A stretch of DNA of 64,000 nucleotides from an uncultured delta proteobacterium (GTDB lineage Bacteria > Myxococcota > Myxococcia > Myxococcales > Myxococcaceae). Under the pieces are notes generated by a model that was not told where the DNA came from, did no database searches, and was given only the letters and a program-made list of their open reading frames with translations. The stretch lies in NCBI GenBank assembly GCA_963771175.1, contig CAVYSY010000050.1:1-64000 (forward strand). The letters are read 5' to 3'. A program made the translations under genes and the position numbers. Of this stretch, positions 1-64,000 are shown piece by piece (the first letter of the stretch is position 1; each line of letters starts with the position of its first letter).

Positions 1-1244
1 GCCACGTATTGCTTTGACGTTGCCTGGAGTCTGCTCCACGATGTGATGCCATTCCTTCCCCGGACCCGCTGAACCCATGGCGGACTTGAAGCCACCAAAC
101 GACCCCCACGCCCTGTGTCCGTTGGGCAGGAGCTTACCCCGACTCGGGGCAGGACTCCCAGCAGTAACGCCCCGGGCAGCCATGGCTACGGCATGGGGCG
201 CCAACACCACGCGGATCGTGCCCTCGGGCACGGAGACAATAAGGCGCTCGGCTCCGGTTGCCGCTCCAGCAGGCCCGAGCCCGGTGTTAGCCGCGACCGT
301 CGCCGACGCTTGCGCGAAGCCGGGGAGCTTCGGGGCCCTTGGACATGAGCGCCGCCGTTTCACCAATGGCCGCCGTCGCCACCATGACGAGAATTCGCAC
401 GCTGTTGGGGCCGATGACTCTCCGAACCGCTCACCCATCTCGCGCAGTTCCGCAAAGGTGGAGGCTCGCGGTGCATCCTCGTAAAGCTGCGCATAGGCCC
501 GCAGCAGGTCGAAGAATTCCTATCCGAGATAGCCCCACATGGCGGCGCTAAACACCGAGGGCTACGCCCTTTGTTACCGGCTCGGGCACGGGCGCCAGCA
601 ACAGCGCCATGTAAACCGTAATGGTGAAGCTGAGCAGTAGCGAGCACTCGCGTAGGGTCGAGCATGGCCCGCACTTCCGCGTCTACGCCTTCCAGGGCAG
701 GACCCACCGCCAGGGCAAGCGCAAGGCTGCGCTTATCGTCAGTCTTGAAGGCGGGGCCCGTCTTCAAACAGCGTCAGGCAGTCGCCTGGAGTGCCGCACC
801 GCTCGCAAAATCGCCCATAGGACTGGGCCAGGTCTGATTGCCACGCTTCGCCACTCAAAGGCGCGGACGCCAGCGCCAGCCTACGGCCGACATACAGCGG
901 GGGGCAGGACGCGGACACCCGCAGCGGGATGTTGAGCCAAAGCGTTGTCATGGCGGCCGAAAGCTCGGCGTCACTCACCCGCACTGGCGCGAAGTCCGTG
1001 GGCAGCTTGGAAAAGATGGCTTCGCCCTCGCCTGTGTCTCCTTCGTCGGCTTCCACCTCCAGCGCCCACGCCTCGGGGGAGTCCTCGGAGTGGGCAGGCT
1101 GTAACGGTACGCCGTCAACCCTCCGCCCGAGGGTGCCCCCGTTGCGCAAGCTGTAAGCAGCATCAGCGCAGCCAAAGCCAGCGCGCCCACGCGCAAGGGG
1201 CGCCGCTCGTCCACCGGGCGCGAATTGAATGAATGACTAGACAT
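1..1244 (-). pseudogene. Disrupted SitA-type (SitA5-like) lipoprotein polymorphic toxin; runs off the left edge
   Basis: Lipobox LMLLTAC. Conserved delivery-domain segments are spread over several frames (PVPEPVTKG, ELREMGERFGRVIG) and resemble the toxin at 46052-47410. The C-terminal part reads WGSFGGFKSAMGSAGPGKEWHHIVEQ at about 30-110. Several frameshifts and an in-frame TAG at 520-522. Confidence 0.75.
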
Positions 1245-1847
1245 TGCCGCACCTCTCCGGGCGAGTCGCCCGAGCTGGAAGCCAAGACCCGCCGATTACA
1301 GAGAACGGCTGACAGCCACGTCAAGCCGTCGGGTCTGGTAAGGTGCTGAAAACCCATCGGGCAGGTTGTGTTTCTCTCGGGCCGCACGGGGCGGGGCACT
1401 ACTCGCGCGCCGGGCCTTGCGTTGCAGCCGGGCACGTGACGTTCCCGAGGGTGACGGTGCGCGGTCCTTGCGCTTCCCACAGCTTGAGGGTGCATGGGCC
1501 AGCCGAGTTGCCCCGGCTCCCTCTCGGTGCCTACCACGACAAAGCCAAGGGCGCCGGGGGGAAAAGGGTGTCCTGCTCATCCTTCCCTTTCCCGCGCCCC
1601 TCATGGGGCGTGGAGGGCCCGCCAGCACTCCCGCCTCGGTTTTTCTCCCCACTCATCCTTCTTCTCCCCGGACCTGCCAGGCCCGTCTCCGGCTCTGTGC
1701 AGGCGCCCCCCGCGCGATCAGCCCGCGGCTGCTCGCCGCCGGTAGGCGCCTGTGGGCGGGACTATACTTCAGCCGTAGGGCCGGGTGGGATGACCTCTCC
1801 CGTGGGACTTTGAATCAAGCCTGCCCCTCGATAGGAGAGGGCACGGC

Positions 1848-3248
1848 TCAGAGCGCCAGCTCTTCCGTCCCCACCCGGAGCGTCGTGCCCGCCGAGCCGT
1901 TCTGGATCCGCACCCCGAAGAACTCCTCGGTGAAGTCGCGCAGCTTGGGGCCGGCCATCTTCAGGATGTCCGCGCCTCCCAGCGTGGGCGCGACGGCCGG
2001 ATGCCCGAGCGACTTCTCCACGCGCGCCTGGAGCTGCTCGAAGATGGCCAGGTTGGCGCGCTCCAGGTGGAGGTAGTCCACCAGTGCCTCGGCGAAGGGC
2101 CGCAGGCCGACCTCGACGGGCCGGCCCTTGCGCAGCAGCTCCATCACGCGCGGTACGGCGTTCCCGGAGCGCGGCGCCCGCTCGTGGCGCTGGATGAGCT
2201 CCGACAGCCCCTGGCCGGAGATGGCCTTCTGCTCCGCGTCGAGCTCATCGCGGAAGCGCTCGAGGTTCTGGATGATCCGCTCGCGCACGTCCTCGTCCGC
2301 GGCGGCGACCTCCTGGGCGAGCGAGCTGACCTTGTCCGCCGTCTCCAGCTCGAACTTCTCCAGCGCGGCGGCGAGCTCGCCGGGACGGGGCTCGCCGTCC
2401 TTCGGGTGGGAGAGCCGGCGCGCCAGCTCGTGGAGCAGCGAGGTGGCCCGGGCGCCGAAGATGTACTTCTGCGCGTCGAGCCCCATCAGCAGGTTGGCGT
2501 ACTCGTGGAAGGAGCGATCGGCGAGGGCCTGCATGGGCCCGCGGTCCGCGTTGCGCGGGGGCTGGCCGTCGATCATGACCCGGAACGTCTCCTCCACCAT
2601 TCCCTTCGGGCCGGCGCACACCGACGTGAGCCCGATGAAGAGGTCGTTCGCGTCGGTGAACTCGTAGAGCACCGCGGGATCCAGCACCTCCATCTGATCG
2701 AAGAGCCCGGCGGAGATGATGATGAGCACCTGGAGGTGCGAGACGCGGTTCACCCCGAGCATCATGCGGAACATGATGGCGGTCATCGCCGGAATCTGCC
2801 CGTCGGCGAGGGGCGCCTGGGCCTTCCGCAGCAGGTAGGCGGGGAGGGTGACCCCGAGCCGGCTGAACTTCCACATGTCGACCATGTTCACGGGGCCCGT
2901 GAGCGGTCGCCCGGTGTAGCGCAGGTAGTCGTCCCGGAGCACGGCCACGCCGCCGATCACCTGGAGCCAGTACTCGTTGAACTGCTTCAGGGACGAGATG
3001 TTCATCGGCAGGGCGTGCTTGCGCCGGCTGCCCGAGTAGGGGCACTCGCGCATCTCCATGGGCACGCCGGCGCGTGACTCGGCCGGGGACATCTCCTCGC
3101 CCAGGGGACGGCCCTCGTGGTCCCGGTACGGCAGGAGGGCGCTCATCAGCGACACCCAGTACAGCTCGGGAGTCTCCAGGGCCCTGGCTCCGAAGTATCC
3201 GGACGCGAAGAGGGCATCCACCTTGCTCAGGTCGTACGACTGGCTCAT
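1848..3248 (-). CDS. Hypothetical protein, 466 aa, with Cys-containing motifs (CPYSGSR, VCAGP)
   Basis: Long ORF with natural amino-acid composition, 35 bp downstream of the PRMT-like gene; family not recognised. Confidence 0.85.
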   Translation of the reverse strand: MSQSYDLSKVDALFASGYFGARALETPELYWVSLMSALLPYRDHEGRPLGEEMSPAESRAGVPMEMRECPYSGSRRKHALPMNISSLKQFNEYWLQVIGGVAVLRDDYLRYTGRPLTGPVNMVDMWKFSRLGVTLPAYLLRKAQAPLADGQIPAMTAIMFRMMLGVNRVSHLQVLIIISAGLFDQMEVLDPAVLYEFTDANDLFIGLTSVCAGPKGMVEETFRVMIDGQPPRNADRGPMQALADRSFHEYANLLMGLDAQKYIFGARATSLLHELARRLSHPKDGEPRPGELAAALEKFELETADKVSSLAQEVAAADEDVRERIIQNLERFRDELDAEQKAISGQGLSELIQRHERAPRSGNAVPRVMELLRKGRPVEVGLRPFAEALVDYLHLERANLAIFEQLQARVEKSLGHPAVAPTLGGADILKMAGPKLRDFTEEFFGVRIQNGSAGTTLRVGTEELAL

Positions 3249-3283
3249 GGCTTTGGGTGCTCCTGCGGGGGGGAGGTCGGGGC

Positions 3284-4525
3284 CTAGCGCAGCTCGACCT
3301 TGAGGCGCTGGCGTCCGGCGACGGTGAGCAGGCTGGCGCCGAGCTGCACCTCGTCTCCGGCCTTCACGTGGAAGGCGCGCGGGAGATCCCTCACCGCCCA
3401 GCCCCAGTGGGTGCGAGGCGCGTACGGCGAGGTGGAGAGCTGGAGCCGATCATCCAGGTGGGCCCGGAAGAACATCAGCACGGAGCCCAGCCGGCCATCG
3501 GCGCGGATCTTCATCGTGGAGAGCGTCTCGCCCGCGGACTGGGCGGCCAGGTCTCCGTTCAGGTCGATGGTCCGCACGGTGCACTCCTCGGAGAGGATGC
3601 CCTGCTGGAAGAAGGCCTCGCGGAAGTCGGTGCCCTGGCGAGGGAACTGGGTGTAGTCGTTGATCTCATCCGCGTGCTCGAGGATCTGCAGGTACGGATC
3701 GAAGTTCAGGCCGTACATGCTGCTGAACTCCCGGGCCTCCAGGCGCGCGCGCGCGGCGATGGAGGGGAGGAACTCCGGCTCCACGCCCACGCAGCAGACC
3801 TCGATCTTGTGGGGGATGAGGGTGCCGCGCCCGTTGGGGAAGAAGCGCTTCCGCGCGTCATCGATGTAGGGGATGACGTTCTCGAAGAAGGGATCGATCC
3901 CGAGGATCTCATGGACGATGACGTCCGCGGGCTCGGGGAGCTGCACGTCCTTGCTGTTGCCGGTGAGCAGGACGATCCGATCCTCCATGCCGTTGGCGTG
4001 GAACATCATCCGGGCCACGGCGGCCACCTCGCTCTCCTCGAGGGCGTACACCTTGCGGGCGCCCCCCTGGGCCGCGAAGAGCGAGAGGATGCCAGTGCCG
4101 CAGCCCAGGTCCACGACGACCTTGTCCTTCACGTGGGGCTGGATGGCCGAGCGGTACGCCATCACCCGGACCGAGTCGCGCAGCATCCAGTGGTGCAGTG
4201 CGAAGGAGGCGAAGCCGGCCGAGGCGGGCACGAAGCCGCTGTCCTCCGCGCGGTAGTCCTCGCGCACCGGGGTGAGGATGTTGTGGCCGCCGAGCCGCTG
4301 GAGCGCCTCCTCGAAGGCCTCGCGGCTCAGCGCCCGCTCCTTGCGGACGGTGGCGTAGGCGGCGTCCGCCGTGCTCGGGTTGGCGAAGGCGCGGAGGATG
4401 GACACCTCCTCGTCCTGGAGCACGCAGGGATCTCGCGACACCGAGTTGGCGGCGACGAAGCGGCCCGTACCGTCGAGCTGGAGATAGACCGAGCGGGAGA
4501 TGACGTAGGCGGTAGGCAGGGCCAC
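3284..4525 (-). CDS. Protein arginine N-methyltransferase (PRMT)-like class I SAM methyltransferase with N-terminal extension
   Basis: HHWMLRDSVR, VVDLGCGTGILS (motif I), DVIVHEILG...FFE (double-E loop), STSPYAPRTHW (THW loop). GTG start at 4525 preceded by AAAGGA. Confidence 0.85.
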   Translation of the reverse strand: MALPTAYVISRSVYLQLDGTGRFVAANSVSRDPCVLQDEEVSILRAFANPSTADAAYATVRKERALSREAFEEALQRLGGHNILTPVREDYRAEDSGFVPASAGFASFALHHWMLRDSVRVMAYRSAIQPHVKDKVVVDLGCGTGILSLFAAQGGARKVYALEESEVAAVARMMFHANGMEDRIVLLTGNSKDVQLPEPADVIVHEILGIDPFFENVIPYIDDARKRFFPNGRGTLIPHKIEVCCVGVEPEFLPSIAARARLEAREFSSMYGLNFDPYLQILEHADEINDYTQFPRQGTDFREAFFQQGILSEECTVRTIDLNGDLAAQSAGETLSTMKIRADGRLGSVLMFFRAHLDDRLQLSTSPYAPRTHWGWAVRDLPRAFHVKAGDEVQLGASLLTVAGRQRLKVELR

Positions 4526-4664
4526 TGCGTTCCTTTCGGGGGAGGAGGCGGGAGGCATCAAGGCCAGTAATGACCGTAACACAGGATTCATGAACCAGGC
4601 CATCAACACCCGCCATCCATGACTTGCCCGTTCGAGGGGCGCACATGAATGATGCGCGCCACAC

Positions 4665-5885
4665 ATGAGTCATTCGCGCGCGTCGGTGGAGCAGGGGATC
4701 AGTTGGAGGGAGGCTCACATCGCCTGGTCCGTGGCGGATCAGGCACAACGGCTCCTCGAGGCGGCGAAGGCCACGTCGCCCTGGCTCGTGGAGTTCCTCG
4801 CCCAGGCGCGGGATCAGGTGCCCGTGGCGGACACCTGCGAGCCCTTCACGGCCGGTCCCTGGTTCCGGCTCCCGGCGCACGTGCGGGCGTTCTACTTCCA
4901 GGGCGGGCCGGAGGGGGTTGTCGCCGTGAAGGGCTCGGAGGTGCTCTCCGCGGATGTCGTCGAGTCGGCGAGGCGCATCCGCCCCATGCGCAGCCCGTTG
5001 TTGACGATGTCGCTGCTGGACCACTTCCCCGTCAACGAGCACAAGGTCCCGGCGGCCCTGCTCCTGGAAGAGGCGATGTCCGAGGCGGTGGCGGCCTGTG
5101 AGTTCCAGCTCGAGTACCTGCGGCGCTACGGCACGCTCGCCCAGGCGCCGATTCCCTTGCTGGTGGCCCGGTGGCCGGAGTCGGTCGCCGAGTCGTTCCG
5201 CGAGAAGATGGAGCCTTTTCTCACCGGGAGGGGTGTCTCCATCACGAACCGGCTCGTGAAGGATGGGTTGGGCACCTATGTCTATTACTACCCGGGCCCG
5301 ACGCTGCGGGTGACCCACCTCGCGAAGATGCTCGAGGGCATGGTGGGGCCGCGGCACGGCTTCGAGGCCCGCCTCCAGGCGATGTGCCAGTTCACGGAGC
5401 CGCGCAAGGCCATCGAGGGGTGGATCCAGCTGATCGTTCGCGCCCTCGCGCTGGGGTACTTCCCCTGCATCCTGACCCACCACAGCGTCGGTCAGGCGAT
5501 CCGTCCCCACAACGCGGTCATCGATGGGGGGCTGGTGGACCTCGACTCCTTCCAGAAGATGAGCGAGGTGAAGGACGAGCGCGAGTTCATCGATACCTTC
5601 TGGACGGGGATCCTCCTGTTCTCCGAGACGCTCATCGAGTTCCTGCTCGGGAACTTCCCGGTGAAGTCGGAGCAGTGGGGCTACTCCTCGCCGATCCCCG
5701 CGTTCGTCGAGAGCGCCCTCGTGGACGAGCTCCGGCGCGGGCTGAAGGAGGAGGTGAAGCGCGGAGCGAAGCTCGACCCGCGGCTGGAGAAGGTGCTCTT
5801 CTCCGAGGCCTCCCTGACGGAGCGGCTGAGCGGTGCGTTCTCCACGATGTTCCCGCCGCTCACCACGCGCCACCTGGGCGGGTGA
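4665..5885 (+). CDS. Hypothetical protein, possible atypical kinase / SelO-like fold
   Basis: VVAVKG (beta3 Lys-like) and GQAIRPHNAVIDGGLVDLDS (catalytic-loop Asn plus DFG-like Asp spacing). The fold call is inference. Confidence 0.65.
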   Translation: MSHSRASVEQGISWREAHIAWSVADQAQRLLEAAKATSPWLVEFLAQARDQVPVADTCEPFTAGPWFRLPAHVRAFYFQGGPEGVVAVKGSEVLSADVVESARRIRPMRSPLLTMSLLDHFPVNEHKVPAALLLEEAMSEAVAACEFQLEYLRRYGTLAQAPIPLLVARWPESVAESFREKMEPFLTGRGVSITNRLVKDGLGTYVYYYPGPTLRVTHLAKMLEGMVGPRHGFEARLQAMCQFTEPRKAIEGWIQLIVRALALGYFPCILTHHSVGQAIRPHNAVIDGGLVDLDSFQKMSEVKDEREFIDTFWTGILLFSETLIEFLLGNFPVKSEQWGYSSPIPAFVESALVDELRRGLKEEVKRGAKLDPRLEKVLFSEASLTERLSGAFSTMFPPLTTRHLGG

Positions 5886-5892
5886 GCGGGCC

Positions 5893-7173
5893 TCACGGCC
5901 CGTCGGGGGCGATCTCCACCGGTCGAGGCGCGTCCTCGGCCGGGAGGAACCCGGGGATGCGCGAGCTGAGCAGCAGGACGAGCGAGGGCACGAGGAAGGC
6001 CACCGAGGCCAGTTGCATGGTGGCCGGCAGGGAGATGCGATCCGCGAGCAGGCCGAGGCCGATGGCGGCCAGGGGCATGACGCCCACGACCATCATCTCG
6101 CTCAGGCCGAGCACGCGCCCGCGCAGCCGGTCGGGGATGGCCACCTGGAGCAGGGTGAGGACGAGGGCGAAGGAGACCTCGACGCCGAAGCCCAGGAGGG
6201 CGACGAGGAGGGTGGCGGACCCGCGCTCCTGGGTGAGGGACAGGCCCCAGAGCGCGAGCGAGGCCACGGCGCAGGAAGCCACGAGCATGCCGCCGCGCAC
6301 CCGGGGCGTGAGCCGGGTGAGCAGCAGGCAGCCGACGAGTGCTCCGAGCCCCGCGCCCGTCAGCACGAGGCCCAGATCTCGCTCGGAGCCGCCGAGCTGC
6401 CTCATGACGAAGAAGGGCAGGAACACCTGGGAGAAGGGGAAGAGGAGGACGGCCAGCAGGCTGACGGTGCCGAGCAGGGCCCTGACCTCCCGGTGCGCCC
6501 AGGCATAGCGCAGGCCCTCGGTCAGGGTGAGGCTCTCGGGGTGTTGGAGGCGCATCGCCACCGGCCGGGGGCGGAGGCGCAGCAGGACGAGGATGAGCGG
6601 CAGGTAGCTCACGCTGTTGGCGACGAAGAGCCAGTGCAGCGGGGCCACGGTGAGCACGAGCGCGGCCAGGGCGCTGCCCACGAGCTGCGAGGCCGAGAAC
6701 GTGGCCCCCTGGAGGCTCACGGCCATGGGCAGCAGGCCCACGGGCAGCAGCTCCCCGGGCAGGGCCTGCTTCGCCGGCGCGCTGAAGGCCAGCAGCGAGC
6801 CCAGCAGCACGAACCACACGCACACCAGGGGGAGGGTCACTCGATCCGCCGCCACCACCGCCGCGCCGAGCAGCGCGAGCAGGCTGAGCAGCGGCTGGAT
6901 CGTCAGGAGGATCTTCCGGCGCTCGTACCGATCCGCCAGCACGCCCGCCAGCAGCACGATGCCCACGATGGGCACCGTGATGAGCGCTCGCACCGCGCCC
7001 ATGACGGCGGTGGAGTCGGTGAGTCGGGCGATGAGCCAGCCTCCCGCCGTGGCCAGCATCGCGTCACCGATGTACGCGACCGTCTGGCCGCTCCAGACGC
7101 GTCTGTAGTCGCGGTGGGCGAGGACGGTGAGTGCGCCCGGCGGTTCCTGTGGGCTCGGGGATCGCGATACCAT
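5893..7173 (-). CDS. MFS transporter (DHA3/EntS-like exporter)
   Basis: RDYRRVWSGQTVAYIGD, GVLADRYERRKIL (MFS motif A), PDRLRGRV; about 12 hydrophobic segments. Confidence 0.9.
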   Translation of the reverse strand: MVSRSPSPQEPPGALTVLAHRDYRRVWSGQTVAYIGDAMLATAGGWLIARLTDSTAVMGAVRALITVPIVGIVLLAGVLADRYERRKILLTIQPLLSLLALLGAAVVAADRVTLPLVCVWFVLLGSLLAFSAPAKQALPGELLPVGLLPMAVSLQGATFSASQLVGSALAALVLTVAPLHWLFVANSVSYLPLILVLLRLRPRPVAMRLQHPESLTLTEGLRYAWAHREVRALLGTVSLLAVLLFPFSQVFLPFFVMRQLGGSERDLGLVLTGAGLGALVGCLLLTRLTPRVRGGMLVASCAVASLALWGLSLTQERGSATLLVALLGFGVEVSFALVLTLLQVAIPDRLRGRVLGLSEMMVVGVMPLAAIGLGLLADRISLPATMQLASVAFLVPSLVLLLSSRIPGFLPAEDAPRPVEIAPDGP

Positions 7174-7227
7174 GGGCGGGAGCGTTCTCCTGCGCGGCGT
7201 GACTCGGGGAGCGCCCGCCTCGTGAAC

Positions 7228-9552
7228 ATGACTATACCTGCCAGAATCATCCTCCGGCGAGCCCTGGTCGCCTGGGCCGTGGGGCTCTCCGTGGTGGCAG
7301 TCCTCGTCGGACTCGTGGCGTGGACGGACCGTCCGCCAGCGCCGAAGCCGGAGACGAGCCCGATGAGCGAGTTCTCCGAGGCCCGCGCCATGGGCATCGT
7401 GAAGCACCTCACCGAGGACATCGGCCTGCGCGTGCAGGGCACGCCGGGGCAGCGGGCGGCGGCGGAGTACCTGGCCGCGCGACTGCGCGAGCTTCCGGGC
7501 GTGGAGGTGGACGTGCAGACGGTGGAGGCACGGCTCGCGGACACGCCTCGTGGAGACATGGTGCTGGCGCCGCGCGTCACCAACGTGGTGGCGCGCATCC
7601 GGGGCAGGTCGGAGTCGGCGGTGCTGCTCTCGGCGCACTATGACTCGCCGCCCGAGAGCGTGGGGGCCGCGGACGACGCCGTGGCCGTGGGAGCGCTGGT
7701 GGAGGTGGCGCGCGTGCTCGCGTCCGGGCCGGCGCCGCTGCACAGCGTGCTCATCGTCCTCAACGGCGCCGAGGAGGGCTGGCTGTTGGGCTCCACCGCC
7801 TTCGTCGGCCACCCCTGGGCGAAGGAGCTGCGTGCCTTCATCAACCTGGAGGCGGCCGGCGCTGGAGGCAAGGCGATCCTCTTCCAGAGCGGGCCGGGCA
7901 ACGCGTGGCTGCTGGATGCCTACGCCCGCGCCGCGCCCCACCCATACGGCACCGTCATCGGGCAGGATCTCTTCCAGAGCGGCGCCATCCACTCCGAGAC
8001 GGACTTCCGCATCTACCGGGACCGGGGAGGGCTGCGTGGGCTCGACATGGCCCTGTACCAGGACGGGTACGCGTACCACACCGGGTTGGATCGGCTGTCC
8101 CGGCTGGAGCCCGGGAGCCTGCAACACCTGGGAGACAACACGCTGGCGATTGCCCGGGAGCTGGCCGGGCGCGAGCTGCCCCAGGTGCACGATCCCGAGC
8201 CGGGCGTCTATTACGATCTGCTGGGCGTGACGATGGTCACCTACACCCGCACGGTGGCCCGGGTGCTGGCGGGGCTCGCGCTCCTGCTCGGGTGTGTCGC
8301 GCTGTTCGTGACGCTGCGCCGCACGTCGATGACGGTGGGCGGGTGGGCGAGGGGAGTGGGCCTGACGTGGCTGGGAGCCGGTGCCGGGCTGCTGCTCGCG
8401 CTCGGGGCCGCGCTGTCACTGGGCTTCGTCTTCCACCGGCCGCATGGCTGGTTCTCGGCGCCGTGGCTCGCGGTGCTCACCTTCGGGGCGTGCGCGCTGG
8501 CGGGCTCGCTCGGGGTGCATGCGCTCTGGGCTCGCTGGGGCGGTGACGCGGAGGAGCGGGCGTCGAGGGCGTGGGCGGGAGGCCTGGTGCTGTGGATGGC
8601 CGTGCTGGGGCTCCTGACGTGGGCGGGGCTGGGGATGGCCTACGTGGCGCTCTGGTGGGTCGTCCCCGGGTCCATCGGGCTGCTGCTCGCGACGCTGTGG
8701 CCCTCGTGGCGCGGCGCGGCCCTGCTGGTCGGCTTCGTTCCCGGCGCGCTGGTGAGCGTGCAGGTGGCCAACGTGCTGCTCGCCCTGGTCATCCCGCTCT
8801 CCGGGCGATTGATGCTGCCCATCCCGTTCGATCCCATCATCGCCGCCCTGGTGGCGCTGCCGGTGGTGGGTGCCTTCGCGCTCGGCGCCCCGGCGTTCCA
8901 TCGCACGGGCGGGCTCGGATGGGCCGCGGCGGTCTTCGGTGGGGTGGGCGTGCTCGCGCTCGGCGCCACGGCGCTGCACTTCCCCTATACGCCCGAGCGA
9001 CCCAAGCGCATCTGGGTGGTTCACGAGGAGACGCGGGGCCAGCCCGCGCGGGTGCTGCTCCAGGGCTTCGACTTCCCGGCGCTGGAGGAGGTGGCGCGGC
9101 AACTGCCTCCCGCGGACTGGGCCCCCGGAGCGCCGGCGTGGTACCAGGAGCTGGTGCGGCCGGCCGAGCCGACCCGGCTGGCGCCGCCGGTGCTCCAGGT
9201 GGTGTCCTCGCAACCGGGCCCGGACGGAGAGCGGTCGGTGCGGTTGCGCGTGGAGGCCCCGGACGCGCTGGAGTTCACGCTGACGCTTCCGAGGAATCGG
9301 GTGCTCGGATGGGACTTCCCCGAGCCGCTGCCGACGATGCCGGGCGAGGAGTTCGTTACGCTCAACATCCATGCACCCGGGGAGCGGAGCTGGGAGTTCA
9401 CCGTCCGCCTGCGAGGCAGCGAGCCGGTGCCGGTCGAGTGCACCACGTACCTGCTCGCGCCGACCTCCACCCTGGAGCAGCTCCGCGCACAGCTTCCCGG
9501 GTGGACGACCGCGTTCTTCTCCGTCAGCATGAAGGACCGGATCCAGCTCTAG
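7228..9552 (+). CDS. Membrane-bound M28 family metallopeptidase (ERMP1/PFF1-like architecture)
   Basis: LLSAHYDS, GAADD, NGAEE, INLEAAGAGGK, ETDFRIY, YHT, followed by multiple TM helices. Confidence 0.9.
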   Translation: MTIPARIILRRALVAWAVGLSVVAVLVGLVAWTDRPPAPKPETSPMSEFSEARAMGIVKHLTEDIGLRVQGTPGQRAAAEYLAARLRELPGVEVDVQTVEARLADTPRGDMVLAPRVTNVVARIRGRSESAVLLSAHYDSPPESVGAADDAVAVGALVEVARVLASGPAPLHSVLIVLNGAEEGWLLGSTAFVGHPWAKELRAFINLEAAGAGGKAILFQSGPGNAWLLDAYARAAPHPYGTVIGQDLFQSGAIHSETDFRIYRDRGGLRGLDMALYQDGYAYHTGLDRLSRLEPGSLQHLGDNTLAIARELAGRELPQVHDPEPGVYYDLLGVTMVTYTRTVARVLAGLALLLGCVALFVTLRRTSMTVGGWARGVGLTWLGAGAGLLLALGAALSLGFVFHRPHGWFSAPWLAVLTFGACALAGSLGVHALWARWGGDAEERASRAWAGGLVLWMAVLGLLTWAGLGMAYVALWWVVPGSIGLLLATLWPSWRGAALLVGFVPGALVSVQVANVLLALVIPLSGRLMLPIPFDPIIAALVALPVVGAFALGAPAFHRTGGLGWAAAVFGGVGVLALGATALHFPYTPERPKRIWVVHEETRGQPARVLLQGFDFPALEEVARQLPPADWAPGAPAWYQELVRPAEPTRLAPPVLQVVSSQPGPDGERSVRLRVEAPDALEFTLTLPRNRVLGWDFPEPLPTMPGEEFVTLNIHAPGERSWEFTVRLRGSEPVPVECTTYLLAPTSTLEQLRAQLPGWTTAFFSVSMKDRIQL

Positions 9553-9572
9553 TCCTTCTCGAAGGCGTCCCC

Positions 9573-10457
9573 ATGCCCCGCCAGCCTCTGCCCATCGAGC
9601 GCATCGCGTGTCCCTCGCCGGAGCTCTTCCGGAAGAACTACGTGGACAGGAGTCGGCCCGTGGTGCTGACGGGGGTGGCCAGCCGGTGGCCGGCGGTGGA
9701 GCGCTGGAGCCCGGAGTTCTTCCGGGACACCTACGGCAGCCACCGGATCCACGTCGAGCAGAGCAGGTCCGAGGTGCCCTCGAATGAGCCGCTGGAGTAC
9801 CTGCGCAACCGGTACTACCGCGAGGAGGAGCTGGGGAAGGTCATCGACCTGATGCTCTCGGGGCAGCACCCTCCCGGGGCGTACTACGTGACGTACTCGA
9901 GCATCTTCGAGACGGTCCCCACGCTCCACGAGCAGATCGAGCCGCTGCACCGGACGCTCGGCATCCCGGCGCACTACCCCGAGTCCCTGAAGCGGAGACT
10001 CTCGCTGAAGCCCGGGTTCTGGCTGGGGCCTGGGGGCACGGTGTCCGCGGTCCACTTCGATCGACAGGAGAACTTCAACGCCCAGGTGACCGGGCGGAAG
10101 AAGTGGACGCTCTTCGCGCCCTCGGACTCGCGCAACCTCTACTACCCGTCGCTGGAGCTGCCGACGGTGCTCTTCAGCCCGATCGACGTCGAGCAGCCGG
10201 ATTCGCGGCGCTTCCCGCGCTTCGACGAGGCCCAGCCCTACGAGACCATCCTGGAGCCGGGCGAGGTGCTCTTCATCCCCGTGGGCTGGTGGCACCACGT
10301 CCGGTCGCTGGAGATGTCCATCTCGCTGAACTTCTGGTGGTGGACGCTGGCCTCCGCGTGGACGACGGCCCGCATCAATTATCAGTACGCGCGCAAGCAC
10401 GCCCTGCGGCTGACGGGGCGGCAAGGCGCCTCGGGCGCCTCGATGCCGGTGCGCTGA
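9573..10457 (+). CDS. JmjC/cupin-like Fe(II)/2-oxoglutarate dioxygenase
   Basis: WLGPGGTVSAVHFD...QVTGRKKW...LEPGEVLFIPVGWWHHV (HxD...H triad). Confidence 0.9.
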   Translation: MPRQPLPIERIACPSPELFRKNYVDRSRPVVLTGVASRWPAVERWSPEFFRDTYGSHRIHVEQSRSEVPSNEPLEYLRNRYYREEELGKVIDLMLSGQHPPGAYYVTYSSIFETVPTLHEQIEPLHRTLGIPAHYPESLKRRLSLKPGFWLGPGGTVSAVHFDRQENFNAQVTGRKKWTLFAPSDSRNLYYPSLELPTVLFSPIDVEQPDSRRFPRFDEAQPYETILEPGEVLFIPVGWWHHVRSLEMSISLNFWWWTLASAWTTARINYQYARKHALRLTGRQGASGASMPVR

Positions 10458-10466
10458 GGCGCGGCG

Positions 10467-11537
10467 TCACATGCGCCGCAGGATGGCGTCCATCGCGCAG
10501 CTCGTGTTGTAGCCGAAGAAGTCCGCGTAGAAGGTGTCGACCTTGTAGTCGGCACGGTGGTTCCACAGGAACCGGCCCAGCCCGTCCTCGACATGGGGCT
10601 CGGTCTCGGTGACCGGGCCGCTCTCGGGATCCTCGACGATGACGTAGTCGCCCGGCTGCAGGTACGGGTGCAGGTACGAGAGCAGGCCATTCACGTTGAC
10701 GTGCGCGTCCTCGAGGATGATCCACGGGTGGGGGGCGCTCTTCAGCATCTCCGGCGTGAAGACCTGCTCGATCTCGTGGCTGTCGCCCTGGAGGAAGCTC
10801 ACCCGGGGGTGGGAGAGGGGCGGCTTCACCAGATCATAGGTGTAGAGGTGGCAGTCGAGGCCGAGTCCCGTGAGCTGATCGGCGAGCCACAGGGCGCCGC
10901 CGCCGCTGGCCGTGCCGCTCTCGAAGATCGTCCTCGGCTTGAGGTCCCAGAGGAGGCGAGGGTAGAGGCTGATGTCGAAGACGGTCTTGAAGAGGGGGAC
11001 ACCCCGCCAGCGCATGCAGTCCGCCACGCCCTGGCTCATGGCGAAGACCTGATCGGGGACCTCGCGCCCCAGCAGCGGGGAGCGCTCGAAGTAGTCGACG
11101 AACCGGCCCTGGCTGCGCCGGGTCATGTGCGCGCGGAAGGTCTCCAGGGCCCGCGTGGCCTGCTCGTCGAGCGGCACGGGAATGCCCCGGGGGGCCATCT
11201 CCAACAGGGGGCCGAGCGTGGAGCGCACGGCGTTGGCCAGGTAGGTGCTGACGCCCGGGTAGACGTGGTTGCGCTCGATGTCCTCGCGGAACCCGCGCAC
11301 CTGCTCGGCGAGTCGCTCGCCCTCGACGGGGGGAATCTGCCGGTAGAAGCCGACCGTGTGCTCCGCCCGGTGGCGCTCGGGCGCGGAGCCCGTTCGGAAG
11401 TCCTTCGCGCAGGTCTCGCAGAGATCGGCGCGGCAGTCGAAGCAGTGGAACCTGCTCCCGAGTGGTTGCTGGCAGCGATCACAGATGAAGCTTGCCAGTT
11501 GGGCGAAGCCTTCGGTCCTCGGGTGGGCTGCTCTCAA
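10467..11537 (-). CDS. CmcI (cephalosporin hydroxylase)-family methyltransferase with N-terminal ZZ-type zinc finger
   Basis: CDRC..RFHCFDC.ADLCETC..HRAEH, then MRWRGVPLFK..D...Y..LLWDLKPRTIFESGTASGG and GDYVIVED. TTG start with GGAGGAG upstream. Confidence 0.85.
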   Translation of the reverse strand: MRAAHPRTEGFAQLASFICDRCQQPLGSRFHCFDCRADLCETCAKDFRTGSAPERHRAEHTVGFYRQIPPVEGERLAEQVRGFREDIERNHVYPGVSTYLANAVRSTLGPLLEMAPRGIPVPLDEQATRALETFRAHMTRRSQGRFVDYFERSPLLGREVPDQVFAMSQGVADCMRWRGVPLFKTVFDISLYPRLLWDLKPRTIFESGTASGGGALWLADQLTGLGLDCHLYTYDLVKPPLSHPRVSFLQGDSHEIEQVFTPEMLKSAPHPWIILEDAHVNVNGLLSYLHPYLQPGDYVIVEDPESGPVTETEPHVEDGLGRFLWNHRADYKVDTFYADFFGYNTSCAMDAILRRM

Positions 11538-11613
11538 GTCTTCTCCTCCGGGAGGGTTCGTCGCGTGGGGGACGCTTGACGGGAGTCGGAGCGGGTCCGT
11601 CTAATCTGGACTC

Positions 11614-12489
11614 ATGGGCAAGCAGGTGGATCAGATCGAGCGAGTCGAGGGGATCGACCCCGAGCGATTCCATGAGGACTACGTCAGGCGTGGAGTCCCG
11701 GTCATCATCACCGGGGTGGCTTCGACGTGGCAAGCCTGCGGCAAGTGGACGCCCGAGTATTTCGCGAGGGAGTTCGGCGACACGCCGGTGCAGGTGGAGG
11801 TCCAGCGCAGCAGGGATCCGCGCAAGCACTGGAACGAGAAGGAGGTGCTCGACACCACGCTGGCGAAGTACGTCGAGCTGCTGCCCTCGGAGAGCCCGAA
11901 GTACTACCTGAACTTCGCGTCGGTGATGGAGCGCCTTCCCGCGCTGCACGCGGACGTGGGCTCGCTCGACGCGTACCAGAGGCACCACCGCCCGTACCCC
12001 GCGGCGGTGCGTAGGAAGCTGAAGCTCTCTCCCATCTTCTGGTTCGGACCGGCGGGCGCCTTCACGACGCTCCATCGGGATCCATCCGACAACCTGCTGG
12101 TGCAGCTCTTCGGGCGCAAGCGGCTGTCGATCTTCGCTCCGGAGGACACGCCCTACCTGTACGCGCCGTGGCACGACAACTGTACGGCGAACCGCTGCAT
12201 CGGCGGGTACAGCCCGATTGACGTCGACAATCCCGATCTCGGCAGGTTCCCGCTCTTCAGCAGGGCCCGGCGTCTGGACGTCACGCTGAGCCCCGGGGAG
12301 ATGCTCTTCCTCCCCGTGCACTGGTGGCACTTCGTCACGTCGATCGATGTGTCGATCTCGGTGTCGTATTGGTGGTTCCACCGGCTGTCGAACTGGCACT
12401 GGAGCACGGCGGCCTGGATGCCGCTCGCCTCCGCGGTGGGCTGCCGGCTCCGGCACCTCCGGGGAGAGCGCGCCGCTCGTGCCGCTTGA
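11614..12489 (+). CDS. Second JmjC/cupin-like Fe(II)/2OG dioxygenase
   Basis: FWFGPAGAFTTLHRD...QLFGRKR...LSPGEMLFLPVHWWHFV; paralogous to 9573-10457. Confidence 0.9.
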   Translation: MGKQVDQIERVEGIDPERFHEDYVRRGVPVIITGVASTWQACGKWTPEYFAREFGDTPVQVEVQRSRDPRKHWNEKEVLDTTLAKYVELLPSESPKYYLNFASVMERLPALHADVGSLDAYQRHHRPYPAAVRRKLKLSPIFWFGPAGAFTTLHRDPSDNLLVQLFGRKRLSIFAPEDTPYLYAPWHDNCTANRCIGGYSPIDVDNPDLGRFPLFSRARRLDVTLSPGEMLFLPVHWWHFVTSIDVSISVSYWWFHRLSNWHWSTAAWMPLASAVGCRLRHLRGERAARAA

Positions 12490-12520
12490 TTGACGTCCTC
12501 AACTAAAAGGCCTGCTCGCC

Positions 12521-13045
12521 ATGTCAAATCCTCTCCGCCGTCTCGTGTTGATGGTTGTCGGCTCCTGCGCGGTATGTGCCCTCGGAGCGTGTTCGAGCGT
12601 CACAGCCGCAACCCAACCCACCGCGTCGCTCTCGGTGCGCGAGCTGAACATCGTCGACGAGCAGGGTCAGGCGCGCCTTCGCATTGGCGCGCCGCTGCCC
12701 GATCCCAAGGGCCTCAAACGCAAGGTGAAGGCCGTTGGCATCCAGTTCATGGACCCGAACGGGCAGGAGATCGGAGGGCTCGCCATGCTCGATTCCATCG
12801 ACTTCCGCGGGCTGTGTTTCGACAGCGAGGAGGGCTACGAGGCGATTTGCATGAGCCTCATCAAGGGACAGCCCAGCGTCGTCTTCCGCTACGACTGGCA
12901 GGAGCGCATCTCCATTGGCGTAGAGAATGGCGTGGCGAGCGTCGTCCTCAACGACGCCCAGGGCAATCCGCACCTGCGGCTCGAGGTCGACAAGGACGGC
13001 AAGACGCGGGTCGTAGCGGCGACTCCGATCCCGGCGAGCAACTAG
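12521..13045 (+). CDS. Hypothetical lipoprotein (beta-rich)
   Basis: Signal peptide with lipobox ALGAC; repeated IVD.QG..RLR / LND.QG..LRL segments. Confidence 0.75.
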   Translation: MSNPLRRLVLMVVGSCAVCALGACSSVTAATQPTASLSVRELNIVDEQGQARLRIGAPLPDPKGLKRKVKAVGIQFMDPNGQEIGGLAMLDSIDFRGLCFDSEEGYEAICMSLIKGQPSVVFRYDWQERISIGVENGVASVVLNDAQGNPHLRLEVDKDGKTRVVAATPIPASN

Positions 13046-13079
13046 GGAGAGAGCCTTCTGTTACACCCGGGTTCCTCGG

Positions 13080-13976
13080 CTACTTCGTGGAACCCGGTGA
13101 TGTGTTCTGGGGTCGCTGATAGAGCTTCTCTCTCCATTCGAGGAACTCACGTGTGGGAGGGGTATCGCTCTCGAACGTCACGTAGCTCCTGGGCTCCGCC
13201 TTGGGGTGCTCCGGGCGCGGGCCCTCGGGAAGTGGTGAGGTCTCCGGGCACGGCTGAAACGCGTTCACCTGGATTCTGGACCGAGGTCCCGGGCAGAAAT
13301 ACCAGCACGTCCAGCCCGTGGGGGTGTGGTCGTTGCCGCGGAGATAGCAGGTGTCGGGAATCCGGAAGAGGCGCATGGCGTCCTCCAGTGTCCTGCGCAG
13401 CTCCGCCCGAGCTGGATCGCCCTGACTCCACGTTGCTTCCTGTGACTGGGCCTTCTTCAGCCAGGAGAGGGCGGCGGCATCTCCCAGGCGCTCCAGCTGC
13501 CAGATGAGCGATTGACGTCGATACGGCTCCCGTTCGGACAGCAGTCGCTTGCCAACGATACGGACCGCATCCCCTCTGGATGCGTACGAGACCAGCAGCT
13601 CGATGACCCGGTTCGCTCCCCAGGCATCGCCCGTCGTGCCCAGGGCCAGCGCCTCCAGCTTCGGAAGCGAGCGTGGCAGGTCGAAGACCACCAGCCCTCG
13701 CATCGCGACGTCCAGGTACTGCCTCTCCCGGGCGTTCCGGGGGGACCGGTAGCGGATGAAGAGGCGCTGGTACAAGGGCACGGCCTCGGGCCCCTGCTCG
13801 GCGAGGAAGTCCCCAACGGAGTCTGGCTCTGGATGGACCACGCAGAAGCCCCGGGAGGCCCGGTAGTCACGCTCCTCCTTCATTGCGCGTTCGAGCGCCA
13901 CGCGCCGGGCATGGGCGCCGCAGCCCGTGAGCAGTGGGAGCAAGACCCAGACGATGATGGGCAGGCGGATGCTCAT
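13080..13976 (-). CDS. Hypothetical lipoprotein, helical/HEAT-like with Cys-rich C-terminus
   Basis: Lipobox LLTGC; plausible ORF. Confidence 0.65.
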   Translation of the reverse strand: MSIRLPIIVWVLLPLLTGCGAHARRVALERAMKEERDYRASRGFCVVHPEPDSVGDFLAEQGPEAVPLYQRLFIRYRSPRNARERQYLDVAMRGLVVFDLPRSLPKLEALALGTTGDAWGANRVIELLVSYASRGDAVRIVGKRLLSEREPYRRQSLIWQLERLGDAAALSWLKKAQSQEATWSQGDPARAELRRTLEDAMRLFRIPDTCYLRGNDHTPTGWTCWYFCPGPRSRIQVNAFQPCPETSPLPEGPRPEHPKAEPRSYVTFESDTPPTREFLEWREKLYQRPQNTSPGSTK

Positions 13977-14018
13977 GACACCCCGGAAGAGCACGTGTAC
14001 CGAGGCATCTTCACCCGG

Positions 14019-14042
14019 CCCCTCTCCCGCTGGCGAGAGGGG
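14019..14042. repeat. Intergenic hairpin (REP-like/terminator-like)
   Basis: CCCCTCTC-8 nt-GAGAGGGG just downstream of mutS2. Confidence 0.4.
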
Positions 14043-14077
14043 ATTGTGACTCGGCGGTGGTCCGCCGGACCTCGGGC

Positions 14078-16491
14078 TCAGGCCCGCAGGGCCACCACCG
14101 TCACGCCGTCGCCGCCCTCGTGGTTCTCGCCCGGGCGGAACATCCGGATGTACGGCGAGGCCGCGAGGTAGTCGCGGATGGCCTGCTTGAGCGCGCCGGT
14201 CCCGTGCCCGTGGATGATGAGCGCGGACTCCTCGCCGCTGCGCAGCCCCGGTCGAGGAAGGACTCCACCTCGCGCAGCGCGTCCTCGGCTCGCATGCCTC
14301 GCACGTCGCAGCGGTAGTTCGTCGCCTCCACCGCCTCCGGGGCCGCCTGCCTTCGCCTGCTGGAGCGCTGCACCTGCTTGTTGCGCTCGGGGAACTTCGG
14401 TTCCTTCGCCTTCGCCGTCCGCGAGCCCGACAGCTCCGACACCGGCACGCGCATCTTCAGGATGCCCGCCGCCACCAGCGCCTGGTCTCCCGTCAGCTCG
14501 AGGATCTCCACGTCCTTGTCCAGGCCCGAGTGCCGCACCCACGCGCCCACCTTCAGCTCGGCCGGCGGTGGGGCCTCCACCTGGAACAGCTCCGCCCGCG
14601 CCGCCTTCGCCCGCTGGTTGGCCTCCTCCGCCCGCTGCAGCAGCTCCGCCCGCGCCTCCGCCGCCGCCTTCTCGTTCGACTGCGACCGCAGCACCTTCAG
14701 CAGCTCCTGCACCTCCGTCGCCGCCTGGTCGCTCGCCGCCGCCACTCTTCGTGGAGGCGCATCGCCTCGCCTTGCGCTCCCGCTCGAACTGCTGCTCTGC
14801 TCCTCCAACTGCGCGCGCAGCCGCTCGGCCTCCTCCGCCGCCACCTTCGCCCGCTCCAGCTCGTCGTGCAGCTTCGCGCCGCTCCTCCTCCGCGGCCGCC
14901 AGCGCCTTGGCCAGCGGGCCGCCCGCGTTGCATGGCCAGGTCTCGCGCGCGCTCGCAGATGTGCGCCGGCAGCCCCATGCGCGCCGCCACGTCGATGGCC
15001 GACGACGCACCCGCCGCGCCCAGTCTGCAGCTTGTAGGTGGGCGCCATCCGCTTCGCGTCGAAGCCCACCCGCGCGTTCAGGAAGCGCGGATCCAGGTGC
15101 GCCAGCGCCTTGAGCTCCTCGAGGTGCGTGGTGACCAGCACCACCGCGCCCCCGGTGAGCAGCTCCTCCAGCACGGCGATGGCGATGGCCGCGCCCTCGC
15201 GCGGATCGGTGTCCGCGGCGATCTCGTCGATGAGCACCAGCGAGTTCCGGCCCGCCGACGCGGCGATGTCGCGCAGCATCGCCACGTGCGCGCTGAAGGT
15301 GGACAGGCCCTGCGCCAGGTCCTGCGCGTCGCCGACCGTGGAGTGCACCGAGCGGAAGAGCGGCATCCGCGAGCCGCTCGGCCGCCGGAATCGGCAGGCC
15401 GGCGCGCAGCATCAGCGCGCACAGGCCCACCGCCGTCAGCGTCACCGTCTTGCCGCCCGCGTTGGGGCCGGAGACCACCAGCGCGCGCGCCTCGCCCTTG
15501 AGCCGCACGTCGTTGGCCACCACCTCGCCGCCCTTGAGCACCAGCAGCGGGTGGCGCAGCGCGCAGCAGCGCCAGCGCACCGTCGCCGGTGCAGCTCCGG
15601 CGCGGTCGGCGCCGCAGGTCGCGCGGCCAGCTCCGCCGCCGCCTCGGCCTCGTCCAGCTCGCCGACGGCGTCGATCCCCTCGAGGATGCGCGTCCGACTC
15701 GCGGCCCAGCAGGTCCGACAGCTCCTGCAGGACCCGGCGCTCCTCCTCCAGCACCACCGACTGCGCGATGGCCAGGTCGTTGCCCAGGCCCACCAGCGCC
15801 TGCGGCTCGACGAAGAGCGTCTGCCCGGACTGGCTCGCGTTGTGGACGATGCCCGGCACCTCGGCGCGGTGTTGGGCCAGCACCGGCACCACGTAGCGCT
15901 CGTTGCGCAGGGTGTAGTAGCTCTCGCGCAGGTTGGGCAGGAACTTCTCGTCGTGCAGCAGCTTGTCGAGCCGCGCACTTGATGCTCCGGTGCAGGCCGC
16001 GGATCCGGTCTCGCGCCTCCTTGCAGCTCGGGGCTGGCGCGGTCGGAGATCTCCCCGTCCGGCCTCGAAGCACCGGTCGATGCGTCACCGCCAGCGACTC
16101 CAGCATCCGGCAGCCGCCGGCCGATGGCCGCCAGCCGGGGCACCGCGTGCTGCGCGCTCCTCCAGCGCCTCGCGGGTCCGGACGAAGGCGAACAGCAGCT
16201 GCGCGCGAGGCGATGAGCTCGCCGCGGCTCCAGCAGGCCGCCCTTCTCGGCGCGCCCCATGGCGCTGCGCAGGTCGCTCACCCCGCCCAGCGGCAGGGAG
16301 AACTGCTCCTGGCCGAGGCGGCGCGCCTCGGCGACGAGGGTGAGCGCATCGGCCACCTGCGCCTCGCGCGAGTCGAGGAAGGGACGCGCGAGCGCCCGCT
16401 CCCTTCCGGGTGCGGTGCGGCAGCGGTGGGCCAGGGCGCGGAGCACGTCCGCGAAGCCGAGGTCTTCGAGGGTTCTCTGGGCGATCTGCAC
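14078..16491 (-). CDS. mutS2: Endonuclease MutS2 (multiple apparent frameshifts)
   Basis: VHNASQSGQTLFVEP, Walker A SGPNAGGKT, LSTFSAH, LIDEIAADTDPREG, VTTH, and Smr domain IIHGHGTGAL...EGGDGVTV across frames. Confidence 0.9.
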
Positions 16492-16581
16492 GGTCAGGGT
16501 TTCAAGCGCGGCCGGTGCGCCGTCAAGGAGGAAGTGTAGGTTGTGGACAGGCGAGCCGACGGCTCTGGTATGCTGCCGGCC

Positions 16582-17300
16582 ATGCGCTCTGGCTTCTGGC
16601 TTGCGTGGTAGCGCTCGCGGCGGCGCATGGACGCCCCACCGCTCCGGCGCGAGGCCTGACCCCGGCCCTCGCGCCGGGAGGCCGCAGGGCGACGACGCCG
16701 GGGCGCTCGCCGCCGTGGAGGCCCTCATCCGCGCCCGGCCCACCTGGGCGCTGCCGCGCCTCGAGGCGGCGCGCCTGCTGCTCAAGTTGGGCAGCCGACC
16801 TGCGACGCGTCGAGGCCCACCTGGACGTGGCCGGCGCGCTCGGCCCCGGACCAACCCCCGGCGTCCACTACCTGCGGGGGCTGCTCTGGGAGGAGCGGGG
16901 GCAGCCCCGCGCGCTGCCCGTGCGTACGAGCGGGCGTGCTGCTACCGCGCAGCCTACGAGGACGCCCGCTTCCGGCTCGCCGGCCTCTGGCCTGCCCAGG
17001 GCGACTGGCTGCAAGGCCGAGCTGCACTACCGCCTCCTCAGCCGCGCCCGCCCCGAGTGGGTGCAGGTGCGCCTGCAGCTCGCCCAGGTCCTCGAGCAGC
17101 AGGGCCGGGTGGCGGACGCCGAGCGGGAGCTGCAGGCGCTCCTGAAGGCCCAGCCGGGCAACCCCCTGGTGCTGCGCCGGCTGGCGGAGCTCTACGAGCG
17201 CACCGGACGCCCCGAGCTCGCCAGCGAAGCTGCGAAGGTCCAGCCTGGAGCCCCCCGCCGCCCAAGAAGAAGATGCGCCCCCTGCGTCCGTCGCAGGTCG
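16582..17300 (+). CDS. Tetratricopeptide repeat protein (frameshifted; ends approximate)
   Basis: TPR-like segments HYLRGLLWEERG and VRLQLAQVLEQQGRVADAERELQALLKAQPGNP. Confidence 0.7.
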
Positions 17301-17367
17301 GCAGGCGAACCTTTCGAGCCGGCTGCCCGATTGCGCCCCGTGCGCCACTGCATACACTGCGCCCGCC

Positions 17368-18641
17368 TTGAAGACCGCCAACCTCGCCATCGTCTTCACC
17401 GACATCAAGGGCTTCACCGAGCGCACCAGCCGGCAGACCCTGGAGGAGAACCAGCGGCTGCTGCGGACGCACACCACGCTGCTCGCGCCGCTCTTCAAGG
17501 CCTTCGGCGGGCGCATCGTCAAGTCCATCGGCGACGCGTTCCTCGTCACCTTCGAGTCGCCCACCCAGGCCGTGCTCAGTCGGCATGGCCATCCAGGACC
17601 GGCTCTGGCAGCACAACCGCGGCGCCCCCGAGGCCGAGCGGCTCGACGTGCGCGTGGCCATCAACGTGGGCGAGGTGCGGCTCGAGTCCAACGACGTCTT
17701 CGGCGAGCCGGTCAACATCGCCGCCCGCGTGGAGGCGCATCGCCGAGGCCGGCGAGGTGTACTTCACCGAGGCCGTCTACCTCGCGATGAACAAGGCCGA
17801 GGTGCCCTCGCAGGAGGTGGGCGCCTTCGAGCTCAAGGGCATCCCCGGGAAGATCCGCGTCTTCCGCGTGCCGCACGCCCCCTACCGCGTGGAGGCGCCC
17901 GGCGTGGAGCACCTGGCGCGCCGGCTCCGAGGCGCTGCCGCCCTGCGGGAACCTGCGGCTCCGCGCCTCGCCGGGGCCGCGCCCTCTCGCGCCCGTCGCC
18001 GAGCTCGGCGCTCCAGCGTCGGGTCCGGAGCTCGCCGCCACCGCGGCACGCCGTGCGGCGAGCGCTCGGTGGGCAGCTGAGCAGCGCACGGGCCATGCGC
18101 TCGTCGGCTGCAAGCGCCGGGCGCGCCTGCCCGTCGCGCCCCGCGACGCTGGGGTGGGCGTCGGAGTGCTGGCGCTGCTGCTCGGGCGCTCGGCTTCGTG
18201 CTGCGGGACGGCAGCCGCGTGCAGCGCGCCATCGAGGGCGTGGCGGACGCCTCCTCCGAGGAGCGCCGGCGCGCTGGCGGAGAAGGCCCAGCAAGCTCAT
18301 CGCCGAGGAGAAGGACGCCGGGCGAGCGGGCCTATCTCCTCGGGCAGCTCGACGAGGCCATGGGCTCGCTCGGCCGGGCGGTGGGCCACTACCGCACCGC
18401 GGTGCGCGCCGAGCAACGGCGACGCGGAGGACCGGCTCATCGAGCTGCTCGGAGCACTCGGAGTGCCGGGTGCGCGCGAGCGCCGCCGAGGCGCTGGGAG
18501 ACCTGCAAGGTGGGGTCCGCGCGCGGCGAGCTGGAGGATCTGGCCGAGGACGGCGGCCCTGACGAGGACCCGGACATCCGCTCTTCGGGTGCAACTCGCG
18601 CAAGCGCGGCGCAGCGAGCCCTGGAGCGGCTCGGACACTGA
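17368..18641 (+). CDS. Class III adenylate/guanylate cyclase domain protein with TM and C-terminal HEAT-like region (frameshifted)
   Basis: IVFTDIKGFT, VKSIGDAFL, RVAINVGEV, DVFGEPVNIAAR, ELKGIP. Confidence 0.85.
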
Positions 18642-18691
18642 AGCGCGTGGGCCAGCTGCGAAGACTTGAGGACCTCGTGAAGGGGGACGAC

Positions 18692-19889
18692 GTGAGACGG
18701 GTGAAGACGGGACTGGATGTCTGGGTGGAGCAGGGCTTCGCGCGCGCTGAAGGGCAAGCGGGTGGGGGCCATCGTCAACCCCACCAGCGTGGACTCGCGC
18801 TTCCGCCACCTGGCGGACCTGCTGGCCGCAGGCGCCCGGCGTGACGCTGGCGGCGCTCTTCGGCCCCGAGCACGGCGTGCGCGGCGAGGCCCAGTACATG
18901 GTCGCCGTGGGACGACGCGCGCGACCGGCGCACCGGCGTCCCCGTGCACAGCCTCTACGGCTCCACCTTCGAGTCGCTCTCGCCCGCGCCCCGAGTGGCT
19001 GGAGGGCCTGGACGCGCTCGTCTTCGACATCCAGGACGTGGGCAGCCGCTACTACACCTACGTCTACACGATGGCCCTGGCCATGAAGGCCGCCGCCAAG
19101 GCGAAGCGTGCCCTTCTACGTGCTGGACCGGCCCAACCCCTCGACGGCGTCACCGTCGAGGGCAACCTCGTGGGCGAGGGCTACCGCTCCTTCGTGGGCC
19201 TCTACCCGCTGCCCAACCGGCACGGCATGACGGCCGGCGAGCTGGCGCGCCTCTTCAACGACGAGCAGGGCTTCGGCTGCGAGCTCACGGTGGTGCCCTG
19301 CGAGGGGTGGCGCCGCGAGGAGTTCTGGGACGACACCGGGCTGCCCTTCATCCCGCCCTCGCCCAACATGCCCACCCCGGACACCGCGCTCGTCTACCCG
19401 GGCATGTGCCTGGGCGAGGGCACCAACGTCTCCGAGGGCCGCGGCACCTGCCGTCCCTTCGAGCAGTTCGGCGCGCCCTGGGTGGACACGGACGCGCTGC
19501 TGGCGCGCCTGGAGACGCGAGAAACTTCCCGGCGTCGCCTTCCGCGCCGTGGGCTTCACCCCCACCTTCGACAAGTACAAGGGCGAGTCCTGCAACGGGG
19601 CCTTCATCCACGTCACCGACCGCAGCGCCTTCCTCCCCCTGCGCACGGGCATCGCCCTCTTCCAGGCCCTCTACGAGTTGGGGCAGGGCGGAACGTTCGC
19701 CTGGCGCGAGGACGCCTACGAGTTCGTCGAGGACGTGCCCGCCTTCGACCTGCTCTGTGGCACCGACCAGGTGCGCCAGGGGATCGAGGCCGGCTGGCCG
19801 CTGGATCGCCTGCTGGAGGGCTTCGAGGCCCAGGCTCGGGAGTTCATCAAGCGGAGGGAGCTCACCTGCTGTACGCTCAAAAGTCGTGA
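18692..19889 (+). CDS. DUF1343 / NamZ-family exo-beta-N-acetylmuramidase (frameshifted)
   Basis: LFGPEHGVRG, FDIQDVGSRYYTY, RHGMTAGELA, PPSPNMPT, EGTNVSEGRGT. Confidence 0.85.
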
Positions 19890-20572
19890 GCCAAGACGTC
19901 ATTGGGATTCTGGCCGACAGCCACGGGGATCTGGCCGCCTTCGACGCGGCCTATGAGCTGTTGCGCGGGCAAGGGTGCCCAGCGCTTCATCTTCCTCGGG
20001 GGCCGCTACACCGACCTGGACGAGTGGATCCTCGACCGGCGCGAGCGCAGCCGGGGAGGCCGCGAGTACTCCGGCGCGGACTTCATCGCGGACGTGGCGC
20101 GCTGGCTGGCCGTTACCGAGCAGAAGCCCCGCCCGCGCTCGCTGTCCGTGGGCGACGCCGAGCTGCAGCAGTGCAGGAGGATCCGCTGCTCGTCCGGGAG
20201 CACTTCCTGCGCACCCCGGAGCGGGACTCGCTCCAGTACCGCGATCCGAGCATCCCCCGGAAGGTGCTGGACATGGTGGGCGACACGCTGTGCTGCCTCG
20301 TCCACGACAAGAACGACCTGAACCGGGAGGACCTGCTCAACGCGCTCATCTTCATCCACGGCAAGGAGTCCGAGCCGAAGATGGTGCAGATCGGCCCGCG
20401 CTACTTCCTCACGCCCGGGCCGGCTGGCGGGGGCGGCGGAGCAGACGTGCGCCCTGCTGGAGCGCGAGGACAACGACCTGCGCTTCTCGGCCTACCGGCT
20501 GGATGGGCACGTTGGTGATGGAGCCGCAGGTCGCTGGTGGTGGACCGTAAGTCGAAGCTGTCCGTCAAGTGA
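19886..20572 (+). CDS. Conserved hypothetical protein with metallophosphoesterase-like N-terminus (frameshifted)
   Basis: IGILADSHGD; overlaps both neighbours as in an operon. Confidence 0.6.
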
Positions 20573-21130
20573 GGCCCCCCGTGCAGGTCGCGCTCCTCGG
20601 AGGCTCGTTCAACCCGCCACACGTGGGCCACCTGCTGGCGGCCCACTACGTGCGCGCCACCCAGGGCGTGGACGAGGTGTGGTTGATGCCCACGTTCCGC
20701 CATCCCTTCGGCAAGGCGACGGCGCCCTTCGAGCACCGGGTGCGCGATGTGCGAGCTGCTGTGCCAGGACGCCGCGGGGTGGCTGAAGACCTCGCGGGTG
20801 GAGAGCGAGGTGGGCAAGGACGGGCGCACGGTGGACACGCTGGAGTTCCTCCTCGCCCGCTACCCGGAGCACCGCTTCACGCTCATCATCGGCTCGGACA
20901 TCCTCAAGGATCTGCCGAGCTGGAAGGACTTCGAGCGCATCCAGCGGATGGCGCGCGTGGTGGTGCTGTACCGCGCGGGCTACCCGGCCGACGAGGCCGT
21001 GGGACCGCCGCTGGCGCTCGTCTCCTCCACGGAGATCCGCGACCGGCTGATGCGCGGCGAGCTGCCCTCGGACCTGGTGCCGAGCGCGGTGCTCGCCTAC
21101 GCCCGCGAGCACCACCTCTACGGGCTGTGA
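20569..21130 (+). CDS. nadD: Nicotinate-nucleotide adenylyltransferase (one apparent frameshift near 20745)
   Basis: LLGGSFNPPHVGH, TVDTL, IIGSD, SWK, VSSTEIR. Confidence 0.9.
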
Positions 21131-21274
21131 GCCGGGCGGTTGTCCGGGCCCCCGCCCGAGGAGCATCCGTCGCGCCAGCCGGTGTTCAGCTTCGATTTTC
21201 TCGAAGGTCCGGCACCAGATTACCTTTTGACGAATGAATGGGGCGCTCCCCAGATTGCCTGTAAGGAGTGCTTC

Positions 21275-24079
<2,805 letters not shown>

Positions 24080-24089
24080 GGGAGCCGCC

Positions 24090-25025
24090 TCAGCCCCGGT
24101 GCTGTCCGAGCCAGTCCACGAGCAGCCGGTTCACCTTGGCCGGCTTCTCGTGGTGCAGGAAGTGCCCGGCATCCTGGATGCGCTCGAGGCGCAGGCCCTT
24201 GGGGAAGTCCTCCGGTCGCGTGAAGTCGAACAGACGCGTGTCGAGGCAGCCATCCCGCGCGCCGGTGAGCGCGAGCGTGGGCACCTGGATGGCGGACTGG
24301 AGCAGCTTGTGGGCGCGCCACGTGGTGGGGGACCACAGCGCGTAGATGGCGCGGTAGTAGCCGAGCGCCGCCTCCACGACGCCCGGTTGCCGCAAGGTGC
24401 GCTTGAGCGCGGCCATCTCCTCCTCGGGCCAGCTCCAGCCCGGGGACCAGTCGCGCCAGAGCTTCTCGATGAGTTGGAAGTCCTCCCAGCGCACCATCGC
24501 ATCCGACAGCCAGCGGAGCTGGAAGAAGAACGAGTACCAGGAGTTGCGCACCTGGCCGGGCACCCCCCGGTAGGCCGCGAGCGGGTTGTGCAGGTGTGGC
24601 ACCGCCAGCGCGGAGAGCGAGTGGAGGCGCTCCGGCGCCATCCCCGCGAGGATAAAGCCGATTATCGTGCCCCAGTCGTGACCGATGAGGTGCGCCTTGC
24701 GCACGCCAAGGTCCTCCATCCACCCCAGCACGTCCTCCGCGAGGTGGACGAGGTGGTAGTCGCCATTCTTCGGCTGGGACGAGGGCTCGTAGCCACGCAT
24801 CGTCGGGGCGATGACGCGGTAGCCGGCCTCGGCCAGCGCGGGCATCTGCTCGCGGAAGGAGCTGGCTTGGTCGGGGAAGCCGTGCAGGCAGAAGACGACC
24901 TCCGGTCCCTCTCCCATCTCCATCGCGGAGAACTTCAGCCCGTTGGCGTGAAGGGTCCTGCCCTTCAGCTCATGTCTCACCGCGGTCACTTCCTCGTGGC
25001 TCCCTGCCTTGTGAGACGTCTCCAT
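24090..25025 (-). CDS. Alpha/beta hydrolase (epoxide hydrolase-like)
   Basis: LHGFP, GHDWG nucleophile motif, AGHFLHHEKP. Confidence 0.9.
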   Translation of the reverse strand: METSHKAGSHEEVTAVRHELKGRTLHANGLKFSAMEMGEGPEVVFCLHGFPDQASSFREQMPALAEAGYRVIAPTMRGYEPSSQPKNGDYHLVHLAEDVLGWMEDLGVRKAHLIGHDWGTIIGFILAGMAPERLHSLSALAVPHLHNPLAAYRGVPGQVRNSWYSFFFQLRWLSDAMVRWEDFQLIEKLWRDWSPGWSWPEEEMAALKRTLRQPGVVEAALGYYRAIYALWSPTTWRAHKLLQSAIQVPTLALTGARDGCLDTRLFDFTRPEDFPKGLRLERIQDAGHFLHHEKPAKVNRLLVDWLGQHRG

Positions 25026-25155
25026 GTGTTTCCCCGGGGTTGATTCGTTGCTCACCACGTTATGTTCCACCTGTTCCACTGTGAACCGGTATTGCGCGAA
25101 TTCGCGGGAGTCCCGGTTGCGGGGGTTCAGGGCTTCCTCGCACGCATGGTGCGGG

Positions 25156-25278
25156 AGGCGGTTCCTCGGCCGCACCGGCGTCGTGGTGGCGCTGGTGTTC
25201 GACGACCCGCGCCTCCAGTTGTTCTTCCCAGAGGAGCTCGAGCGCGTGCCGGCGTGGGCGCGGCGTCAGCTCGCCTGA
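25156..25278 (+). pseudogene. carS: Relic of carotenogenesis antirepressor CarS (N-terminally truncated, internal deletion)
   Basis: Translates RRFLGRTGVVVALVFDDPRLQLFFPEELERVPAWARR. This matches Myxococcus CarS as recalled from memory (RFLGQTGIVVGLVFDDP...LFFPEELELAPEWAR). Confidence 0.65.
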
Positions 25279-25712
25279 CGCAGCCGCTCCACTGCCCGGC
25301 GCGCGCTCAGGATCTCGAAGGGCAGGCCGTGCCGGTCGGCCATGGAGAGCACGCGCTTGTCCTTGCTCACCAGCCAGGAGGCACCGGCGCGGGCCGCCAG
25401 GACGAGGAACTTCTGATCGTCCCGGTCGCGGCAGCGAGGCAGGTGGGGCGTCGGTGTGTCCTGCTCCCTGGGCGCCACACGCACGAGGCTCCGGTAGCGG
25501 GTGGAGATGCTCCGCCGGGCCGCCTCGTCCAGTTTGAAGCTGGGGTAGGCGAGCACGTACTCCAACTCCCTCAGGGTGTCCTCGTCCGCCCACGCGGTGA
25601 GCTCGCCCGAAGCGAGGGCGTCGGCCAGGGGGCTGACGACCGGATCATTGAAGATCCACAGGTCCAGGACCACGTTGGTGTCGAGGACCACGGGCAGGGA
25701 GGGGGGTTGCAT
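25266..25712 (-). CDS. PIN-domain protein
   Basis: VVLDTNVVLD, CRDRDDQKFL, LVSKDK. Confidence 0.85.
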   Translation of the reverse strand: MQPPSLPVVLDTNVVLDLWIFNDPVVSPLADALASGELTAWADEDTLRELEYVLAYPSFKLDEAARRSISTRYRSLVRVAPREQDTPTPHLPRCRDRDDQKFLVLAARAGASWLVSKDKRVLSMADRHGLPFEILSARRAVERLRQAS

Positions 25713-25723
25713 GCGCGCCCACT

Positions 25724-29167
<3,444 letters not shown>

Positions 29168-29442
29168 GGATGCCCTCCTTGGGCGAGGCCCCTGGTCGCG
29201 CGCATGGTTCCCGAGTCTATGTCATGCGGCCCTCATCCATTCCGACGGTTCGGAAGCCGCTCGTCCCCACGCCTACTCGCTCCCATCTGGCTCGCGGCTC
29301 GCGGCCTTCGTCAAAGAGTTGTCGCTACCTGGGCCCGCTTCGAAGCCAAATTATCCGGATTACCCCAGATTGCCCTCCAGCCGTTGGATCCGCTCGCGGG
29401 CGTGCGTGATGCTTCGGGCAACACTCGGACGGGGGGAAGACA

Positions 29443-31341
29443 ATGGTCCGGAATTCGCGCACATGGCTCGTGGAGCGATTGGATGGATTTCTCTCCGAGT
29501 CCCTACGTAAGGCCTCGCCCCTCGAGGTCGGGCGTGCGCGGCTGCTTGTCGGGGTGTGCCTGACCCTGCTCGCGTGTGTCTTGCTGATCCTGTTCCAATT
29601 GCTGTTGCACCCGAGTCCCCGGAGCGTCATCGCGCTGGCCGGGGTGTGCCTGCTGGGGTTCGGGGGCGCACTGGCGCTGCTGCGCTGGTCGTCCTCGACC
29701 CGGCCCCTGGCGCTGCTGCTGTGCTCCCTGCTGACGGTGGGGATGATCACCACCACCCTCCACTTGAAGAGCCTCGTGGTGGCCACGCACGCCTCGGTGA
29801 TGCTCGTCCCGGTGGTGTCGGTCTACCTGCTGGGGTGGCGTCTGGGTCTGCTCTTCTCCACGCTCGCCAGCGTGAACGTGGGCCTCGTCTTCCCGCTCTA
29901 CGCCAGGAGCGCGCTGGCGGACCCCGTTGACCGGGTGCTGTGTGCCTTCGCGTCCCTCTACGTCCTGTGCGCCTGGGCGGTGGGCTGGCTGTTCATCTCC
30001 GCGCGAGATGAGGCCCAGGCGAGGGTCGAGCGGACGATGGAGACGCTGCGCGAGAGCGAGGTCAAGCTGATCGGCCTCATCGAGAGCACCGATGATCTGG
30101 TGATCTCCCTGGACAAGAATGGGCTCGTGGTCACCGCCAACCAGGCCGCGAGGCAGCTCTTCCTGCAGGTGGTGGGCAGGGAACTCGACCCGGGCAGGCC
30201 CGCTTTCGAGGAGACCGCGCCGCGAGGGCAGTCCTACTGGTTCGAGCTCCTGGCCCGCACGTGTCACGGGGAGCGCGTGAAGGAGGAGGTGCTCATCCCA
30301 CTGGCGGGGCGATCGCCCCTGACGGTGGAGATCACCGTCAGTCCCCTGTGGGGCGTGGGGGGACGCGTGGTGGGGGTGACCCTCTTCGGGCGCGACATCA
30401 CCGCGCGCAAGGAAGCCGAGGCCCGGCTGAGTGAGATGCACCGCAACCTGCTGGACGTGTCGCGCCAGGCGGGCATGGCGGAGATCGCCACCGGCGTCCT
30501 GCACAACGTGGGCAATGCGCTCAACAGTGTGAACGTCTCGGCTGGCGTCGTGACCGAGCGGCTGCGCGGCCTGCACGTGCCTGGGATCTTCCGGGCGGTC
30601 GAGCTGCTGGACGAGCACAAGTCGGACCTGGGGACCTTCCTCACCAGTGATCCGAAGGGGCGGCAGGTGCCGGACTACCTGAAGGCGCTGTCCCGGACGC
30701 TCGCCGAGGAGCGCGAGGCGGTGCTGGAGGAGATGCACACGCTGTGCGAGAGCGTGGAGCACATCAAGGCCGTGGTGAGCATGCAGCAGCAGCACGCACG
30801 CACGACCGGGATGGAGGAGCGGTTGCCGGTGTCGGCACTGCTCGACGACGCGCTGCGCCTGCATGCGCTGTCCTTCGAGCGGATGGGCATCCAGGTGCGG
30901 CGCGAGTACACCCCAGGGCCCGAGGTGTGGGCCGACCGGCACAAGCTGTTGCAGATCCTGCTCAACCTCCTGAACAACGCCCGTCACGCGTTGATGGACA
31001 GCGGCCAGCCGGACAAGCAGCTCACCCTCCGGGTAGGCCCGGGGGAGGGCGGAAGGTTGCGCATCGAGGTGGCCGACAATGGGGTGGGCATCGCCCCGGA
31101 GACCCTGCCGAGGCTGTTCACCCAGGGCTTCACCACGAAGAAGGACGGGCACGGCTTCGGGCTGCACATCAGCGCGCTGGCGGCCGAGGAGATGCGGGGC
31201 TCCCTCGCCTGCGCCAGCGCCGGACGCGGCCAGGGCGCCACCTTCACCCTCGAGCTGCCCGCCGGAGGCGCGCCACCGGAGGCGGAGCCCGTGAGGCCCC
31301 GGGAGGTCTTCGAACGCGGCGGAGCACCAGGAGTGGCGTGA
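29443..31341 (+). CDS. Membrane PAS-domain sensor histidine kinase
   Basis: N-terminal TM helices, PAS (GRDITARK), H-box [26 protein letters not shown]. Confidence 0.92.
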
Positions 31342-31418
31342 CCGGGCAGGCGGGGAGGGGAGCCCGTGTTGTCGGAACGGACTTGCACGGACACTCGAAC
31401 CCCGGCATGGATTGCTCG

Positions 31419-32454
31419 ATGACTGCTCGCCCCCTCCCCACCACCGCGCCGAGCCACCGTCTCTCCGTCGCGCCGATGATGGACTGGACGGATCGCCACG
31501 ATCGCTACTTCCTGCGCCTCATCTCCGAAGCGCACGCGGCTCTACACCGAGATGGTGACCACCGGCGCCATCCTCCACGGGGACAAGGGGCGGCACCTCG
31601 ACTACTCCCCGGAGGAGCATCCGCTCGCCCTGCAGCTCGGCGGCAGCGACCCGGCGCAGCTCGCCGAGTGCGCCCGCATCGCGGAGCAGTGGGGCTATGA
31701 CGAGGTGAACCTGAACGTCGGCTGCCCGTCGGACCGCGTACAGAACGGCATGTTCGGTGCGTGTCTGATGGCGAAGCCGGACCTCGTCGCCCGCTGTGTC
31801 GAGGCAATGCGCGGCGCCACCCGCCTGCCCGTCACGGTCAAGCACCGGATCGGCATCGATGACCTCGATTCGTACGAGCTGCTGACGCACTTCATCCGGA
31901 CGGTCAACGGGGCGGGCTGTGACACCTTCATCGTGCATGCCCGCAAGGCGTTCCTCCAGGGGCTCAGCCCCAAGGAGAACCGGGATGTTCCCCCGCTGCG
32001 CTACGAGGTCGTGCGGCAGCTCAAGACGGACTTCCCGCACCTCACCTTCTCGCTCAACGGCGGCGTGAAGTCCCTGGACGAGGCACGCGCGCACCTGGAG
32101 TGGGCCGACGGCGTGATGATCGGCCGCGAGGCGTACCAGAACCCCTACATGCTCGCGCTCGCGGACTCGCGCATCTTCGGCGAGGAGGGCCCCGCGCCCA
32201 CCCGGCGCCAGGTGGTGGAGGCCCTGCTGCCGTACGCCGAGGCGATGCTGTCGCGCGGCGAGCACCTGTCGCGGCTCACGCGCCACATCCTGGGGCTCTT
32301 CGCCGGTCAGCCGGGAGCGCGGGGCTGGAGGAGGGTGCTGAGCGAGCGCGCCTGCCGGCCCGGGGCCGGGATGGAGGTCCTCCGGGATGCGCTCGCCCAG
32401 GTGCCGGAGCGGGTCCTGGACGAGCGCTCCCTGCCCGAGCCCGTCGCGGCCTGA
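31419..32454 (+). CDS. dusA: tRNA-dihydrouridine synthase DusA (one apparent frameshift near 31535)
   Basis: [55 protein letters not shown]. Confidence 0.92.
32401..32427 (+). repeat. 27-bp direct repeat, copy 1 (dusA 3' end)
   Basis: GTGCCGGAGCGGGTCCTGGACGAGCGC, identical to 36272-36298. Confidence 0.9.
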
Positions 32455-32476
32455 GTCGCTCCACCGTGCTGGCTGC

Positions 32477-33748
32477 TCAGGGCGTCAGCAGCCGCCCAAG
32501 GAAGAGGACGGACTTCGTCTCCACGTCCTCGATGAGGAAGAGGAAAGGGCGGTCCACGGCGAACGTGGGGGGCAGGGAGGTAACCCCGACGCCAATGCCC
32601 GTGGCGGCGGCGGCCTCGGTGCCCTTCTCGTCCACGGCCACGAAGGCCTTGTGCTGCGCGCCGGTGATGAACAGGTGCTCCTGGGTGCTGATGCCCGACA
32701 GGTCCGCGCGGTCAGTGAAGGCGTCGGTCATGCCCAGCGCGCCCATGGCCTCGGGCAGGGCGATGTCCGTCTCCACCTGGAACTTGGGGAACCGAAGGAC
32801 GAACTCGGTGTTCTTCAGCTCCTGGCGGACAGTGTCGAGGAAGGAGGCCGAGAGCCGCGCGTCGATCTCCTCGAACCGGCCTGCGTCCGGGACGATGATC
32901 AGCATGCGGAAGGCGTTGCCCACATAAGGCAGCGCGAGGGCCTGGAAGCCCTCTCCCTCCATGCGGGGCAACGCGAGTTGGCGCTCCATCATCTGGACCT
33001 CCTTGCCACCGCCATTCAGCAAGTTGAAGGTCGCGCTCCGGGTTAGCGAGGGCTCGAAGGGGTCTGCCCAGGAGCCCTTGAAATAGAGCGCGTTGACCAG
33101 CATCAGGCGCGTGTCCGCCGTCACCGAGTTCTTCGGGAGCAGGTCCTTGATGCGCTCCTGCGTCTGGCCCTCGACCCAAGCATTGATCTGGGAGCGGAGG
33201 GGCTCGGCTTCCCGCTGGAAGTCCGCCGCGCGCACGCCCGCGCCGTAGTGCTCGGCGAGCACGTCGAGGTAGGTGGGCTCGAAGGAAAAGCCCCGCTGAC
33301 CCCAGGTGGCGTTCACCACGCGGAACTCCGGAGAGGTTCCCTGTTGGCCCGGCTTGGGCCCGGTGCGGCTCTGGAGCGCCAGGTCCAGCGCGTTCATGGT
33401 GGGGTGGAGCCGTTCCTGGGGCAGGGTGAAGCGCAGCGTCTGCTGCATCTGTTGCTCGGTGTTTCCCCGGGCGCCCGCGTACACCATGGAGAACGCCTGG
33501 GTGATGCTGAAGGGCGAGAAGAAGACGTTCTCTCCCGGCTTGGCGACGTGCCGGTACAGGGCCACCCCGAAGTCGGTGTTCGCGGCGGCGAGAGCCGTCA
33601 GGTCATCGGCTGAGGCATTCGGTTGGGTCACCCGCTGCTTGTCCGAGGCGATGAGCTCGCCGGGCGCTTCGGGGAACTCTTGAGAACAGCCCGCCAGCAC
33701 CAGCACGGCCGCGAGCAGGGAAGAACGCTTGAAAGGGGACGAGGTCAT
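32477..33748 (-). CDS. Serpin-family lipoprotein
   Basis: Lipobox VLAGC; NVFFSPFSI, LVNALYFKGSW, hinge DEKGTEAAAAT, DRPFLFLI. Confidence 0.93.
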   Translation of the reverse strand: MTSSPFKRSSLLAAVLVLAGCSQEFPEAPGELIASDKQRVTQPNASADDLTALAAANTDFGVALYRHVAKPGENVFFSPFSITQAFSMVYAGARGNTEQQMQQTLRFTLPQERLHPTMNALDLALQSRTGPKPGQQGTSPEFRVVNATWGQRGFSFEPTYLDVLAEHYGAGVRAADFQREAEPLRSQINAWVEGQTQERIKDLLPKNSVTADTRLMLVNALYFKGSWADPFEPSLTRSATFNLLNGGGKEVQMMERQLALPRMEGEGFQALALPYVGNAFRMLIIVPDAGRFEEIDARLSASFLDTVRQELKNTEFVLRFPKFQVETDIALPEAMGALGMTDAFTDRADLSGISTQEHLFITGAQHKAFVAVDEKGTEAAAATGIGVGVTSLPPTFAVDRPFLFLIEDVETKSVLFLGRLLTP

Positions 33749-33978
33749 ACCGCTCTTCCCAGCAAGTTGCGTGCACAGCCCTGGCTTGAAGAACTTCATG
33801 CACTTGGGGCGCTACCTGCCTGGAATTTGCCTCGGATTTCTGAGGTGGGTGGTGGGGAGGCGCCGACCCCTCCCCACGGAGTCACGTCCGCGGACCTCCA
33901 GCTCGGCGAAAGCTGGGAGAACAACTTTGTCAGACCAGGAGGTTAAGCTCCACTCGAACTTTTCATCAGGAGTGAGAG

Positions 33979-36201
33979 ATGGAAGCGAGATTCCTCTGGA
34001 GTGCCCTGGGGGCCCTGGCCCTCGCGGGCTGCGGTAGCACCGCCCTCCCCGAGCCAGGCGAGGGCCCCGGCCAGGCCCGACAGGCTGTCGGCAGTTGCCC
34101 CGAGGGTGCCTTCGGCCCGGGGGGCACGATGACCTCGACCTCGACGGGCTCGTCGGCCTTGCCCTTCTTCTCCGCCGCCGCGGACTTCAACGGGGATGGG
34201 CGGCAGGACCTGGCGGTGACGAACGCCTTCACCAACAACCTGGCCATTCTCCTGGGCAACGGGGACGGCTCCTTCGCGCCGCCGGCCGTCTATAGCGTGG
34301 GCACCAACCCACGGGGGGTGGTGGCCCGGGACTTCAACGGGGATGGGCGGCCGGACGTGGCGCTGGCCAGCTACAGCACCCACACGGTGCGCGTCCTGCT
34401 CAACCAGGGCAACGGCACCTTCGGCCCGCCCCTGAGCTACACCGTGGGCACCAACCCCTACGGCCTGGCCAGCGCGGACCTCAACGGGGATGGCCGGCTG
34501 GACCTGGCCGTGGCCAATTACGGCAGCGGCACCGTGGGCGTGCTGCTCGGCAACGGCAACGGCACCTTCGCCGCCCAGGTCACCTACGCGGTGGCCACCT
34601 CCCCGCGGGCCGTGGCGACCGGAGACTTCGACGGGGACGGCAAGCCGGACCTGGCCGTGGCCCACTACCAGTCCGGCAGCAGCGCCGTGCACACCCTGCG
34701 CAACCAGGGCAACGGCACCTTCGCCGCCCAGGGGAGCTACACCGCGGGCAGCAAGGCCACCTCCGTGGTCAGCGTGGACCTGGATGGGGACGGCGCGCTC
34801 GACCTGGCGGTGTCCAACTCCGGCTCGAGCTCCGTGAGCGTGTTCAAGGGCCAGGGCAGCGGGGCCTTCACCGTGCAGCCCTCCTTGCCCGTGGGCTACC
34901 GCCCCTACTCCGTCGCCAGCGCCGACATGAATGGCGACGGCCGGCCCGAGCTCCTCGTGCCCAACTACGGCGATGGGACGCTGGGCGTGCTGCGCAACCT
35001 GGGCAGCGGGAGCTTCGCGGCCCAGGTGACGTACCTGGTGGGCAACTCGCCCGCCTTCGTCACCGTGGTGGACCTGGACGGGGACACCGCGCCGGACGTG
35101 GCCCTGGCGAGCCTCGGCTCCGACGGCGTGCGCACGCTGCTCAATCGCGGCGATGGGACCTTCACCGCGGCGGCGCACTTCGCCACCGGCGCCAACCCGT
35201 GGGGCCTCGCCGCGGGCGACCTGGATGGGGACGGCAAGCCGGAACTGGCCGTGGCCAACACCACCGCCAACACGGTGAGCGTGCTCACCAACCAGGGACT
35301 CGGGAGCTTCGGCTCGCAGCAGGTGTACAGCGTGGGCCTCACGCCCATTGCGCTGACGTGGGGCGACTTCGACGCGGATGGCCGGGCGGACCTGGCCGTG
35401 GCCAACCATGACGGCCACACCGTGAGCGTGCTGCGCAACCAGGGCGGCTCGCTCGCCCCGCAGGTGACGCACGCCACCGGCACCAATCCCTCCTCGGTGA
35501 CGGCCGTGGACCTCAACGCCGACGGCAAGCTGGACCTGGCGGTGACGAACTACGGCGGCGCCTCGCTGAGCCTGCTGCTCAATGACGGGCTTGGCTCCTT
35601 CCTCCCCCAGGTCACCCAGGTGCTGGCGGGTACCTACCCGGCCTCGCTCGCCTCAGGGGACTTCGACGGCGACGGCAAGCTGGACCTGGCGGTGACGAAC
35701 CACGGGGCCAGCGCGGGCAGCGGCGGGGTGCTGCTGCTGCGCGGTGACGGGCTGGGCGGCTTCACCCTGAAGGCCTCTTTCTCCACCGGCGCCCGCTCCC
35801 GCTCCATTGCCTCCGGGGACTTCAACGGCGATGGCTGGCTCGACGTGGCCGTGAGCAACGAGGAGCCCTCCTCGCTCGGCGTCCTCCTCAACGACGGGCT
35901 GGGCGGCTTCCTCCCCCAGGTGAGCTACCCCGCCGGCGCCTACGTGTACGCCGTCGCCACGGGGGACTTCGACGGGGATGGGACGCTGGACCTGGTGGCG
36001 CCTGCCATCGAGGGAGACTCGCTCGGCCTCTTCAGTGGCCTCGGCAATGGCACCTTCCGCTCGCCGCGGGTGTACCCGGCTGGCAACAGCCCCGCGGGCG
36101 TGCTGGCCAGGGACCTGGACGGCGACGGCCGGCTGGACGTGGCGACGACCGGCTACGACGGCGCCACGGTGGATGTGCTGATCAACACCTGCATGCCCTG
36201 A
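33979..36201 (+). CDS. FG-GAP/VCBS repeat lipoprotein
   Basis: Lipobox LAGC; about 14 D[FL][ND]GDG..DLAV repeats. Confidence 0.92.
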   Translation: MEARFLWSALGALALAGCGSTALPEPGEGPGQARQAVGSCPEGAFGPGGTMTSTSTGSSALPFFSAAADFNGDGRQDLAVTNAFTNNLAILLGNGDGSFAPPAVYSVGTNPRGVVARDFNGDGRPDVALASYSTHTVRVLLNQGNGTFGPPLSYTVGTNPYGLASADLNGDGRLDLAVANYGSGTVGVLLGNGNGTFAAQVTYAVATSPRAVATGDFDGDGKPDLAVAHYQSGSSAVHTLRNQGNGTFAAQGSYTAGSKATSVVSVDLDGDGALDLAVSNSGSSSVSVFKGQGSGAFTVQPSLPVGYRPYSVASADMNGDGRPELLVPNYGDGTLGVLRNLGSGSFAAQVTYLVGNSPAFVTVVDLDGDTAPDVALASLGSDGVRTLLNRGDGTFTAAAHFATGANPWGLAAGDLDGDGKPELAVANTTANTVSVLTNQGLGSFGSQQVYSVGLTPIALTWGDFDADGRADLAVANHDGHTVSVLRNQGGSLAPQVTHATGTNPSSVTAVDLNADGKLDLAVTNYGGASLSLLLNDGLGSFLPQVTQVLAGTYPASLASGDFDGDGKLDLAVTNHGASAGSGGVLLLRGDGLGGFTLKASFSTGARSRSIASGDFNGDGWLDVAVSNEEPSSLGVLLNDGLGGFLPQVSYPAGAYVYAVATGDFDGDGTLDLVAPAIEGDSLGLFSGLGNGTFRSPRVYPAGNSPAGVLARDLDGDGRLDVATTGYDGATVDVLINTCMP

Positions 36202-36271
36202 GGTGAGCGGGAGGCCCAGGGGCTCGAGCCTGGTAGGGGAAAGCCAGGCCCGGGCACCGAGTCAACGAAAC

Positions 36272-36298
36272 GTGCCGGAGCGGGTCCTGGACGAGCGC
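36272..36298 (+). repeat. 27-bp direct repeat, copy 2 (intergenic)
   Basis: Exact copy of dusA 32401-32427. Confidence 0.9.
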
Positions 36299-36343
36299 GA
36301 GGCGACGCGTTGCGGCGCATGGAAGCGCTTGCCCGTCACGGGC

Positions 36344-37087
36344 TCACGACATGACGAAACCGCCCGTGGCGCCAATCGACTGGCCGGTGACCCACTGGCT
36401 GCTCTCCGAGGCAAGGAAGGCGACGACGTCCGCGATGTCCTCGGTCCGGCCCACGCGCCGCAGGGGCGTGACCTGGACCATGCCCTGGCGCTGCTCCTCC
36501 GTGCAGAACGCCGTCATGTCCGTCTCCACCATGCCGGCCATGATGGAGTTGACGGTGATGCCCCTCGGTCCAAGCTCCGCCGCGAGGGTGCGCGTGAACG
36601 CCTCGACGCCCGCCTTGCTCGCCGCATACACGCCGAGCGCCGGGATGGGCGAGCGGGTGGCGGTCGAGGTGATGTTGATGATCCGGCCGCCCTGGCCCAG
36701 GCGCCGCGCGGCCTGCTGACTGGCGCTCACCACGCCCCACAGGTTGACGTCGAGGATGCGCTGGAAGTGCGCCCGATCGACGGTGTCGATGGGACGCATC
36801 TCGAGGATGCCCGCGTTGTTGACCAGGATGTCCAGGCGCCCGAAGCGCGCGTCCATCCGCTCGAAGAGCTGCTGCACCTGCGCCTCGTCGGCCACGTCCG
36901 CGCGCTCGACGAGGACCTCGCCTCCGGCGCGCTGGATGTCGGCGGCCACCTGGTGGGCGGCCTCCTCGTTGCGCGTGTAGTTGAGGACGACCTTGGCCCC
37001 CTGGGCCGCCAGCTTCCGTGCGATGCCCGCTCCGATACCGCGCGAGGCTCCCGTGACGATGGCGACCTTTCCTTCGAGTCCGTTCAT
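36344..37087 (-). CDS. SDR family oxidoreductase
   Basis: TGASRGIG, LVNNAG, YAASK. Confidence 0.93.
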   Translation of the reverse strand: MNGLEGKVAIVTGASRGIGAGIARKLAAQGAKVVLNYTRNEEAAHQVAADIQRAGGEVLVERADVADEAQVQQLFERMDARFGRLDILVNNAGILEMRPIDTVDRAHFQRILDVNLWGVVSASQQAARRLGQGGRIINITSTATRSPIPALGVYAASKAGVEAFTRTLAAELGPRGITVNSIMAGMVETDMTAFCTEEQRQGMVQVTPLRRVGRTEDIADVVAFLASESSQWVTGQSIGATGGFVMS

Positions 37088-37138
37088 GTGCGCTCCCCGT
37101 GAGTGGAGGCGACAGCATGCCCGGCTGGGCCGGAGTGT

Positions 37139-37681
37139 CTACTCCACCCAGGTGATGCGGAACGAGGCCTCGTCACCCCTCCTGGAGCCGAGCTCCACCT
37201 GGAGCCCCTTTGCCCCCGCCATCTCCAGGCCCGCGCTGAGGATGCCCCGGAAGTAGCCGGGGCGCGCCGCGTAGTTGAACCACAGCTCGTACGCGCCTGG
37301 CCCTACCGGCTGCAGCCGTGTCTCGGTGTAGTTGTTCGCGCTGCGGAAGTTGATGTTCATGCGCTGGAGGATGCGGCGCGGGCCGACGGTCCGCGCCATC
37401 GCCCTGAGCGCTTTGCCCCTCAGCGTCTGCGTGGTGTAGGCCTCCATGAAGGCCCGCCCCAACTCGTAGCACCCATCGTCCGGGTACATCCGCGGCCAGC
37501 GCTGGCTGACGATGTAGTCGATGATCGCGGTGTAGACGTCCATCGGGTACGCCGGCAGCAGCGGCCTGCTCGGATCGACCCCTCGCGCCACCAGTGCTGA
37601 GAGCTGCTCGGGTGGCAGCGGCTGCCCCATCACCCGGAGCAGGCTCTCCATCGCGTTGCTGAAGACAAGCTTCTCCGTCAC
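37139..37681 (-). CDS. DUF2378-family myxobacterial protein
   Basis: GVDPSRPLLPAYP, GPRR.L.RM..NFRSANNY, ending FRITW. Confidence 0.8.
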   Translation of the reverse strand: MTEKLVFSNAMESLLRVMGQPLPPEQLSALVARGVDPSRPLLPAYPMDVYTAIIDYIVSQRWPRMYPDDGCYELGRAFMEAYTTQTLRGKALRAMARTVGPRRILQRMNINFRSANNYTETRLQPVGPGAYELWFNYAARPGYFRGILSAGLEMAGAKGLQVELGSRRGDEASFRITWVE

Positions 37682-37822
37682 GGGCGCGACTCTACACCGA
37701 AGGGGCGCATGGAGGGACTCCACAGAGCTCCGCCGCCGGACTCGCAGCGCCACCAGCCCCTTCCGCCGTGGCGGGCGGGCGGGTAGGTGACGGTGGCGCC
37801 TCGAGTCGCGAGAATCCCACCC

Positions 37823-39049
37823 ATGACCGATCCAGCCTCACCTCCCAAGCCCATGCCGCCTCCCCTGAACCTGCTCGATCCCGAGTTCCGCGCGAATCCG
37901 TATCCGACCTATGCGCGGCTGCGGCGCGAGATGCCGGTGTGCCGGGTGGAGCCGGGCGGGATGTGGGCCGCCTTCCGCTACGACGACGTGGTGAACGGCT
38001 ACAAGAACTCCGAGAAGTTCTCGTCCGGGGCCGTGCGTGCGGCCGGGGAGCCACCCTGGTTGGGCCGCGACAACCCGATGAGCAGCTCGCTCCTGGGGCT
38101 GGATCCTCCGCAGCACGGGCGGCTGCGGGCGCTGGTCAACCGGGCCTTTGGTCCTCACACCCTCGCCCGGATGGAGCCCCGCATCCGCAAGTGGGCCGAC
38201 GACCTCGTCGGCAAGATGGTGGAGCGTCGCCAGGTGGAGTTCGTGAGCGAGTTCGCCCTGCCTCTGCCTTCCGCCGTCATCGGCGAGCTGCTGGGGTTGG
38301 ATCCCTCGCTCCAGTCGAGCTTCAAGATCTGGTCGGATCACCTCGTCTTCATCCCCGCCGTCCCTCCGGATCACGTGGAGCTGCAGAACGTGGTGCGCGG
38401 CTCCATCAATGAGATGGAGGGCTACCTGCGGAAGGTGCTCGACAGCCGTCGCCGCGAGCCGGGGGACGATCTGATCAGCGATCTGCTGCGTGCCCGGGTG
38501 GACGGCGATTCCCTCACCGAGCGGGAGCTGATGGGCTTCTGCTTCCTGCTGCTGCTCGGCGGACTGGAGACGACCGTCTACCTGATGGGCAACATCGCGG
38601 TGCTGCTGGCGGATCGGCCGGACGTGTGGGCCCGGCTGAAAGCGGACCGCTCGCTCATCCCGCGCTTCGTCGAGGAGCTGCTCCGCACCGAGCCGCCGCT
38701 GCACGGCACGGTCCGCCTGACCACGACCGAGGTGGAGCTGAGCGGTGTCCGGCTGCCACCCGGGACGATCCTGCTGATCATGCAGGGCTCGGCGCTGCGG
38801 GACGAGGCGTACTTCCCGGAGGGTGAGCGCTTCGATCTGGACCGCACCGCCAACGCCAACCTGGCCTTCGGGCAGGGCATCCACTTCTGCCTGGGCTCGG
38901 GTCTGGCGAGGCTGGAGGCGCGGATCGCCGTGGAGACGCTGCTCGACCGGTGCGAGAAGCTCGTCCGCCCGGCCGGGCCTGTCCAGTACTGCCAGTCCCT
39001 CACCCTGCGGGGGCCGAACTCGCTTCCCCTGGAGCTGATCCCCGCCTGA
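37823..39049 (+). CDS. Cytochrome P450
   Basis: DPPQHGRLR, GGLETT, EELLR, FGQGIHFCLG. Confidence 0.95.
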   Translation: MTDPASPPKPMPPPLNLLDPEFRANPYPTYARLRREMPVCRVEPGGMWAAFRYDDVVNGYKNSEKFSSGAVRAAGEPPWLGRDNPMSSSLLGLDPPQHGRLRALVNRAFGPHTLARMEPRIRKWADDLVGKMVERRQVEFVSEFALPLPSAVIGELLGLDPSLQSSFKIWSDHLVFIPAVPPDHVELQNVVRGSINEMEGYLRKVLDSRRREPGDDLISDLLRARVDGDSLTERELMGFCFLLLLGGLETTVYLMGNIAVLLADRPDVWARLKADRSLIPRFVEELLRTEPPLHGTVRLTTTEVELSGVRLPPGTILLIMQGSALRDEAYFPEGERFDLDRTANANLAFGQGIHFCLGSGLARLEARIAVETLLDRCEKLVRPAGPVQYCQSLTLRGPNSLPLELIPA

Positions 39050-39063
39050 CGCTGGAAATACGA

Positions 39064-39092
39064 GGGGCCCGATGGAAAGACCATCGGGCCCC
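39064..39092. terminator. Hairpin between convergent genes
   Basis: GGGGCCCGATGG-AAAGA-CCATCGGGCCCC, a perfect 12-bp stem. Confidence 0.7.
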
Positions 39093-39114
39093 GGGGAACG
39101 ACGTGTGGCCTGGA

Positions 39115-40726
39115 CTAGCGGACGACCTTGTCCAGCGGCTTGGCCTCGGAGGTGTTCTGCTCCTTCGTCCAGTCGATCACGGGCGTCTGCCACGACATGC
39201 CCGTCTCGCCCGGCTCCGGATCCAGCTTCTCGAACTCGAAGCCGTCGCCGCCGAAGTACAGGTACTCGACCGTCGCGATCTTGTACTCCTTCTTCGGATC
39301 CAGCGGCTTGCCCTTGGCGTCCTTGAACTTGCCCTTACCGGCCGGCGTGAAGCCCGAGTACACCGCCTCCGGGTTCTCGAGCTGACGCGCCAGGTCCGCG
39401 CCCTTCACCTCCACCACCAGCAGCGAGTTCTCGTACGGTATCACCGAGTACACGCTGCCCTTCGTCACCGGACCCGCCGGCAGGCCCCCGCGGAAGCCCT
39501 TGCGGTTGAGCACCACCCCCACCACCCCGTCCGTCTCGAGCTGCTTCTGGATGGCGTTCGTCACCCACGCGCCGAGCTGCTTGGAGTCCTGCTCGAAGCC
39601 CTTCTTCGTGAAGCCGATCTGCTCGCCCAGGGCCTGGTCCAGCCGGGCCTTGTAGTCGGCGATCGTCTTGGCGACGTCGGCGTTCGCGGCCGGAGCGCCC
39701 TCGCCACCCGTCACCTCCACCTGCTTCGTCTCCACCGCCGTCACCCGCTCACCCGCCGGCTTGGACGGATCATAGGTGTAGCGCCGCGCGCACGTAGTTG
39801 CCGAAGCCCCGGCCCAGCGACACGTAGGCGGTGTTGCCCTCCTTGGTGTCCACCGGCTGCGGGCAGCGGCCACCGGCCACCAGCGACACCTTCCACTCGG
39901 GGTGCTTGGACACCACCGGCTGCAGGTCGCTCGGGCACTCGTCGGCGAGCACCACCACGGTCTCCGCTCCGGCCTTCTGGGCCTCGGCCACCGCGCTCGT
40001 CAGCGCCTGCTCGTCGCTGCTCGTCTCCAGCCCCGCGGCGCGCCCGGACATGGACGTGGTCACCGTCTTGGGCGAGGTCAGGCCCACCACGCCCACCTTC
40101 AGGCCCTGGCGCTCGAACACCTTGAAGGCCGGCTGCTCCCAGCCCTTGGCCAGCGCCGGGTCCGTCACCTTCAGGTTGGCGGCCAGGAAGGGGAAGCCGC
40201 CGAGCTGCTGGTTCTTCTGGAACTGCTCCTGGCCGTAGTCCAGCTCGTGGTTGCCGAGGGCGGAGGCGGCGAAGCCCATGTGGCCCATCACCGCCGCGGT
40301 GGGCTCACCGTAGAAGAAGGAGGAGATGGCCGGTCCGGCCCAGGCGTCGCCGATGGTCAGCGCCAGCGTGGAGGCGTTCGGACACGGGGCTTGACCGTCC
40401 TTCACCTGACCCGGACAGTGCTTCTCCTTGGCCTCCCACCACCCGAGCAGCTCCGCCGCGCCCACGGTGGGCTTCTCGCCCTCGTTGGAGGTGGGCAGGA
40501 GCTGACCACTGGCGCTGCCGATGACGAGGAGCGTCACCGTGGTGGGCTTCGGGGCCGCGGGAGCCTGCGCCGGCTGGGCGGTCTCGGCGGGAGGGTTCTC
40601 CTGCCTGGCGGAATTCTTCTCGCAGCCGGTGAGGGCGCCCAGGAGGGCGAAGGCCACCACACCGGAAGTACGACGCAGCGGGGCCACCACACCCGATGCC
40701 GGCTTGGATACGGACTCGCGACGCAT
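39115..40726 (-). CDS. Bifunctional metallophosphatase/5'-nucleotidase-like lipoprotein (frameshift near 39785)
   Basis: Lipobox LTGC; GD, ALGNHELDYG, FPFLAANL; C-terminal N..GFR, IPYEN, YLYFGGDGF. Confidence 0.85.
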
Positions 40727-40839
40727 GAGGTCTCCGGAGTTGTTGACGATACGACCGCGCGAATAGCACACCTCCCCCCCCTGGTCGTCAAAAAGGGCAT
40801 GTCCGCCTTCCCCCTCCTGGCCGTGCTAGCGTCCCGGCC

Positions 40840-42066
40840 GTGCACAGCCAGAAGGACGGCGCGCCTCCTCCGGAGACGGAGCTGGCCGGGAGCCGTGAGC
40901 AGGGGGGAAGTGCGGTCGGGAATCGGAGGCTCTCGCGGGTGTGGGAGGACGTGCGCCGTGGCGCGGCCCACTTCCCCCAGGGAGGCGTCCCGTCGCCGGG
41001 TAACCGCCTGGCTCAGTTCGCCCATGGCCTCTGCCTGCCGTTCCACATGGCGCGGGCCCTCTTCGAGGACCGGGGGGCCCTGTGGCGCTACCTGAAGTTC
41101 GGCACCTTCCAGGCGATCACCATCCTCGTGCTGGCGGTGCTCTTCACGGGCTCGGGCAGGGAGGTCGTGGAGACCGTTGGGCCCGAGCATCTCGAGGCGC
41201 GGTACGAGGAGGCGGAGGCGGCCCGGATCGAGGCGGAGGAACCCCCGCGGAAGGCCAAGGAGCTGCGGCGTGCCGCCGATAAGGCCGAGCGCGAGCGGCG
41301 GCGCACCGTGCGCCGGGTGGTGTACTGGGCGGCGCTCTTCTCCGCCCTGCAGATCGCCCAGTGGATCGTCATCGCCCTGTCGCGCGACTACCACACCGCG
41401 CTCTCCCGGGAGCTGAGCCTGCGGGTCGGTCTCACGCCCGAGGACGAGCCGCTCACCCCGCGCGTCCGGCTCAACCTGGGGTGGCTGCGCACCAAGATGA
41501 AGCGCCGCTGGCGGGGCCTGTTGGCATTCGCTCTCGGGATGCCCCTGTTCTATGCCGCCAGGGCGCTGCTGCCCGGGGGGCGGTTCCTCTTCCCGGTGCT
41601 GGTGTCCCTGTGGGGTGCCTGGTGGTTCGTGGTCTTCACCGCCGCGAAGAGCGCCCGGGCCTGGGTGGATCCGGCTCCGCGCGAGCCCTGGTTCCTGCGC
41701 GGCTGGAGCTGGCTCTCCGCGCGCTTCGCCTTCTTCCGCTGGTCGCCGTTCGGTGCCTACAACTCGCTGTGGACGACCTTCACCCGGCCCCTGTTCTCCC
41801 CGGCGGCCAGCGTGGAGCGGCAGCCGTGGACCCTGGGGGGGCTCGCGGTGGTGCGGGCGCTCTCGGTGCTGCCGCTGCTCAAGTGCTACCTGCGCCCCCT
41901 CGTCCCCGTGGCCGCCGCCTGGCTGCTGGCCCAGGACGGCACGGGGGAGGGAAGTGCTAGCCGGCCAGGGGCCGCTTCTGGCCCGGAGTCGGGTTCTCCT
42001 CCTCCTGCCGGTGCTCCCCCAGCTCCACCACCTGTCCCGGGTGGCGCGGCTCCGACGACTGGATGA
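40840..42066 (+). CDS. Hypothetical membrane protein
   Basis: Several Trp-rich hydrophobic segments; 3' end overlaps the convergent gene. Confidence 0.7.
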   Translation: MHSQKDGAPPPETELAGSREQGGSAVGNRRLSRVWEDVRRGAAHFPQGGVPSPGNRLAQFAHGLCLPFHMARALFEDRGALWRYLKFGTFQAITILVLAVLFTGSGREVVETVGPEHLEARYEEAEAARIEAEEPPRKAKELRRAADKAERERRRTVRRVVYWAALFSALQIAQWIVIALSRDYHTALSRELSLRVGLTPEDEPLTPRVRLNLGWLRTKMKRRWRGLLAFALGMPLFYAARALLPGGRFLFPVLVSLWGAWWFVVFTAAKSARAWVDPAPREPWFLRGWSWLSARFAFFRWSPFGAYNSLWTTFTRPLFSPAASVERQPWTLGGLAVVRALSVLPLLKCYLRPLVPVAAAWLLAQDGTGEGSASRPGAASGPESGSPPPAGAPPAPPPVPGGAAPTTG

Positions 42067-45037
42067 CGGCACGGAGCTGCTGGCTCACCGCGCGGAAGAA
42101 GCCGGTGAGCAGCTCCGGGCGGTCCGCCAGCAGATCGAGGAAGTCGCGCCGATCGATGACCAGCACCCGCGTGTCCTCCACCGCGACGATGTCCGTGGGG
42201 CGGGGCGCTCCATCCAGCAGGCTCAAGTCGCCGAAGGTATCCTTGGACCGCATCCGCAGCACGTGCTCGCCGTTGCTGATGGCGTCCACCGAGCCCTCGA
42301 TGATGACGTAGAGCGCGTCGCCCGGGTCTCCCTCCCGATAGACCTGCTCGCCCGCCCGGAAGCGCGCCTCGCGGGCGATCGTCGCCACCGCGGCCACGTC
42401 GTCCACGTCGTTCTGCGAGAAGACGTGGACCTCCTCCAGGAGGAACAGCTTCTGCACCGTCGCCTGGCTCATGTCTCCCTCTTGAGGCGGCGGCAGATCC
42501 ATGCCGATCCGGCCCGCCACGTAGCGCGCACATGCGCGCAGCACCACATCCTCGCTGCGGCACAGCCACGCGAGGTGCGCCTCCAGCTGCCCCAGCGAGC
42601 CCGGCGGCAGGTCGCGGTGGTGCGACTCCACCTGTTCCAGCACCAGCGCCCGGTCCTGCTCGACCGTCAGCGTCTCCAGCAGCTCCATCGCGTAGGCGCG
42701 CCGCCGCGGATCATGCCCCGACAGGTGCTGGTGCACGCGCCGCATCACGTGGGGCGGGTGCAGCAGGCCCAAGAGGAAGAAGCACAGCTCCAGCGCCTGA
42801 TCCAGCCGATCCCCCACCGCACGCGTCAGCAGCGAGTGGTCCCCCAGCGCCGTGCGCAGGTCTCGGAAGGGCTCCACCAGGGCGCGGTACGTGTCGCGCC
42901 GCCGGCCCAGGGCCTCGCGCACGCGGTCCTCGTCCACCGGGTGCTCGGGGTGCTCGTCGCGCAGGCGCGACAGCTCCGCGCCGATGCGGAAGTGCAGCCG
43001 CGCATCGTCGCGCACGTTGGAGAAGAGCAGGGCGTTCAGCGCCGCCGACGTGCCGATGTGACGCAGCACGCGCGGCACCTGCAGCCGCATGGGCAGTGGC
43101 GCGGACAGGTCGTTGAGCGTCGACTCCAGCAGCGGCGTCACCGCGTCACCCAGCTCGGCCAGGGCCGCGCGGGCCTCGCGCCGCTCCTCGCGCCAGGTGA
43201 GGAACGTCAGCAGCCGGGGCGCCAGCTTCACGTAGCCGCCCTCGCCCACGGAGCGCACCGCCACCCGCCGCACCGAGCTGTCCGGATCGTTCAGGAAGGG
43301 CGTCAGCATGGGCATGAAGGTCGGATCCTTCAGCCGGCCGAACAGCCGGGCCACCTCGCGGCGATCCGACACCGGGGCCTGCGAGCCACGGGCCGCCAGC
43401 GCTCCCAGCGACACGAGCGCCGCGGCGCGCCACCGGGTGCCCATGAGCGCGCCAACGGCCGCGCAGCGCAGCCCCGCATCCGGGCTCTGCAGCAAGGGTG
43501 GCAGCAGCACCTCGGCTCGCACCGGCGCCAGCTTCGCCAGCGCCCACACCGCGCTGTCCCTCGGGCGGCGAGCGCCCTGGGTCATCAGCTCCTCCAGCAG
43601 CGGGGCCGTCTCGGTGGCCCCCAGCTCCAGCGCGAGCGACACGCCCCGCTCCTGCACCCGCTCGTGCGTGTGGCGCATCAGCAGGGACAGGTGCGGCCGT
43701 AGGGGCAGCCCGCCCTGCTCCATGAGCTCCACCGCGCTCAGCACGCGCTCCGGCGCGCTCGAGCCGAGCGCCTCCACCAGCAGCCTCCGGTCCTCGCGGC
43801 CCAGCCTGTCGTCGTCCTCGTGGGCGCCCACCTGCTCACCGAGCGCCTCCACGTAGGCCGGCCGCAGGCGCAGCAGCAGCACGCCGAGCACCACGCACAG
43901 GCCCACCACCGCCAGCGCCATGGTGGCGCCGTCGGCCGCGCGGCCCGCGCCGATGAGCAGCACGCCCGCCACCACCGTGCCGGCCTTGCGCAGCAGCCCG
44001 TCCACCGCGCCGCGCAGCGCCTCGCGCTCGGTGTCCGGCACGGCCGCGTAGAGGAGTTGTACGCCCACCGGCAGCAGCGAGTAGTTGACCGCGTTCTCCA
44101 GCAGCCGCAGCAGGTGGATGGGCCACAGCTCCGTCGTCAACAGCGAGGCCACCGCCAGCGGGGCCATCGCTCCCGGCAGCAGCGCCAGGTAGCGCATCAG
44201 CCCCAGCCGCCTGAGGAGCCACTCGGCCACGAGGAGCTGGAAGATGACGCACAGCAGGCCGATCCACAGTTGCAGCGAGCCGAAGAGGGCCGCCAGCCCG
44301 TCCTCACTGAGCGTGCGCTCCACGCGCAGCCGGAAGAGGTAGTCCACGAAGGAGGACAGCACCGCGAAGGACACGGCCAGACCGGCCAGTACCCGGGCGT
44401 AGCTGCTGGCGGCGAGGTACTCCCAGGGCGCCACGGCCGTGGCGATGTGGCGGGCGCGAGTGGGTTGCGGCTCCGAGCCCTGGTGGAAGTGGAAGGCCAC
44501 CCCCGCGCCGAACAGGGCCAGCGCCCCTCCAATGACGACCGAGGCCGTGCCGAGCGGCTCGGCGAGGGACTGCACCAGCAACCCGCCCAGCATGCCTCCC
44601 GCCATGCCCACGCCGTTGAGCGCGGTGAAGGCCCGCCGGGCCTCGCGCGCGTTGAAGGCCGACGCCATCCGCCCCCAGAAGCGCAGGGCGATGAACGTGG
44701 TGAAGGCGTCCACGAAGAGGTACAGCACCAGCGCGGGAATCCGCTGGCCCATCGACACGCCCGCGGCCAGCCCCAGTACCACCAGCGCGCCCGCTCCGGT
44801 GAGGACGCTGAGGGACTCGGTGGGCGCGTGGGACTCCCTGCGCGGCAGCAACGTCAGCGCCGCCACCAGCAGCGCGCTCACCAGGTACAGGTAGGGCAGG
44901 GCGTGCGACTCGAAGCGCGACAACACGAGCGCGTTCGCAGCCGTCTTGAGCTGCGTCACGCCAGCGATGAGGGCGAACTGGAACGTCGCCGCGGGCCACA
45001 GGCGGTGGCCCCAGGACTGTACCTCTTGGGCTGCCAC
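41957..45037 (-). CDS. Npt1/TLC-like transporter domain + HEAT repeats + cNMP-binding domain fusion
   Basis: N-terminal TM bundle (FNAREARR), HEAT repeats, C-terminal EGDPGDALYVI..G, FGDLSLLDGAPR. Confidence 0.85.
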   Translation of the reverse strand: MAAQEVQSWGHRLWPAATFQFALIAGVTQLKTAANALVLSRFESHALPYLYLVSALLVAALTLLPRRESHAPTESLSVLTGAGALVVLGLAAGVSMGQRIPALVLYLFVDAFTTFIALRFWGRMASAFNAREARRAFTALNGVGMAGGMLGGLLVQSLAEPLGTASVVIGGALALFGAGVAFHFHQGSEPQPTRARHIATAVAPWEYLAASSYARVLAGLAVSFAVLSSFVDYLFRLRVERTLSEDGLAALFGSLQLWIGLLCVIFQLLVAEWLLRRLGLMRYLALLPGAMAPLAVASLLTTELWPIHLLRLLENAVNYSLLPVGVQLLYAAVPDTEREALRGAVDGLLRKAGTVVAGVLLIGAGRAADGATMALAVVGLCVVLGVLLLRLRPAYVEALGEQVGAHEDDDRLGREDRRLLVEALGSSAPERVLSAVELMEQGGLPLRPHLSLLMRHTHERVQERGVSLALELGATETAPLLEELMTQGARRPRDSAVWALAKLAPVRAEVLLPPLLQSPDAGLRCAAVGALMGTRWRAAALVSLGALAARGSQAPVSDRREVARLFGRLKDPTFMPMLTPFLNDPDSSVRRVAVRSVGEGGYVKLAPRLLTFLTWREERREARAALAELGDAVTPLLESTLNDLSAPLPMRLQVPRVLRHIGTSAALNALLFSNVRDDARLHFRIGAELSRLRDEHPEHPVDEDRVREALGRRRDTYRALVEPFRDLRTALGDHSLLTRAVGDRLDQALELCFFLLGLLHPPHVMRRVHQHLSGHDPRRRAYAMELLETLTVEQDRALVLEQVESHHRDLPPGSLGQLEAHLAWLCRSEDVVLRACARYVAGRIGMDLPPPQEGDMSQATVQKLFLLEEVHVFSQNDVDDVAAVATIAREARFRAGEQVYREGDPGDALYVIIEGSVDAISNGEHVLRMRSKDTFGDLSLLDGAPRPTDIVAVEDTRVLVIDRRDFLDLLADRPELLTGFFRAVSQQLRAVIQSSEPRHPGQVVELGEHRQEEENPTPGQKRPLAG

Positions 45038-45239
45038 GGGCAGTTCACTCTAGCTGGCAAAAACCGGAATTTCCAGAACGAATCTCCGGTCCCTCCCCAG
45101 GACAGCAGGCGCTCGAGAAACAGCGAGGGGGCGCGGCATCAGATGGGGGCTGAGGGATTCTCGTCCGTCAGCTCCAGCCGCTCGTTTCCCGGAGGGCGGG
45201 TTGCACGCCCGGCACCATGCGGAGGCCCCTACCCGGCGC

Positions 45240-45301
45240 CACTTCTGGACGTCCAGAAGTGATGTGTGTGGATGTGGTATGCTTCTGGACGTCCAGAAGT
45301 G
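45240..45301. repeat. Pair of perfect palindromes CTTCTGGACGTCCAGAAG (left set)
   Basis: Cores at 45242-45259 and 45282-45299; the first extends to 22 bp. Confidence 0.95.
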
Positions 45302-45435
45302 ACCCGCGCACCGGGGCGCGACCACGAACCGCTCGCCGTGACGCTCGTCTGTCCTTGTCCGCGCCAAGGGCCGAAGTGCGGTGCGGGCCGTCGCCACCAT
45401 GGAACCCGGAAGCGTCGCGCTTCAGGTCGCCGCTG

Positions 45436-45553
45436 GTGGAATCCAACTCTCACATTCGGGGAGAACCCAAATGCCTCCTCAACAGCGCTTGGCCTTCCTT
45501 CAACGACACGCCTTCAGGCTGGCTGCCAGATAGATATCGTATTCCAGCGCCAT
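45436..45553 (-). pseudogene. Remnant of a second SitI3-like immunity gene
   Basis: MALEYDIYLAASLK, then in a shifted frame VEEAFGFSPNVRVGF; parallels MGLDYSLQLST and MEEGFGFRPNLIVLF of the upstream gene. Confidence 0.7.
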
Positions 45554-45556
45554 GCG

Positions 45557-46015
45557 TCACAGAAACGGTGAGGGCAGGGACCTGCGCACGAATGGCACGG
45601 GAATTATGCGCTCCAACCAGCGCTCGTCGGCATGGAGGAGATAGTCCGCGTTGAACACGAGTTGCCCCCCAATCCGCTGGAGGACAATGATCTCCCCGTT
45701 GAAGAGCAGCACCCCGTCTTGCCCATGGTTCAACATCAGCAGTGTGCCCTGCAGCATTGTCTGCACGAAGTTGGTGTAGTCGTGGTTCGAGGGAAAGCGA
45801 AACAGCACAATCAGGTTGGGCCTGAATCCGAAGCCCTCCTCCATGATGCACCGTGATTGCTCATCCAACTCACCCGCGGCGACAATGATGTCCGTACCAC
45901 AGAGAAATGCATCTTCCTCACTCGATTGGAGTCCCTGGATATTCTCAGCAAGCAAGCCAAGAGCCTGTGCTCAATCCATGTCTGTCGAGAGTTGAAGACT
46001 ATAGTCAAGTCCCAC
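45557..46015 (-). pseudogene. SitI3-like immunity protein with in-frame TGA at codon 15
   Basis: GTG start with GGAGAGGA upstream; MGLDYSLQLSTDMD*AQALGLLAE...GFGFRPN...DGVLLFNGE.IVLQR; directly downstream of the toxin. Confidence 0.75.
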
Positions 46016-46051
46016 GCACAGTTCCTCTCCGTAAAACACGCTCCAGGGCTC

Positions 46052-47410
46052 TCAAGGAAAGAGCAAAACGAGCTTACCGTCCTTGATGGCGATGACCTCC
46101 TTGAGCCCTGGGATGGGCCAGTCCAACAACTGCTTCTTCATCGCTTCGATTGTTACGCTACTGTCCTCGAGGTTCAGGATGATTTTGTCAGCTTGCCCTA
46201 GGTCTACCTTCTCCCTCTGGATGCGCGAAGCAATGTTGCGCGCATTCGGCGTGGATGGGGCCAAACAGTCATAATACTCCCCGTCTATTTTATAATCGGG
46301 TTTCTTGAGGCCGAGCGGAACAGGATTCTGCTGCACATCGTAGCCGTTGTCGGCGAGGAGACGGGCCGACTCGTTCTCGCGCTCAATCGCCCTCAGGTTG
46401 TCCGTGTCCTTCTCGTCGGCACCGGGCTTGGTGGGCTTGCCGGTGAGGCTGCCCTTCTTCGGAGGCGGAGCCCCGCCGCCCGGCCCCAAGGCACTGGCCG
46501 CCACCGCCGTGGGCGCCAACCCCACCACCAGATCCTTGGCTCCCACCACCACCGTGCTCACCTGTCCCGCCGCCTCCAGCCTCACCCCCAGGCGCACCGA
46601 CGACAGCAACGCCGCTTGTCCGAAGCCGGGCAGCCTCGGCCCCCGGCCCACCAGTCCCGACTGCCCCGACAGCGCCGCCGTCGCCAGCAGCAGCAGCACC
46701 CGCATGCCGTTGTCCCCCAGCACCCGGCCAAAGCGCTGGCCCGCCTCCCTCAGCTCCTCGCTCGTCTTCGCCCGCTCGGCCTCCTCCAGCAGCATCCCCC
46801 CCGCGTTCACCATCGCCCGCATCGGCCCCAACCCCAGGTACACCACCAGGAACAACGTCAGCACCGCGGCGATGCCTTTCGTCACCGGCTCGGGCACTGG
46901 CACCAGCAGCAGCACCAGGTAGGTACACAGCGCCGTGTACACCATGACCTTGAAGGCCAGCGGGTCCAGGTACTCGCTGATGGGCACGGCGGCCCCTTCC
47001 CACACGGTGTCCATGGCGAAGGAGAGCGCCAACCGCAGGCGCGCCAGCACCTCCGGAGGCGGGGCGTTGTCCGGCAGCACCAGACAGCCCTCCGGCCCCT
47101 CCGAGGCCGAGCACTGGCGCTCCAGCAACTCCTGAGCCGTGTCCCGAGCGCTCAAGCCCCATGAGGCCCGCACCACCCGGCCCTCCCGTCTCGGCGGTTG
47201 GAGGGACAGGGGCGTCTGGAGCACCAGGTCCGTCAGGGCCGAGACGAATTCCTCCTGGCTCACTTCCACCGGCGGGGGCTCGTCGGCCGGGGGCGAGTAG
47301 ACGAGGGGCGCGCCCTGGCCCGTGTCCAGGCGCACCTGGGGCCCGCTCACACAGTCGGCCAGCCAGGGCACCACCAGCAGCAACCCGAGTCCACTCCAGG
47401 CGTGGCGCAT
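46052..47410 (-). CDS. SitA3-like polymorphic toxin with CdiA-CT-type (tRNase-like) C-terminal domain
   Basis: VRLDTGQG and PVPEPVTKG delivery domain; C-terminal RENESARLLA..GY.V.QNP..KPDY.I.G..YDC.AP...QA..I.LNL.DS, visibly lower in GC. Confidence 0.85.
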   Translation of the reverse strand: MRHAWSGLGLLLVVPWLADCVSGPQVRLDTGQGAPLVYSPPADEPPPVEVSQEEFVSALTDLVLQTPLSLQPPRREGRVVRASWGLSARDTAQELLERQCSASEGPEGCLVLPDNAPPPEVLARLRLALSFAMDTVWEGAAVPISEYLDPLAFKVMVYTALCTYLVLLLVPVPEPVTKGIAAVLTLFLVVYLGLGPMRAMVNAGGMLLEEAERAKTSEELREAGQRFGRVLGDNGMRVLLLLATAALSGQSGLVGRGPRLPGFGQAALLSSVRLGVRLEAAGQVSTVVVGAKDLVVGLAPTAVAASALGPGGGAPPPKKGSLTGKPTKPGADEKDTDNLRAIERENESARLLADNGYDVQQNPVPLGLKKPDYKIDGEYYDCLAPSTPNARNIASRIQREKVDLGQADKIILNLEDSSVTIEAMKKQLLDWPIPGLKEVIAIKDGKLVLLFP

Positions 47411-47501
47411 GTGCTCCTCCTTCCGCCGCCTTGGGTAGGGAGCGTGTCTCAGGAGTCTAGAGGGCGGGTCCGACAGGGCCACCAGACGCGACAGTCATTC
47501 A

Positions 47502-47705
47502 ATGGGTTGCAATCCACGCATGCCGCCATCGGGCCATGGGAACGTCACACCATGCGTGACCTTCGTGACGGTGTATTCGCGGGACGGCCAGAATAGGAAG
47601 GGCGAGGACGTCGGCGTGGTCTCGAGCAGCGGAGAGACGTATCTCCGGACCGACAACAACTCGACTCGGGCGGACAATCTGGGCGCGCTGCCCGAGTACG
47701 CTTGA
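47502..47705 (+). CDS. DUF3892-like small protein (probably only the C-terminal part)
   Basis: C-terminal YLRTDNNSTRADNLGALPEY is typical of DUF3892; the N-terminus is atypical. Confidence 0.55.
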   Translation: MGCNPRMPPSGHGNVTPCVTFVTVYSRDGQNRKGEDVGVVSSSGETYLRTDNNSTRADNLGALPEYA

Positions 47706-47713
47706 ACGGTGGG

Positions 47714-47747
47714 GACCTCGATCTTCAGCAACCTGAAGATCGAGGTC
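47714..47747. terminator. 15-bp perfect stem-loop
   Basis: GACCTCGATCTTCAG-CAAC-CTGAAGATCGAGGTC, just after the DUF3892-like stop codon. Confidence 0.65.
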
Positions 47748-47960
47748 AGCCGTGACGCTGACCGCGATGGCGCAGCGCGGGCGAGCAAGTCCTGGCGCTG
47801 CGTGAGTCAGGGAGTCATTGGCTGGATGTGACTCCCTGGGTCAGCTTCAGACTGGCATTTGAACTGAGTCTGTTCCGGCTTCTGGTGGAAAGGGTCTTCA
47901 GCGTTCCACTCGGCTTTGCGCGTGCGGAGTCCCTGATTCGATCGAGGGGCTTCATGCAGG

Positions 47961-48049
47961 TGACTTCTGGACGTCCAGAAGCATCGCACATGCACTTACG
48001 ACGTGGGCGCACATGTGCATACATCACTTCTGGACGTCCAGAAGTGATG
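47961..48049. repeat. Pair of perfect palindromes CTTCTGGACGTCCAGAAG (right set)
   Basis: Cores at 47964-47981 and 48027-48044; the second extends to 28 bp (48022-48049). Confidence 0.95.
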
Positions 48050-48091
48050 CCACGAATGGGGGCAGTACCCGTCCAGGTGCTCCGTGTCCGT

Positions 48092-49073
48092 TCAGTCCTT
48101 TGCCGCGCCGCCGAGAATCCACGAGCGGATGCGCACGAGCTCGCCCGGGTGGGTGTCGAAGTGCGTGGGCTGCTTGCGCGGCATGCGGCTGCCGCAGCGC
48201 GTCCCGGAGAGCTTCATCACGAGCTCGGAGGCGTCCGGTTCCCCAGGTTGCACCCGTCGCGAACTCCTCGCAGGCCCGCGTCTCCGCCTTCACCCCGACG
48301 AGCGCCTCGTGGCTCCGGGCCGGCGACAGGTCCAGCCCGCCGCTCCTGCCATGACACCCGGTACACAGCGAGTCCCAGAGCACCTGGATGTCCTGGGCGT
48401 AGCGGGGCACCCGCACCGGCACCGGCACCGTCCGGCGCACCGGGGGGCCATGGCCATCCGACACGAGGACCTCGAAGGTGAAGGCCGTCTCGACGCCCAC
48501 CGCGGGCGAGAACCAGGAGACGCTCGCCCCCTCCGGCCCCGAGACGAAGGTGCCGGACGGCGCGGGCCCGACCTGATGCCAGACGTACGTGAGGGCATCT
48601 CCGTCCGGGTCACTCGCCCTCACCGAGAGCGTGAGGGTGTCTCCGGCCCTCGCCAGCGCGGGCGAGGCCACCGGCTCCCCGTCGAACACCGGCGCTCCAT
48701 TCCTCCGATTCGACGGAGGCTGGACCTTCACCTGGACCTCGGACTGCGTGGTGCCTCCGTTCGCGTCCGTCACGGTGACCTGCAGCGTGAAGGTCCGCGC
48801 CGACTTCACCACCGGGGCCAGCCAGGTGGGTGAGGGCGAGGAAGGATCGCTGAACGTCCCCGCGGGCGAGTCGGGAAGCTGCTTCCATGCGTAGGTGAGC
48901 GCCCCTCCGGCGGGGTCCACGGCTTGGATGGACAGCTTTACCGGTAGTGGACCCTCGACGAGACCGGGTCGAGCGGAGGGGCCCCGGAGGACGACCGGAG
49001 CGCCACATGCACAACAGATGAGGACACAGACGAGCGCGAGTCGTGCGACGACACGCTTCCCCGAAGACAGCAT
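48092..49073 (-). CDS. Secreted protein or lipoprotein with two PKD/Ig-like domains and a c-type cytochrome domain (frameshift near 48260)
   Basis: DP.G.ALTY.W.Q repeats; CTGCH; continues in another frame as VQPGEPDASELVMKL...RMP...IRSWI. Confidence 0.75.
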
Positions 49074-49216
49074 GGGCCACCCCCTCCCGGGTACCGCGTC
49101 ACGACAAACGGAAAGCTAGTCAGTGATGGCCACCGTGCATGACGCGAACTCCCGGTTGCTTGCCGCCCCGGGTCCGGTTTGAGTACGAGGCTCATTGGTC
49201 CTACTCTGGGGGAGTC

Positions 49217-49909
49217 ATGCTCACCGCCGTTCTCCTTGCCCTTCTGTGTTCGACTCCCGACGCCGCTCGCGCGACACTGCCACCGGAGGCGCTCGGTGCG
49301 CCCCCTCGGGCGGACGAGTCTCCAACTGCCTGGGCCTGCACGGTCGAGACCCTGCGGGCGGGCCGTGAATGTGTCTTCGAGGCGGAGGTGACTGCCTCCA
49401 CCTCCACCGATGTCCAGGCGCAGGCGGCCAGCAACATCCGCACGCTCAAGGAGATCGGTCACGCGCTGTGCGCGCAGGCCGCGAAGCCGCCCTCGGGAAT
49501 CGCGGGGGACAAGAACCTGGTGGCGCAGTGCGAGCGCAAGTACGCGGACACCTCGGAGGACGCGTGTGGCCTGGAGGGCAAGGTGCCCATCATCGACGCG
49601 AAGGGCCGCTTCGCGCCGGCCGCGCGCGCCTGCTACCGCCAGCTCTCCTCGGTGTTGCAGGACACCGCGATGATGGCGACGGTGGCCTCGGCGTGCTGCC
49701 AGTGCGCCGAGAAGCGTGGCTGCCCGAGCGCGGGTGAGCGTTGCCACGAGAACGTGTCGCGCCAGGATGTGGCCGGGACCGCGCTCGCGTGTCTGTCCAG
49801 CCAGTGCGGCGAGGCGTGTGCCCTGATGATGCCGGCGTCCCGTTCCATGGGGAGTGTCCGGCCCACGAAACAGGCTCGCGGGTCGGCGCGGGCCGATGGG
49901 TCGCTGTAA
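49217..49909 (+). CDS. Cys-rich secreted hypothetical protein
   Basis: Signal peptide, many Cys, GGAG RBS. Confidence 0.75.
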   Translation: MLTAVLLALLCSTPDAARATLPPEALGAPPRADESPTAWACTVETLRAGRECVFEAEVTASTSTDVQAQAASNIRTLKEIGHALCAQAAKPPSGIAGDKNLVAQCERKYADTSEDACGLEGKVPIIDAKGRFAPAARACYRQLSSVLQDTAMMATVASACCQCAEKRGCPSAGERCHENVSRQDVAGTALACLSSQCGEACALMMPASRSMGSVRPTKQARGSARADGSL

Positions 49910-49938
49910 TGGCGACCGGCGGGATGGAGCGAGGAACC

Positions 49939-50922
49939 ATGTCTACTCTCCAGAAGAGGTCGAGGTTCGCCGTGCACTCGAGCGCGGCCTTGCTGTGTGC
50001 GCTGGCCGTGATGGGTTGCGGCGCGTCGAGGCACACGCACCTGGTGGACGAGGGCGAGGCGATGCCGCCCGTGGCGGGGGAGCAACCCGCCCCCATGGTG
50101 AAGGAGGAGCCGCCGCCGCCCCCGGTGGAGCCCCGGATGTTCGGCTCGCGCTACGCGACGCCGGCGCAGTGCGAGGCCGCGGCGCGCAAGCTGCTGGCCG
50201 TGTCGCGTGACGGTGCATGGACGGCGCTGAAGTCCTGCGTGGACAGCACCCAGTTCAACTTCACGCTGCTGGGCGCGGTGCTGGGCAACGTCTGGGCCGA
50301 GGAGCTGCGGGTCCGCCCGGATGCCGCGCAGCTCATCGCCCAGGTGGTGGCCGAGCGCGGTGGCAGCGTGCAAGGCGAGCTCCCGCTGCTGCACGCGCGC
50401 AAGGTGCCCATCTTCGGGTTGCCGGCCGCCATCGCGCAGCCGGAGGTCTACAAGGGGCGCTACCTGCTGCTGCGCGCCCAGGTGGCGGACGTGCGCAGCG
50501 AGGGGGACAAGCCCACGGTATGGCTCGTCGAGCAGTCGCTGAGCTCGGTGGAGAGTGAGCAGCCGGTGGGCTACTCGACGCGGAAGGACTCGGTGACGGT
50601 CCACTCCGGCGCGGTGGGTGGCGACATGGGGATGCTGGGTCGCGCCAACCTGGGCGGGCAGCTCTCCTCCAGCCAGCGCGAGCAGAGCTCGACCACGCTG
50701 CGGCGCTTCGACAACGTCTCGGGTGAGACGGGCATCGAGGCCCTGGGTCGTCTGACCAGGCCGGATCCCTTCCTGGAGCCGGGCAAGGACTTCGTCGTGC
50801 TCGCGCGCTTCGATGGGATGCGGACCCTGTCCGGCGGCGACGAGGAGGACGAGGACGCGCCCAAGCTGCCGGTCGTCACCATCGTCAGCTACTACGCCCC
50901 GCATCCGCTCGTCGTGTACTGA
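49939..50922 (+). CDS. Hypothetical lipoprotein
   Basis: Lipobox-like AVMGC; GAGGA RBS. Confidence 0.75.
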   Translation: MSTLQKRSRFAVHSSAALLCALAVMGCGASRHTHLVDEGEAMPPVAGEQPAPMVKEEPPPPPVEPRMFGSRYATPAQCEAAARKLLAVSRDGAWTALKSCVDSTQFNFTLLGAVLGNVWAEELRVRPDAAQLIAQVVAERGGSVQGELPLLHARKVPIFGLPAAIAQPEVYKGRYLLLRAQVADVRSEGDKPTVWLVEQSLSSVESEQPVGYSTRKDSVTVHSGAVGGDMGMLGRANLGGQLSSSQREQSSTTLRRFDNVSGETGIEALGRLTRPDPFLEPGKDFVVLARFDGMRTLSGGDEEDEDAPKLPVVTIVSYYAPHPLVVY

Positions 50923-53488
50923 GCCGCACCGGGCGGGGGAGGGCGTAGCGGCGGAAGCTCCAGCGATTGAGGAGCTCGGCCGAGAGCAGATAGCCCACGA
51001 CCAACGCCGCCAGCGCTCCCAGCAGCGTGGGCGGCGGGGGCTCGAAGCCGAACCAGGTGCCCAGCGGCGTGTAGGGCAGCACGTTCGCCACCAGCACCAC
51101 CCCCAGCGAGCTGGCCACCAGCCATCGCGAGGGACGGCTGCGCAGGGGGTTGCGGCGGGTGCGGATGACGAAGATGACCAGCGCCTGCGTGGTGAGCGAC
51201 TCCATGAACCAGCCGGTCTGGAAGAGCGCTTCGCCCGCGTGGAAGAAGAGCAGCAGCACGCCGAAGGTGGCCGCGTCGAACACCGAGCTGAGCGTGCCGA
51301 GCACCGCCATGTAGCGCCGGACGAAGCGCAGGTCCCACCGGGTGGGCCGCTCCAGTTGCTCCGGATCCACCTCGTCCAGGGGGATGGCCAGCTCCGACAC
51401 GTCGTAGAGGAGGTTGTTGAGCAGGATTTGAATGGGGCGCATGGGGAGGAACGGCAGCAGCACCGACGCCCCGGCCATGCTCAGCATGTTGCCGAAGTTG
51501 GAGCTGGTCCCCATGCGGATGTACTTCATCACGTTGCCGAAACTGCGCCGGCCCTCGAGGACGCCGTCGTACAGCACGGCCAGGTCGTGGCGCAGCAGCA
51601 GCAGGTCCGCCGCCTCGCGCGCCACGTCCACCGCGCTGTCCACCGAGATGCCCACGTCCGCCGCGTGCAGTGAGGGCGCGTCGTTGATGCCATCGCCCAG
51701 GTAGCCCACCACGTGCCCGTGCCGGCGCAGCGCGCGGATGACGCGGCTCTTCTGCCCTGGAGAGACGCGGGCGAAGAGCGTGGTGCGCTCGGCGCGTATC
51801 TGGAGCGCGGGGTCGTCCAGCGTCCCTACCTCCGTGCCGGTGAGCACCCCCTCCACCTCCAGCCCGAGCTGGCGGCAGACGTGGAGCGCCACCCGCTCGT
51901 TGTCGCCCGTCACCACCTTCACCTTCACCCCCGCGCGGACGAGGGCCTCCAGCGCGGGCCGCGCGCTCGTCTTCGGCGGATCCAGGAAGGAGGCGAAGCC
52001 CGCGAAGACCAGCTCCGATTCATCTCCCAGGTGGGCCACCTGCATGTCGGGTGACTCCTCGCGCCACGCCACCGCCAGCACCCGGAAGCCCTCCGCTCCC
52101 AGTGCCTCGAAGCGCGCCCGCACCCGCGCCAGTGCCTCCGCGTCCAGTTCGCGCGGCGTCCCGTCCAGCTCGTACCAGGTGCAGTGGGCCAGCACGTCCT
52201 CGGGCGCCCCCTTCAGCACCAGCACCCGGCGGCCCTCGTGCTCCAGCAGCACGGACACCCGCCGACGCTCGAAGTCGAAGGGCACCTCGTCCACCTTGCG
52301 CCAGCCCCGGGCCTCCACCTCCGAGTGGGCGAGGATGGCCTCGTCCATGGGGCTGCGCAGCCCGGACTCGAAGTGGCTGTTGAGCCAGGCCCACCGCAGC
52401 ACCTGCTCGCTCTCGCGCCCCGAGGCGTCTTCGTGCCGCTCCAGGCGGATGCGGGCCTCGGTGAGGGTGCCTGTCTTGTCCGTGCACAGCACGTCCATGC
52501 TGCCCAGGTCGTGCACCGCGCTCAGCCGCTTGACGATGACCTGCCGCGCCGCCATCCGCATCGCCCCGCGCGCGAGCGTCACCGACATGACCATGGGCAG
52601 CAGCTCGGGCGTCAGCCCCACCGCCAGCGCCACCGCGAAGAGGAAGGACTCCAGGAGCGGCCGGTGTGCGTACACGGCCACCAGCAGCACGAAGAGCACC
52701 AGCAGCACCGTCAGCCGCATCAGCATCAGGCCGAAGTGGCGTGTGTCCCGCTCGAAGGCGGTGGAGGGCGCGGGTTCGGCGAGGGCGCGGGCGATGTCCC
52801 CCACCGTGGTGCGCGAGCCCGTGGCGAAGACGAGCACCCGCGCCGTGCCGCTGATGATGGAGGTGCCCATGAAGACGGCGTTGCGCGCCTCGGACGGCTC
52901 CGTCCCTGGAGGTGCATCTCCTGGTCGCTTCTCCACCGGGTAGGGCTCGCCGGTGAGCAGGGACTGGTTGACGAACAGGTCGCGCGCCTCCAGCAGCCGT
53001 GCGTCCGCCGGCACCAGGTTGCCCGCGGACAGCAGCACCACGTCGCCAGGGACGAGCTCCCGGGCTGGCACCTCCTGTTCGGTGCCGTCCCGAATCACGG
53101 TGGCCTTCAGGGCCACGGAGCTCCGCAACCGCTCCGCCGCGTTGTCCGCGCGCCGCTCCTGGACGAAGTCCAGCGTCACGCTCATCAGGACGATGCCGGC
53201 GATGATGGCGGAGCTCGTCAGCTCATGCGTGAGGAACGACACCACGCTGGCCACCAGCAGCACCAGCACGAGTGGATTGGCGAAGCGCGTGAGGAACTCC
53301 ACCCACGCCGGGCGTCGGGTGTACTGCTCCGGGGTGTTGGGCCCGTGGCTCGCGAGCCGCTCCCTGGCCTCGGCCCCCGACAGGCCCTCGGGCGAGCACG
53401 CCAGCCGCGACAGCAGGGCCTCTCGCGTCCCGCACCAGGCCGGCGGTTCCTCCAGCGATGATCCAACTTCGATAGAGCGCGGTGTCAC
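50885..53488 (-). CDS. mgtA: Magnesium-translocating P-type ATPase
   Basis: VGLTPELLPM, DKTGTLT, PFDFERRR, YLGDGINDAP, SSNFGN, NNLLYD.S, FQTGWF.ESL.TQ. Start approximate. Confidence 0.9.
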   Translation of the reverse strand: MTPRSIEVGSSLEEPPAWCGTREALLSRLACSPEGLSGAEARERLASHGPNTPEQYTRRPAWVEFLTRFANPLVLVLLVASVVSFLTHELTSSAIIAGIVLMSVTLDFVQERRADNAAERLRSSVALKATVIRDGTEQEVPARELVPGDVVLLSAGNLVPADARLLEARDLFVNQSLLTGEPYPVEKRPGDAPPGTEPSEARNAVFMGTSIISGTARVLVFATGSRTTVGDIARALAEPAPSTAFERDTRHFGLMLMRLTVLLVLFVLLVAVYAHRPLLESFLFAVALAVGLTPELLPMVMSVTLARGAMRMAARQVIVKRLSAVHDLGSMDVLCTDKTGTLTEARIRLERHEDASGRESEQVLRWAWLNSHFESGLRSPMDEAILAHSEVEARGWRKVDEVPFDFERRRVSVLLEHEGRRVLVLKGAPEDVLAHCTWYELDGTPRELDAEALARVRARFEALGAEGFRVLAVAWREESPDMQVAHLGDESELVFAGFASFLDPPKTSARPALEALVRAGVKVKVVTGDNERVALHVCRQLGLEVEGVLTGTEVGTLDDPALQIRAERTTLFARVSPGQKSRVIRALRRHGHVVGYLGDGINDAPSLHAADVGISVDSAVDVAREAADLLLLRHDLAVLYDGVLEGRRSFGNVMKYIRMGTSSNFGNMLSMAGASVLLPFLPMRPIQILLNNLLYDVSELAIPLDEVDPEQLERPTRWDLRFVRRYMAVLGTLSSVFDAATFGVLLLFFHAGEALFQTGWFMESLTTQALVIFVIRTRRNPLRSRPSRWLVASSLGVVLVANVLPYTPLGTWFGFEPPPPTLLGALAALVVGYLLSAELLNRWSFRRYALPRPVRLSTRRADAGRSS

Positions 53489-53525
53489 GGGCGTGCATGG
53501 GACCCAGGTGAGAGCGATGTGGCGC

Positions 53526-54581
53526 TCAGGGTCGGATGGCGACCTTGATGACGCCCTCGCGCCGCTCGCCGAAGAGCGCATAGGCGTCCCGGATGTCGTC
53601 GAGCTTGAAGCGATGCGTGAGCATTGGGGTGAGGTCCACCCGCTTGCTCCGCACCATCTCCATCAGCCGCCGCATGCGCTCCTTGCCGCCAGGGCACAGC
53701 GTGGTGACGATGTGGTGGTCACCCAGGCCGGCCGCGAAGGCGTCGTAGGGCACCTCCAGCTTCCCCGAGTACACGCCCAGGCTGGAGAGGATACCCCCGG
53801 GCCGCAGGCAGCGCAGCGCGGTCTCGAAGGTGCCCGGTGTCCCGAGCGCCTCGATGCTCACGTCCGCGCCGCCGCCGGTGAGCCGCTTCACCTCCCGCGC
53901 CACATCCACGTGGCGGTAGTCGAGCACCACGTCCACGCCCATGCGGCGCGCCATCTTCAGGCGGTTCTCGTCGCCGTCCACGCCGATGACCAGGGCCGCG
54001 CCCATGAGCCGCGCCCCGATGGAGGCGCACAACCCGATGGGCCCCTGAGCGAACACCACCACCGCGTCGCCGATGCGCACCTCGCCGGACTCCGCGCCGC
54101 TGAAGCCGGTGGAGGCGATGTCCGCCAGGAGGATCACCTGCTCGTCCGTCAGCTCGTCCGGGATGGGGGCCAGGTTGGCCTGGGCCGAGGGCACCCGCAC
54201 GTACTCGGCCTGGACGCCGTTCAGCGTATTGCCCAGCCGCCAGCCGCCGATCGCCTCGTGGCCGCCGCCGTGTCCGCACTGCGAGAGCTGCCCGGAGAGG
54301 CAGGCGCGGCACTGACCGCACGGAGTGATGGCGCCCACCAGGACCCGCTGCCCGGCTTGATAGCCCTCCACGCCGGGGCCCAGCTCCTCGATGACTCCCA
54401 CGAACTCGTGGCCGATGACGAGCCCCGGCTTCACCGGGTACTCGCCGCGTACGATGTGCAGGTCCGTGCCACAGATGGTGGTGAGCGTCATCCGCACCAC
54501 GGCCTCACCGGGGCCTGCCTTGGGACGCTCGACCTCTTCGATTCCAAACTGATTCACGCCGCGATAGACGTTGGCCCGCAT
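53526..54581 (-). CDS. Zinc-dependent alcohol dehydrogenase (MDR family)
   Basis: ICGTDLH, GHE, CGQCRAC...C, QGPIGL, TTLCPGGKERMRR. Confidence 0.93.
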   Translation of the reverse strand: MRANVYRGVNQFGIEEVERPKAGPGEAVVRMTLTTICGTDLHIVRGEYPVKPGLVIGHEFVGVIEELGPGVEGYQAGQRVLVGAITPCGQCRACLSGQLSQCGHGGGHEAIGGWRLGNTLNGVQAEYVRVPSAQANLAPIPDELTDEQVILLADIASTGFSGAESGEVRIGDAVVVFAQGPIGLCASIGARLMGAALVIGVDGDENRLKMARRMGVDVVLDYRHVDVAREVKRLTGGGADVSIEALGTPGTFETALRCLRPGGILSSLGVYSGKLEVPYDAFAAGLGDHHIVTTLCPGGKERMRRLMEMVRSKRVDLTPMLTHRFKLDDIRDAYALFGERREGVIKVAIRP

Positions 54582-54793
54582 GGCTCTCCGCCTCCTTGAT
54601 GAGCGGGGCACAGGATGACACTGTACCCCAGGGTCCCCATCCGTCCCGGGGGAGGAATCGCGGTCTTTCGCACAGAACCGGGCGCTGGCGGCGCATCGAG
54701 GGGCCCGCGAGCGCCCACCAACCCACAGCACGAGCGTGCCCGAGGGCATCGGGTCCAGGAAGTGGCACCGATGCCGTGAGGGAACCTCACCTC

Positions 54794-57166
54794 CTACCGC
54801 TGACGGCGGAGGTCTCGTGGGCGTCGGCCGGAGCGCAGCAGCCACAGCAGCAGCCCGGCCACCGCCATCGTGGTACCTGGAGCCGCGGCGCAGCCCGTGT
54901 CGCCGTCATCCACCAGGCTCGCCTCGTCCGCGGGCTCCGCCACGACCGGATCCTCCGCCGGGAGGTCCGGCGCGGGCAAGGCGACCGCCTCGGCCCTCAC
55001 GGTGTGTCCTCGCACCCGGAACTCGGTCTCGTTGACGCCGCTCTTGAGCGCCACCTTGCCGAGGTCATCGGTGGGCGGCGCGTCCGAGCGGAAGGCGAAG
55101 CGATCGGCCAGCAGCACCTCCGCGCCGCCCGGAGGTGTCACCCACACGCTGTACGTCTTCGCGTTCAGGTCCGTGCGCATGCGCACGTGGTACGTGGCAT
55201 TGGCCTCGTAGGGCTGGCTGACGAGCGCGGCGTATGCGCCTCCCCGGCGCACGTCGAAGAAGCCGCTCGGGTTCAGGCGGATGCCCATGGCCAGGCTGGC
55301 GTAGCCAGTGACGGTGGTAGAGGTGTCCGCGTAGCCGATGACGCCGTCGATGGGCCTGGCGAGCGGTATGACGTCGAACTCGACCACCCGCACGCCAGTG
55401 TTGCCGGTGCCCAGGTCATGCAGGCTCCCGGGCCAGCTCAGTGTCGAAGTCCATTCGACCACGCCGCCCTCGGGCCTCACGGTGTGGTTCTGCACCCGGA
55501 TCTCATTGTCGAAGTGACCGCTCTTGAGCGACACCTTGCCGAGGTCATCCGTGGCGGGTGCATCGGAGCGGAAGGCGAAGCGATCGGCCAGCAGCACCTC
55601 CGCGCCGCCCGGAGGTGTCACCCACACGCTGTACGTCTTCGCGTTCAGGTCCGCCCGCATGCGTACGTGGTACGTGGCATTGGCCTCGTAGGGCTGGCTG
55701 ACGAGCGCGGCGTATGCGCCTCCCCGGCGCACGTCGAAGAAGCCGCTCGGGTTCAGGCGGAGGCTCAGGGCCAGGCTGGCATAGGACGTGACGTTGGTGG
55801 AGGTGTCCGCGTAGCCGACGACGGTGTCGATGAACTTGCTCAGCGGTGTGACGTCGAACTCGACCACCTGCACGCCGGTGTTGCCGGTGCCCAGGGAACG
55901 CAGGCTCCTGGGGAAGTCGAGCGTCGAGTACCAGCCGCCCGCGGCCGCCAGCTTGAAGCGGATGACCGCCTCGACGAAGTAGTAGTCGCTGTAGATGAGG
56001 CTCTTGTCGACGTCCGAACCCGACGGCTTCTGCTGGTTCGGGTGGAACCCCACGCCGTGCAGGAGGATGCCGGGACTGGGGCTGCCCTCGGCCAGGTAGG
56101 CCGGGGAGCTGAGGGTGTCGAGCGTCGCGAGGGCCGCGCTCTGGTAGCGCTGGGCCACGGCCGGATCGGCGACGTAGGTGCTCAGCTCCTGGAGCGCCGA
56201 GGCGACGATGGCGGCGGCCGAGGAGTCCTTCTGTCGCGGCGCGGCGGGATCGAAGTCCCAGTTGGGGATGAAGTCCGCGGGCAGCCGATCCAGGTAGTAG
56301 TTGGTGACCCTCTGCGCGGCCTGCAACATGCGGGGGTCGCGCGTGTACCGGTACGCCATGGTGAAGCCGTAGATGGCCCAGGCCTGTCCTCGGGCCCAGG
56401 TGGAGTCCCTGGAGAACCCCTGGTACGTCCTCTTCCCGAGGAGGCGGCCCGAGGTGTCGTAGTCCACCACGTGGAAGGTGCCGCCGTCCGGGCGGACCAT
56501 GTCCGTGATCGTCTTCAGGGCATGGTTGAGCGCCAGGTTGCTCCAGTTGGCATCGCCCCCGTTCCGGGCCGCCCAGAAGAGCAGCTCCAGGTCCATCATC
56601 GTGTCCGTGACCATCGACACCTGCCAGGGCGGTGTCTCTCTCCAATCACAGCAGTCGATGATTCCCGCCGCGGTGTTGTAGCGCCGGGCCAGCGAGCCGG
56701 CGGCCGTCACCATCGTCTGCCGCAAGGTGTCGGTCCCCGTCAGCCGGTACGCGTTGCCGTAGCTGGTCATGAACTTGAAACCCAGGTCATGGGTCAGGTT
56801 GGTGACGAGGGGGTCGCTCTTCTGGTTGTCCAGGGCGAGCGTCCAGGCCTCCGCCTTGGTGCTCCAGAAGGGATCTCTCCCTGTCTGCTCGTACATGAAC
56901 CAGAGCAGGCCGGGGTAGAACCCCTGGGTCCAGCCAATCTTGTTGGTGCTGCTCTCGAAGGTCCACGTGCCGTCGGTGCTGGCCCTGGGAGACTGGGCCG
57001 TCGACATCTGAGGGTTCGAGGCCGTCCTGTTCAACTGTTGTCGAGAGAACGAGAGGACCCGATCCGCTGTCGCGTTGTCGAAGGCCCGGGCCGGAGCCGC
57101 TACCAGCACGCCAAGGCACGTCACCAGAATCCAGGTGAAAGATTTTTCTCGAGTCTTACCCACCAT
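54794..57166 (-). CDS. GH88 unsaturated glucuronyl hydrolase with two tandem C-terminal domains and MYXO-CTERM-like tail
   Basis: WTQGFYPG, HDLGF, DTMM, RPDGGTFH, STWARGQAW, KDSSAAAI, YSDYYFVEA; tail GCAAAPG-hydrophobic-RRPR. Confidence 0.9.
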   Translation of the reverse strand: MVGKTREKSFTWILVTCLGVLVAAPARAFDNATADRVLSFSRQQLNRTASNPQMSTAQSPRASTDGTWTFESSTNKIGWTQGFYPGLLWFMYEQTGRDPFWSTKAEAWTLALDNQKSDPLVTNLTHDLGFKFMTSYGNAYRLTGTDTLRQTMVTAAGSLARRYNTAAGIIDCCDWRETPPWQVSMVTDTMMDLELLFWAARNGGDANWSNLALNHALKTITDMVRPDGGTFHVVDYDTSGRLLGKRTYQGFSRDSTWARGQAWAIYGFTMAYRYTRDPRMLQAAQRVTNYYLDRLPADFIPNWDFDPAAPRQKDSSAAAIVASALQELSTYVADPAVAQRYQSAALATLDTLSSPAYLAEGSPSPGILLHGVGFHPNQQKPSGSDVDKSLIYSDYYFVEAVIRFKLAAAGGWYSTLDFPRSLRSLGTGNTGVQVVEFDVTPLSKFIDTVVGYADTSTNVTSYASLALSLRLNPSGFFDVRRGGAYAALVSQPYEANATYHVRMRADLNAKTYSVWVTPPGGAEVLLADRFAFRSDAPATDDLGKVSLKSGHFDNEIRVQNHTVRPEGGVVEWTSTLSWPGSLHDLGTGNTGVRVVEFDVIPLARPIDGVIGYADTSTTVTGYASLAMGIRLNPSGFFDVRRGGAYAALVSQPYEANATYHVRMRTDLNAKTYSVWVTPPGGAEVLLADRFAFRSDAPPTDDLGKVALKSGVNETEFRVRGHTVRAEAVALPAPDLPAEDPVVAEPADEASLVDDGDTGCAAAPGTTMAVAGLLLWLLRSGRRPRDLRRQR
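54990..55935. repeat. Intragenic tandem duplication, period 480 bp
   Basis: 55086-55281 versus 55566-55761 differ at about 3 positions; the flanks are more diverged. Confidence 0.9.
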
Positions 57167-57380
57167 GCACCTCCCCCTCCGCGTTGTGGCTTGGGGAAGA
57201 TGGGGCGTGTGTGCCAGAGGACCAGTGGCTCGGAGGGGGGGCTCCTACCCCCGGGCTGTCTGACTTCCAACTCCAGGGGAGTGGGCACGTTCAGGGTGCA
57301 ACGTCACCTTGATCCCGGGTCGGATCCACGCCGCCCTCCTGTGCTGCAATTGGCCGCATCCGCTGGACAGGGGAGTGGTC

Positions 57381-59228
57381 GTGCCTGTGCGTTTCGCCTC
57401 GCGATTGATGCTCGTGCTCGCCCTGGTGGGGGTGGTGCCCGTCCTGTTGCTCGGCGGGGTGTCCTTCCGCGCCAACCGGGATGAACTTCATCACCTGGTG
57501 GGTGGGCTCCAGACCCAGTCCGCCACGGAGCTCGCGCGCGCCTGCAATCAGCTCGTCCTCATGGGCGTGGACAACCTCCGCGCGGCCTCCGAGTACCTCC
57601 CGCTCGAGCGCCTCGAGCCCCAGGAGGCCTCCTCCGTGCTGAGCATCCCCATGAGCCAGCTCGCGGCCCTCAACCTGCTCGTGCTGGTGGACGCGCAGGG
57701 CCGCGCCGTCGCCCCGGCCGTCTTCTCCCCCAAGGCCAGCGGCAACCGGCAGCGCGTCACCGAGGACTCGCTGGCCCTCTTCTCGCGCCAGGCACCCGTG
57801 CGGGCCGCCCTGTCCACCGGCGCGGCCATCGGCCCCCCGTACCGCACGTCCGAGGCAGCCGGTGGCCGGGTGGCGCTCGCGGTGCGCGTGGGGGAGAAAG
57901 CCTCCCGCCTCCTATTGGCGGAGCTGTCGCTCGCCGAGCTGGGTCGCCGCGTGGAGGAGCTGTCCAGGGAGGGCGGGCTGGCCTTCGTGGTGGACCACCA
58001 GGGCGAGCCCGTGGCCCACACCGGGGCGGGTGCCAGGCTGAGCGACGAGGAGCGCGGGCTGGTGGCCGAGGGACTCTCACTCGGCACGCCGGTGGTGCGC
58101 ACCGTGCGCGGCGTGGACGGCGTCGAGTACCTCGCCGCCTTCGCTCCCGTGCCGGATCTCGGCTGGGGCGCGGTGGTGGGGCGCAGGGCGAGCCAGGCCT
58201 TCGCTCCGGCCGAGCACGTCCGGCGCTACACCTTCTTCTGGGCGGTGGTGGCGCTGGTGGCCACCGGGGTGCTCGGGCTCGTGCTCTCCCGGGGCGTGGG
58301 TCGGCCCGTCGCCCAGCTCTCCGCGGGCGTGGCCGCGCTCGCCGAGGGGCGCTACGACCAGCGCGTCCCCGAGGGGAGTCGGGACGAGCTCGGTCTTCTC
58401 GCCCGGTCCTTCAACCGCATGGCCGACGAGCTGCAGCGGCGCGAGGCCGAGCTGCGGGGCTGGAGCGAGGAGCTGCGGCAGCGCGTGGACGAGCGGACCC
58501 GTCAGCTCCGCGAGGCGCAGGATCAGATCGCCCGCACCCGGCGGCTGGCGGCACTCGGCTCGCTCAGCGCGGGCATCGCGCACGAGCTCAACAACCCGCT
58601 CACCGGCATCCTCGGGCTGCTGTCGCTGTCCTCCGAGGAGGTGCCCGCCGACTCGCCCCTGGGCCAGAGCATGAGGATGGCGCTCGAGCAGGCCCGCCGC
58701 ATGGCGCGCATCATCCGGGAGCTGCGGCAGATGGCGGAGCAGGAGCGCGGGGGAGCGGGCCGTCCGCTGGAGCTGGCCCTGCCGGTGCGTGCGGCGATCC
58801 AGGAGGTACGCGAGGAGCTCCAGACGCGCGGGGTCTCGCTGACCTGTGAGCTGTCCGAGCAGGTTCCGAAGGTGCTGGGACATGCGGACCAGCTCCAGAA
58901 GGTGGTGGCGAACCTGTTGCAGAACGCCGTCACCGCCATGCCGGGGGGAGGCTCGCTCACCGTGGGGCTCACGGCGGTGGAGAGCGACGCGGTGTGCCTG
59001 TCGGTGAAGGACACCGGTAAGGGCATCCCCGAGTCGCTGCGCGAGCGCATCTTCGACCCTTTCTTCACCACCAAGGACGAGCCCGGACGTGTGGGGCTGG
59101 GGCTGTCGGTGGCGCATCGCATCGTCGAGGCCCACCACGGGCGCATCCGGCTGGAGAGCGCCGAGGGGCAGGGCACCACCATCACCATCATCCTTCCCGC
59201 GGTCGGCGGGGAGGCGCACCTCTCGTGA
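57381..59228 (+). CDS. Sensor histidine kinase (Cache + HAMP)
   Basis: Two TM helices, HAMP (RDELGLLARSFNRMA), AHELNNPL, NLLQNA, DTGKGI, FDPFFTTK. Confidence 0.92.
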   Translation: MPVRFASRLMLVLALVGVVPVLLLGGVSFRANRDELHHLVGGLQTQSATELARACNQLVLMGVDNLRAASEYLPLERLEPQEASSVLSIPMSQLAALNLLVLVDAQGRAVAPAVFSPKASGNRQRVTEDSLALFSRQAPVRAALSTGAAIGPPYRTSEAAGGRVALAVRVGEKASRLLLAELSLAELGRRVEELSREGGLAFVVDHQGEPVAHTGAGARLSDEERGLVAEGLSLGTPVVRTVRGVDGVEYLAAFAPVPDLGWGAVVGRRASQAFAPAEHVRRYTFFWAVVALVATGVLGLVLSRGVGRPVAQLSAGVAALAEGRYDQRVPEGSRDELGLLARSFNRMADELQRREAELRGWSEELRQRVDERTRQLREAQDQIARTRRLAALGSLSAGIAHELNNPLTGILGLLSLSSEEVPADSPLGQSMRMALEQARRMARIIRELRQMAEQERGGAGRPLELALPVRAAIQEVREELQTRGVSLTCELSEQVPKVLGHADQLQKVVANLLQNAVTAMPGGGSLTVGLTAVESDAVCLSVKDTGKGIPESLRERIFDPFFTTKDEPGRVGLGLSVAHRIVEAHHGRIRLESAEGQGTTITIILPAVGGEAHLS

Positions 59229-59307
59229 GTCAAGGGGGGAGGAAGGAGCTCTTCATGTGGACGGAGCAGGACACAGGAGCGGAGTGGGCAAGCGAGGAGG
59301 GCCGGTC

Positions 59308-60267
59308 GTGAGCTCCTCGCGTGACACGCTCGGACGGTCGCTGGCGCTCGGGCTGGGCCTGGTTGTGCTTCTCTCACTGGGTGGTTGGTTCGTCTTCGAG
59401 CGTTTCGTGGTGACCTCCCGGCCCGCCGTGGTCGCCGTCGAGGCTTCGCCGCCGGAGGTCCGGCCCGCGCCGGTCGTGGTGTCGGACGTGCGCGCCACGG
59501 TCGTCGAGGTGGTGGGCCTGGTGGAGCGGACCCGCGGCGAGAAGTGGGTGGAGCTGCACGTGGGCGACGCGCTGGAACTGGACGACTCCGTGCGTACCGG
59601 CCCGGGCTCCCGGGCGGACCTGCAGGTGGGGGATGAGGCGTCGAGGCTGTCCATCCCCGAGCGCTCCGAGGTGCGGGTGGGCGAGGTGACGCGCGCTGTA
59701 CACGCCTTCCAGCTGTCGCGAGGCCGCATCGACGTGGACTACGGCGCGCGGGAGGACCGGGTGCTGCGCGTGCGGAGTGAGAACGGCACGGTGGTCGAGA
59801 CGCGGGAGGCGCGCTTCACCATGCTCCACAATGGGGCCATGGTGGCGGTGGCCACCCATGTGGGCTCGGTGCTCCTGTCGTCCGGGGGAGGCTCCGTCCA
59901 GGTGGGCGCCGGACATCAGTCGGTGGTGTTCGATGGCGCGAAGCCGATGGCCGCCGAGCCCATCCCGCTGAAGGTGCTGCTGAAGGTCGCCGCGAAGGCC
60001 TCTTCCAATAGCGCCCTGTGCCTCTCCCTCTCCGGGAAGGTGCGCCCGGGGTCTCAGGTGTTCGTGGAGGACGCGCCCACGGAGGTGTCCCGCGATGGCT
60101 CCTTCCATGCGGATGTGCCTCAACGGAAGGGCCTTTCGAAGGTGCGCGTGTTGGCGCGGGAGCCCGGTGGCGGGACACGGGAGATGCTGGTGGCGTGTCG
60201 TCCGCGCGCGCGCGCCAGGCCTTCCCAGGCGGAATCGGTGAAGTTCCGGTGGGAGGAGGGCCCCTGA
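59308..60267 (+). CDS. FecR-domain-like membrane-anchored protein
   Basis: N-terminal TM; GDAL..DDSVRTGPGSRADL; L.RGRI. Confidence 0.7.
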   Translation: MSSSRDTLGRSLALGLGLVVLLSLGGWFVFERFVVTSRPAVVAVEASPPEVRPAPVVVSDVRATVVEVVGLVERTRGEKWVELHVGDALELDDSVRTGPGSRADLQVGDEASRLSIPERSEVRVGEVTRAVHAFQLSRGRIDVDYGAREDRVLRVRSENGTVVETREARFTMLHNGAMVAVATHVGSVLLSSGGGSVQVGAGHQSVVFDGAKPMAAEPIPLKVLLKVAAKASSNSALCLSLSGKVRPGSQVFVEDAPTEVSRDGSFHADVPQRKGLSKVRVLAREPGGGTREMLVACRPRARARPSQAESVKFRWEEGP

Positions 60268-62207
60268 TGTCCTCGCGTCCGTTCCAGCTCGCGTTGCTCC
60301 TGCTGGCGCTGCTGGTGGGCTCCTGGCCTGCCCGGGCGGCGGGAACGGAGGCTCCCCAGGCGAGCGCCGGGGGCGACATCCGCATCCAGTGCGTGCCCGG
60401 GCACGTGCTGCTCGGTACGGATCGCGAGGCGGAGGTGCGCATCGAGCTGGAGCCGTCGGCCACCGGCCTGGAGCTGTTCGTCAGTCGCGGCGAGGTGGGG
60501 CCGCTGACGCAGGTGGCTCCGGGTGTCTTCCGCGCCACCTACGTGCCGCCCCGGCAGAAGCTTCCCCTGGTGGTCATCCTCGCCGCGCAGGCCCGGGGGC
60601 CCCAGGGAGTGCTCGAGGGGTGGACGGCGCTCCCGCTCTGGGCGCAGGGCGAGGCCGAGGTGCGCACCCGGGCCGGAGCGCCCGTCACGCTCCGGGTGGG
60701 CACCCAGATGTTCGGGCCCGTTTCCGCGGACGCGTCCGGCCTCGCGCGCATCCCCGTGGCGGTGCCGCCCGATGTCCATGATGCCTTCTTCGGGAGCAGT
60801 CGGATTGATCTCGGGGTGCCGCCGCAGCCGTTCGTCCATGCGCTGGTGGAGCGCCGGGAGCTCCGGGCCGATCGCGAGGAGTCGGTGACCGTCCGGCTCT
60901 ACTCCGTGACTCCGGAGGGAGGGACGCGGCGCTTGGACACCTTCTCCTTCTCCGCCTCGCGAGGGACCGTGGGCGCGCCGGTGGAGGTAGGACCGGGCGT
61001 GTTCGTCGTGAGGTGGACCGTGCCTCCCGGAGCGCCCGGAACCCTGGAGCTGAAGGGCTCGGTGCCAGGAGAGCGGCGGGCGTCCTTTGGCGTACAGGTG
61101 GAGGCGGTGGCCGGTCCGGCGCAACGCTTCGAGATGCAGGTGGACCGGGAGGAGCTCGTGGCCTCCGAGGAGGCTCGGGTGACGGTGGCGGTCTCCGCTC
61201 GGGACGGCATGGGCAACCCGGCGAAGGTCGGACTGCGGCTCGAATCCGACCTGGGCGAGGGGGTGACGCTCACCGAGCGCCGACCGGGAGAGTACTCCGG
61301 TGTGCTCGGCATCACGCCCGACTTCGGCGGCCGGGAGCGCTTCGAGCTGCGGCTGCTCGCGGAGGGCGGCTCCGCTCCGGTGCTCACCCGGACGGTGGCG
61401 CTCCGGGCCGCCGCTCCTGCTCGGGTGACGGTGGAGCCCTTGCGCTCCTTCGTCATGGCGGATGGTCACTCGGAAGCCTCCTGGCGCATCGCCGTGGCGG
61501 ATCGCTTCGGCAACCCGGTGCCAGAGCCCTCGCCCGAGGCGGTCGCCGCGGATGGGCCGGCGATCACGCTCGTGTCCCGGGAGAGGGGCACGTATGAATT
61601 GCGGTACGTGCCACCCCCGGCGAGCGCGGATCATCTCTCCGAGCTGAACGTGCGGGTGGGGGAGGCGCTCGGCCGAGGTTCCATTCCGCTGCTGCGCCGC
61701 CGCTCCGTGCTGCTGGTGGGGCCACGCGCGGGGATGGTGACGAACTTCGCGGACGTGCTGGCCCCGTCCGTGGGCGCGCGCCTGGAGTGGTGGCCGGCGC
61801 GACTGCTGCCGGACCTGGGGCTGATGCTCGACACCAGCTACCTGCGGCTCTCTCGCACGGGCGGGGCCGCGGTGCCCGGCTTCACGGGACGCGACGAGTG
61901 GCTCGATGGCACCCTGGCCGTGGCGCTGCGTACCCCGCCGAGGTACGGCCTCCAGGGCTGGGTGGCGGCGGGTCCCTCGTTGGTCCGGGTGCGCGGCAGC
62001 TCGCGGCTGGGCGAGGGGCCTCCCTTGGAGGAGGCCGCGTGGGTGTTCGGGGCGCAGGCGGTGGTGGGCGTGGGCCTCCCGCTCGGGCCGGGACAGCCCT
62101 TCCTCGAAGCGAGCTTCCGCTGGTTCGACGATCCGGCCCTCCGCGTGCTGCGGGGCGCACTGCGCGGTGGGGGCCTTCACCTGGGGTATCGCCTTGAGCT
62201 CTTCTGA
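60267..62207 (+). CDS. Secreted Ig-like repeat protein with probable C-terminal beta-barrel
   Basis: Signal peptide; D..GNP Ig-like motifs; ends LHLGYRLELF. Confidence 0.7.
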   Translation: MSSRPFQLALLLLALLVGSWPARAAGTEAPQASAGGDIRIQCVPGHVLLGTDREAEVRIELEPSATGLELFVSRGEVGPLTQVAPGVFRATYVPPRQKLPLVVILAAQARGPQGVLEGWTALPLWAQGEAEVRTRAGAPVTLRVGTQMFGPVSADASGLARIPVAVPPDVHDAFFGSSRIDLGVPPQPFVHALVERRELRADREESVTVRLYSVTPEGGTRRLDTFSFSASRGTVGAPVEVGPGVFVVRWTVPPGAPGTLELKGSVPGERRASFGVQVEAVAGPAQRFEMQVDREELVASEEARVTVAVSARDGMGNPAKVGLRLESDLGEGVTLTERRPGEYSGVLGITPDFGGRERFELRLLAEGGSAPVLTRTVALRAAAPARVTVEPLRSFVMADGHSEASWRIAVADRFGNPVPEPSPEAVAADGPAITLVSRERGTYELRYVPPPASADHLSELNVRVGEALGRGSIPLLRRRSVLLVGPRAGMVTNFADVLAPSVGARLEWWPARLLPDLGLMLDTSYLRLSRTGGAAVPGFTGRDEWLDGTLAVALRTPPRYGLQGWVAAGPSLVRVRGSSRLGEGPPLEEAAWVFGAQAVVGVGLPLGPGQPFLEASFRWFDDPALRVLRGALRGGGLHLGYRLELF

Positions 62208-62214
62208 TCGCGGA

Positions 62215-64000
62215 TTGCGTCGGCTCCTCGTGCTGAGCTCCCTCTGCCTCCTCGGGGCCTCGTGCGCCCGGGGTCAGGGCTCCGAGCACGAGCCCCGACC
62301 CCAGCGCGTGGTGCCGGCCTGGGGAATGAACGCCGAGCCGGTGTCGGTGACCATCGAAGGGGAGAACTTCCTGGCGCTCGCCACCCAGCACATCGGCGGC
62401 CGGGAGCCGATCTCGGTGGACGCACGCTTCGAGGCCTTCCTCGACGAGGTGGCGCTCGAGGACGTCATCCTGGAGGACGCGCGTACGCTGCGCGCCCGGG
62501 TGCCCGTGGGGCTCGGGCCCGGTTGGCACACGCTGTCGCTGGTGGGGCCGCTGGGCCAGCGCGCGGAGCTGCCGCGGGCGTACTTCGCCGCGGAGCGGCC
62601 GCTGGCGACGCTCCAGGCCCGTGCCGCGTTGGAGCAGGAGCAGGTGTCGGTGGGCGAGCGGACGCGGCTGGTGCTGACGGTGGAGAATGTGGGGGGGACG
62701 AACGCGCTTGGTGTCACCCCGGTGCTGAGCCAGGTGGGTGAGGGGAGGGTGGAGCTCGTCTCGGAGCCCGGACCCGTCGATGTCCTCGCGGATGGGAGCG
62801 CGTCCTTCACCTGGGAGCTCGGGGCCACCGCGCCCGGAGACGTTCGCTTCTCCGTGGAGGTCTCGGGCCACGAGTCGGAGGTCGGGGAGGAGCTGCGGGT
62901 GTCGGGCACGGAGGCGGGACCGCTGCGGATACAACCGTCCCCCGGGCTCCTGACGGCGCGCTTCCTCCCGCTGCCCGCGAGCGTCAACCTGTGGCAGCAG
63001 TTCGACGTCGAGCTGGAAGTGACGAACACGGGGGGCTCCACGGTACTCGGGGTGAAACCCGAGGCGCCGACGTCCGAGGGCACGGGGCAGGTGACGTTCG
63101 TGTCCGGGCCGGAGCCGGCGAGCGCGGACATCCCGGCGGGGGGACGCGTGGTGTTCCGTGGGAGTGCCGTCGGCACGGTCGAGGGTCCCTGCACCGTCAG
63201 CGCCGGGGCGGGTGGGGTGGATGAGAGGTATGGGGTCCGTGTGGTGGCGCCGCCCGTCACTTCCTCCATCGTGGACGTGCAGCGGTCCGCGACCCTCTCC
63301 GAGGTGGAGCTGATGCGCACGGATCCCTTCAAGGACGGCTCGGCCTTCGCCCAGGTCTTTCCCTACGGGGGCAGGCTCGTCCTTGGGCCCAACCGAAGCG
63401 GCACCAAGGCGGTGCACGTCGATCCGCTGGGGACGGCGGACAGCGAGTTCTCCTTCTCCTTCCCGAAGGACATGATCAGCAACTCCAGCCAGAACGCGTC
63501 CCCGCCGAGCTATTCCTCCATCGGGGCGACGGGCTGCACGCCCAACACGGCTTCATGCGGCCCGGACAACGAGGACGGCCGCGGCTTCTTCTTCGCCGGT
63601 CGCGTGGGCACGCAGGCGTGGTTGGGCATCGGTGGTGCCCGGAGCAATGGAGACCTGGACTACCTCTACTTCACGCAGGACACCGACAGCGTGCTGGACA
63701 TGCGCTTCGTGGATCTCACGTCCTTCCTCGGGAGCCAGACGAGGGTGTTCTCCTCGGCCCTCTTCTTCCGGGACCGGCTCTACGTCGGCTTCTCGGACAA
63801 CGGGGGCAACCGGCCCTACCTTCTCGTCATCAAGCGACTCCCCATGCTGGCCCCCGGGTACGAGGCCTCCCAGGGGTGGGATGCGGAGGACCTGAAGGCC
63901 GAGAACATGCCCGGCATCGGCCAGGGAGGTACGCCCCCCAACAGGGCCTCCGTGGTGATGATCGACACGCTGATCGCCTTCAATGATCGGCTCTATCTGG
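62215..64000 (+). CDS. Large lipoprotein with IPT/Ig-like domains; truncated by the window edge
   Basis: TTG start, MRRLLVLSSLCLLGASC; VTIEGENF (IPT-like); the frame appears open to the end of the window. Confidence 0.7.
   Translation, partial: MRRLLVLSSLCLLGASCARGQGSEHEPRPQRVVPAWGMNAEPVSVTIEGENFLALATQHIGGREPISVDARFEAFLDEVALEDVILEDARTLRARVPVGLGPGWHTLSLVGPLGQRAELPRAYFAAERPLATLQARAALEQEQVSVGERTRLVLTVENVGGTNALGVTPVLSQVGEGRVELVSEPGPVDVLADGSASFTWELGATAPGDVRFSVEVSGHESEVGEELRVSGTEAGPLRIQPSPGLLTARFLPLPASVNLWQQFDVELEVTNTGGSTVLGVKPEAPTSEGTGQVTFVSGPEPASADIPAGGRVVFRGSAVGTVEGPCTVSAGAGGVDERYGVRVVAPPVTSSIVDVQRSATLSEVELMRTDPFKDGSAFAQVFPYGGRLVLGPNRSGTKAVHVDPLGTADSEFSFSFPKDMISNSSQNASPPSYSSIGATGCTPNTASCGPDNEDGRGFFFAGRVGTQAWLGIGGARSNGDLDYLYFTQDTDSVLDMRFVDLTSFLGSQTRVFSSALFFRDRLYVGFSDNGGNRPYLLVIKRLPMLAPGYEASQGWDAEDLKAENMPGIGQGGTPPNRASVVMIDTLIAFNDRLYL

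Follow-up and report, generated by a model that had tools for sequence, protein, structure and literature searches.

The gene at 3284-4525 of the window analysed here (64,000 nt from the start of contig CAVYSY010000050.1, designated C50, of a myxococcal genome designated G000) raises the question of what a bacterial enzyme built like a protein arginine methyltransferase (PRMT) acts upon when it begins with a domain resembling the peptide-binding RRE/PqqD domains of ribosomal peptide (RiPP) pathways. The original prediction had taken this N-terminus to imply a ribosomal peptide substrate. The gene and its parts are the following.

3284..4525, minus strand: RRE-PRMT gene, 413 aa, orthologue of MXAN_4412 (79% identity)
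4262..4513, minus strand: RRE (PqqD-like winged helix, strands first), residues 5-88
3806..4219, minus strand: SAM-binding Rossmann domain, residues 103-240
4166-4195, minus strand: H-x-x-M-L-x-D-x-x-R helix (H111, M114, L115, D117, R120)
4091-4117, minus strand: motif I, residues 137-145
3881..3910, minus strand: double-E loop, E206 to E215
3287..3805, minus strand: PRMT beta-barrel with helical arm (residues about 256-290)
3404-3412, minus strand: THW loop, within S364-T-S-P-x-x-P-x-T372-H373-W374

The reading frame runs from 4525 to 3284 with a GTG start, AGGA 7 nt 5′ of the start and a GC3 of 0.95, and two Logan contigs of run X1 span positions 2455-5258 free of gaps. No sigma-70 promoter or terminator was found within 1200-4800. 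The closest named relatives are MXAN_4412 of Myxococcus xanthus, a Corallococcus protein (77% identity) and Sorangium proteins (69%). The database label PrmA is a misannotation: TIGR00406 scores 40.2 bits against an NCBIfam cut-off of 183.15, and the likeness to PrmA, the L11 lysine methyltransferase, concerns the motif I region only (Z 13.8 over 137 residues) and leaves the PRMT barrel unmatched.

All the PRMT motifs named in the original prediction are present, and sequence and fold agree. The top PDB sequence match is PRMT3 (E 3e-33), the 60 matches listed are PRMTs without exception (60/60), and Pfam PRMT_C (PF22528) is found above its cut-off. The AlphaFold2 model of the whole protein (pLDDT 89.8) includes the helices of the arm and aligns with 14 PRMT entries in VIA-align at Z 23.2-29.2 over 259-306 residues, whereas every non-PRMT methyltransferase among the matches listed has a Z of 13.8 or less; Foldseek is consistent with VIA-align. 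The PRMT identity is upheld by this check, and so is the claim that the protein stands apart from generic methyltransferases. E206 and E215 align with the PRMT3 glutamates, nine residues apart, and T372-H373-W374 is aligned to the PRMT3 THW. R120, E163 and E206 do not vary across the 59 family members aligned, while E215 and D117 are each kept in 58, W374 in 56, T372 in 54 and H373 in 46, the latter being substituted in 10 of the 56 members that cover its position.

Eukaryotic type I PRMTs (PRMT3 2FYT/1F3L, PRMT1, PRMT6 and CARM1) have the Rossmann domain and the beta-barrel with helical arm in common with our protein (Z 28-29, about 25% identity), which keeps their double-E loop, THW loop and SAM-binding Arg and Glu. 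It differs from them in its N-terminal RRE, in lacking the YF, in having Val in place of Met and in its bacterial biosynthetic context. The N-termini of eukaryotic PRMTs carry SH3, zinc-finger or PH domains. The marks of type I PRMTs are a YFxxY helix and a Met after the second Glu. The opening aromatic pair of YFxxY is absent from our protein and only the last aromatic is kept, with F105 in 52 of 59 members; position 217, which follows the second Glu, is Leu, Val or Ile in 51/59 and Met in 6/59, with Val in our protein. Because both the YF and the Met are missing, the methylation type is not callable. Read from the sequence, the motifs needed for PRMT catalysis are all there, whereas those peculiar to type I are incomplete, and fold and catalytic residues predict that the enzyme is most likely a SAM-dependent guanidino N-methyltransferase.

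The RRE/PqqD-like character of the N-terminus is borne out by profile alignment, by its separately modelled fold and by its structural matches. The expected three strands (6-9, 14-17 and 23-26) and three helices (38-46, 53-63 and 68-80) are found in the model, with an additional closing strand at 84-86. Modelled alone, residues 1-90 reach a pLDDT of 90.4, and their fold is that of an RRE. The best structure match is MccB (Z 11.1, rmsd 2.2 over 80), followed by MibB (10.7), TigE (10.6), MadB (9.0), ThcOx (8.9), PbtF (8.9), TbtB (8.8), lasso B1 (8.7), BmdC (8.7, rank 9), TbiB1 (8.6) and NisB (8.4), so that RRE or RRE-like domains of peptide-tailoring proteins make up 11 of the 12 best fold matches. 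Winged helices of protein modifiers score lower (Rv2067c Z 8.1, MINA53-type 2xdv Z 7.4) and DNA-binding winged helices begin at Z 7.2. Foldseek gives a probability of 1.0 with a best E of 1.1e-3, and HHalign against a 30-sequence PqqD alignment a probability of 75.9 (E 2.3e-5, score 30.2), the control of 30 column shuffles scoring 15.6 at most. Sequence searches respond more faintly: Pfam PqqD is seen in 1 of 13 family members (E 0.05), PDB sequence matches are weak and of generic winged-helix type, and an Atlas match to MftB (0.75-0.76) is a lead only. The RREs of RiPP enzymes (MccB, MibB, TigE, NisB, PbtF, lasso B1, PqqD) fold alike, with strands preceding three helices (Z 6.9-11.1 over 80-84 residues), but the leader they bind is encoded in their own cluster, and no leader was found at the RRE-PRMT locus. 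Towards four close orthologues the RRE shows 62-71% identity compared to 84-88% for the Rossmann domain, and dN/dS is about 0.3 against 0.08-0.14 for the core (a simple estimate at high GC). Judged by these alignments, the RRE is under purifying selection, looser than that on the core, and its conservation exceeds what a pure relic needs.

The setting of the gene is best seen together with three other genomes carrying the cluster (G284, G295 and G299). The neighbouring features within the window are these.

1..1340: repeated, frameshifted element at the contig start, with an 83% copy on contig C39
1848..3248, minus strand: 466-aa protein (MXAN_4413 orthologue), 35 bp downstream of the PRMT gene
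4665..5885, plus strand: 406-aa protein, divergent; a paralogue adjoins a FAAL gene on contig C57
5893..7155, minus strand: MFS exporter, adjoining the PRMT gene in G295 too
7231..9552, plus strand: membrane M28 peptidase (ERMP1-like; start uncertain), present in the G295 cluster too
9573..10457, plus strand: JmjC/cupin-8 2OG-Fe dioxygenase, 67-73% identical to its counterpart in G284, G295 and G299
10467..11537, minus strand: CmcI-type O-methyltransferase with an N-terminal zinc-finger-like region
11614..12489, plus strand: second JmjC/cupin-8 dioxygenase

The genes of this cassette are all intact, with a GC3 of 0.90-0.96; that of the 406-aa protein is not in the G284, G295 and G299 clusters. 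The gene order in G284 and G295 is PRMT, 466-aa protein, FAAL-NRPS (about 3900 aa), PKS-NRPS (about 2500 aa), CmcI, GNAT and Asp/Arg hydroxylase; G299 has the same order up to the start of the FAAL-NRPS, where its contig ends. JmjC hydroxylases and CmcI-type methyltransferases are also among the conserved partners of the PRMT. In our window the element at 1..1340 occupies the place where the FAAL-NRPS begins in these relatives. The best matches to both synthetases in this genome lie at G000:C1:260140-279600 (minus strand), within 22 kb of the end of contig C1, where the CmcI and Asp/Arg hydroxylase orthologues are found as well. In G146, of the same genus, a FAAL-NRPS gene lies about 70 bp downstream of the 466-aa gene, and its best match in our genome is C1:279501-276960 (76.7%); the 1150 contigs of G146 gave no PRMT match, its 466-aa gene beginning at a contig edge. 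Logan contigs from four runs contained no bridge between C50 and C1. In this genome the cluster has most likely been divided, with one part where C50 starts and the other where C1 ends; we infer the join from the relatives. The synthetase genes on C1 are frameshifted in this assembly, and an assembly line of this genome shows a motif change in its terminal epimerase-like domain. Frameshifts occur also in an unrelated stretch of the window, at 14-16 kb.

A search of 265 small ORFs (15-130 aa) in the cluster regions of G000 (C50 and C1), G284, G295 and G299 revealed no conserved precursor gene: no small ORF is shared between the G000 cluster and the other three, the matches obtained being between the near-identical G284 and G299, apart from two marginal 15-residue matches between G284 and G295 (E about 0.01). 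At this gene, the step from an RRE to a ribosomal peptide substrate is not supported, because no precursor is conserved and the partners are of the FAAL-NRPS/PKS-NRPS type.

What the assembly line offers instead can be read in part from its adenylation domains, whose pockets were extracted by anchoring on core motifs, without a trained predictor. The pocket of the last module is DVEN[V/L]TAITK in G000, G284, G295, G299 and G146, while the upstream modules vary (Ser, Asn/Asp-type and Ser in G000; Ser, Val-type and Gly-type in G284 and G295). Compared with the Arg consensus in PMC12283262, this last pocket agrees at 8 of 10 positions and departs at two, with N for D278 and T for G301; it shares 6/10 with the Ahp-module code DVENAGVVTK (PMC2533009). 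Searched against single domains in the PDB, the last A domain matches ApnA A1 best (E 5e-79), a domain tabulated as Arg-incorporating in PMC5311044. One may speculate that the two changes in the pocket could suit an arginine that has been modified beforehand. Among 363 genomes, five have a close orthologue of this domain; the same five carry the short, 466-aa orthologue, and four of them a close PRMT. This co-occurrence, for which 3-5 candidates were scored per genome, is not a statistical test because the five genomes represent two genera and are not independent. The PRMT active site, the A-domain pocket and the partner family, each of them a prediction, together indicate guanidino chemistry.

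We consider it reasonably probable that an RRE-PRMT of a kind also found in RiPP pathways here acts as a tailoring enzyme on an Arg-type residue in a FAAL-NRPS/PKS-NRPS lipopeptide, its RRE being either a relic or a docking module; this substrate is the most likely one because the gene is part of a non-ribosomal lipopeptide cluster without a precursor. In such a scheme the assembly line would make an acyl-tripeptide, add one ketide unit and end with Arg or a modified Arg. The guanidinium would be held by E206 and E215, the arrangement seen in eukaryotic PRMTs, and SAM would donate a methyl group to one of the terminal nitrogens on the Arg-type residue that the last module loads. Methylation might take place on free Arg in the manner of SznE, on carrier-bound Arg or on the released peptide, and once or twice. 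The same residue may also be a substrate for the 466-aa protein and for certain hydroxylases and CmcI enzymes, and the RRE would derive from the RiPP branch of the family, kept as a relic as in BmdC or as a docking surface.

That RiPP branch is where the ribosomal-substrate idea applies. A PRMT match at E 1e-20 or better was found in 19 of 363 genomes of the order, a close orthologue being present in four, G000 included; in a pattern scan of genome contigs 2 of 80 loci among the matches listed were full family members, the hits being mostly unrelated methyltransferases, and a metagenome scan added 1 locus. In the class holding genome G488 (Thermoanaerobaculia) 10 of 301 sampled genomes matched, nine of them at E below 1e-130. 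Of these nine acidobacterial loci, six are flanked at 12 kb or less by LanB and/or LanC genes and can be described as class I lanthipeptide clusters. A precursor was seen at five of these six, four scoring above the cut-off for class I lanthipeptide leaders, and each of the five has Arg in a precursor core; locus L001, too, has a precursor of that kind directly upstream. One lanthipeptide-linked protein is 43% identical to ours over the whole length, RRE included. The inference of a ribosomal substrate, which is not supported at our locus, thus describes the other, acidobacterial branch of the family.

The remaining three of the nine acidobacterial loci have one common gene order with a TauD-type or 2OG dioxygenase and ABC genes, and neither a precursor nor an NRPS in the 12-32 kb read around them. 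Neither is found near L134 or near L104-L107, which are myxobacterial members with 40% identity, nor at L218-L220. Since distant members occur without either, the substrate may not follow the neighbourhood. A FastTree tree of 86 rows (leaving out P0058-P0062, most of P0063-P0146 with five eukaryotic PRMTs kept, and P0170 onward) places our protein in a supported 8-row clade with Myxococcus, Corallococcus and Sorangium, apart from the acidobacterial rows; it separates the branches without ordering a passage from RiPP to NRPS, because the deep nodes are weak.

The 466-aa protein is the constant neighbour of the close PRMT orthologues. In three Sorangium strains the accession numbers of the two follow one another directly, and in M. 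xanthus the pair is MXAN_4412 and MXAN_4413. It gave no Pfam, NCBIfam or meaningful PDB profile match, and its Atlas matches stay under 0.8. A diiron role like that of SznF was dropped because no His is invariant in the alignment. A complex prediction with the PRMT (score 0.00, mark 0.32) is counted neither way. The family is present in 61 of 363 genomes, mostly in a long form, and a short member of more distant kinship is found in G226, where it belongs to a different FAAL-NRPS cluster that also encodes an amidinotransferase. The N-terminal extension of the long paralogues looks RRE-like by eye, but its HHalign probability to PqqD is 3.9, which lends that resemblance no support. At 17 of the 25 distinct loci examined, tiny precursors with an MKIKT-type leader adjoin these long paralogues. 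Arg is present in the core of each of the 26 distinct MKIKT-type peptides, and in 25 of them it lies no more than two residues from a Cys (R-C, R-x-C or C-R). Four Arg-containing peptides of this type are encoded in our genome, including those on contigs C32 and C36. No description of such precursors was found in the open literature, a scope that leaves most subscription papers aside.

These peptides bear on a different reading, in which the leader recognised by the RRE belongs to a ribosomal precursor from another locus (an Arg/Cys peptide of the MKIKT type such as those on C32 and C36 could be one), and the enzyme methylates an Arg in the core of that precursor. This would suit a true RRE fold still under purifying selection, the sister branch in lanthipeptide clusters, and the four peptides in the genome together with a partner gene whose family travels with such precursors. 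We nevertheless think it unlikely, given a cluster that contains no precursor and MKIKT-type peptides that adjoin a long enzyme of the 466-aa family of their own; moreover, this mostly long-form family occurs in 61 of 363 genomes but the close PRMT in 4, and therefore the PRMT appears to track the NRPS module and not the precursors. It is likewise improbable that lipopeptide tailoring concerns an acceptor other than a guanidino group, either another amine (Orn, Lys or an amidine) or a hydroxyl made by the dioxygenases. An imperfect Arg pocket code, a hydroxylase-rich cluster and the replacement of H373 in 10/56 members would be compatible with such an acceptor, but our protein retains the two glutamates as well as an intact THW loop and H-x-x-M-L-x-D-x-x-R helix, and two CmcI-type enzymes are already at hand for O-methylation.

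The presence of the whole PRMT architecture, helical arm included, could also mean that we are dealing with a genuine protein arginine methyltransferase whose target is a cellular protein (in self-resistance or regulation, or on the NRPS or the 466-aa partner), with the winged helix recognising the substrate. RRE-like winged helices do occur in protein-modifying enzymes (Rv2067c, MINA53-type 2xdv), and some family members (L106, L134) have no biosynthetic core nearby; yet the patchy distribution is tied to one biosynthetic cluster and the RiPP RREs outscore the protein-modifier domains, which makes a cellular-protein substrate very unlikely in our view. We give still less credence to the idea that the cassette has been orphaned in this genome, the insertion at the contig start having cut its link to a diverged or decayed assembly line so that it serves no current pathway. 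A repeated element does stand in place of the NRPS start downstream of the 466-aa gene, and the line on C1 has different middle modules and apparent frameshifts. Against this, the cassette genes are intact with the GC3 given above, the last module keeps the shared pocket, and frameshifts in a stretch as unrelated as that at 14-16 kb suggest assembly indels.

Tailoring of a lipopeptide Arg-type residue also has parallels among known systems. It was already known that the closest bacterial sisters of the PRMTs are found in operons with peptide dioxygenases and NRPSs (PMC3417536, there citing Aravind et al. 2011). The operon setting of this sister group is that of the RRE-PRMT neighbourhood, but the passages of that paper concerned with it name no RRE, substrate or experiment. 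MXAN_4411 has been named as a JmjC protein, and neighbourhoods with JmjC, CmcI and NRPS have been described, in PMC2938197; the open literature searched holds a single mention of the neighbours of MXAN_4412. For the RRE-PRMT fusion itself and for MXAN_4412-4415 we found no description in the open literature, which excludes most subscription papers, nor did the literature searched yield an experiment on a bacterial peptide-tailoring PRMT with the full PRMT fold. A preprint (bioRxiv 2021.11.30.470311) makes no mention of a PRMT. The myxoglucamide cluster (PMC13638107), considered as a candidate, has another architecture and is not the RRE-PRMT cluster. SznE methylates the guanidino group of Arg (PMC11705231, PMC12637814). 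As SznE/StzE of streptozotocin biosynthesis it supplies N-omega-methyl-Arg to a natural-product pathway, and a 31%-identical homologue is found in the saskemycin cluster; however, it feeds SznF and not an NRPS module, no RRE is mentioned in the parts of these sources that bear on it, and what it would share with our enzyme is the activity. For the RRE, the bacillamide oxidase BmdC (7LY4/7LY7) offers what we regard as a precedent for this fold in an NRPS tailoring enzyme, its RRE-like domain being called a likely evolutionary relic by the authors (PMC8795117). BmdC is a flavin oxidase whose complex with its NRPS has been solved, whereas our protein is known from its sequence and models. An RRE-fused bacterial PRMT occurs in both lanthipeptide and NRPS settings, the evidence at the RRE-PRMT locus favouring the latter.

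The locus provides a clear case in which an RRE fold by itself is no proof of a ribosomal substrate, and it points to the 466-aa enzyme family and to an apparently undescribed class of Arg/Cys precursors. A bolder version of our preferred reading, which we regard as possible but doubtful, is that a two-enzyme Arg-tailoring unit, the RRE-PRMT with a member of the 466-aa family, moved whole from RiPP biology into an NRPS line. In that case the RRE would remain functional and hold on to a strand of the synthetase or the partner that resembles a leader, and a new methylated and oxidised Arg would be part of the product. If this were true, the sisters of the RRE-PRMT would be leader-guided Arg N-methyltransferases of class I lanthipeptides and the long paralogues of the 466-aa protein would act on the cores of the Arg/Cys precursors. 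Eukaryotic PRMTs have been argued to stem from bacterial peptide-tailoring methylases (PMC3417536). The RRE-PRMT family lets this idea of a bacterial origin be tested directly in two settings, the lanthipeptide branch with its named precursors and the NRPS branch with MXAN_4412 in M. xanthus DK 1622.

The 466-aa protein encoded downstream of the RRE-PRMT (a PqqD-like RRE joined to a PRMT-fold methyltransferase) has longer paralogues of 590-610 aa in other loci, two of them in the same genome.

G000:C32:292059-294155, long paralogue with precursor locus
G000:C36:82901-85280, long paralogue with precursor locus
L170-L193, loci with long paralogues

Searches of Pfam and NCBIfam gave no match for these paralogues. 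They are adjoined by tiny precursors with an MKIKT-type leader, in which Arg and Cys are spaced by at most two or three residues (26/26 distinct precursors), and a C39 peptidase-ABC transporter is frequently encoded at the same loci. Together, the long paralogues and their precursors look like an undescribed RiPP class. A short member of the family occurs in another FAAL-NRPS cluster, along with an amidinotransferase and JmjC, M28 peptidase, ATP-grasp and PLP enzymes.

G226:C35:339000-380000 (loci L195 and L231), FAAL-NRPS cluster

The assembly line on contig C1, which is inferred to belong with the cluster of the window, ends in a PKS-NRPS that has counterparts in the related genomes G284 and G295.

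G000:C1:260140-264861 (= L235:3140-7861), PKS-NRPS
G000:C1:257872-259464, CmlA-type diiron beta-hydroxylase, a short way downstream of that line
Window 4665-5885, (+), 406-aa protein
Window 1-1340, repeated, frameshifted element with a copy at 83% on C39
Window about 14100-16850, broken gene with Smr-type C-terminal text, split over several frames

In all three genomes the PKS-NRPS lacks a thioesterase at its end and terminates with an epimerase-like domain whose histidine motif is altered to HFL[I/V]ADG. The 406-aa gene is inserted in the cluster of G000 only, and a paralogue adjoins a FAAL gene on C57; the protein found no match in Pfam, NCBIfam or PDB. The element at 1-1340, with no match in Pfam, resembles AHH-type polymorphic toxin genes. 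A short stretch resembling a tRNA/tmRNA 3′ end, also found on C34, lies within the last 250 bases of C1 and is possibly an integration scar. The breakage of the Smr-type gene, which is MutS2-like, suggests assembly indels.

PRMT genes were also found in other settings.

G222:C166:1-6225 (L113), PRMT locus, PRMT without RRE
G200:C1, locus 5360-14411 (L109), PRMT-like gene

L113 is a candidate RiPP cluster: its repeat-type precursor carries Arg in every repeat, and it also encodes two tetrapyrrole-methylase-family proteins, a B12 radical SAM enzyme and an Asp/Arg hydroxylase. At L109 the gene is accompanied by a nitrile-hydratase-leader-like peptide. Several P450s are encoded there too, as is an amine oxidase/prenyltransferase-fold fusion. 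Three loci (L104, L105 and L107) encode an RRE-PRMT 40% identical to that of the window, with a JmjC gene nearby, as well as a TldD/TldE-type pair; no precursor was called near the RRE-PRMT. In the 1082-aa protein P0162, tandem GNAT domains are fused to a full RRE-PRMT; G146, G284 and G295 have GNAT as a gene of its own in their NRPS clusters. The RRE-PRMT is also present in acidobacterial class I lanthipeptide clusters (L212-L217 and L001), whose Arg-containing precursors are substrates at hand for testing the enzyme.
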